A stretch of 37,405 bases of DNA from Desulfobacterales bacterium (GCA_050117895.1 JASFLX010000003.1:1-37405); one strand, 5' to 3'; positions 1-37,405 are shown, counted from the first letter of the stretch. Program-made: numbers and translations. The notes: a model not told the origin generated them from the letters alone.

Positions 1-132
1 TTAATATAAAATTTTATGCAAAACATGTCTATAAGATAAAAGGCTCATTTTTATAGGGAAAAATCCCGATCTCTAGGCAATTCCCCTATGCATTATTACA
101 AATGATTTCAATCTTTTATTTTAATTTTTTTG

Positions 133-160
133 TTGACATTTCCAGTTATAGAGGTAGAAA
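133..160 (+). promoter_or_regulatory. Possible sigma70 promoter for the phaEC operon
   Basis: TTGACA (133-138), 16-nt spacer, weak -10 TAGAAA (155-160), upstream of GAGGTG RBS and ATG 198. Confidence 0.3.
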
Positions 161-197
161 AAGACAAAAAGAATTATTGTCTTATAAAACGAGGTGA

Positions 198-1061
198 ATG
201 ATGACGGATAAAACACAGGAAAAGACAGGGCCGGAAACTTTTTTTGCGGACTGGATGAAGATGACCACGGAATTTTGGGGACCGATGTCTTGGATGTGGA
301 CCGCTTTCCATAAGACTTCTGGTAAAAGAACGGAATCATGGGATACCGCCCAAAAAACCTGGAAAGCATTTTCACAGGTTATGAGTGAACCGGAAACCAT
401 GGAAACCCTCTTGAAAGGAGCCGGTATGCTGCCGGAAATTTTTTTGAAAACAGTGCAAACCGGTTCGAAAACTTTCGTGAATTTTCAGAAGCAGTGGATG
501 GAACGTACCGGTAAGTTGCAGGAATCCACCAAAGCCTATAAATATGAAAATTTAAAGGAAGATGCATTCAAGGCGTGGAGCCAACTTTACGAACAAGAAT
601 TCAGAAAGTTTTTCAAAATTCCTCAATTGGGACTGACTCGATTGTATCAGGAAAAAATGATCCGGTCGATAGACAAATTTAACATTTATCAGGCCGCCGT
701 CTCTGAATTTTCTGGTCTTTTATTACTGCCCATGGAAAAATCATTTCAGGTCTTACAGGAAAAGCTGACAGAATTAGCGGATGAGGGAGAGCTTCCCGAA
801 GATTCAAAAAAATATTACCAGATGTGGATAAAAATACTGGAAGGCCATTACATGACGTTGTTCCAATCGTCCGAATACACACAGGCACTGAACAAGACTC
901 TTGATTCATTGTCGGAATTTTCGTCAGCAAAAAAAGAGATTCTCCAGGATTTTTTTAATATGTTTCCTGTTCCCACCCATAAAGAGATGGATGAACTATA
1001 TAAAGAAATTTACCTTTTAAAAAAGCGAATAAAAGAACTTGAAAAGAAAAATCCTGTTTAA
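198..1061 (+). CDS. phaE: Class III PHA synthase subunit PhaE
   Basis: 287 aa helical protein with PQLGLTRLYQE and C-terminal PVPTHKEMDELYKEIYLLKKRIKELE, both typical of PhaE; directly upstream of phaC. Confidence 0.9.
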   Translation: MMTDKTQEKTGPETFFADWMKMTTEFWGPMSWMWTAFHKTSGKRTESWDTAQKTWKAFSQVMSEPETMETLLKGAGMLPEIFLKTVQTGSKTFVNFQKQWMERTGKLQESTKAYKYENLKEDAFKAWSQLYEQEFRKFFKIPQLGLTRLYQEKMIRSIDKFNIYQAAVSEFSGLLLLPMEKSFQVLQEKLTELADEGELPEDSKKYYQMWIKILEGHYMTLFQSSEYTQALNKTLDSLSEFSSAKKEILQDFFNMFPVPTHKEMDELYKEIYLLKKRIKELEKKNPV

Positions 1062-1145
1062 TCTAATTTTGTTACATTAAAATAGCATAAAAAATGATTC
1101 CGAATTCAAGAATCCAAAATTTAAAATTGAATGGGGAGTAATTTT

Positions 1146-2327
1146 ATGACTCAATCCAAAATAGCCGTTGATCTGATTCTTTCAAAGCTGGCCGAAGAGG
1201 CGGAAAAGGCCCGGACGCGTGCTGAGAAGGCCTCGGAAGTATTGCTCGGGCCTCTTGAAACAGAAATTGCCACCACGCCGTGTGATGTCGTTTATGAAGA
1301 AGACCGGATAAAACTGAAACATTATAAGCCGGCAACCAAAATTCAGCTTAAAAGACCGCTTCTTTTGGTTTATGCTCTGATCAACCGGGAAACAATGCTT
1401 GACCTCCAGCCGGGTAAAAGCGTTGTGCAAAATTTTTTGCAGGAAGGTATAGACCTTTATATGATCGACTGGGGCTACCCCACTCGAAAAGACAGGTATC
1501 TTACCATTGATGATCATGTTAACGGGTATATAGACAACGCTGTCGATTTTATCCTCAAAAAACACAATCTGGACAAAATCAACCTGATGGGAATTTGCAT
1601 GGGCGGCACCTTTTGTGTCATTTATTCGGCCCTTCATCCTGAAAAGGTTCAAAACCTGGTGACAACGGTCACGCCGACCCATTTCGATACGGATCAGGGG
1701 CTTTTGCATATCTGGATGAAGGATATGGATGCGGATCAGATTGTGGACACTTATGGCAATATCCCCGGAGATATAATGAATTTAGGGTTTTTACTCCTTA
1801 ATCCTGCCCGGCTGATGATCGACAAATACGTAGGGTTTTTAGAAAACATGGACAATAAAAAATTCGTGGAAAATTTTGTCCGCATGGAAAAATGGATCTT
1901 TGACAGCCCGGATGTGCCGGGGGAGACATTCCGGCAATTTGTCCGGGATTGTTACCAAAAGAACCTGCTCATCCAGAGCAAGATGGAAATTGGCGGACAC
2001 CGTGTGGATCTCAAGAAAATCACCATGCCCCTTTTGAACTATTACGGCAAATACGACCATCTTGTACCCCCGGAAGCCTGCGAGCCCCTTACAAGCAAAG
2101 TAGGCAGCAAAGATACCGAAAATGTCTGTCTTAATACGGGCCATATCGGTATTTACGTGAGTTCCAAGTGCCAAAAAGAATTTGTGCCCAGGATCGCCCA
2201 GTGGCTCAAGCAAAGGGCGGCAGATAAAAAGAAGCGCAACACAAGAAAAGCGTCCCGGAAAAAAAGTGTTGCAAAAAAGACGGCGACCCAAACCAAACCG
2301 GCATTGAAAACTAAAAAGAGGAAATAA
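1146..2327 (+). CDS. phaC: Class III PHA synthase subunit PhaC with basic C-terminal tail
   Basis: PLLLVYALINR, DLQPGKS, IDWGYP, lipase box GICMGG, Asp in KYDHLV, His in TGHIG; start moved to ATG 1146 after GGGGAG RBS. Confidence 0.95.
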   Translation: MTQSKIAVDLILSKLAEEAEKARTRAEKASEVLLGPLETEIATTPCDVVYEEDRIKLKHYKPATKIQLKRPLLLVYALINRETMLDLQPGKSVVQNFLQEGIDLYMIDWGYPTRKDRYLTIDDHVNGYIDNAVDFILKKHNLDKINLMGICMGGTFCVIYSALHPEKVQNLVTTVTPTHFDTDQGLLHIWMKDMDADQIVDTYGNIPGDIMNLGFLLLNPARLMIDKYVGFLENMDNKKFVENFVRMEKWIFDSPDVPGETFRQFVRDCYQKNLLIQSKMEIGGHRVDLKKITMPLLNYYGKYDHLVPPEACEPLTSKVGSKDTENVCLNTGHIGIYVSSKCQKEFVPRIAQWLKQRAADKKKRNTRKASRKKSVAKKTATQTKPALKTKKRK

Positions 2328-2337
2328 GGAATTTCAA

Positions 2338-2766
2338 ATGATCGGGAAAACTATCCTTGAGATTAAAATAGGAGACACCGCTGAATTTGCCAAAACGGTT
2401 ACAGAATCTGACATTTACCTGTACGCCGGTGTGACCGGCGATTTCAACCCGGCTCATATCAACGAAGATTATGCCAAAAAGACTTTTTTCAAGACGCGTA
2501 TCGCTCACGGAATGCTTTCCGCAGGTTTCATTTCCACGGTCATAGGAAATAAACTCCCCGGCACTGGAACCATTTATGTTACACAGAATTTGAGTTTTCT
2601 AGCTCCGGTGAGGATTGGCGATACTATTACTGCCAAGGTAGAAGTGGTTGATATTATTGATGATAAAAATCGGATACGGCTAAAGACCACCTGTTTCAAC
2701 CAGGAAGGTACCCAAGTGCTGAACGGGGAGGCTGTCGTCAGTCCGCCAAAGCCGCCAAAGTATTAA
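2338..2766 (+). CDS. phaJ: MaoC-family (R)-specific enoyl-CoA hydratase
   Basis: Hydratase motif GDFNPAH...IAHGML, FLAPVRIGD; adjacent to phaC. Confidence 0.85.
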   Translation: MIGKTILEIKIGDTAEFAKTVTESDIYLYAGVTGDFNPAHINEDYAKKTFFKTRIAHGMLSAGFISTVIGNKLPGTGTIYVTQNLSFLAPVRIGDTITAKVEVVDIIDDKNRIRLKTTCFNQEGTQVLNGEAVVSPPKPPKY

Positions 2767-2853
2767 ACAGTATAATTTCAATACGTTGAATTTAGGGCTT
2801 CGTCCCAATTGAAATGCTGGAATATTAAGAAATTTTCAAGTCGAGGAGAGAAT

Positions 2854-3408
2854 ATGCTGGAAGAATACCCCAAAGAGATCACCTTGCCGGACGGTTTTAT
2901 TTGTATCCTGAGGCCAATGACCCGGGACGATCAAGATGCTCTTTACAGGTTTTTCATTTCGCTTCCTGAAGAGGACAGAAGATATTTGAGAAACGATGCG
3001 ACAAACAGAATTCTTATCGAAAAATGGTGCCGTGATTTAAACTACGATAGAGTTTTGCCGATACTGGCAGAACACGAAAACAGGATACTTGCAAACGCAA
3101 CCCTTCACAGGGAGACATTTGGGTGGGGTATGCATATCGGCGAAATCAGAATCACCGTTGCCGCAGATTTTCAACAGCGTGGTCTGGGCTCTCTTCTTTT
3201 GGAAGAGCTCTCAAAACTGGCTCTTGGGTACAATCTGGAGAAACTCTGCGCAAAGATTGTTGCCTCCCGGACCTACGTGACCAGGGCTTTTGAAAAAAAT
3301 GCTTTTGTCCTGGAAGCGACTTTGAAAAACTTTGTAAAAATACTCTATGGTAAAAACTATGAAGACATTGCCGTTCTTGTAAAGGATTTAAACCAATCGT
3401 TAGTATAG
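2854..3408 (+). CDS. GNAT-family acetyltransferase resembling the GNAT domain of Pat-type protein acetyltransferases
   Basis: Motif A VAADFQQRGLG; N-terminal ITLPDG..ILRPMT; ATG 2854 follows GAGGAG. Confidence 0.8.
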   Translation: MLEEYPKEITLPDGFICILRPMTRDDQDALYRFFISLPEEDRRYLRNDATNRILIEKWCRDLNYDRVLPILAEHENRILANATLHRETFGWGMHIGEIRITVAADFQQRGLGSLLLEELSKLALGYNLEKLCAKIVASRTYVTRAFEKNAFVLEATLKNFVKILYGKNYEDIAVLVKDLNQSLV

Positions 3409-3555
3409 TGTCCATCCATAAATGAGAATTTTTGTTCAAGATCAAGGCATGTGAAAAAAATAACCGCAGGCATATGTTTAATATTCCGAGGATTATTTTT
3501 TGAACATAACGCAGAGATTGGGCAAAAAGACCATTTATGGATGGACACTAGTATA
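3401..3555. mobile_element. Non-autonomous hairpin element (MITE/REPIN-like), copy 1; body 3408-3548, flanked by 7-bp direct repeat TAGTATA
   Basis: 17-bp terminal inverted repeat GTGTCCATCCATAAATG/CATTTATGGATGGACAC, internal palindromic arms, TAGTATA at 3401-3407 and 3549-3555, second copy at 10544-10684. Confidence 0.85.
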
Positions 3556-3577
3556 GGTTATAAATAAAGGAGATGTT

Positions 3578-4771
3578 ATGCGTGAAGTGGTGATCGCAAG
3601 TGCTGTTCGTACGGCCGTGGGTTCGTTTGGGGGTACGTTGAAAAATGTAACCGCTGTTGAGTTGGGAAGCATTGTCATAAAGGAAGCCCTAACCAGAGCC
3701 AAGATTCTACCGGAAAAGATTGATGAGGTGATCATGGGTAATGTCCTGCAGGCTGGATTGGGTCAAAATCCGGCACGACAGGCCGCTAAAAGGGCGGGAA
3801 TAAGCCAATACATCCCTTCGACCACCGTTAACAAGGTGTGCGGATCGGGCATGAAAACAGTGATCATGGCTGCCCAGGCCATAAAATCCGGGGATGCGGA
3901 TATCATTGTGGCCGGGGGCATGGAGAATATGAGCGAGGCCCCTTTCGTACTGCCCCATAGCAGATGGGGTCATAGAATGGGACATGATCAGGTCATTGAT
4001 GTCATGATCCAGGACGGGCTGTGGTGCTCTTTTGGGGATACCCATATGGGTATTACCGCCGAAAACATTGCGGAAAAGTTCGGAATTAGCAGAAAAGAAC
4101 AGGACGAGTTTGCTGCCCTAAGTCAGCAAAAAGCGGAAGCAGCTATCACTTCCGGCCGTTTTAAGGACGAAATTATCCCGGTTCAAGTCCCCCAAAGAAG
4201 AGGAGATCCAATCGTTTTCGATACCGATGAATTTCCCAGATTCGGCACAACTCTGGAAAAATTGAGCAAACTTAAGCCGGCGTTCCGCAAAGACGGAACC
4301 ACCACTGCGGGAAACAGCTCAGGGATAAACGACGGCGCTGCGGCTCTTATAATTATGAGCGCTGACAAAGCCTTCAAGATGGGTATACGGCCAATGGCCA
4401 AGATTATAGGGTATGATTACCAGGGGTGCGAACCGGAGCTCATGGGTACGGGTCCTATTTATGCGGTGCGAAGCGCCATTAATAAGGTTAGAGAGGAACT
4501 GGGCAAGAACATCGACCTTGTAGAGCTCAACGAAGCCTTTGCCGCCCAGTCTATCGCATGCTTGAAAGACTTGAATCTGGACCCGGAAATTGTCAACGTC
4601 AACGGCGGTGCCATTGCCCTGGGGCACCCCATCGGATGCAGCGGCGCCAGGGTATTAACAACGTTACTCTATGAAATGGAAAAGAGGGATGCCAAAGTGG
4701 GATTGGCCGCTCTTTGCATTGGCGGAGGAATGGGAATTGCCACTATCGTTGAACGGGAATGGTACTATTGA
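3578..4771 (+). CDS. phaA: Acetyl-CoA C-acetyltransferase (beta-ketothiolase)
   Basis: NKVCGSG, NEAF, GHPIG and CIGGG thiolase motifs; PHA locus context. Confidence 0.9.
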
Positions 4772-4852
4772 GGCCCTATTGTAACCCATGACAATACCAA
4801 AATAATGCGATCTTTTCACCTGATTTTATGAACAGAAAGGGGGCAACAGCAT

Positions 4853-5398
4853 ATGATCCTTTATCAATACCCCAAATCAGAAAATCTAAAAGATGAAAGT
4901 CCTATTACGATCAGGCCGCTGAGAAAAGAAGACGAGAAAATTCTTCATGAGTATTTCTTGAGACTTCCACCAGAGGATCGGATGTGCCTCAGAGACGATG
5001 TTACCGATCCCAAAGTCATCGAAAACTGGATCTACAACCTTGACTACGATGTTGTACTTCCGCTTGTTGCCCTGGATGCTGACCATATTGTGGCCAACGG
5101 CACTCTGGAATTCGATCCCGTGGGCTGGACCAAACACCAGGGAGAAATTCGCATCACGTGCGACCCGAAATACAGAAAAAAGGGTTTGGCAACGATTCTC
5201 ATCGAAAATCTGATGCAGATCGCTGTGGATTTTGGTTTGGAACAACTCACAGCCGAGTTAGCTCCGGCCCTGGATGAAGCTTACTTTCTGTTTGAAAAAC
5301 TGGGGTTTAAGGAGGCTGCTGTTCTCAAAGATTTTATCAAGGATCTTAAGGAAAATTATCAGGATCTGGTCCTGATGGTCAAGAACATTTCGCCATAA
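4853..5398 (+). CDS. GNAT-family acetyltransferase, paralog of 2854-3408
   Basis: YRKKGLA motif A; shares LPxEDRxxLRxD, LxYDxVLP, GW, GEIRIT with the upstream GNAT. Confidence 0.8.
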   Translation: MILYQYPKSENLKDESPITIRPLRKEDEKILHEYFLRLPPEDRMCLRDDVTDPKVIENWIYNLDYDVVLPLVALDADHIVANGTLEFDPVGWTKHQGEIRITCDPKYRKKGLATILIENLMQIAVDFGLEQLTAELAPALDEAYFLFEKLGFKEAAVLKDFIKDLKENYQDLVLMVKNISP

Positions 5399-5406
5399 CG
5401 GAAATT

Positions 5407-6201
5407 CTATCCCTTGGATCCCAGACGCAGTCCGCCGTGGATATAAAAAACATCTCCGGCCAGGGCCTCGTTGCGATAGATATCTCCAACAAAAGCAGCG
5501 ACTTCTTCCGGCTCAACCAGACGTCCGATGGGCACCTGTTCTATAATCTTATCCAGGACTTTCTGATTCATTCCTTTTACCATGGGAGTTCCCACATAGC
5601 CCGGTGCAATGGCCACGCAACGGATCTTATCTGCCAGGCCGCGCCGGAAAAACTCGGCAGTGATTACTTTTGGCATAACCGACATCGCAGCCTTGCTGGA
5701 GGAATAATTGATCTGTCCCGCTGTTCCCAGAGAACCGGTGGAAGATACCAAACAGATCAATCCCTTGCAGTTATGATTGATCATGCGTTCAACGCATTCC
5801 CGCACGGTTAAAAACACACCGGTCAGGTTGATATCAATAACCGTTTGAAATTGCTCCAGAGACATTTTTCTGTTAACCTTTCCGGTTTCTCTGTCCGTGG
5901 ACAACATCAGTCCATCCTTAATAATCCCGGCAAAAGGGGCAACTAGATTGATCTGCCCGAATTTTTCAATTGCGGTATCAGCCAGTTTGGCACAATCATC
6001 TTCATTGGTAACATTACAGACCACTGAAGTAACTTCACCATGTAACTCTTTAATTTCAGCCTCGGCCTGCTCCAGAAATTTTTCAGCCACATCCGCGATA
6101 ACCACCTTGCCGCCGTTTTGCACCCAGTATTTGGCAACTGCCAGACCGATGCCGCCGCCGCCGCCGGTAATAACCGCAACGGATTCCTTAATGTTCAGCA
6201 T
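5407..6201 (-). CDS. Classical SDR, 3-oxoacyl/acetoacetyl-CoA reductase-like (FabG/PhaB-like)
   Basis: TGGGGGIG, NLTG, YSSSK catalytic motif, IAPGYVGT; start at ATG 6201 after GAGAGG. Confidence 0.8.
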   Translation of the reverse strand: MLNIKESVAVITGGGGGIGLAVAKYWVQNGGKVVIADVAEKFLEQAEAEIKELHGEVTSVVCNVTNEDDCAKLADTAIEKFGQINLVAPFAGIIKDGLMLSTDRETGKVNRKMSLEQFQTVIDINLTGVFLTVRECVERMINHNCKGLICLVSSTGSLGTAGQINYSSSKAAMSVMPKVITAEFFRRGLADKIRCVAIAPGYVGTPMVKGMNQKVLDKIIEQVPIGRLVEPEEVAAFVGDIYRNEALAGDVFYIHGGLRLGSKG

Positions 6202-6278
6202 ATTTTTCCTCTCTTTTATCACCATCTATAAGGAATGGATTTCTAAACGGTTCGTTTTTCTTAGTTTTTATGATACTG

Positions 6279-6767
6279 TCATGATTGATTTTTATTTTTT
6301 TTAAAAAATCTGCTCAGCGTCTCCATTGTTTCCTGAAACTGTTGGCTCTGCTTTTCTATTATTTCCTGAAATCCTTGAACCAATTCCCCCTGTGTCTCAA
6401 CATTTTTTTCTTCCAAAAGCACCCGCAGGTGTTTTATGGTTTCCTCCTGAGCGGCAAATTTTTCTTTGAGGTCCTCATATTTTTTGACCAGAGCCAGGTG
6501 CTCGTCTTTTGGTACCACACCCATCAGGCGCAGATAATCTTTAAAAGACTTTTGGAAATTTTCTGATGCCTTTTTCCAGGTTTCCATATAGGCTGGTGTG
6601 TCTTTCTCCATATGTTCCAGGCCGTAGAATTTATTGAACATACCCGTAAGTTCATCAAAACCTTCAAAACTCTGCTGCATCCATTTTGACATGTCTTCCA
6701 TTTGTTTCTGCCCTTTTGCGGCATTGATCAGAAAATTTCCCCAAAATTCCAGAAAATGTCTGTCCAT
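6279..6767 (-). CDS. Hypothetical helical/coiled-coil protein, weakly PhaE-like
   Basis: 162 aa from ATG 6767 after GAGGAG; paralog of 6850-7485; LMGVVPKDEH followed by coiled coil resembles the PhaE C-terminal PVPTHKEMD segment. Confidence 0.7.
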   Translation of the reverse strand: MDRHFLEFWGNFLINAAKGQKQMEDMSKWMQQSFEGFDELTGMFNKFYGLEHMEKDTPAYMETWKKASENFQKSFKDYLRLMGVVPKDEHLALVKKYEDLKEKFAAQEETIKHLRVLLEEKNVETQGELVQGFQEIIEKQSQQFQETMETLSRFFKKNKNQS

Positions 6768-6849
6768 GAAATCTTTCTCCTCACACACCTGATAACAGAG
6801 ACGGGAAAGAAAAATCGGCCGTCTTCCATCCTTCCCTGCTTAGGACATT

Positions 6850-7485
6850 TTAACTACTTGCCTGGCTTTGAAGTTGTTTTATAGACTTTATCTGACCGGC
6901 AATCTCTTTTTCCAAGTCGGCAACCCGTTTTTTTTGATTAGCAATCTCTTTGTTTTGATCAGCGATTATCTTTTTCTGATCGGAGATCTCTTTTTTTAGG
7001 TCTGTAGCAAGCTTTTTCTGATACACAACCAACATCTTTTGTTCAGATATCTCTTTTTTCAGTTCGACAACCAGCTTTTTTTGATCAACAATTTCCTTTT
7101 TCTGGTCTGTGATCATTTTCTCTTTATCAGCAACTATTTTCACCTGTTTAGATATCTCTTTTATCTTATCAGCAACACTTTCATCCATCTTATTGTATTT
7201 ATTTGCTAATTCCAGATACTCATCCTTGGGTACCAAACCCACCAAGTCCAAGTAATACTTGAAGAACTTCTGAAAGTCTTCTGTTGTCATTTCCCAGGTT
7301 TTTATATAGTCGCAAGGCTCTTTGGACCAAAAATCCATACTGCAAAATGTTCTGAACATCTCTGGAACTTCCTCAAAATCACTTAACCCTTGCATAATCA
7401 ATTTTGTCATGTCTTGCATCTGTTTTTGTCCTTTTTCTACGGTAATTAATTGATTTTTCCAGAATTCGTAAAAATATTCTTCCAT
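6850..7485 (-). CDS. Hypothetical protein, paralog of 6279-6767 with heptad-repeat tail
   Basis: AAGGAG RBS next to the upstream stop and ATG 7485 (211 aa); shares EFWxN, KGQKQM, TW, VPKDE with the downstream paralog. Confidence 0.75.
   Translation of the reverse strand: MEEYFYEFWKNQLITVEKGQKQMQDMTKLIMQGLSDFEEVPEMFRTFCSMDFWSKEPCDYIKTWEMTTEDFQKFFKYYLDLVGLVPKDEYLELANKYNKMDESVADKIKEISKQVKIVADKEKMITDQKKEIVDQKKLVVELKKEISEQKMLVVYQKKLATDLKKEISDQKKIIADQNKEIANQKKRVADLEKEIAGQIKSIKQLQSQASS
6862..7176 (-). repeat. About 15 degenerate in-frame 21-bp (7-aa) repeats, consensus [IV]xDQKK[EL]
   Basis: ITDQKKE IVDQKKL VVELKKE ISEQKML VVYQKKL ATDLKKE ISDQKKI IADQNKE IANQKKR VADLEKE. Confidence 0.85.
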
Positions 7486-7498
7486 AAGACTGTTCTCC

Positions 7499-9043
7499 TT
7501 ATAAGCTGTCTTCCAAATCCAGCTGAAACCGTACAGGTCCCCGATAGTTTTTGTCTCCAAAACGGGTATGAAGCGCACATGCGGATGTTGGATTGGACCA
7601 TGAAGTAGCAATGGCCACATGACCTTTTGGGAAAGGGGTCACTTCAACATCGATATAATCAAGAGGTGCGAGAGCCGTTTCTTTCTCAACCAGATCATCA
7701 CTTTCACCGTAGCAGATAAGCCATTTAATTCCCTTTTCCTGCAATCGTTTTAAATTAAGCTTTTTTCCAAAAAGGGTTACCGGAAACGTTCCGTTTTTGT
7801 TAATCGGGATGTTATAGGAAACAAAACTCATATGGGTAATCTCTATGGGAAGATCATTACGTTCATTGCTCATCCAGTAATTAATTGCAGCCGCCGTCTT
7901 GCTGATTTTCACATCTTTACCCCCCTGTCGGCCAAACATCATCAAATCTCTGTAAAAAGTGGCAACCGGTGATTCATCCCCTATGCTTTTGAGCTTATAG
8001 ATCCATCCCATAAGTTTGCCGTCCACAACTTTGTTTCCATTGGGCAAGGTTTTGGTTCCGTAAGCCAGATCATAAAATCGCTGGGGCAGGCTATCAAAAA
8101 AATTCGCCAGCCCCCTGCTTTTGGTTCCATCTATGGGAGCGACACAGGTGATCAGAGCATCAACCAGTCCGTCCAGCTCACCGGAAAGGAGATTGCAAAC
8201 AGCAAAAAAACCCCCCTGACAGTAACCGTTCAACGTTACGGGTTTTCCATGTCTTTTTTGCACCGTCTCACAGAACAAGCGGGTATCACGGGCATCATCT
8301 TCACCGGTCATGACCTGAATCGCCTCAGTCGTATTGATATCCTTGAGGATTCTAATATAGGTGGGAATCCCCTGGTTTGCAAAACAATGGGTGTAACTCT
8401 TATTTTCATAGGGTAAAAAGGCCAGAATATTGGCTCCCAGAACATAGGGAGGAAGAATTAGGACCGGTTTGCCGTTTTTATTGACTTTAACCTTTTTATC
8501 CGTCGGAAGGATTTGATAAAGAATGAACCGTTCTGTTTCAGTAACCTTTTTATTGTCATCCCGTTCAAAATGGAACCCATATTCCGGTTCAATATTTTGG
8601 ATGGCCTGTGGATACCTGTTGGCCATCACGTCCATCATTTTCGTCTGTCGTTCTAAAAAGGCTTCTAAATCTTCACCATCTGCACAAAAAAGCGTGTTGA
8701 ACATGGCGGCAATAGCGTTTTCCATTTCCATCTTTCCTGAAATATTTATCGCTTGCATGCCACCGCTAATACCTTTGCTTATAAGGTCAAGATTAAACGC
8801 CAAAAGATCCATATAGGATTGAACCGTCTCCAGGGGCGAAGTGCTCCAAAGTTTGTTTTTTTCCACATTATTGAAATAGCTTATAGCAATCAAATAGGGG
8901 AGCATAAAATCATTGGCGTACTTGGACATAGCACTCAGGTAATTTTGTGAGGCACTAATGAGGTGAGAGAATGCAGAAACGTTTTTGCGAAATATCTTGT
9001 TAAGAAATTCAGGATCATTCGGGCTGTTCTTCACCTTAACCAT
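7499..9043 (-). CDS. Atypical PHA synthase/depolymerase-like alpha/beta hydrolase with Cys nucleophile
   Basis: PVLILPPYV, lipase box GYCQGG, LITCVAPID, Asp in GESDDLV, His in KGHVA, in the same order as in PhaC. Confidence 0.7.
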   Translation of the reverse strand: MVKVKNSPNDPEFLNKIFRKNVSAFSHLISASQNYLSAMSKYANDFMLPYLIAISYFNNVEKNKLWSTSPLETVQSYMDLLAFNLDLISKGISGGMQAINISGKMEMENAIAAMFNTLFCADGEDLEAFLERQTKMMDVMANRYPQAIQNIEPEYGFHFERDDNKKVTETERFILYQILPTDKKVKVNKNGKPVLILPPYVLGANILAFLPYENKSYTHCFANQGIPTYIRILKDINTTEAIQVMTGEDDARDTRLFCETVQKRHGKPVTLNGYCQGGFFAVCNLLSGELDGLVDALITCVAPIDGTKSRGLANFFDSLPQRFYDLAYGTKTLPNGNKVVDGKLMGWIYKLKSIGDESPVATFYRDLMMFGRQGGKDVKISKTAAAINYWMSNERNDLPIEITHMSFVSYNIPINKNGTFPVTLFGKKLNLKRLQEKGIKWLICYGESDDLVEKETALAPLDYIDVEVTPFPKGHVAIATSWSNPTSACALHTRFGDKNYRGPVRFQLDLEDSL

Positions 9044-9077
9044 ATCTGTTTACCCCTCCCCGTAATTTAAAACATTA

Positions 9078-9128
9078 TGTGGCTCATAGCCATACCCCGA
9101 AGTTCCTACAGGCTGGCCATGAACCACA
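9078..9128 (-). terminator. Intercistronic hairpin (attenuator or mRNA stabiliser) after the phasin-like genes
   Basis: 15-bp stem 9078-9092/9114-9128 that is fully paired only on the - strand (two G-U); no strong U tract. Confidence 0.55.
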
Positions 9129-9142
9129 CTTAAAACTTGGCT

Positions 9143-9409
9143 TTATTTGCTAAAACCGGTAAAACATTTTTCCAGATTTTGATAATTTTGGTCAACTATC
9201 TTTTTGAAATCATCACAACCTTTTTTATAGCTCTTCATCCACTCAGTTATGGCTTTTTTCCCCTGCTCGGGCATCCATGTTGCTTGATCTAAAAGAGAGT
9301 TTGCCATTTTTTCGTTCTGCTCCCTAAACATGGTCATTGTGTTATAGCCGTTGTCAAAGGCGGTTTTATTGAATTGAGCCATCTGCTTAAAAATTTGATA
9401 TTGTTCCAT
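9143..9409 (-). CDS. Small helical phasin-like protein B
   Basis: 88 aa amphipathic helical protein, about half identical without gaps to 9427-9711; GGAG RBS; divergent from phaR. Confidence 0.65.
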   Translation of the reverse strand: MEQYQIFKQMAQFNKTAFDNGYNTMTMFREQNEKMANSLLDQATWMPEQGKKAITEWMKSYKKGCDDFKKIVDQNYQNLEKCFTGFSK

Positions 9410-9426
9410 TACGTTATCTCCTTACC

Positions 9427-9711
9427 TTATTTTTTGGTTTCTTGATTCTTATCAAATGCGCTAAAAAAATTTTCCACCCTTTTAAAGTTTTCATCCACGC
9501 TCTTTTTAAAATCCTCACGCCCTTTTTTATAGGCTTTTACCCAATCATTGATCGCATTTCTTCCTTCTTCGGGCATCCATGTGGCCTGATTCAAGATAGT
9601 ACCGGCCATACTTTCGGCCTGCTCCTGAAGCAAAACCATGGCATTGAAAGTGTTGTCAAACGTTGTTTTCTGAAAATCGATCATTTGCTTTGCAATTTTT
9701 GATGAATCCAT
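9427..9711 (-). CDS. Small helical phasin-like protein A
   Basis: 94 aa, KQMIDFQKTTFDN...QATWMPEEG...YKKGREDFKK; AGGAGGG RBS; first gene downstream of a PhaR-type box. Confidence 0.65.
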   Translation of the reverse strand: MDSSKIAKQMIDFQKTTFDNTFNAMVLLQEQAESMAGTILNQATWMPEEGRNAINDWVKAYKKGREDFKKSVDENFKRVENFFSAFDKNQETKK

Positions 9712-9769
9712 GTTAATAATCCCTCCTGTTAATTTTTTTTATTTTATGGCTTGAGGCGTTCATGTCTGA

Positions 9770-9797
9770 ATAATAACCTTTAACTTTTATTTGTCAA
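9770..9797 (-). promoter_or_regulatory. Sigma70 promoter of the - strand PHA operon
   Basis: On the - strand TTGACA (9797-9792), 16 nt, TATTAT (9775-9770). Confidence 0.6.
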
Positions 9798-9807
9798 GAA
9801 AAAATGT

Positions 9808-9819
9808 TGCGATGCAGCA
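9808..9819. promoter_or_regulatory. Putative PhaR operator TGCGATGCAGCA
   Basis: TGC-N3-GCA core in A/T flanks, 10 bp upstream of the -35 and between the phasin-like genes and phaR. Confidence 0.65.
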
Positions 9820-9986
9820 ATTTTTTATCTGTTTTAAATCTATTCCGTTATAAACTAACAACCACCTTTAATTTATTATAAATATATTAGATCTAAAATA
9901 TGAAATTAGATCTAAAAAAAGATTTTTTATCGCAATAGAACATAAAATAAGTTTGTGAATTTTATTTTCAAAATAAGGAAAAACAG

Positions 9987-10460
9987 ATGTCCGATAAAGT
10001 AAAACTAAAAAAATATGCCAACAGACGATTGTACGACATGGAAAAAAGCGCATATGTTACACTCCATCAGGTGGCGGATCTCATCAGACAGGGCCGTCAG
10101 GTGGAAGTGATTGATGCAAAAAGCAAAGAGGACGTAACCGCCTCTATTCTCAGCCAAATCATTCTGGAGGAAGCAAAAAACAAAAACATTCTTTTGCCGG
10201 TGCCGGTTCTTCACCTGATTATTCAATACGGTGATAATGTACTGGGAGAATTTTTTGAGAAATACCTTCAGCAAATGATTCAGACATACCTTGCCCATAG
10301 ACATGCAGTTGACGACCAGTTTAAAAAATGGCTCGAAATGGGACAGGATTTTTCAAATATGGCCCAAGAAACTATGGCCGCTCTATCACCCTTCAAATCC
10401 TTTTTTGATCAATTTTCTTCTTTTTCAAATAAACAGGAGCAAAAAAAGGAAGAAGAATAA
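9987..10460 (+). CDS. phaR: PHA synthesis repressor PhaR
   Basis: KKYANRRLYD...YVTL..V..LIRQG...DAKSKEDVT..IL.QIILEE DNA-binding domain. Confidence 0.92.
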   Translation: MSDKVKLKKYANRRLYDMEKSAYVTLHQVADLIRQGRQVEVIDAKSKEDVTASILSQIILEEAKNKNILLPVPVLHLIIQYGDNVLGEFFEKYLQQMIQTYLAHRHAVDDQFKKWLEMGQDFSNMAQETMAALSPFKSFFDQFSSFSNKQEQKKEEE

Positions 10461-10537
10461 ATAAACGGAAAGAAAATTCTAACTCATAGTAATCAGGGAA
10501 AATATGTGTTCGGACATAAACTTTTCTATCGCTGAAT

Positions 10538-10690
10538 TAGTTAGTGTTCATCCATAAATGAGGATTTTTGTTCAAGATCAAGGCATGCGAAAAAAATAAC
10601 CGCAGACATATAGTTGATATTTCGAGGATTATTTTTTGAGCATAACGCAGAAATTGGGCAAAAAGACCATTTATGGATGAACACTAGTTA
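10538..10690. mobile_element. Hairpin element copy 2; body 10544-10684, flanked by 6-bp direct repeat TAGTTA
   Basis: 141 bp with 11 substitutions versus copy 1; TIR GTGTTCATCCATAAATG/CATTTATGGATGAACAC; TAGTTA at 10538-10543 and 10685-10690. Confidence 0.85.
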
Positions 10691-11524
10691 TATTTCGGGA
10701 ACCATTTGACGCAATTCTTCATAAGAGAAAACCGGGCCATCAACACACACGTACTTCGTACCGATATTGCATCGTCCACAGATGCCTATTCCGCATTTCA
10801 TGCGTTTTTCTAACGTAGTAATGATCTGATGATCTTCAAAATCCAACCGTTTGAGTCCTATGAGAACAAACTTGATCATAATGGGCGGTCCACAGGTAAC
10901 AGCTTTGCAATTATAAGAACTTGGCGCTTCTTCGGTCAGGACGGTAGGGACAAAACCAACCCGCTCCTTCCAACCCGGAAACTCACGGTCCACGGTGAGT
11001 ACCAGTCTTACGCCACCGGATCGCCATTCATCAAATTCATAGGTGTAGCAAAGATCTTCCGGCGAACGGGCACCGTAAATCAACATGATATCACCGTAAT
11101 CCTCACGGTTATCAAGCATGTAAAGAAGCAGTGTGCGCAACGGGGCCATGCCGATGCCGCCGGCGATAAAGAGAATATCATGTGCTTTTAACTTATCAAC
11201 GGGAAAACCGTTGCCCAGAGGGGCGCGCACCCCGATCTGATCTCCGATATTCAGCTGGTGTAGCCGCTGGGTCACCTCACCGGTGCGCATCACACTGAAT
11301 TGCAAATAATCTTTTCGAGTTGGCGGCGAATTTATTACAAAGGTGGATTCTCCCACTCCAAAAACGGAAAGTTGCCCGACCTGCCCGGGTTGAAATGAAA
11401 ATTCTCGCATCTTTTGTTCGTCGTTCAAAACCACGCGAAAGGTCAGGATATTTGAAGTCTCCTGAATAATATCCTGAATGGTCGCCAATTCCGGTAGAAA
11501 GGGATTAGAATCAATTTTCGGCAT
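10688..11524 (-). CDS. flxA: FAD/NAD-binding [2Fe-2S] subunit FlxA
   Basis: RAPLGNGF, AGGIGMAP, CGPPIM, MKCGIGICGRC...VCVDGPVF; last gene of the hdr-flx cluster. Confidence 0.9.
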   Translation of the reverse strand: MPKIDSNPFLPELATIQDIIQETSNILTFRVVLNDEQKMREFSFQPGQVGQLSVFGVGESTFVINSPPTRKDYLQFSVMRTGEVTQRLHQLNIGDQIGVRAPLGNGFPVDKLKAHDILFIAGGIGMAPLRTLLLYMLDNREDYGDIMLIYGARSPEDLCYTYEFDEWRSGGVRLVLTVDREFPGWKERVGFVPTVLTEEAPSSYNCKAVTCGPPIMIKFVLIGLKRLDFEDHQIITTLEKRMKCGIGICGRCNIGTKYVCVDGPVFSYEELRQMVPEI

Positions 11525-12575
11525 CCACTGCCTCCTTCAAATGATGTACAATCTTGCGTATGTCTATGAATACGGGGCAACTTCGGATACATCGTCCACA
11601 CCCGCAACAGGATATCATGCCGTTATACGTATCAGGAAAATAGGAAAATTTATGGCCCACCCGGTTCCGATAACGTTCAAATTTTTCGGGCCGCGGATTA
11701 TGGCCGCTGGCTTCCAAGGTGTAATGATAGAACATACAGGAATCCCAGGAGCGTATCCGCTCGCCCTCAAGATCCCTGGATTCATCCGTAATATTGAAAC
11801 AATAACAGGTCGGACAAACAAATGTGCAAATTCCGCAACTAATACACCTGGAGACCATATCGCGCCAATAATCCATATCTTCAAAACGACCCGTGAAATC
11901 TTTTGCACTCCGGGTTAAATCATATTCTCCAATACGTTTGGCTGTTACTTGTTCTTGAATTCGCTGAGCTTTTTCTATCTGTTCGGGCGTGGCTGGTTTT
12001 CCCATTATGGGAATCAGCTTCCGGCCCTTGTCATTAAGTGCTTCGATCACATAGCCGTCGTCCACCGGAACCATCCAAAGATCACTGCCCTCCCTATCTC
12101 CGGGACCGCTGTCCACGGATGAGCAGAAACAGGCACTGTCTTCCGTGTCGCACAGCAGGGTTGCAAACAGGGTTTTTTCCCGGCATTGTGCATAATATGG
12201 ATCTTTATATCTGCCGTTAAGAAAGACGTGGTCAAAGGTAAAAAAACCGCGCACATCACAAGGGCGTGCCCCAAAAACAAGAGCAGAGGATACCTCCTGG
12301 CGGTCTTTTAGATCAATGCGCTGTTTGGAAGGATCTTGGCTATCCTTTTGATACCGGAAACGCAATAAGGTTTCTACTTGTGGAAACAACACGTTTTTCG
12401 GACCTATAGTGCTTTGCCGGTCTAATACAACGACGTTATCCCTGTAATACGGTAAAAACCGAACGCCCCATTTTTCATCTCCCATCTCAACCGGAACCCA
12501 GACATCCATTTCTTTGGAAAGACGCTCCAGCATGGCAGCCAGCTCACCTTGAGCAATAAAGATTTTTTCGTACAT
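11511..12575 (-). CDS. flxB: 4Fe-4S dicluster subunit FlxB (AsrA/HydB-like)
   Basis: GARPCD, CISCGICTFVCPTCYCF, RSWDSC, CCGCGRCIRSCP. Confidence 0.85.
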   Translation of the reverse strand: MYEKIFIAQGELAAMLERLSKEMDVWVPVEMGDEKWGVRFLPYYRDNVVVLDRQSTIGPKNVLFPQVETLLRFRYQKDSQDPSKQRIDLKDRQEVSSALVFGARPCDVRGFFTFDHVFLNGRYKDPYYAQCREKTLFATLLCDTEDSACFCSSVDSGPGDREGSDLWMVPVDDGYVIEALNDKGRKLIPIMGKPATPEQIEKAQRIQEQVTAKRIGEYDLTRSAKDFTGRFEDMDYWRDMVSRCISCGICTFVCPTCYCFNITDESRDLEGERIRSWDSCMFYHYTLEASGHNPRPEKFERYRNRVGHKFSYFPDTYNGMISCCGCGRCIRSCPVFIDIRKIVHHLKEAVDAEN

Positions 12576-12599
12576 GAATTGTTTTCTCTCAGCTTATCA

Positions 12600-13568
12600 T
12601 CATATTCCCTTCTCACTGGGATCAAAGGTCAGCAAGGGCGGTTGTTTTTGAGGGTCGATCCCGGCTTCGTAGTCCAGAAGCTCCTTAACGATTTGATTCA
12701 GTTTCTTTTTAATCAATGTTACCGGTATCTCCACCGGGCAGACGCGTTCGCATTCGCCACATTCAGTACAGCGTCCGGCAAGATGCATAGCGTGGATCAT
12801 ATGATAAAAGAATTTTTCCTTAAGATCACAACGTTGGGCAAGCCACTTGGGAGTTCGGGTCTCCACAATACAACTGTCCCGGCACACACACAGCGGACAC
12901 GCATTGCGACAGGCATAGCAGCGAATACATCGGTCAATTTCTTTTTCCCAAAATTTCAGACGATCCGGTAGCGAATACTGTTCTATCTTTTCAACATCCC
13001 CATAGGCTTGGTCATCTCCGGCATGGGGCGTTATGGGTTCACCGACAAGCAAATCATAAATGATCGGATTGGGATACCGACAATGCAGGCATCTTTGTTC
13101 CATTACGTGCTGCAGTGGAAAACGATATGTCTTTTGTGCGGTTTCAACCACTAGCTCTTGGCCTTGGATGGTTACCTTTTGAACATCCTTTAAAGATGGC
13201 TCAAAACGCATGAGCCGATGCCAATTCACCGTGCCTTCACAAGGTATGCCCACTATATAAAGGGTTTCCCGGGTGACAAATTTTTCCTGAATTAAAGCGA
13301 CCAGAGAACGACTGTCGCATCCTTTGACACAAATGCCGATTTTTTTGCCGTCTTCCCGGACCGAGGCATTCAGAGTTTTTACTAAATAATTACAAAGATT
13401 CTGGGAACACAGAGGATTCCAAACCAGTTTGTTAAGATCTTCTACCTGACGGATGAAAGACGGCGAAGCATGTAAAGAATCGTAGCCGGGTTCCCAACCG
13501 AGCACGACCTCAAGTTTTTCGAAAACTTTTAAAAACTCTCTTTGTAATGTTTTGGCCTTGTCTTCCAT
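12600..13568 (-). CDS. flxC: 4Fe-4S subunit FlxC (FrhB/FdhB-like)
   Basis: KGCDSRS, CIRCYACRNACPLCVC, HLAGRCTECGECERVCP; start could also be GTG 13574. Confidence 0.85.
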   Translation of the reverse strand: MEDKAKTLQREFLKVFEKLEVVLGWEPGYDSLHASPSFIRQVEDLNKLVWNPLCSQNLCNYLVKTLNASVREDGKKIGICVKGCDSRSLVALIQEKFVTRETLYIVGIPCEGTVNWHRLMRFEPSLKDVQKVTIQGQELVVETAQKTYRFPLQHVMEQRCLHCRYPNPIIYDLLVGEPITPHAGDDQAYGDVEKIEQYSLPDRLKFWEKEIDRCIRCYACRNACPLCVCRDSCIVETRTPKWLAQRCDLKEKFFYHMIHAMHLAGRCTECGECERVCPVEIPVTLIKKKLNQIVKELLDYEAGIDPQKQPPLLTFDPSEKGI

Positions 13569-13674
13569 AAGCACTTTTATTGTTTTAGCAGCGTATCAAT
13601 AAATTATGGATTCGGGTCAATATAATTATTTCATTCACCGGAACTTATTGGCAATTTACTTTTTTTATTAATTC

Positions 13675-14148
13675 CTAATCAAAAAATGACATCATCGCTT
13701 TAGCGTTACTTTCTCCATGAACGCCGGGGTTCGGTCCCAAACCATGAATTGTTTCGGAAAACTCTGTAACCACCTGTTGCCAGAGCTGTCCTTCAGAAGA
13801 CGATACCCAGGTATAACGGAATCGATCCGTGTGAATTCCCATAAACGGCAAAAATTGCTTAAGGACCTCCAGGCGCCGCCTGGCATAAAAATTACCCTCG
13901 TTATAATGGCAATCTTTAGGATGGCAGCCGGATACCAGCACGCCATCAGCGCCATAGATAAGGGCTTTGACAACAAACAGAGGATCCATACGCCCGGTAC
14001 ATGGTATACGGATGATACGTAAATCTGTGGGCTGGTGAAACCGGCACACACCGGCGGTATCTGCACCGCCATAGGAGCACCAGTTGCATAAAAATCCCAC
14101 AATTAATAAATCTTTTTTTGTTGTGGATTCCTCTTTGGAATTAACCAT
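13675..14148 (-). CDS. flxD: MvhD-family [2Fe-2S] subunit FlxD
   Basis: FLCNWCSYGGAD, RIPCTGR, GCHPKDCHY; ATG 14148 overlaps the hdrA end. Confidence 0.9.
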   Translation of the reverse strand: MVNSKEESTTKKDLLIVGFLCNWCSYGGADTAGVCRFHQPTDLRIIRIPCTGRMDPLFVVKALIYGADGVLVSGCHPKDCHYNEGNFYARRRLEVLKQFLPFMGIHTDRFRYTWVSSSEGQLWQQVVTEFSETIHGLGPNPGVHGESNAKAMMSFFD

Positions 14149-16114
14149 GCCTTTCTCCGGCACACAGCACGTCGATTTCGGCAAGGATCTGATCATCCGT
14201 GCAATGTTGCAGTTGTATGGCCTTGGGCGGACAGGTTGCGTTGCACAACCCGCATCCCTGACACACCGTATCCAAAACTTCCGCCTTTTGTGACCCGTCC
14301 CTTAAGGTCTTCCACTGAATCGAGCCGAACGGACAGACATCAATACATTTCCCGCAACCGATACACATACGTTCATTGACGCTGGCGATTTGTGGATCTG
14401 TTTCAATGGTATCCCGGGAGAAAAGCGCCTGGGTTTTTGCCGCTGCAGCACTGCCTTGGGCCACTGAAGCCGGAATGTCTTTAGGGCCCTGGCAGACGCC
14501 TGCAAGGAAAACGCCCGCGGTATTTGTTTCCACGGGGCGTAGTTTGGGATGACTTTCCATATAAAATCCGTACTCGTCATAAGAAATGCGCAGTTTTTCG
14601 GCCAAATCTTTTGCTCCGGCAGATGCGGCCACACCGGTTGCCAGAACCACCAGATCGGCGTCAACTTCTACCTGGGTACCGAGCAGAGTATCCATTCCCT
14701 GAACAACGAGGCGTTCTCCCTCGGGATATATCTTACCGACTCGACCCCGGATATACTGAACACCATAATCTTCCTGAGCGCGTCGTACAAACTCCTCGTA
14801 ATTTTTCCCCGGCGCACGGATATCTATATAAAATACATAGCAATTACAATCCTGGATATGGTCTCGTGCCAAAATAGCCTGTTTGGCGATGTACATACAG
14901 CATATTCCCGAACAATATGGACGTCCGATGGAGGGGTCACGGGACCCCACACAGGCAATAAAAACAATATTTTTGGGTTCTTTGCCATCAGACGGACGAA
15001 GAATATGTCCGCCGTAAGGGCCTGAAGCATTCACCAGTCGTTCAAATTGCATCCCCGTGATGACATCCGGATACTGTCCGGCCCCGTATTCGCCATAAAC
15101 CGAATGGTCCACCAGATCAAAGCCCGTGGCAACGATGATGGCACCGACTTCTTCCACAACGGTTTCATGTTTCATATCAAATCGGATAGCGTCCACCGGA
15201 CAGATCTTTTGACATATCCTGCATTTCTCTTTTATCATATACCAGCAATATTTTGGATCAATTCTCGCCCTCTTGGGAATTGCCTGGGGAAAGGGGATAT
15301 TGATGGCTGTTGTAGTATCCAATCCTTCATTGAACCCATCAAAAGATTTTTTTGCCGGACACTTTTCCATGCACAGCCCGCAACCGGTACAGGCATCCCA
15401 ATCCACATAGGTCGCTTTCTTCCGGATACCCACTTTGAAATTACCCATATAACCCGATACGGACTCGATTTCACTATAGGCATAAAGCCGGATATTTTCA
15501 TTTTGAGCAACGTCCACCATTTTCGGCCCCAGGATACATGAAGAACAGTCAATGGTGGGAAACGTCTTGTCAAGTTTGGCCATCTTGCCGCCGATGGTCG
15601 ATTCCCGTTCCACCATGACAACGTCCAATCCCCCTTCAGCACAATCCAGGGCGGCCTGGATACCGGATATACCGCCGCCAATGACCAGCACCCGTTTATT
15701 AATGGGAACCTGTGAAGAAAAGAGCGGCTCATTAAAACGCAGCTTTTCCACCGACATTCGGACCAAATCGATGGCTTTTCGCGTATTGGCTTCTGTGTCC
15801 TTGCTGATCCAGGAACAGTGCTCTCTGATATTGGCCTGTTCGAACATATACCGGTTCAGACCCGCTTTTTCCACGGCGCGACGAAACGTTACTTCATGCA
15901 TACGAGGAGAACACGCCGCCACCACGACTCCCTGGAGATCGTATTCTTCGATGGCCTGCTGAATTTCCTGCTGACCCGGTTCCGAACAGGTATACATATA
16001 ATCTGTGGCGTAAACCACATCCGGATATTCCAGGGCTTTACGTGCAACCGCTTCCGTATCTACGGTAGCGGCAATATTTGTTCCACATTTACAGATAAAA
16101 ACGCCGATCCGCAT
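14141..16114 (-). CDS. hdrA: Heterodisulfide reductase-like FAD/Fe-S subunit HdrA
   Basis: RIGVFICKCG, ACSPRMHE, NIREHC, GGGISG, DKTFPTIDCSSCIL, CVGSRD, GPKDIP and ferredoxin motifs. Confidence 0.96.
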   Translation of the reverse strand: MRIGVFICKCGTNIAATVDTEAVARKALEYPDVVYATDYMYTCSEPGQQEIQQAIEEYDLQGVVVAACSPRMHEVTFRRAVEKAGLNRYMFEQANIREHCSWISKDTEANTRKAIDLVRMSVEKLRFNEPLFSSQVPINKRVLVIGGGISGIQAALDCAEGGLDVVMVERESTIGGKMAKLDKTFPTIDCSSCILGPKMVDVAQNENIRLYAYSEIESVSGYMGNFKVGIRKKATYVDWDACTGCGLCMEKCPAKKSFDGFNEGLDTTTAINIPFPQAIPKRARIDPKYCWYMIKEKCRICQKICPVDAIRFDMKHETVVEEVGAIIVATGFDLVDHSVYGEYGAGQYPDVITGMQFERLVNASGPYGGHILRPSDGKEPKNIVFIACVGSRDPSIGRPYCSGICCMYIAKQAILARDHIQDCNCYVFYIDIRAPGKNYEEFVRRAQEDYGVQYIRGRVGKIYPEGERLVVQGMDTLLGTQVEVDADLVVLATGVAASAGAKDLAEKLRISYDEYGFYMESHPKLRPVETNTAGVFLAGVCQGPKDIPASVAQGSAAAAKTQALFSRDTIETDPQIASVNERMCIGCGKCIDVCPFGSIQWKTLRDGSQKAEVLDTVCQGCGLCNATCPPKAIQLQHCTDDQILAEIDVLCAGERHG

Positions 16115-16125
16115 ATGTTCCTACC

Positions 16126-17034
16126 TTAAGCGCTTTTCAATTGGGTCTGGTTCTCGAGTGGTTCGGATTTTTCCTTGAAGAGATCATCAGCACTTACAAA
16201 CAGTTTGTCAAGGCCGAGCTTTTTAGGATCGATTCCCAGAGTAAAACCAAGGAGCTGCGTAATATACACCACCGGCATTTGGAACGTCGTATGCCAGTAT
16301 CGATTGACCTGAGACTGGCGCAAATCCAAATTCTGCTGGCATAAGGGACAGGCGACTGCTACGGCAGCGGCACCCAAACGCCGGGCCATATCCAGAATTC
16401 TTCCTGTCATTTTACCCACAATATGATTTTGGGTAACCCCATAGGCAGCACCGCAACATTCCGTTTTATAGGGAAATTCGGGAACAGATGCGCCCATTGC
16501 CTGAAGCAATTTGTCCATGGAGATCGGATTCTCCGGGTCATCAAATCGGGCAAATTCCGGCGGACGCGAAAGCAGACAGCCATAATAGGGTATAATCACC
16601 TTATTGGTAAGCCGATACCGTATCTTTTCACGGATTGTTTTTGGGCCAATATCCTCGTATAGCATTTGTAGCACGGAAATCGCTCGAATCTGTCCTGAAA
16701 AAGGCATCTGTAATATGTCCAGAAAGGATTGTTGTTTTTCTTCATACTTTCTGATGGCCTCTTTGAGAGCCTTTAGACAGCTCGGACATGGGGTCATGAC
16801 AATATCAAGGCCCATTTCTTCGGCCAATGCCAGGTTCCGTCCCGCCAGAGCCGCTCCGAGCAAAGGATCATATGAGTGTGCCGGTGTTGAACCGCAGCAG
16901 TTCCAATCAGGAATTTCTTCAAGTTCAATGCCCAAAGCCGTGCACAGCGCACGGGTCGATTGATCAAACTCCACAGCGGTTCCCGTTACGGAACATCCCG
17001 GATAATAGGCGATGCGTTTGGCCGTCTGACTCAT
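16126..17034 (-). CDS. hdrB: Heterodisulfide reductase-like subunit HdrB
   Basis: YYPGC, WNCCG, YYGCLL, ECCG, ACPLCQQNLD (two CCG domains). Confidence 0.95.
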   Translation of the reverse strand: MSQTAKRIAYYPGCSVTGTAVEFDQSTRALCTALGIELEEIPDWNCCGSTPAHSYDPLLGAALAGRNLALAEEMGLDIVMTPCPSCLKALKEAIRKYEEKQQSFLDILQMPFSGQIRAISVLQMLYEDIGPKTIREKIRYRLTNKVIIPYYGCLLSRPPEFARFDDPENPISMDKLLQAMGASVPEFPYKTECCGAAYGVTQNHIVGKMTGRILDMARRLGAAAVAVACPLCQQNLDLRQSQVNRYWHTTFQMPVVYITQLLGFTLGIDPKKLGLDKLFVSADDLFKEKSEPLENQTQLKSA

Positions 17035-17046
17035 AATGTCCTTTGG

Positions 17047-17628
17047 CTAATCGATATTCTTTTTATTACGATAATCTTCAAAACGTTTAAAAATATCGGA
17101 AACTTGTTTCCGCCCGCGAATTCGGTGCGGTATGATGGGAAGCTTGCCTTTCTTGAGCACCTTTGGCGCAAGATCGATGTCCGTAAAAGGCTTTTTGGCT
17201 TTGAGGTTATATTTCGCCAGCAATCCGGTTTCGAACACACGTCCAAAAATTTTTACTGAATTGATGAATTCGTCATAAAAGAGCTGGATATTTTTTATGG
17301 AGACCGTGTCTTCTTCGACCGAAAGAAATCGCAAGGTTTCCATAACGCGGGCAATATCGATATTGCAAGGGCATCGTGTTGTACAGGCCTGGCAGTCGGC
17401 ACACAACCAGATAGAGCGAGACCGCAACACAGCCTCCTTCTGACCCAGCTGGATCAAGCGCATGATCTGATTAACAGGATAATCATAAACATAAGTATAA
17501 GCGCAACTTGCACTGCAATTGCCACACTGATAGCATTTGGAAATCTGCTGCCTGCTTTCTGTTTCCACTTGATGGATAAAATTGTCATCACAGTCCCGTG
17601 GCATCCGGAGACCATTTACAAGTGTCAT
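17047..17628 (-). CDS. hdrC: Heterodisulfide reductase-like subunit HdrC
   Basis: CYQCGNCSASC, IWLCADCQACTTRCP. Confidence 0.93.
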   Translation of the reverse strand: MTLVNGLRMPRDCDDNFIHQVETESRQQISKCYQCGNCSASCAYTYVYDYPVNQIMRLIQLGQKEAVLRSRSIWLCADCQACTTRCPCNIDIARVMETLRFLSVEEDTVSIKNIQLFYDEFINSVKIFGRVFETGLLAKYNLKAKKPFTDIDLAPKVLKKGKLPIIPHRIRGRKQVSDIFKRFEDYRNKKNID

Positions 17629-17660
17629 TGGGTATTATCCCTTTTGATACATAAGATCGA

Positions 17661-18788
17661 TCAGGTACTGCTTCCGTTGTAACCGAAGTCTTCCAATAAT
17701 TGTTGAAACTCATATTTTACGCGCTGATACATTCGAGAGTTTTCTATGGCAAATGCGCATTGTTGCGCAACGGCATTTGCAAACCGAATTTCTTCTTCAC
17801 CGAAAGACCGGTCTCCTCCAGTGAAAATGGTTAACTCTCCGATGATTTTCTTTCGTACAACAAGAGGAATGGTAAGGATTTTACGAATATTTTCCTTAAT
17901 AATTTCTGACCGATATTCAATCCTGGGGTCTGTCTTCACGTCATCGATGACGATAATTTTTTCGATCATTTTCTGATCCGCACCTCGTTTTTCCTTTATG
18001 GGTCCTATCTTTAAGAACTCTTTGCTCAGACCGTAAGAAGCGGCCAGTTGCAATTGCTGTGTCTTGGCATCTAATAGGCGTATCTGTGTGCCCCGTGCTC
18101 CCAGTACGCCTGTGATTTTGTTTACTGCAAGTTGCAAAACTTTTTTTATGTTCAGTGTGGAGTTGATGGCGCTACTGATTTCTTGAAAACTGAGAAGGAA
18201 TTGTCGTTCTCGCTCCAACAAATGATACATACTGCGTCTCAAAATAAAGGATACCACGGCACGGCTGGTGATGGCTCTGGCAAATTTTACATCCGTTCGG
18301 GTGAGCTCCCCGACTTTATCATCAAACAAAGCAACCACCGAAATATTCTCCTGATACACTTCAATGGGAAACAATAAAACGGAACCGATGCCTTCCGCAG
18401 TCATGGCTTTATAGTCGGGGTTTTTTTCCATCTTCCGGATGTCCCTGATGACAAAGGTATCATCCGGAATTCGTGAAAATATACTCTCTGGCGAATCACT
18501 TAATTCAGAATAAATGAAATCTTCGCTTAAGCCGAAACTGGAAACCAATTCCAGTTGTTTATCTTGGGAAAACGTCACTCTGATACTGCTGCGACCGAAA
18601 TCGAGCGCTTTTGATTGTCGTTCCACATGTTCTCCCTCAGGAGATTTTATTTTAATGAAACAGCCCTTAATATTAAGCGTTTCCGTTACAAATCGTGTAA
18701 CGAGATTTAATACTTTTCGCTCATCCGCCCCCTCACATATGGCACGGTTGGCTTCTGCAAATGGTGATAAGTAGTCTGGAGAGCTCAT
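17661..18788 (-). CDS. Tandem GAF-domain protein without recognisable output domain
   Basis: Two repeats of LxxSxGLS..F...I.D....E.I...L..P; ends AFAIENSRMY; 32 bp before the hdrC start. Confidence 0.8.
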   Translation of the reverse strand: MSSPDYLSPFAEANRAICEGADERKVLNLVTRFVTETLNIKGCFIKIKSPEGEHVERQSKALDFGRSSIRVTFSQDKQLELVSSFGLSEDFIYSELSDSPESIFSRIPDDTFVIRDIRKMEKNPDYKAMTAEGIGSVLLFPIEVYQENISVVALFDDKVGELTRTDVKFARAITSRAVVSFILRRSMYHLLERERQFLLSFQEISSAINSTLNIKKVLQLAVNKITGVLGARGTQIRLLDAKTQQLQLAASYGLSKEFLKIGPIKEKRGADQKMIEKIIVIDDVKTDPRIEYRSEIIKENIRKILTIPLVVRKKIIGELTIFTGGDRSFGEEEIRFANAVAQQCAFAIENSRMYQRVKYEFQQLLEDFGYNGSST

Positions 18789-19030
18789 ATTTTATAACTC
18801 CTTTCCAGCTAAATATTTTCATTCAGCATCTCCTCAGATACCGATGATAATTTTTCTTTAAACTTTAAACCAAATAGTTCCGATGAACAACAGTTTTTGA
18901 AAAAATCATTAAAAATTATCTTGAATTACGCAAAGGCATTGCAAGTCTTACCGGTTAGCTGATAGAAACATATATTCCGAAATTCTCATGAAAATTTTTT
19001 CAGATTTTCATTAATTTTTGGAGGCCGTCC

Positions 19031-20341
19031 ATGTCGAGCATAAAAGAGTTAACAAGACTTATGCAGGAGCTTGACGATCAGCTTAGGGTTTGCATGCGGT
19101 GCGGCATGTGCCAAGCGGTGTGCCCCTTGTTTTTGGAAACCGGTCTTGAATCAGATGTCGCCCGCGGAAAACTGGCGCTTTTAGACGGGCTTGTGCAGCA
19201 ACTGTTTAAAGACCCTAAGGGTGTTAACGATCGTCTGAACAAGTGCCTTCTGTGCGGATCATGCGCCGCAAACTGCCCCAGCGGCGTGAATGTTTTAGAA
19301 GTTTTCATAAAGGCGCGTGCCATACTCACCGGCTTCATGGGTCTTTCTCCGGCAAAAAAGGTGATTTTGAGGGGGGTGCTGTCCCACCCCGTAATCTTTG
19401 ACAGCATGGTTGCCTGGGGTTCTAAATTTCAGAAAATTTTTACGCGACCGGCAAGCGAGAATATTGGCACGTCCTGCGCTCGGCTGGTTTCACCATTGCT
19501 TAGAAACCGTCATTTCAAACGACTTGCTCCGGTACCGTTTCATCGCATGATTCCATATTTAAATACAGAACGGGGTCGTTCCGGCATCAAAGTCGCCCTT
19601 TATGTGGGGTGCCTTATTGATAAAATCTTTCCTGACATCGCCCGAGATGTTATCGATGTTTTAAATTATCACGGCGTGGGAATTTTTATGCCTGAAGGAC
19701 AGGGCTGCTGCGGAATACCGGCAATCTCTTCAGGCGACACCCAGACGTTTAACCGTCTTGTGCGCCATAACCTTGAAATATTTGGTGCCGAAAAATTTGA
19801 TTTTCTGGTTACCTCGTGTGCCACCTGCACATCGACAATTAAGAAAATTTGGCCGATGATGGCGGATAAAGATTCCGGATATGTTAAGAGCAGAATCCAT
19901 ATAATTGCTCAAAAAACAATGGATATCAATCAGTTTTTGGTATCAAAGGTTGGGCTGAAAAATGTCAAATTCAATGATCGCATTGATCCCGTTACCGCAA
20001 CCTATCATGACCCATGCCACCTTAAAAAAACGTTAGGCGTATTTGCCGAACCCAGATCTCTCATCAAAGCCAACCCGGGATACCGGCTTAAAGAAATGCC
20101 TGAATCGGACCGGTGTTGCGGCCTTGGGGGAAATTTTAATTTACAGTACTATGAACTCTCGACGAATATCGGTCAATTAAAACTTGAAAACATCACGGCT
20201 TCCGGATGCCAAGTTGTCGCAACCGGATGCCCGGCCTGTATGCTTCAATTCTTTGATATGCTGTCAAAATCCGGTGACACTATACGTGTTAAACATCCCG
20301 TGGAAATCTACGCGGAGTTATTGAGAAAATATCCCGGTTAA
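19031..20341 (+). CDS. GlcF-like Fe-S/CCG protein (lactate/glycolate dehydrogenase Fe-S subunit family)
   Basis: CMRCGMCQAVCP, CLLCGSCAANCP, GCCG, YHDPCHL, RCCG, GCPAC. Confidence 0.85.
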   Translation: MSSIKELTRLMQELDDQLRVCMRCGMCQAVCPLFLETGLESDVARGKLALLDGLVQQLFKDPKGVNDRLNKCLLCGSCAANCPSGVNVLEVFIKARAILTGFMGLSPAKKVILRGVLSHPVIFDSMVAWGSKFQKIFTRPASENIGTSCARLVSPLLRNRHFKRLAPVPFHRMIPYLNTERGRSGIKVALYVGCLIDKIFPDIARDVIDVLNYHGVGIFMPEGQGCCGIPAISSGDTQTFNRLVRHNLEIFGAEKFDFLVTSCATCTSTIKKIWPMMADKDSGYVKSRIHIIAQKTMDINQFLVSKVGLKNVKFNDRIDPVTATYHDPCHLKKTLGVFAEPRSLIKANPGYRLKEMPESDRCCGLGGNFNLQYYELSTNIGQLKLENITASGCQVVATGCPACMLQFFDMLSKSGDTIRVKHPVEIYAELLRKYPG

Positions 20342-20357
20342 ATTTTATTGCTACTAA

Positions 20358-20562
20358 GGCAATTTCCTGATAATGTTGCGATTACCCGGAGGGGTCTACA
20401 ATGAAATCGGATTGCGAGCGGGAGCTGACACCGGCAACAAAACAAGCCGTAACGACGCAATAAACCGATCTCAATATACATAATATAAAGCCCATGATCC
20501 CATGAAAAGCCACAAGAAAATGATGGCGTTATTATCCCCTAAGGAAACAGTTAAATAAAGCC
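20358..20562. other. Intergenic segment with nested stems, possible structured RNA or decayed mobile element
   Basis: ATCGG/CCGAT, ATTGCG/CGCAAT and CGGC/GCCG nested stems in 20406-20469; ends GGC...GCC flanked by TAA on both sides. Confidence 0.3.
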
Positions 20563-20593
20563 TAAGATCTTTTAAAAAACAATGGGTTGAGCC

Positions 20594-21085
20594 ATGAAAA
20601 TCAAAATCATAGACAATCTGGAAGGAAAGATAGAGTCTCTGAGCGATTCAGAAGCGGAAAAAATCACCGCGTTGATCAGACAAAATACACAGGATGTCAA
20701 TCAAGGAGAGTATACTCCGGCTCAGTTAGAAAGATTAAACGCCTTTGCAACACCGGAGAAAATTCAGGAAGAGGTTAAGAGAGGCTTCCTGGTCACGCTT
20801 TCCAACGATGGGGGAGATCTGATCGGGTTTGTGATCGTCATACGAAAGGGATTGAAGCTTATCATAAAAACAATGCAGGTCAAAACAGACCACTGCAGAA
20901 AAGGCTACGGTTCAATTTTATATACGCACTGCGAAAATCGACTCAAACAAGCGGGTTTGCATGAAATAGAGGTCGAAGTTCCCAAATTTCCACGCTCGGA
21001 GGCTTTCTACAGGAAGCACGGATTCACAAAAACCGGAAATCCTACTCCCATGGATTTGTATTTCGCTATGTTCAAATACCTTTGA
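20594..21085 (+). CDS. GNAT-family acetyltransferase
   Basis: HCRKGYGS motif A, AFYRKHGF motif B. Confidence 0.85.
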   Translation: MKIKIIDNLEGKIESLSDSEAEKITALIRQNTQDVNQGEYTPAQLERLNAFATPEKIQEEVKRGFLVTLSNDGGDLIGFVIVIRKGLKLIIKTMQVKTDHCRKGYGSILYTHCENRLKQAGLHEIEVEVPKFPRSEAFYRKHGFTKTGNPTPMDLYFAMFKYL

Positions 21086-21342
21086 ACTGAAGTGTCTGTT
21101 TGTCAAACCCCTCGCACCGTTTCTTAACCTTTTGCTTATTTATATTTTAATCTTTCAATATCTTTCGACCCTAAAATAAATGTAACGTTTATTATTTGCC
21201 GGAATACATTTACTTGCCTGTCGAATTTATGTCACTTTTCATTTGCTTACCAAATCTGAGAGGTTCTTCTGCAACAGCCTCCTTTGTTCTATTTAACTGA
21301 TATAAAAGGCATATTAATATCTTTTTCTTTTTTTCAGGGCTT

Positions 21343-21358
21343 TGGAACAGTTATTGCT
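21343..21358 (+). promoter_or_regulatory. Sigma54 -24/-12 promoter
   Basis: TGGAAC-N5-TTGCT; possible enhancer TGTCGAATTTATGTCA at 21219-21234. Confidence 0.6.
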
Positions 21359-21649
21359 TACTGTATAGCTGAAGAAATCTAAACAAACAACTCTTCATTA
21401 TTTATTATTATAATTTTTATGAAGAAAAGTAGCATTAAGTTGGAAGCATTATACCCATCAATTCCTTAGACACCCATTGATGCCGTAGGTATTAAAAGAA
21501 TGATTTAACTTGTCCTTTTATTTGGAGCACTGATCTTTAAATTCATATTCCCAGCGCCGAAAACGATGGAAATCTGAATTCGTAGGTCTTTGATATGAAT
21601 TAGAATTAATAGACAATCGGCGGAATAAAGGAAACAAAGGACACCTCAC

Positions 21650-21847
21650 ATGATACCGATTAAAATTGAGGACGCCAACATTGAAATTTTGGCAAGGATA
21701 GCTAAAGCAACATCTCATAAATTCAACTGTTCGATGAATATCGACTTTAAAAATGGAAACCGGAGAGTAGAATTCATTGGTGATGAGTTTTACAAACCTT
21801 TAATTGCGGAAGAAGTGTTAGATATTTTCGCAAAGAATGAAAAATGA
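21650..21847 (+). CDS. Small hypothetical protein (65 aa)
   Basis: AAGGA RBS, globular-looking sequence, no overlap with other genes. Confidence 0.6.
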   Translation: MIPIKIEDANIEILARIAKATSHKFNCSMNIDFKNGNRRVEFIGDEFYKPLIAEEVLDIFAKNEK

Positions 21848-22014
21848 TTCAGAGAACGCTTTATTTCTTAAAGTAAATTCAAGCCGCTTCTTTGATAATA
21901 AAGAATTTTTGCAACCACTTTGAACCTTTAAACAAAGTTTAACCTCTAAATTTTCCTTTTCTTTCTGAAGTCAATGCATCCGAACCTCTTTCCAAAATTT
22001 TTTCAAAAAATATA

Positions 22015-22040
22015 ATAATGTGAAATGCTTTTCACATTAT
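22015..22040. promoter_or_regulatory. Perfect 11-bp inverted repeat, putative operator
   Basis: ATAATGTGAAA-TGCT-TTTCACATTAT. Confidence 0.45.
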
Positions 22041-22281
22041 GTAGAACACAAAATTCATAACCTTTGGTCCGGACTCTTGCTGTTGTCTATCTATCAGCCT
22101 GTAATTACTACAATTAATCATGTTGTTTCGTCTTTGCATGGTTTTTGCATAATAAAGAATAATTCCATCTGGACACGGTGTCCAGATGAATCGATACAAT
22201 TCAAGTTTTCGTGGAAAACCTTTGTCATCTACGATCCACAATTTATCGGCGGTGATGCAGATGAAATTCAGGAGTTAATTA

Positions 22282-23925
22282 ATGTACCTTGCTCACTACA
22301 ATTTAAAAGAAAAACCTTTTAAGATAAGTACGGATCCAAAATTTATATGGCTAGGAGAAAATCACCGGGAGGGCATTTCCGTTTTGGAATATGGTGTGCT
22401 TGACAATAAAGGCTTCCTCCTTATCACGGGCGATGTCGGTACAGGCAAAACCACTCTTATCAATGAGTTATTAGAGCGTCTTGGAAACGATATTATTGTG
22501 GCTAATATTACCAATCCCGTTTTGGAACAAATCGATTTTTTTAACATTATTGCACATGAATTTAAAAGCGATATAACCTTTGACAGCAAAGGGGCTTTTT
22601 TGACTTATTTCCATCGCTATTTGAACGATTGTTACTCAAAAAACAAAAAAGTAATCCTTATAATTGATGAGGCACATAGACTGGATCAAGAGCTTCTCGA
22701 ACAGATACGACTCCTATCAAATATAGAAAGGCCGGATACAAAACTTCTAAATATATTCTTTGTCGGTCAGAATGAATTTATTGATATTATTTCAAACACA
22801 GAGAATCGGGCTTTAAAGCAGAGAATTAGTATCAACTACCACCTTGATCCTTTGAATGAAACGGAAGTCGGGCAATATATTCTCCATCGTCTCAATGTCG
22901 CAGGTCTTAAAAACAACATTTTTAATGAACGTGCAATTGGTGAAATTTTCTATTTTTCCAAGGGATATCCGCGCTTGATAAACATTATTTGCGATCATGC
23001 ATTATTGACCGGTTTTACTAAAGAAGTAAAAACAATAAACGAAAAGATTATAAGAGAATGTGCGAAGGAACTCCTCTTACCCATTGAAAGGAATGATCAT
23101 TATCATAACAAGCCGGAAATCACGGAAAAAACGCTGCCAGAGTTTGTAATTGAGCCCAAAAGAAAAGTTTCGGGAAGAAAATTAAAATATATTTCGACTT
23201 CAGTGATATCATTAATCATTCTCGGCTTTCTTTTTTACCCGGGCAACCTGGGTGGCCACATCGGCAATATCAAGAAATATTTCAAACCTGAACTCAGCGA
23301 ACAGGCAAGATTAACATCCATAAATATACCGAAAATTGCGATTGCAAAACAAAACATAAATCCCTCTGTTCAAGATTCGGGAAACTCTTCCAATACACCT
23401 CTTCCATCAACAGGCCTTACGTCCAAAAATGATCATGCCTATACTCAAGCGGAAAAAGATATTACAGCACCACAACAATCAGACAAAATTCCTAAACTAA
23501 GCTCTATTCAAGACCTTAACCAGGAAGAACGAGCGAATAAAACGGGTAAGCCCAAAAAAATTATGACACCAGGATTCATTCCCGATCAAAAAAAAATTAT
23601 CAATTTCGGATACAATTCAAATGATCTTTCAGAAGAAGCTCTTGAAATATTAAAACAAACCAGACAATTCATTATTCAACATCCCAATACAGAGGTTATT
23701 GTCGAAGGGTATACCGACGCTTATGGAAATGATCGCTATAACAAGAAGCTTTCAAACTCCAGGGCGAATATTGTGAAAAGCTATTTTGTGGGCCGGGGAA
23801 TTAGCCCGTCAAGATTCAAAACCTTTGGAATGGGTCAAAAAAATCCAATTGGATCAAACAATACCAAAGAAGGAAGGATGCGGAATCGTAGGGTTGAGAT
23901 CCAGTTCAATACTATTAAACCATAA
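22282..23925 (+). CDS. ExeA/GspA-family AAA ATPase with TM helix and C-terminal OmpA peptidoglycan-binding domain
   Basis: Walker A GDVGTGKT, Walker B IIDEAH, GYPRLINIICD, TM VISLIILGFLF, EGYTD...LS..RA..V...NRRVEI. Confidence 0.9.
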   Translation: MYLAHYNLKEKPFKISTDPKFIWLGENHREGISVLEYGVLDNKGFLLITGDVGTGKTTLINELLERLGNDIIVANITNPVLEQIDFFNIIAHEFKSDITFDSKGAFLTYFHRYLNDCYSKNKKVILIIDEAHRLDQELLEQIRLLSNIERPDTKLLNIFFVGQNEFIDIISNTENRALKQRISINYHLDPLNETEVGQYILHRLNVAGLKNNIFNERAIGEIFYFSKGYPRLINIICDHALLTGFTKEVKTINEKIIRECAKELLLPIERNDHYHNKPEITEKTLPEFVIEPKRKVSGRKLKYISTSVISLIILGFLFYPGNLGGHIGNIKKYFKPELSEQARLTSINIPKIAIAKQNINPSVQDSGNSSNTPLPSTGLTSKNDHAYTQAEKDITAPQQSDKIPKLSSIQDLNQEERANKTGKPKKIMTPGFIPDQKKIINFGYNSNDLSEEALEILKQTRQFIIQHPNTEVIVEGYTDAYGNDRYNKKLSNSRANIVKSYFVGRGISPSRFKTFGMGQKNPIGSNNTKEGRMRNRRVEIQFNTIKP

Positions 23926-24078
23926 TGCCTGCCTAATTTTCCGATGCTGGAACAACTTTTTTTTTCGTGATGATTTGAAATTGTCTTGTTTTCAAACACA
24001 AAATAATTTATGGTAATTTTTCAATTTCCAGATTGATTGTAGAAAAAAATTCTACAACTTTCTTTTCTGCTGTAAAAT

Positions 24079-24166
24079 GCCGGAGTGGTGAAATTGGTAG
24101 ACGCACGGGACTCAAAATCCCGCGGGCTTTATGCCCATGAGAGTTCGATTCTCTCCTCCGGCACCA
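24079..24166 (+). tRNA. tRNA-Leu (CAA)
   Basis: Acceptor stem GCCGGAG/CTCCGGC-ACCA, anticodon loop CT-CAA-AA, long variable arm, GTTCGATT T-loop. Confidence 0.97.
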
Positions 24167-24201
24167 ACCCAAAAGCCAACGGTTACGGTTGATCATATCA
24201 A

Positions 24202-24232
24202 AGCCTCTTGGATTTAGCCAAGGGGCTCTTTT
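24202..24232 (+). terminator. Intrinsic terminator after the tRNA
   Basis: AGCCTCTTGG-ATTTAG-CCAAGGGGCT followed by CTTTT. Confidence 0.7.
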
Positions 24233-24329
24233 GCGTCTAAATCGACTATTTTTCCCAAGGAATATTTCGATGAAAACGTCCCATCGCCATATATTTTCTT
24301 CAAATTGATAATGATAAATAGGCTCTTTT

Positions 24330-24358
24330 TTGACAATTATCATGTCGTATGATATATA
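24330..24358 (+). promoter_or_regulatory. Sigma70 promoter upstream of the long USP leader
   Basis: TTGACA-N17-TATATA with TG extended -10. Confidence 0.55.
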
Positions 24359-24595
24359 AAATATTGTGATGTGAATCGACTCCTCTTACTCATTCATTAC
24401 TGCCTATTGCTCCTGTTGTTCATTCATTTAGTGATTTGAGCAACAGGCTGTTAATTTACGGCTCCTTTCTATCTGCGATCTTGTTGCGACTCTAATTTTC
24501 TGCAATTTAATTAAATTATCTTTTGTGCCTAAATATCATCCCTGGAATTTCAACCTGAAACACTTCAATACAAAATTGGGAGAAAGGAGGGTAAA

Positions 24596-25060
24596 ATGGA
24601 CAAGCAAAAAGTTTTGGTCCCTTACAATTTTACCAATTATGACGAAAAGGCATTAGATTTCGTCACCCGCAGGTTTGCAGATGACAAAGGGGTTGAGGTG
24701 ACATTGTTTAATGCATATACCCCTGTGCCAAAGATCGAATTGCGCAACAGTCTGATCATGGAGAAAATATCGAGCAACCTGGCTTATCTGCAACAAAAGA
24801 TTCATGAGCATGAGACCGGGATTAAACAGGCCAGAGAAAAACTGATTCAAAATGGTTTCTCAAGCCATCGGGTCCGTTATATTTTCAGGGCGCTTAACAA
24901 AGACGTTGCTCAGGATATCATTGATCTTGTTATAGACAGAGGATTTGATATGGTTATTTTAAATCGTAACCCTGGCAAGATCACCCGGTTTTTTACCGGA
25001 AGCGTCTCCAACAAAGTCATGAAAAGCCTGAAACAGATCGATGTTTATGTGGTAACATGA
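24596..25060 (+). CDS. Universal stress protein (UspA family)
   Basis: KVLVPYNF, VTLFNA, DMVIL, FTGSVSNKV. Confidence 0.8.
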   Translation: MDKQKVLVPYNFTNYDEKALDFVTRRFADDKGVEVTLFNAYTPVPKIELRNSLIMEKISSNLAYLQQKIHEHETGIKQAREKLIQNGFSSHRVRYIFRALNKDVAQDIIDLVIDRGFDMVILNRNPGKITRFFTGSVSNKVMKSLKQIDVYVVT

Positions 25061-25133
25061 CAGGGTTAGTGAGGATAACAAACAGAAATATATTACGAAA
25101 ACGTATGAATAGTATTAGATGAGGAGGAATCCC

Positions 25134-25685
25134 ATGGCTGTTCAAAGCAAAATAGATTTAGACATATTTCAACTGGTTTTCGAGGTTATTACAAAATCTG
25201 AAAATGCGGACACAATGGCCAATCAATTAACTCAGGTTTTGGTAGGTGCTCTTGGAATCAAGGGCGCTACCATATTCGTATTGAATCCGGAATTAGAGGA
25301 ACTTGAAATACTTGCCAGTTCCGGGCTGAGCATAAATTATGTTAACAAAGGACCGGTTCTGGTGGATAAAAGCATCAAGCTCTCGTCAAACCGGGAACCT
25401 GTTATTATTAGCGATGTTACAACTAGTGACCGCCTGCAATATCCCGAGAAGGCCAAAGAAGAGGAGATAAGGGCGATCGTCTCTCTCCCCATTACCTTGC
25501 ATGGGAAAATAGTCGGTGCATTGCGCCTTTATAGTTCACAGGTTTGGGATATTTCGGAACGGGACATCGAATATCTGCAAGTCGTTGCCCAAAATATCGG
25601 TGTCGCCCTGATGTATTTCCGACTTGCGAACGTGGTTCTGTCCGTGAAAGAAACCGTTAATGAAGTCCACTCGGTCTGGCTTTAG
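25134..25685 (+). CDS. Stand-alone GAF-domain protein
   Basis: LASSGLS.NY.NKGPV, RLQYPEKAKEEEIRAIVSLPI, GALRLY; GAGGAGG RBS before ATG 25134. Confidence 0.85.
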   Translation: MAVQSKIDLDIFQLVFEVITKSENADTMANQLTQVLVGALGIKGATIFVLNPELEELEILASSGLSINYVNKGPVLVDKSIKLSSNREPVIISDVTTSDRLQYPEKAKEEEIRAIVSLPITLHGKIVGALRLYSSQVWDISERDIEYLQVVAQNIGVALMYFRLANVVLSVKETVNEVHSVWL

Positions 25686-25743
25686 ATATGAAATAAAGAC
25701 TTTCTGTGCGTTAAGCGGTTCGCCATATGCCCTATTTATTTGA

Positions 25744-26014
25744 GGGTCGGGGAGTTTCTCTTTTAGATCCCCAAATTAAGCGGAATGAATGATCAGCAAC
25801 GAAATCGTACACTGTTTGAATGCATAAGGGATCGTTGCGAAAAAACAGCGCTTTTATGAATTCGTAATGAAAGGGTAAAAAATGTTATCTTACCGGATCT
25901 ATTTATTTAAATATTGATACACTGTTTTTTTGTTACGAGCCCTTATGCATGAGTTTGTACGGTGGTGTTGCGGATTATTCATGGAGCGGTTAAATAAAAA
26001 AAACTCCCCGACCC
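25744..26014 (+). ncRNA. Candidate ~270-nt rod-like structured RNA or foldback element
   Basis: Six colinear complementary blocks between 25744-25848 and 25922-26014, including perfect 14-bp and 11-bp helices; most wobble pairs are G-U on the + strand. Confidence 0.5.
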
Positions 26015-26019
26015 CCCAC

Positions 26020-26802
26020 TTACTTAAAAACAATCAGATCATTGTCTGCATCCATCCATACGGGAAACGTTTCCCTGGCGTTTTTCAGCGTCTCGTAGGA
26101 CAGGTCGGCCGTATAGGTGACTGCCTTATTCTGTGTTTGGAATATAATATGACCAAATGGATCGATGATTGAAGAATCTCCGCTGTAACGGTGGCCGTTT
26201 CCGTCGGTGCCCACGCGATTGACTCCTATAACATAACACTGGTTTTCAACGGCACGAGCCTGAAGCAGCAACTTCCAATGTTCTGATCGCCTTTCAGGCC
26301 AGTTGGCGATAAAGATGGCCGCATCATACTGGTTTTCGATATTTCGCGTCCAGACCGGAAAACGAAGATCATAGCAGATAAAAGGTCTGATCTTCCAGCC
26401 GTGCAGTTCAACCGTAATATTATGACGGCCGGCATGATATACTTTTTCTTCACCGGCCATACGAAAGAGATGTCTCTTATCGTAGGTGAAGATCTCGCCC
26501 CGGGGATTTGTCCATATCAATCGATTATAAAAGTTGCCGTTCTCCCTTACGATAATACTTCCTGTTATATCGGCATTTTTTTGCCGTGATTTTTCTATCA
26601 TCCATTTTACCGAAGAGCCCTGCATGTTTTGAGCCAAACCGGCGGGATTCATGCTAAAGCCGGTTGTAAACATTTCCGGCAGTACAATAAGATGTGTATC
26701 ATCCATGACAGCATCAATCTTTTCATCAAAACCCGCCAGGTTAGATTCAATATCCTCCCAGACCAGTTCGGTCTGGATAATCGTTGTTTTTAAATCCTGC
26801 AT
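26020..26802 (-). CDS. yafV: Omega-amidase (nitrilase/CN-hydrolase family)
   Basis: LPEMFTTGF, YDKRHLF, ICYDLRFP (E-K-C triad), ARAVEN; overlaps the ybdL stop. Confidence 0.88.
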   Translation of the reverse strand: MQDLKTTIIQTELVWEDIESNLAGFDEKIDAVMDDTHLIVLPEMFTTGFSMNPAGLAQNMQGSSVKWMIEKSRQKNADITGSIIVRENGNFYNRLIWTNPRGEIFTYDKRHLFRMAGEEKVYHAGRHNITVELHGWKIRPFICYDLRFPVWTRNIENQYDAAIFIANWPERRSEHWKLLLQARAVENQCYVIGVNRVGTDGNGHRYSGDSSIIDPFGHIIFQTQNKAVTYTADLSYETLKNARETFPVWMDADNDLIVFK

Positions 26803-27929
26803 AGTTTCTCCGCAGCCTTGTCCAAGGTTTCATCCTTTTTCGCAAAACAGAATCGAAGAACTTGATGATCGTCTTTTTGATGATAAAACACCGAGGGAGG
26901 AATTGAAGCCACACCATGTTCGATGATAAGCCGTTTTGAAAATTCCAGGTCGGATTCATCAGAAATTTCCGAATAATCGAGCATCTGAAAGTAAGTGCCG
27001 TGACAGGCTATGGGTTTAAAGCGTGATTTTTCAATGAGTTTTAAAAATCTATCCCTCTTTTGTTGATAGAAGGCTGAAAGGTTCAGATAAACATCTTTGT
27101 TTCGCATGAATTCGGCGTAAGCAAACTGAATCGGCGTATTGGATGCAAATGTCAGAAACTGGTGCACTTTTTGAAATTCTTTGGATAAAACCGCCGGAGC
27201 AAGGCAGTATCCGATCTTCCATCCGGTCGTATGGTAGGTTTTTCCGAAAGAACTGATGACAAAGCTTCGTGAAACGAGCTCGGGATGGCAGGATATGCTT
27301 TCATGCCGGATGCCGTCGAAAATAATATGCTCGTACACTTCATCGCTCAAAATCAAAATTTCCGTATCTTTAACAATATGTTTCAATGCAGTTATGTCGT
27401 CACCCGACCATACGGCTCCGGTGGGATTATGGGGTGAATTTAGGATAATGAGCCTTGTCTTTGACGTGACTGCTCGCTTAACTTCATCCCAATCGATACG
27501 ATATTCCGGAAATCTAAATTTAACATATACCGGAACTCCTCCGTTTAATTCAATGGCCGGCACATACGAATCGAATGCCGGCTCCAGAACGATGACCTCA
27601 TCACCTTGATGAACAACAGCAGCGATCGCCGCGAATAATGCTTCGGTAGCCCCTGATGTCACGGTAATTTCAGATACGGGATCATAGACGGCGTTATATA
27701 ATTCCATTACTTTTTCAGCGATCATTTCACGAAGAATCGGAACGCCCTGCATCGGCGCATACTGATTATGGCCGGAACGCATATATTTATTCACCAGATT
27801 CAAAAGATCAGAATGAACATCAAAATCCGGAAATCCCTGTGAAAGATTTATGGCGTTATAATCATTGGACAGCTTCGTCATTACCGAAAAAATGGTAAGT
27901 CCCACATCAGGAAGTTTTGAACGTAGCAT
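26790..27929 (-). CDS. ybdL: PLP-dependent methionine/glutamine aminotransferase
   Basis: SKLPDVG.TIF, NLSQGFPDF, NSPHNPTG, SDEVYEH, SSFGKTYHTTGWK, RFCFAK. Confidence 0.9.
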   Translation of the reverse strand: MLRSKLPDVGLTIFSVMTKLSNDYNAINLSQGFPDFDVHSDLLNLVNKYMRSGHNQYAPMQGVPILREMIAEKVMELYNAVYDPVSEITVTSGATEALFAAIAAVVHQGDEVIVLEPAFDSYVPAIELNGGVPVYVKFRFPEYRIDWDEVKRAVTSKTRLIILNSPHNPTGAVWSGDDITALKHIVKDTEILILSDEVYEHIIFDGIRHESISCHPELVSRSFVISSFGKTYHTTGWKIGYCLAPAVLSKEFQKVHQFLTFASNTPIQFAYAEFMRNKDVYLNLSAFYQQKRDRFLKLIEKSRFKPIACHGTYFQMLDYSEISDESDLEFSKRLIIEHGVASIPPSVFYHQKDDHQVLRFCFAKKDETLDKAAEKLCRI

Positions 27930-28065
27930 CGGGGTCCACCGGTAATGAAATTTTTTCTATTCGTGTAAAAAATTTTGATCCCATTTGCAAAAAAATTGCA
28001 CCGTTAATTTAAAAAGGCATTGCCTTACTTTTGTCTTGAAATATATTTTTATTTTCAATCCGATA

Positions 28066-28094
28066 ACCATATTAAGACATAGATATTTAGTCAA
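28066..28094 (-). promoter_or_regulatory. Possible sigma70 promoter for ybdL-yafV
   Basis: On the - strand TTGACT-N17-TATGGT. Confidence 0.35.
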
Positions 28095-28314
28095 CTTTTA
28101 ATCTTTTCTACCCCCTCATTTACCGGAACTCTGTATGGAAATAGTGTTTTTTTAACACCTCCCGTCAAAACTTTGTCGGTATGTTGCCCTTGCTTTCATC
28201 ACTTTTTCCCCACAAGTTGAATATTTTTCACTCCGCATTTGTTTAAAGATCATATCTCCCTGAAATTAAATACTATTTAAAATTATTTGCCGGCTTATGG
28301 CAATCTGTTCAAAA

Positions 28315-28330
28315 TGGCACATCTATTGCA
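28315..28330 (+). promoter_or_regulatory. Sigma54 -24/-12 promoter
   Basis: Consensus TGGCAC-N5-TTGCA; possible enhancer CGTCA-N6-TGTCG at 28163-28178. Confidence 0.8.
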
Positions 28331-28435
28331 GATGCAAAAAAAGAATAACTTTGCGATCTGGAGAGCGACTTAAATTTTAGCCTTATAAAACGTGTGACGC
28401 ATTGGAAAAAAGTCTTTTTTGAGACCATCAAGTTT

Positions 28436-29746
28436 ATGTTAGACACCGTCATTCAAAACAAAAATTTAAATAAACATCTGACATCCTTCGAAAAAGGGAA
28501 AGTAATTTTTTTCGAGGGAGACGACACACAGGATCTGTTTATTTTAGTCTCCGGCCACATAGACATCTTAAAGGGGAAAAAAAAGATCGTAGAAATTACC
28601 GAAAAGGGATCTCTTTTTGGAGAGATGTCCTTTTTGCTCGGGACACAGAGAACGGCTACGGTAAAGGCGACAAATGATGTAAAGACCATCCGTATACCCA
28701 AACAAGAAATCGCCACCTTTCTTCATGAATTTCCTGACGTAGCCAGAGAAATTACAAAGCTTCTTGCCCAACGTCTTGATAAAACAAATCAGGTTCTTTA
28801 CGGTCTTAAAGAGTTTTGCGACCAACTTCCGGACGCTGTTATTGCAACCGACAAAGAAGGGAAGATCATCACATGGAATTTCGCTGCTGAAAAACTATAT
28901 GGCCGGACCTGGGATCAGATGTGCAACAAATCGGTAGAAAAAATATACGAAGAACCAAAAATTTACCAAAAATTTCTAAAAGAGGTAAAGAAAAAGCATT
29001 CCGTTAAGGAAAAGATCCTCAGAATTATACATCCCAAAAAAGGCACACGCTTTGTATCGACCAGTACCACCCTTCTTTATGACGACAATAAAAAATATCA
29101 TGGGATCCTTTCATTGGGCCGGGATGTCACATCGGTCACCAACGTAAAAAAACGGCCTCGACTAACCCGCTACCGGTATCTTAACTCTTTAATTGTATTT
29201 CTGTTTTTGGCTGGAGGTGCGTTTCTGGGCCACTCCTACTTTTCAAAGAACCCCCTTGCAATAAATGTTGAAAATCAAGAATTGAGAAATCAATTAAGCA
29301 AAGATTATCTTTTCTTGAAATCAACCTTATCCAATCATTTTATAGCCAAAAACAGAACAAAAACACATCCGATAATAAAAGATTTCTTTAACAATCAATC
29401 ATCTGCCGAGACGCCTTATTGCGGTCTGGTGCTACTTGACAGGAACAAGATCGTTTTTGATGCCTGTACCCTTAGAAACGAAACAGATGTTTCACATATG
29501 TTAGGAAGCAGTTATGCCGGGATAGCGTTTCAGGGTAGGGAAGACTCTATCCACAAAGCACTGTCTCTTTATCGTGCGGACAAAGATTATCCCATGGGAC
29601 GGAAAAGTGTGGAGATGGCCTTTGAAATAATGAAAAGAGGTCGTCTTTTAGGCTGGTTGATTTTTCAGATGGATATGGATCGACTGAAAAAAACTTATGA
29701 TATCGATGAAGCGAATTTAAAACAGTTCTATTTTAAGGAGTCGTGA
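28436..29746 (+). CDS. Membrane protein with cNMP-binding domain, PAS domain, TM helix and extracytoplasmic domain
   Basis: FGEMSFL...RTATV (cNMP), LPDAVIATD..G.I..WN.AAEKLYG (PAS), TM LIVFLFLAGGAFLG; start could be GTG 28394. Confidence 0.85.
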   Translation: MLDTVIQNKNLNKHLTSFEKGKVIFFEGDDTQDLFILVSGHIDILKGKKKIVEITEKGSLFGEMSFLLGTQRTATVKATNDVKTIRIPKQEIATFLHEFPDVAREITKLLAQRLDKTNQVLYGLKEFCDQLPDAVIATDKEGKIITWNFAAEKLYGRTWDQMCNKSVEKIYEEPKIYQKFLKEVKKKHSVKEKILRIIHPKKGTRFVSTSTTLLYDDNKKYHGILSLGRDVTSVTNVKKRPRLTRYRYLNSLIVFLFLAGGAFLGHSYFSKNPLAINVENQELRNQLSKDYLFLKSTLSNHFIAKNRTKTHPIIKDFFNNQSSAETPYCGLVLLDRNKIVFDACTLRNETDVSHMLGSSYAGIAFQGREDSIHKALSLYRADKDYPMGRKSVEMAFEIMKRGRLLGWLIFQMDMDRLKKTYDIDEANLKQFYFKES

Positions 29747-29794
29747 AACCAGGCCCCATAAAAATATCAAATCATTGCAAAAGAAAAGTTTTTT

Positions 29795-30931
29795 ATGGAA
29801 TCCATTAAAGATATTCAGTCCTGCCAATACGAAATTGCGGAAACCGATGACGGCAGTATGACCATTTACATCCAGGGAGAAATGGATTCATCCAATGCCT
29901 CACGAATGATCGAGATCTTTGGTTCTCTGATCAACGACCGGCAGCCGTCCTCTCTGACCGTGGATCTAAAAAAGGTCACTTATCTGGATGACTTTGGCGC
30001 ACTTGTCCTTGTTGAATTAAAAGAATTGATGATCCGTTCAAACGGCTTTTTTGACCTGAAAAACGCAAGAGAGGAGGTCCTCTCTATGCTCCATTCCGAA
30101 AACCTGACGGAAACGACCTCTTTTATTTCCGTTCGTCCTCCGAATATGTTTATACGGTTTGGAGAGGCGATTATCCAATACGCAGAAGATGTTAAATATC
30201 TGATTTCATTTGTTGGTTCTGTTTGTATCGCTTTTGTCAATTCCCTGTTGCACCCGAAATCGTTACGCATGGAAGAAACATGTTCATATATGCAAAAAAC
30301 AGGGGTTGACGCCCTTCCGATTGTTGGGATGATTAGTTTTCTTCTCGGTCTGATTGTGGCCTTTATGTCATCCGTTCAACTCCAGTTGTTTGGCGCCAAT
30401 ATTTATGTGGCTTCATTAGTCAGCCTTGCCATGTGTCGTGAACTGGGCCCCATTATGACAGCGATTATTGTAGCCGGAAGATCGGGTTCATCATTTGCCG
30501 CTGAAATAGGAACCATGAAAATATCTGAGGAGGTTGATGCCCTGTTCACCATGGGATTTGACCCCACACAGTATCTGGTTGTTCCCAAAATCCTGGCATC
30601 TATTATTGTGGTTCCGATTCTGACCCTATTTTCTGATATTTTTGCCATATTCGGAGGTCTTGTGGTCGGTGTCTTTATGCTCGATCTGACGGTGAGCGCA
30701 TATATTTCAGAAACCGTTAACACGTTGACCGTTTTCGACGTTTCTTGGGGAATCTTTAAAAGCGGCGTCTTCGCACTTCTCATATCGTGGATTGGCTGCT
30801 TGAGGGGATTTCAGGTTAAAGGAGGGGCGGCGTCTGTTGGGCATTCCACAACCTCGGCGGTGGTGAGTGGTATTTTTTTAATTATTGTTTCTGATGCTAT
30901 TTTTACGGTCATGCTCCGTTACCTGATTTAA
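29795..30931 (+). CDS. mlaE: MlaE-family ABC permease with N-terminal STAS-like domain
   Basis: VDLKKVTYLDDFG (STAS), RELGP, AGRSGS, AEIGTM, VG.STTSAVV. Confidence 0.9.
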   Translation: MESIKDIQSCQYEIAETDDGSMTIYIQGEMDSSNASRMIEIFGSLINDRQPSSLTVDLKKVTYLDDFGALVLVELKELMIRSNGFFDLKNAREEVLSMLHSENLTETTSFISVRPPNMFIRFGEAIIQYAEDVKYLISFVGSVCIAFVNSLLHPKSLRMEETCSYMQKTGVDALPIVGMISFLLGLIVAFMSSVQLQLFGANIYVASLVSLAMCRELGPIMTAIIVAGRSGSSFAAEIGTMKISEEVDALFTMGFDPTQYLVVPKILASIIVVPILTLFSDIFAIFGGLVVGVFMLDLTVSAYISETVNTLTVFDVSWGIFKSGVFALLISWIGCLRGFQVKGGAASVGHSTTSAVVSGIFLIIVSDAIFTVMLRYLI

Positions 30932-30980
30932 AAGTTTACATAACGTTTCGTCTTCAATAGATAATATTTACAAGAGGCTC

Positions 30981-31775
30981 ATGAAAAAAGAGAAAATTGT
31001 CCAGGTAAAAGATCTTGTTGCCGGTTATGACGGGGATATCATCCTTGACCGGATATCGTTTGATATTCGTGACGGAGAAATATTTATTATTTTAGGGGGA
31101 AGCGGTTGTGGAAAAAGTACATTGCTCAAACACCTTATTGGACTTATGAAACCCCTCTCCGGGCGAATAATTATCGATGGCGATGATCTCGCTGATTGTG
31201 ATGAGGCAACATTCAAAAACATATTAAGAAAGATCGGCGTTCTTTATCAAAGCGCCGCTCTTTTCGGTTCCATGACACTGGCTGAAAATGTGTCCCTTCC
31301 CATTAAGGAATATACCGATTTGCCTAAAAAATCCGTGGATACACTGGTTAAAATCAAGCTGAGTCTGGTTAATCTGAATGGCTATGAAAACTACCTTCCT
31401 TCTGAAATCAGCGGAGGAATGAAAAAGAGAGCGGGATTGGCAAGAGCAATGGCCCTTAATCCAAAAATTCTGTTTTTTGATGAGCCTTCAGCAGGTCTTG
31501 ATCCGGTAACATCGGCCGAACTCGACGACCTTATTCTCCGTCTTAATAGGAACTTAGGAACCACAATGGTTATCGTAACTCATGAACTTCCCAGCATATT
31601 TAATGTGGCTCACCGGGTAATAATGCTGGACAGGCAAAGCAAAGGGATTATCGCTGAAGGTGATCCTAACTATTTGAAAGATAACAGCAAAAATCCTTTT
31701 GTAAGAAATTTTTTCAACCGCCGGCCACAAAATTGCGAAAGAATTTTTAAAGATATGAATACGGATAGCAATTAA
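30981..31775 (+). CDS. mlaF: MlaF-family ABC ATPase
   Basis: GGSGCGKST, ISGGMKKR, FFDEPSAGLDP, VTHE. Confidence 0.92.
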   Translation: MKKEKIVQVKDLVAGYDGDIILDRISFDIRDGEIFIILGGSGCGKSTLLKHLIGLMKPLSGRIIIDGDDLADCDEATFKNILRKIGVLYQSAALFGSMTLAENVSLPIKEYTDLPKKSVDTLVKIKLSLVNLNGYENYLPSEISGGMKKRAGLARAMALNPKILFFDEPSAGLDPVTSAELDDLILRLNRNLGTTMVIVTHELPSIFNVAHRVIMLDRQSKGIIAEGDPNYLKDNSKNPFVRNFFNRRPQNCERIFKDMNTDSN

Positions 31776-31813
31776 ATCATTTATTATAAAAACTTAGAAA
31801 GACATATATCGTA

Positions 31814-32773
31814 ATGGCTTCCCAAAGAACCAAATTTGCCCTTGGATTATTTGTAACCTGCGGAATCGGAATTGCATGCTTTGCTATCATATGGTTGGGT
31901 ATGTCCAAGTTTTTTGAGAAAGGTCGGTATTATGCCACCTATTTCAATGAGTCCGTGCAAGGCCTTGGTGTAGATTCTCCCGTGAAATACAGGGGCGTAT
32001 CCATCGGCCGGGTAGAGGGTATTACCGTTGCCCCCGACGCAAAGTTAATACAGGTGGTATTAAAAATTGAGTCCGGTCAGACCCTTGATGGTGATATTGT
32101 TGCCCAGCTGAAATCCGTCGGCATTACCGGAAGCATGTTTGTTGAACTAGACCACAAGCAAGATGGAGAACCGGATTTTTCTCCTCATTTCAGCTTCCCT
32201 TCAGAATATCCGATTCTAGCGTCAAAACCATCCAATATCAATACGCTCATGCAAAGTATCGGCGATGCCCTTAGCCAGACAAAAGGAATGGATCTTGAAG
32301 GAATTTCCAAAAAATTCAAACGAACCCTCGACAACATAAATCAAGCCATTGCCGATGCGAATGTCAAAAGTATTTCCAAAAACATTGAATCATCCTTTAA
32401 AAAAACCGTTCTATCTATCAATATGTTAATGGATAAGGCCGGACGCAGCCTGGACCGGGCGGAAAACACCATCGGCCTGCTGGAAGGAATCACTGTTGCA
32501 AAACAAAACACCGTTAAAAAAGCCATAGACGATTTTAAGCAGACCATGGAAAACGCCAGCCTACTGTCAAAACAAGGCGTTTCCCTGGTCAATGGCACAC
32601 ATGATTCAATTTTTCTTCTGAGCCGCCACCTGTTAACTATTGCTCAAAACCTTGAGAAGGCCAGTGAAAATCTGAACCGATTAATCGAGTTGGTTTCCGA
32701 CCATCCATCTCAATTAATATTCGGCAAAGCGCCCATTCCCCGAAAGGTTGAACAGGATGACAGCGTAAAATAA
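31814..32773 (+). CDS. mlaD: MCE/MlaD-family protein with helical C-terminus
   Basis: N-terminal TM, SVQGL..DSPVKYRGVSIGRV, GITG. Confidence 0.88.
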   Translation: MASQRTKFALGLFVTCGIGIACFAIIWLGMSKFFEKGRYYATYFNESVQGLGVDSPVKYRGVSIGRVEGITVAPDAKLIQVVLKIESGQTLDGDIVAQLKSVGITGSMFVELDHKQDGEPDFSPHFSFPSEYPILASKPSNINTLMQSIGDALSQTKGMDLEGISKKFKRTLDNINQAIADANVKSISKNIESSFKKTVLSINMLMDKAGRSLDRAENTIGLLEGITVAKQNTVKKAIDDFKQTMENASLLSKQGVSLVNGTHDSIFLLSRHLLTIAQNLEKASENLNRLIELVSDHPSQLIFGKAPIPRKVEQDDSVK

Positions 32774-32786
32774 AAAGGGGACTTTA

Positions 32787-33431
32787 ATGAAACATTTTAA
32801 AATAATATCTCTTTTTTTAACGGGCTTTCCCATACTCTTAACCGGTTGCATGAACTTAAAACAACCGGTGAATAAGATCGACCACTACACATTGGAAAGC
32901 GTGCCTCCAAAGATTTCCGGCTTAAAACCCCTTTCCCATGTAATCAAACTGGAGCGTTTTACGACATCGCCGACATATAATACCCGTCGAATAATCTACA
33001 GGGATCGATCATTTAAAAGAGATTCTTATGTCTATTGTAGATGGCGGGCGAACCCCGGGGCGCTTGTAACCCATATTTTAAACCGAGACATCAGGTTTTC
33101 CCGTCTATTTAAGGCCACCTTAACTGCTGATAGCAGATTTATCTCTTCATATATGCTGGAAGGAACCGTGGATGAATTTTTCGAATGGGATATGGAAGAG
33201 ACATGGAAAGCCGTCTTATCCCTTTCCATCACTTTGATGGATGAAAAGGAAATAGAAGCCGGTGAAAAAATCCTTTTTCAAAAGACCTATCGGGAAGAAG
33301 CACCGTGTAAACAAAAAAATCCAAGAGCGCTGGCAGAGGCAATGAGCTGCGCAATGTCAGAAATTTCCGAGCACATCATTAAGGATATTTATGATTGTCT
33401 TAAAGATCGCGATCCATACACACCGGGCTAG
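32787..33431 (+). CDS. PqiC-like ABC transport auxiliary lipoprotein
   Basis: Lipobox LLTGC, IIYR...Y.RW..NPG, last gene of the MCE operon. Confidence 0.8.
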   Translation: MKHFKIISLFLTGFPILLTGCMNLKQPVNKIDHYTLESVPPKISGLKPLSHVIKLERFTTSPTYNTRRIIYRDRSFKRDSYVYCRWRANPGALVTHILNRDIRFSRLFKATLTADSRFISSYMLEGTVDEFFEWDMEETWKAVLSLSITLMDEKEIEAGEKILFQKTYREEAPCKQKNPRALAEAMSCAMSEISEHIIKDIYDCLKDRDPYTPG

Positions 33432-33452
33432 CAAACACCCCTGCTCTTCCCA

Positions 33453-33481
33453 TTGACACCCGCCAACGGTTAGCCTATATT
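33453..33481 (+). promoter_or_regulatory. Sigma70 promoter
   Basis: TTGACA-N17-TATATT. Confidence 0.65.
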
Positions 33482-33530
33482 GAACATATTAAAACCCCAT
33501 TGTAAATTTTTTCGCTGGAGAGAGACGATC

Positions 33531-34007
33531 ATGGTAAACAAAATAATTTCCGGCGGCCAGACCGGCGCTGACCGAGCCGCTCTTGATGTTGCGATTCAGT
33601 TGGGGATATCACACGGTGGATGGATACCCAAAGGACGGTTAACGGAAAACGGTAAGCTGGATGACAAATACCATCTCAAAGAGATGGCGTCGCCCAACTA
33701 TAACAAACGAACGGAACAAAACGTGATAGATTCCGACGGCACTCTGATAATATCCCATGGAAAACTCACCGGAGGATCAGAATATACTCAAGACATGGCG
33801 CTTCTTCATGGGCGCCCTTGGCTTCATATCGATTTAAACAAGACCGAGTCTTTTCAAGCCGCAAAACAAATCATATCTTGGTTGGCAGAACATGAAATTG
33901 AAGTTCTAAATGTTGCGGGTCCCAGAGCAAGCAAGGATTCCGCCATATACCCGACCACGTTTGATATCCTGGAATCTGTTTTTGCCGAGACGACTGATCT
34001 TTATTAA
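33531..34007 (+). CDS. Putative molybdenum carrier protein (SLOG superfamily)
   Basis: KIISGGQTGADRAALD, RTEQNV.DSDGTL, LNVAGPRAS; GGAG RBS before ATG 33531. Confidence 0.85.
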   Translation: MVNKIISGGQTGADRAALDVAIQLGISHGGWIPKGRLTENGKLDDKYHLKEMASPNYNKRTEQNVIDSDGTLIISHGKLTGGSEYTQDMALLHGRPWLHIDLNKTESFQAAKQIISWLAEHEIEVLNVAGPRASKDSAIYPTTFDILESVFAETTDLY

Positions 34008-34025
34008 CTCTCTAATGTGTCTATT

Positions 34026-34478
34026 ATGTTAAACATTATTTTTGTATGTACGGGCAATATCTGCCGCAGCCCCATGGCAGAAGGATTTTTGCGATATAAA
34101 TGGCACCAAATGAAACGAGATGATCTCATTGTTTCATCCATGGGCATTCACGGACTAAACGATTCTCCTGCCACCGAATATGCCCAGGATGTATGTAAAA
34201 AAAACGGCTTCGATATTTCATCCCACAGGGCACGATCTCTTGTCGGAGAAGAGTTGATGAAAGCAGATTTGATTCTATGCATGGAACCGGCACACAAAAA
34301 ATTCATTCAGGTTTTCTTTCCATGGCTTCGAAACCGAGTTGTTCTCCTTGGAGCCTGGCCCGACAAGGAAACCAGGAAAAGCGCCATCGAAGATCCCATG
34401 GGGAGTTCCTACAAAAAATATCAGAAAATATTTAATATCATCAAGGAACACATAGAACGAATCCTGCCCTTATTGTAA
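34026..34478 (+). CDS. Low-molecular-weight protein tyrosine/arginine phosphatase
   Basis: P-loop CTGNICRS, IEDP. Confidence 0.9.
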   Translation: MLNIIFVCTGNICRSPMAEGFLRYKWHQMKRDDLIVSSMGIHGLNDSPATEYAQDVCKKNGFDISSHRARSLVGEELMKADLILCMEPAHKKFIQVFFPWLRNRVVLLGAWPDKETRKSAIEDPMGSSYKKYQKIFNIIKEHIERILPLL

Positions 34479-34492
34479 TTAAGGATTGATCC

Positions 34493-35737
34493 ATGATCGC
34501 CCAAAGCATAGCAGGTCTGGCAGTATTTACGGGCATTGCCTGGCTGATTAGTGAAAACCGCACAAAGGTTCGTTTTAAAATTGTCATTGCCGGAATTTTA
34601 ATCCAGCTTGTTGTTGGATTAATTTTGTTAAAACTTCCTGTTTTCAGAAATTTTTTTATCTCTTTAAACCACCTCGTTCTATCCTTGGAAGAATCAACTA
34701 CTGCAGGAACATCCATGGTTTTCGGTTATCTGGGAGGGGGTACACTTCCGTTTGCCGAAAAATTTCCGGAAGCCAGTTTCATATTGGCCTTCAGAGCGCT
34801 TCCTCTGGTTCTTCTTATCAGTGCGCTGTCTTCTCTTCTGTTTTACTGGAACATCCTGCCTGTGGTGGTAACAGCCTTATCCTGGGCATTACGGAAGACC
34901 ATGGGACTGGGCGGCGCCGAAGGATTGGGGGTTTCGGCCAATATATTCATCGGTATGGTTGAATCCCCTCTTTTTATTCGCCCGTATCTGAATGATTTGA
35001 CTCGAAGTGAGATTTTCACACTGATGACGTCCGGAATGGCCACCATAGCCGGCACGGTCATGGTGCTCTATGCCAGCATCCTGAGTAAGGTCATCCCTAA
35101 CATTATGGGACATATTCTGACGGCTTCCATCATCAGTGTACCGGCAGCCATCATGATTTCCAAGATCATGGTCCCCGAAACCGGACGGCTGACTTCCGGA
35201 GAGCTGACATCTCCGGAAGAATCGTTAAGTGCCATGGACGCTATTACCAAAGGAACCATGCAGGGTATACAGCTCCTGATTAATATCGTCGCCATGCTCA
35301 TTGTCCTCGTGGCCTTGGTTCACCTCGTAAATATCATATTGGGTCTTTTGCCGGAATTTGGCAACCGTCCGGTTACGCTGCAAAGACTTCTCGGACTGGT
35401 AATGGCGCCGGTTGCATGGCTCATGGGTGTTCCCTGGAAAGAGGCACCCGTCGCCGGTGCCCTGATGGGAACGAAAACCATCCTCAATGAATTGCTTGCC
35501 TACCTGGATATGAGCCGTCTGGCACAAGGTTCCCTGAGTCATAAATCTTTAATTGTCATGACATATGCCATGTGCGGTTTCGCCAATCCCGGTAGTCTGG
35601 GGATTATGATCGGCGGTATGGGAACCATGGCACCCGAAAGACGCGATGAAATCGTCTCTTTGGGTTTTCGTTCCGTCGTTGCCGGCACCCTGGCCACCTG
35701 TATGACCGGAGCTGTTGTGGGTATTCTTGTTTTCTGA
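34493..35737 (+). CDS. nupC: Concentrative nucleoside transporter (CNT/NupC family)
   Basis: ANIFIGMVESP, GMATIAG, KTILNE, CGFAN; polytopic membrane protein. Confidence 0.88.
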   Translation: MIAQSIAGLAVFTGIAWLISENRTKVRFKIVIAGILIQLVVGLILLKLPVFRNFFISLNHLVLSLEESTTAGTSMVFGYLGGGTLPFAEKFPEASFILAFRALPLVLLISALSSLLFYWNILPVVVTALSWALRKTMGLGGAEGLGVSANIFIGMVESPLFIRPYLNDLTRSEIFTLMTSGMATIAGTVMVLYASILSKVIPNIMGHILTASIISVPAAIMISKIMVPETGRLTSGELTSPEESLSAMDAITKGTMQGIQLLINIVAMLIVLVALVHLVNIILGLLPEFGNRPVTLQRLLGLVMAPVAWLMGVPWKEAPVAGALMGTKTILNELLAYLDMSRLAQGSLSHKSLIVMTYAMCGFANPGSLGIMIGGMGTMAPERRDEIVSLGFRSVVAGTLATCMTGAVVGILVF

Positions 35738-35784
35738 CTCCAAAGTGGATAATGTAAAAAATGTAGGGTAAGTGAAGATTTGTT

Positions 35785-36579
35785 TTAAGGCGAATCTTTC
35801 TTGGAATGGGTCAAAAAGAGCGGACCGGTGCCGGTAAGAAAAAACATGGTCCAGTCAAATCCTAACTTCATCAGTTCAACATCCGACGTCTTCAACTTTT
35901 CAATTCTTTCACCGGTCAAATCAAATCGCGATAAAAAAGTACTCTCAAAGATGAATTTCTTAAACTCATCCACATTAAAACAAGCCATAAATGCCATCTC
36001 CAGGGCAGGGCTGTCAACCCCTTGAGAGCCCCACGGATTTGATCTGAATATTGAATCGATATCTACCCACAAATCATTCATTTCATTATATACTTCTATC
36101 TGCTGATCTTGAATCCACTCCGTTACGGTCCATTCTCGAGATTCTTTATGCCCAAGGCAATGGTCGTGTCGCATAATAAAGTATAAAACCTTACGTCCAT
36201 TTTTATAACCGCTTCTGGACACGGCGCGTTCCAGCGGATAAGCCCGACAGGAAAAGGGGCGGTCTTTGTATATGGTACATCCTTCATCAGACAGAAAGGG
36301 ACAGGTTTTCTCTTCATCGTCCGACATCTTAAGCGTAAGACTTGGAAAATAAGGATTGTCTCTAATTGCTTGAATAACATACTTTTTAAGAAATTGATCC
36401 GAAGGAATACCGAGCCTGTTTTTCATTCGTATAATATCATAGGGATAAAGATACATATCAGCATCCTTACAGCATCGGGTAAAACAGGCAACTCCCGGAT
36501 GGCATTCGAACCGTATCTTATCATCCGCATTAATCTCCTTTCTGCCGTTTATTTCTTTATTTAAGATTTTATCCTTCAT
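35785..36579 (-). CDS. YkgJ-family cysteine cluster protein
   Basis: FECHPGVACFTRCC, CPFL..GC.IY.DRP..CR.YP. Confidence 0.88.
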   Translation of the reverse strand: MKDKILNKEINGRKEINADDKIRFECHPGVACFTRCCKDADMYLYPYDIIRMKNRLGIPSDQFLKKYVIQAIRDNPYFPSLTLKMSDDEEKTCPFLSDEGCTIYKDRPFSCRAYPLERAVSRSGYKNGRKVLYFIMRHDHCLGHKESREWTVTEWIQDQQIEVYNEMNDLWVDIDSIFRSNPWGSQGVDSPALEMAFMACFNVDEFKKFIFESTFLSRFDLTGERIEKLKTSDVELMKLGFDWTMFFLTGTGPLFLTHSKKDSP

Positions 36580-36855
36580 AATTAAAAACTCTCTTCTTGG
36601 ATGTCTTGAGTTTTAACGAATAATCATAAAATGTTATCTTTAAGAAAAACGCGATTATATTTTTTTATCTACCCAAAGCAAGCAACATTTTTTTTAATTG
36701 TTCCGTTTTTCTTCAAAAAAACCTTGAACCATAATTTAATTTTTTATAAGGTATAGACATGATGGCAAATTTTTATTATTATGTGTTTTTAGTTCTCATA
36801 ACACTAAATATATTTTTATGTCTCCAATCTTTTAATCTTTAAAAAAAGAGCTGTC

Positions 36856-37233
36856 ATGAAAGAAAATACCAACACGGTCGAACCCAAGGAAAAAAGAGCT
36901 GAATTAAGAAAGGTACTGGACAGGTATTACAGCGTAGAGTTTAAGTTAAAAGAAACCGGCACTCTTTATCATTTTAAATTAAGAGATATTTCATCAAACA
37001 GCTTGGGAATTCTGGTTAATGAGGACTCTGCAGTTTTAGAATATTTAAAAGTAAATGATATATTGAAAATGAAATATTATCCGCCCGAAGCTTCAGGTTC
37101 GGCCGAACACTTAAAAACAAAAATCATACATATCACAAAAAAAGACGGAGAATCATTTAAAGGACATTTTTTAATCGGTTTGTCAATTATAGAAAAACAG
37201 ACTCTCGATAATAATGCTTCTCCAATTCATTAA
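36856..37233 (+). CDS. Stand-alone PilZ-domain protein
   Basis: EKRAELR (RxxxR), RDISSNSLG (degenerate DxSxxG), beta-rich C-terminus. Confidence 0.7.
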   Translation: MKENTNTVEPKEKRAELRKVLDRYYSVEFKLKETGTLYHFKLRDISSNSLGILVNEDSAVLEYLKVNDILKMKYYPPEASGSAEHLKTKIIHITKKDGESFKGHFLIGLSIIEKQTLDNNASPIH

Positions 37234-37405
37234 AATTATTGCCACTGCCTCTTTTTTCCAACCCATCTTTCTTCTTTACCAATTACAATCCAGATCGATA
37301 AGTAGATCTCAAAACCGTATCTATTAATTAGTACCCAATATACATTAATATTGGACACAAACTGAGTTTCCAATGCAGAAATGAGCCATTTTTCGCAAGG
37401 TCAAG

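Follow-up and report, generated by a model that had tools for sequence, protein, structure and literature searches.

A distant PhaC-like enzyme within the predicted PhaR-controlled phasin operon of a Desulfobacterales PHA locus

What part in PHA metabolism falls to a very distant synthase cousin that is widespread, stands beside an ordinary class III synthase, and would serve in either making or re-mobilising polymer? The question is raised by a 37,405-nucleotide stretch of DNA from a Desulfobacterales bacterium (GCA_050117895.1, JASFLX010000003.1:1-37405), referred to below as the window. Its canonical synthase genes lie on the plus strand, phaE at 198-1061 (PF09712, 81.4 bits) and phaC at 1131-2327 (class III; TIGR01836, 444.2 bits, above the 365.3 cut-off), with a phaJ-like MaoC gene (2338-2766), a GNAT gene (2809-3408), the thiolase gene phaA (3578-4771) and a second GNAT gene (4853-5398) on the same strand. 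The six-gene minus-strand unit that an earlier note on this DNA had described was recovered at 5407-9711 with all six ORFs in place, divergent from phaR, and encodes two small paralogous phasin-like proteins (Ph1 and Ph2), a 514-aa protein that we call PhaCL, two coiled-coil paralogues (CC1 and CC2), and an SDR reductase. Contigs from RNA libraries cover the operon in four runs from four studies and, having been picked for holding this stretch, attest to its presence in libraries, not to transcript levels. On sequence grounds, we identify the region as a phasin operon, putatively under the control of PhaR, that belongs to a Desulfobacterales PHA locus and has PhaCL embedded in it.

The regulatory region agrees with this assignment and with the promoter and PhaR-type box that had been proposed ahead of the operon. 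A sigma-70-type promoter (TTGACA-16-TATTAT, 9770-9797, minus strand), recognised by consensus match only, fits 11 of 12 consensus positions and is the best among 17 sites between 5200 and 10100. Directly upstream of it lies a putative PhaR-type operator, the palindrome TGCATCGCA (TGC-N3-GCA; 9808-9816, minus strand) within TTGCTGCATCGCAACA (9805-9820). Boxes of this type are bound by PhaR, as is known from work in Paracoccus and Rhodobacter, and one is found in every PhaR-phasin intergenic region examined (59/59; 58 related loci and the window), far more often than a 6-base pattern would turn up by chance within about 300 nt. The divergently transcribed phaR (9987-10460, plus strand) encodes a 157-aa regulator with a PHB_acc_N DNA-binding domain (PF07879, 93.5 bits, cut-off 25); TIGR01848, at 101.1 bits, falls just below its cut-off of 109.45. 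The gene lies at most 4 kb from that for PhaCL in 54 of the 68 loci with room for it.

The first two genes of the operon encode Ph1 (9427-9711, minus strand, 94 aa) and Ph2 (9143-9409, minus strand, 88 aa), which are 52% identical (E 3e-36) and hence paralogous, as had been claimed. Neither matches a phasin model (Phasin_2, PF05597, PhaP_Bmeg, TIGR01837/01841) at E<=0.1 in Pfam or NCBIfam; the Atlas cluster of Ph1 itself is auto-named “Phasin family protein”, and Atlas neighbours bearing phasin families score 0.80-0.81, which is chance level. Of the 78 loci with room, 69 have one to three Ph copies ahead of PhaCL. The family is not confined to such loci: among 14 genomes with class III PhaC and no PhaCL, 12 have it, often adjoining phaC. 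Being small, helical, multi-copy, first behind a putative PhaR-controlled promoter, and linked to phaC, Ph1 and Ph2 would fit the phasin functional class. The 99-nt gap between Ph2 and PhaCL holds a weak terminator-like hairpin with a 5-bp stem (9080-9092, minus strand), which is a possible attenuator.

Downstream of PhaCL, the gene for CC1 (6850-7485, minus strand; listed ORF 6850-7620) most likely starts at the ATG at 7485, which is preceded by GGAG and lies 13 nt past the PhaCL stop, giving a 211-aa coiled-coil protein; that for CC2 (6279-6767, minus strand; listed ORF 6279-6788) likely starts at the ATG at 6767, preceded by GAGGAG, giving 162 aa. The two proteins are indeed paralogues (40% identity over 130 aa, E 4e-31). 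The C-terminal half of CC1 consists of 21-nt (heptad) tandem repeats, six copies of which span 6881-7128, and this second CC gene was seen only in the closest relatives of the window (L001-L004, L007, L008). CC2 is the conserved orthologue, with 749 relatives, all hypothetical or mis-named and without Pfam match, and it follows PhaCL in 49 of the 75 loci that offer room for it. Their description as PhaE-like was not supported: BLASTP against the PhaE of the window gives E 0.12 and 0.65, PF09712 (PhaE) matches none of 27 CC family members even at E<=1, and no PhaE (TIGR01834) or class IV PhaR model appears among the NCBIfam matches of CC1 and CC2 at E<=0.1. At profile level, hhalign returns a faint match (probability 24.8%, E 7.8e-4, 74 columns) that lays CC residues 39-112 on the C-terminal ~90 residues of PhaE and centres on a V-P-x-x-E...L-K motif. 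Sub-threshold matches within the family are to Phasin_2 (8/27) and Phasin PF05597 (5/27). A dedicated multi-subunit enzyme is likewise not supported: of the 14 genomes that have class III PhaC and lack PhaCL, 7 also carry CC-like genes behind those for phasins. The last gene encodes a FabG/PhaB-like SDR reductase (5407-6201, minus strand, with 6201 the likely start; listed ORF 5407-6225) that matches PF00106 with 136.6 bits, and NF006072 and TIGR01829 with 236.6 and 143.5 bits, both under their cut-offs. It is the only acetoacetyl-CoA reductase (PhaB) candidate of the whole locus and its location shifts among relatives, so the notion of a second operon with its own reductase is not supported, and we prefer to see in the locus a single, integrated PHA supercluster. 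The synteny survey of related loci nevertheless upholds a conserved PhaR-linked unit, in which phasin-like and coiled-coil genes are conserved neighbours of PhaCL.

PhaCL itself (7499-9043, minus strand) carries the PhaC-order triad ascribed to it, in the motifs GYCQGG (C275), GESDDLV (D449), and KGHVA (H475), and these residues are invariant in 41 family members with identity down to 22%; GYCQGG or GFCQGG is present in 80 of 80 orthologues. Its similarity to the class III PhaC of the window is as weak as had been stated (BLASTP E 0.002, 26% over 130 aa, with the Cys boxes aligned). The window protein has no Pfam match, PhaC_N and Abhydrolase_1 included, and scores 27.6 bits with TIGR01836 against a cut-off of 365.3, far under every curated PhaC cut-off (TIGR01836, TIGR01838, TIGR01839). 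Across the family, 30 of 41 members weakly match class III PhaC (best TIGR01836 E 3.9e-12, all far under cut-off), none matches TIGR01849 (PhaZ), PF06850 is absent from the ten Pfam families matched by any member, and a single member touches PF11339 (DUF3141; E 0.0047). When the family profile is used, sequences of PhaC crystal structures come first (5xav, E 7.7e-9), and the Cys, Asp, and His of the two sides fall on the same alignment columns. At least 40 aa of C-terminal tail are present in 23 of 80 orthologues, with K/A/P/T making up 55% or more of the tail in 12 of them; comparable tails occur in PhaF and PhaM, and the feature would fit a link to the granule.

The AF2 model of PhaCL (pLDDT 92.3) has an N-terminal three-helix domain (residues ~11-150) followed by a PhaC-like alpha/beta-hydrolase domain. 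PhaC entries occupy ranks 1-14 in Foldseek (E 3e-12 to 4.5e-10, against 1e-7 for generic hydrolases) and reach VIA Z scores of 27.0-29.3, against 23.7 for the next fold; PhaCL is thus predicted to adopt an alpha/beta-hydrolase fold with a PhaC-type cap. The VIA alignments to 9knl and 9knj begin at model residues 41-42. In a quick IQ-TREE analysis (50 rows, 414 columns, PhaC represented by classes I and III only, long branches flagged), a branch with SH-aLRT 99 separates the 27 PhaCL rows from the class I, class III, PF06850, and DUF3141 proteins, the last two of which group together (SH-aLRT 89). HMM and tree placement hence bear out the view of the 514-aa protein as an uncharacterised Cys-Asp-His member of the PhaC superfamily outside every curated family, and they mark PhaCL as the first member, here, of a fifth, unnamed lineage of the PhaC/PhaZ1/DUF3141 superfamily of Cys-Asp-His alpha/beta hydrolases.

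How far do these similarities disclose function? The glutamine after the nucleophile had been brought up as a mark of intracellular PhaZ1-type depolymerases and DUF3141 proteins. In related loci, PF06850 proteins do carry it (AICQPG, 7/7), as do full-length DUF3141 proteins (GNCQGG, 4/4), but so do the class III PhaCs of genomes G069 and G117, which score above cut-off and contain GVCQGG; since these are bona fide synthases, C-Q fails to separate synthases from depolymerases. The GxCxGG-Cys/Asp/His combination is in turn not exclusive to PhaC, because PF06850 and DUF3141 proteins conserve these residues too. Likewise, the PF06850 profile, of depolymerase type, lies nearer class III PhaC by hhalign (96.8%, E 2.7e-10) than does that of PhaCL (91.1%, E 1.1e-6), so similarity to PhaC is by itself no evidence for a polymerase.

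Gene distribution offers a further line of evidence. In a sample of 301 genomes of the order, the PhaCL family is present in 106, of which 100 have class III PhaC. The other six include G178, which has a class I PhaC, G143, where a fragment of class III PhaC stands at the end of a contig, and G103, in which phaE is cut where the contig stops. Class III PhaC occurs without PhaCL in 19 genomes, and at least one of PhaCL, DUF3141, and PF06850 accompanies it in 118 of 119 class III-positive genomes. DUF3141 is present in 100 of the 301 genomes, and class III PhaC accompanies it in 90. The 106 PhaCL-positive genomes also have DUF3141 in 76 cases and PF06850 in 26; as 26 of the 27 genomes with a PF06850 gene carry PhaCL too, often adjacent, the two are not alternatives. 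The PhaCL module recurs in 10 of 12 loci taken from other families of the phylum, and in G451 it adjoins two class I synthases; retention of PhaCL therefore does not depend on the class of synthase present. Of 125 PhaCL-positive genomes, 117 yielded a canonical synthase. Within the remaining eight, G103 has the cut phaE, the G467 contig ends after maoC, G265 has a contig of only 4.9 kb, which carries 30 aa of a PhaC, and the completeness of G573 is 81%. G450 and G537 (99% complete) have a PhaR-Ph-Ph-PhaCL-CC-SDR-thiolase locus, with no class I/III PhaC, PhaE, PF06850, or DUF3141 found; if real, this absence would make PhaCL their only possible polymerase. The G450 contig ends ~200 nt past the GNAT gene, where the window has phaJ-phaC-phaE. 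Given the assembly breaks among the eight, genomes with PhaCL alone come down to one or two drafts, within what incompleteness would lead one to expect.

We consider it highly probable that PhaCL is an acyl-transfer enzyme of the granule. PhaR would leave the TGC-N3-GCA box once polymer from the neighbouring class III PhaEC appears, and the operon would then supply Ph1, Ph2, a phasin-like CC protein, and PhaCL to the granule surface. There, PhaCL would act by covalent catalysis, in which Cys275, activated by His475 and Asp449, would hold an (R)-3-hydroxyacyl thioester and the acyl unit would be shifted between CoA and the hydroxyl end of the PHA chain. As to net direction, we lean tentatively, and with less than even confidence, towards CoA-dependent mobilisation, the reverse of the synthase reaction, in which PHA thiolysis would yield 3-hydroxyacyl-CoA. 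This would save thioester energy in an energy-limited anaerobe, and the SDR and thiolase would return 3HB-CoA to acetyl-CoA. Counted in favour of mobilisation, as a missing function, is that the genome of the window (86% complete) has no PF06850, DUF3141, or PF10503 gene except for cross-matches on phaC, and that PF06850 and DUF3141 are each found in 0 of 10 genomes of its family; the 118 of 119 class III-positive genomes with at least one of PhaCL, DUF3141, and PF06850 are counted likewise, as is the regular company of PhaCL with a canonical synthase. On the other side, PhaCL retains the full G-x-C-x-G-G box together with S216 and D305 as in synthases, shows no relation to PF06850 by hhalign (0.2%) or to TIGR01849 (0/41), accompanies PF06850 genes in 26 of 27 cases, and is lacking from 19 class III-positive genomes, while G450 and G537 have the locus without a class I/III PhaC having been found.

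The opposite direction, with PhaCL as a second PHA synthase of a new (fifth) class, is possible though somewhat doubtful. PhaCL would then act as one polypeptide chain, with a fused N-terminal helical domain in the place of PhaE or PhaR, co-expressed with phasins as a feed-forward polymerase, perhaps with another monomer range, and with or without CC. Its closest relatives in sequence and structure are synthases, its GxCxGG box is complete, S216, D305, and W390 are in the synthase state, and its layout of N-terminal helical and catalytic domains resembles that of full-length class I PhaC (9knl, 9knj). The tightly coupled coiled-coil gene downstream (13-nt gap), with its faint resemblance to the PhaE C-terminus, the SDR gene that follows in the operon of the window and of several relatives, and G450 and G537, where PhaCL is the sole PhaC-superfamily gene found and sits by thiolase, SDR, phasin genes, and phaR, all point the same way. 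If so, a fifth synthase class would be widespread in sulfate-reducing Desulfobacterota and the sole polymerase in G537- and G450-like lineages, and expression from the phasin promoter would yield a feed-forward burst of polymerisation after the first polymer. Yet a canonical synthase accompanies PhaCL in all but eight of the 125 genomes, the PhaCL-only drafts are no more than incompleteness predicts, the residues common to PhaCL and synthases are also found in DUF3141, whose function is unknown, and CC is not PhaCL-specific.

An unlikely reading is that PhaCL is some other granule-associated enzyme, be it an esterase or oligomer hydrolase that acts by hydrolysis, an enzyme that remodels polymer ends through chain transfer or transesterification, or a protein acyltransferase, and, like DUF3141 proteins, serves neither bulk synthesis nor bulk mobilisation. 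Its separate deep lineage, its local similarity to DUF3141 at the nucleophile (34% over 97 columns, probability 75%), its co-occurrence with DUF3141 (76/106) and PF06850 (26/106), which would leave it a non-redundant third role, and the unlinked second copies amid unrelated genes in 8 of 80 loci would suit such a role, but nothing positive speaks for any particular alternative chemistry, and the invariant Cys (not Ser) with a PhaC-like cap would point to thioester chemistry and CoA substrates. That PhaCL has nothing to do with PHA, its position being coincidental, is very improbable. The sources name it “metal transporter” (NCBI records, Atlas clusters) or hypothetical, and second copies do lie outside PHA loci; against this, the model shows a soluble alpha/beta-hydrolase fold that bears a catalytic triad and lacks transporter features, synteny with phaR, phasin genes, and phaEC extends across the order and beyond, and phaC co-occurs in 100 of 106 genomes. 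Fold, synteny, and co-occurrence bring this reading close to refutation.

Among known systems, the operon resembles the PhaR-regulated phaP-phaR phasin operons of Paracoccus, Rhodobacter, and Ralstonia, with which it has in common a divergent phaR, a predicted operator that overlaps a strong promoter at its upstream edge, and leading genes for small helical proteins in several copies; it differs in that the small proteins of the window lack a phasin Pfam or NCBIfam match and in that an enzyme and, here, a reductase also belong to the operon. CC1 and CC2 are helical/coiled-coil and encoded beside a PhaC-type gene, like PhaE and the class IV PhaR subunit, but they are half the size of PhaE, occur without PhaCL, and have their weak matches in phasin families. 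DUF3141 proteins (PF11339), ~740-aa alpha/beta hydrolases of unknown function, are present in pha loci of the same organisms and have a comparable box (GNCQGG); PhaCL differs from them in length, N-terminal region, and clade, and the match is local, covering those 97 columns only. PF06850 (PHB_depo_C)/TIGR01849 proteins, intracellular PHB depolymerases of the PhaZ1/PhaZa1 type, share with PhaCL the superfamily, the Cys-Asp-His triad, and C-Q, and their genes lie beside phaR in related loci. The PhaZ1-type enzyme of R. eutropha works through a Cys and can cleave PHB thiolytically with CoA, and PhaCL may likewise use an acyl-Cys intermediate and CoA as acceptor. Nonetheless, the hhalign probability against seven PF06850 proteins from related loci is 0.2%, the box reads AICQPG in these and GYCQGG in PhaCL, and at the S216 and D305 columns they have Ala and His, whereas PhaCL has Ser and Asp, as in synthases. 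Compared with PhaC (structures 5xav, 6k3c, 5hz2, 5t6o, and 9knj-l; models TIGR01836 for class III and TIGR01838 for class I), PhaCL is predicted to have the same hydrolase core and cap (VIA Z 27-29.3, rmsd 3.0-4.0 Å over 302-320 residues), and it has the G-x-C-x-G-G box, Cys-Asp-His in the same order on the PhaC triad columns, the conserved Trp (W390), the Ser and Asp just mentioned, and a home in a pha locus. What sets it apart is an identity of 14-21%, a separate clade, a 150-residue three-helix N-terminus of its own, a place within the phasin operon, and the residue adjoining the catalytic Asp, which is His in the PhaC chain (DH) and Asp in PhaCL (DD).

At the start of the window stands a canonical set of PHA genes, read from the plus strand: phaE (198-1061; PF09712, 81.4 bits) and class III phaC (1131-2327; TIGR01836, 444.2 bits, cut-off 365.3) come first, followed by genes for a MaoC/PhaJ-type hydratase, a GNAT protein, a thiolase and a second GNAT protein. 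Convergent to this set, on the minus strand, lies what the earlier note had proposed as a non-canonical PHA operon (5407-9711), encoding two small paralogous phasin-like proteins, Ph1 (9427-9711, 94 aa) and Ph2 (9143-9409, 88 aa), the PhaC-like enzyme PhaCL (7499-9043, 514 aa), two coiled-coil paralogs, CC1 and CC2, and a FabG/PhaB-like reductase, SDR. CC1 starts at ATG 7485, 13 bases past the PhaCL stop, and because GGAG stands in front of this codon, the 256-aa CC1 ORF that overlaps PhaCL is an over-extension; CC2 starts at ATG 6767, with GAGGAG in front, and SDR most likely at 6201, in agreement with the 264-aa median of its orthologues. The C-terminal half of CC1 is a run of at least six tandem 21-nt repeats (6881-7128) encoding a heptad array (KKEISDQKK-like), so that CC1 appears to be a recent duplicate with an expanded array; two CC genes were seen, among the best 80 of at least 585 related loci, only in the window's nearest relatives. 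Divergent from the operon is phaR (9987-10460; PF07879, 93.5 bits), and the 275-nt PhaR-phasin intergenic region contains the stretch's best sigma-70-like site (TTGACA-16-TATTAT, 9797-9770), with the palindrome TGCATCGCA 11 bases upstream of the -35 hexamer. PhaR proteins are known from work in Paracoccus and Rhodobacter to bind sites of the type TGC-N3-GCA. Such a box is present in the window and in 58 of 58 PhaR-phasin intergenic regions of related loci, and its spacing to the start of the phasin gene is similar throughout.

Several other features surround these genes. The GNAT-thiolase-GNAT trio (2809-5398) is kept as a block beside the PhaR/PhaCL module in distant families of the phylum (related loci L096, L099 and L104); its first GNAT protein weakly resembles the protein acetyltransferase Pat (NF058543, E 2.5e-7) and may be an acetyl-CoA-linked pathway regulator. 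A MITE-like repeat of 147 nt, with terminal inverted repeats GTGTCCATCCATAAATG ... CATTTATGGATGGACAC, is present in two copies (3406-3552 and 10542-10688; 93% identical, direct orientation) that flank a 7-kb segment from thiolase through phaR, and matches the window's own draft genome, on either strand, at 64 places, some over its full length and others over part of it. Adjoining the PHA locus is an electron-transfer gene cluster (10688-17628 and 19031-20341) typical of sulfate reducers, with FlpD/MvhD-like, HdrA-like (a flavoprotein with ferredoxin domains), HdrB/C-like (CCG) and DHODB-type FAD/NAD proteins; farther on lie a gene for a 547-aa protein with AAA_22/STAND-like ATPase and OmpA domains (22282-23925) and a tRNA gene (24079-24163; Rfam RF00005, 54.5 bits).

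PhaCL belongs to a large and highly conserved family that annotation has mis-named. Searched against Pfam it matched no family, and its only NCBIfam match is the class III PhaC model TIGR01836 (27.6 bits, E 1.3e-6). Its family comprises more than 2131 proteins at E≤0.001 (8000 candidates scored), 289 clusters at 50% identity in a library of 1.84 billion proteins (103 at E≤1e-30) and at least 585 confirmed loci in a one-genome-per-species collection; the relatives carry no precomputed Pfam domain and are called at source 'hypothetical protein', 'metal transporter' or, once, 'poly(3-hydroxyalkanoate) synthetase'. P199, C275, P303, D449 and H475 are invariant in 41 full-length members down to 22% identity. 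A phmmer search of PDB sequences with the single protein returned nothing relevant; the profile of the 41-member alignment matches PHA synthase crystal-structure sequences first (5xav, E 7.7e-9, then 5hz2, 6k3c, 5t6o and 9knj), aligning GyCqGG with GfCvGG of PhaC, the Asp of 'kDdlV' with that of 'eDHIV', and GH with GH, which places C275, D449 and H475 on the triad columns of PhaC. The AlphaFold2 model made from the alignment (mean pLDDT 92.3, pTM 0.89) places three long helices (residues 11-64, 70-118 and 126-150) ahead of an alpha/beta-hydrolase domain that bears a helical cap. Foldseek ranks PhaC entries first for this model (E 3e-12 to 4.5e-10, generic hydrolases at about 1e-7), and with a second structural aligner seven PhaC entries reach Z 27.0-29.3 (rmsd 3.0-4.0 Å over 302-320 residues), ahead of gastric lipase, the next fold, at Z 23.7; Atlas neighbours, which serve as leads only, mix PhaC and PF06850 clusters at 0.94-0.96. 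A C-terminal tail of at least 40 aa, which the window's PhaCL lacks, extends 23 of 80 orthologues (among them those of L040, L055, L061, L062, L069, L070, L071, L074, L077 and L078), and in 12 of the 23 Lys, Ala, Pro and Thr make up at least 55% of the tail; these 12 resemble the histone-H1-like tails known from PhaF and PhaM. A single representative in the library, P0135 (938 aa), has TIR and NB-ARC STAND NTPase domains before a PhaCL-type catalytic domain (GICQGG), a combination that may be a genuine defence-type fusion or may have arisen as a chimera in assembly.

Two further groups bear on the placement of PhaCL, since related loci carry beside phaR proteins of about 470 aa that match PF06850 (PHB_depo_C, PhaZ1-type; 67-86 bits; L016, L018, L021, L023, L033, L050 and L073) and proteins of about 740 aa that match DUF3141 (737-781 bits; L015, L053, L054, L063 and L064), a family for which we know of no function. 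With hhalign profiles built from locus-derived sequences, without secondary-structure scoring, class III PhaC aligned to DUF3141 at 97.8% (E 6.9e-13), to PF06850 at 96.8% (E 2.7e-10) and to PhaCL at 91.1% (E 1.1e-6), the last value being 91% under -M 50 and 36-42% under -M first, while PhaCL aligned to DUF3141 at 74.6% (97 columns, E 2.6e-5) and to PF06850 at 0.2% (E 0.31). Among 41 PhaCL members scanned against NCBIfam, 30 matched the class III PhaC model, six the class I model and none the PhaZ model TIGR01849. In a quick IQ-TREE analysis of 50 rows and 414 columns (27 PhaCL, 10 class III, two class I from sampled genome G451, seven PF06850 and four DUF3141), an unrooted tree with long branches flagged and with no sequences of class II, class IV or characterised PhaZ1 proteins, every group formed one side of a branch, with SH-aLRT 99 for PhaCL, and PF06850 grouped with DUF3141 (SH-aLRT 89). 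Taken together, the tree, the profile comparisons and the NCBIfam scan make PhaCL a separate and the most divergent lineage, tied to the rest via PhaC. The placement against HMMs and in a tree that the earlier note had called for thus leaves PhaCL outside class I and III PhaC, PF06850 and DUF3141, and on sequence grounds it is a fifth lineage of the PhaC/PhaZ superfamily, lodged in a phasin operon of sulfate-reducing Desulfobacterota. A full-text search, chiefly of literature outside the subscription journals, yielded no description of the family.

Conserved across all five lineages in their joint alignment are C275, W390, D449, G474 and H475, residues that, being common to all, cannot tell synthase from depolymerase. 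The nucleophile box is G[YF]CQGG in 80 of 80 PhaCL proteins of the related loci, G[IV]CMGG in 58 of 59 class III PhaCs, GNCQGG in 4 of 4 full-length DUF3141 proteins and AICQPG in 7 of 7 PF06850 proteins. The CQ box to which the earlier note had drawn attention is therefore real among related loci, but as a depolymerase marker it had to be discarded, because the two top TIGR01836-scoring class III PhaCs of the genome sample, both above the curated cut-off, carry GVCQGG (G069, 519 bits; G117, 490 bits).

The neighbourhood of PhaCL was surveyed in 80 loci fetched with family patterns, the best 80 of at least 585 confirmed relatives, annotated by tblastn with the window's proteins. A Ph gene on the PhaCL strand and no more than 1.5 kb upstream is found in 69 of the 78 loci with room for it (two copies in 47 loci, one in 22, three in one; at most five Ph-like matches in one locus, L025), a CC gene within 800 nt downstream in 49 of 75, phaR within 4 kb in 54 of 68, and class III phaC in 29 of the 35 loci with at least 8 kb on both sides. 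Ph, CC and phaR are thus conserved neighbours, as the earlier note's proposal required of the partner genes, and outside the order 10 of 12 loci from other families of the phylum have PhaR, Ph and PhaCL, with CC in nine. In eight of the 80 loci PhaCL stands alone among neighbours that differ from locus to locus; these are second copies (L013, L027, L029, L045, L047 and L065-L067), whose neighbours, unrelated to one another, offer no functional clue. One of them is in Desulfonema magnum, which carries two copies (L028/L029); tandem duplicate PhaCL genes occur in G559 (L097, G559:C43), and at least two PhaCL matches, which in part are pieces of a single gene, in 20 PhaCL-positive genomes of the 301-genome sample described below.

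The partners are apparently not specific to PhaCL. Among 14 genomes with class III PhaC and without PhaCL, 12 have the Ph family, often beside phaC, and seven have a CC-like gene directly behind the phasin genes (strong in G240 and G117, weak in five), so that Ph and CC look like general granule-coat proteins of these bacteria, and PhaCL seems to be an enzyme lodged within the same operon. The likeness of the two CC paralogs to truncated PhaE, also put forward in the earlier note, is unproven: BLASTP to PhaE gave E 0.12 and 0.65, hhalign against the last ~90 residues of PhaE gave 24.8%, and none of 27 CC members matched PF09712 at E≤1, with below-threshold matches to Phasin_2 in eight and to Phasin (PF05597) in five. 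Prediction of a PhaCL-CC2 complex returned scores of 0.06 and 0.00, below the mark of 0.32, which bears neither way on binding.

In the window's order, 301 genomes were sampled and searched for PhaCL, class III PhaC, PF06850 and DUF3141; as these genomes are interrelated, the counts are descriptive and not a statistical test. PhaCL occurs in 106 genomes and class III PhaC above the cut-off in 119, the two together in 100, while PF06850 occurs in 27 (26 also with PhaCL) and DUF3141 in 100 (90 also with class III PhaC). DUF3141 is found in 17 of the 19 genomes that have class III PhaC without PhaCL, and at least one of PhaCL, DUF3141 and PF06850 in 118 of the 119 class III-positive genomes; nearly every such genome of the order, then, has, besides its synthase, one or more uncharacterised paralogs from the PhaC superfamily. 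In the window's own genome (86% complete) no PF06850, DUF3141 or PF10503 gene was found, and in its family PF06850 and DUF3141 each occur in 0 of 10. Six genomes of the order that might have passed as having PhaCL only were rejected, none being a clean case: G178 has a class I PhaC, G143 a class III fragment at a contig end, G103 a phaE cut by a contig end and G265 a 30-aa PhaC fragment on a 4.9-kb contig, while G110 has its PhaCL copy among no recognisable pha genes and G091 only a partial PhaCL match. Sampling 401 genomes of the phylum added 19 PhaCL genomes outside the order, 15 of them with a canonical PhaC. In G451 (L098, G451:C355) the PhaR-Ph-PhaCL-SDR module is joined to a tandem pair of class I PhaC genes (TIGR01838, 763 and 656 bits) in place of class III phaEC. 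The contig of G467 breaks off after maoC, ahead of the expected phaC, and G573 is 81% complete. In G450 and G537 (99% complete) class I and III PhaC, PF06850 and DUF3141 were not found at E≤1e-5, nor PhaE at E≤1e-3; their loci read GNAT, thiolase, GNAT, phaR, Ph, Ph, PhaCL (intact GYCQGG), CC, SDR. The G450 contig stops about 200 nt past the GNAT gene, where phaEC would be expected, and in G537 no pha gene lies in the 1.65 kb beyond it; with several assembly artefacts among 125 genomes, these two exceptions are weak evidence.

The operon is also present in RNA libraries of wetland samples: 24 runs labelled metatranscriptomic hold part of it, and 14 at least half of its sampled words. Contigs of four runs from four studies, compared with window positions 1-12000, cover every 400-nt bin of 5200-9700, and in each run their summed depth is greatest over the phasin genes, at 9201-9600 (299, 54, 57 and 209); depth is 2.5-299 across the operon and little or none at 1-2800 (phaE-phaC), 10001-10400 (phaR) and 10801-12000. 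Because the four runs were picked for holding the operon, and contigs show presence and not levels, strand or transcript ends and so cannot rank genes, no conclusion on phaEC expression follows; the unevenness speaks faintly against contaminating DNA as the source of the signal. Contigs from RNA libraries also pile up on the MITE-like repeat and join its two copies.

How might PhaCL act? Three things are, in our judgement, probable: the operon would be under PhaR control, PhaCL would be located at the granule, and catalysis would be covalent, a 3-hydroxyacyl thioester on Cys275 swapping acyl units between CoA and polymer ends. The net direction of such an exchange can be stated with far less assurance. 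Our tentative preference, short of an even chance, is that PhaCL serves CoA-dependent mobilisation of PHA: it almost never occurs without a canonical synthase, of whichever class, the window's genome and family have no other extra paralog, and induction by the polymer itself would fit a catabolic enzyme. Nor does the likeness of PhaCL to PhaC count against this reading, since the PF06850 proteins are even closer to PhaC. The opposite direction, with PhaCL as a second PHA synthase of a new class, is only slightly less likely; for it speak the complete synthase-type box, the Ser and Asp columns, the placing of an N-terminal domain ahead of the catalytic one, the close coupling to a coiled-coil gene and the two genomes G537 and G450. 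Another granule-associated activity we hold to be unlikely, and a role unrelated to PHA extremely improbable.

To our knowledge, the PHA metabolism of anaerobes is known only via class III PhaEC, and we know of no account of how sulfate reducers re-mobilise the polymer. Were PhaCL a CoA-dependent depolymerase, it would supply the missing, energy-conserving half of the anaerobe PHA cycle; were it a synthase, it would add a class to the long-standing four-class scheme of PHA synthases and a new scaffold for bioplastic engineering; and either way a curated model and a correct name would mend the annotation of many genomes. Compared with known systems, PhaCL shares the glycines of G-x-C-x-G-G and S216 with synthases and DUF3141, both features being absent from PF06850 proteins, and shares D305, likewise absent from PF06850 proteins, with class I only. 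Set against PhaC classes I and III, PF06850 and DUF3141, it falls within none of them, yet it would work like an enzyme of the PhaC superfamily.
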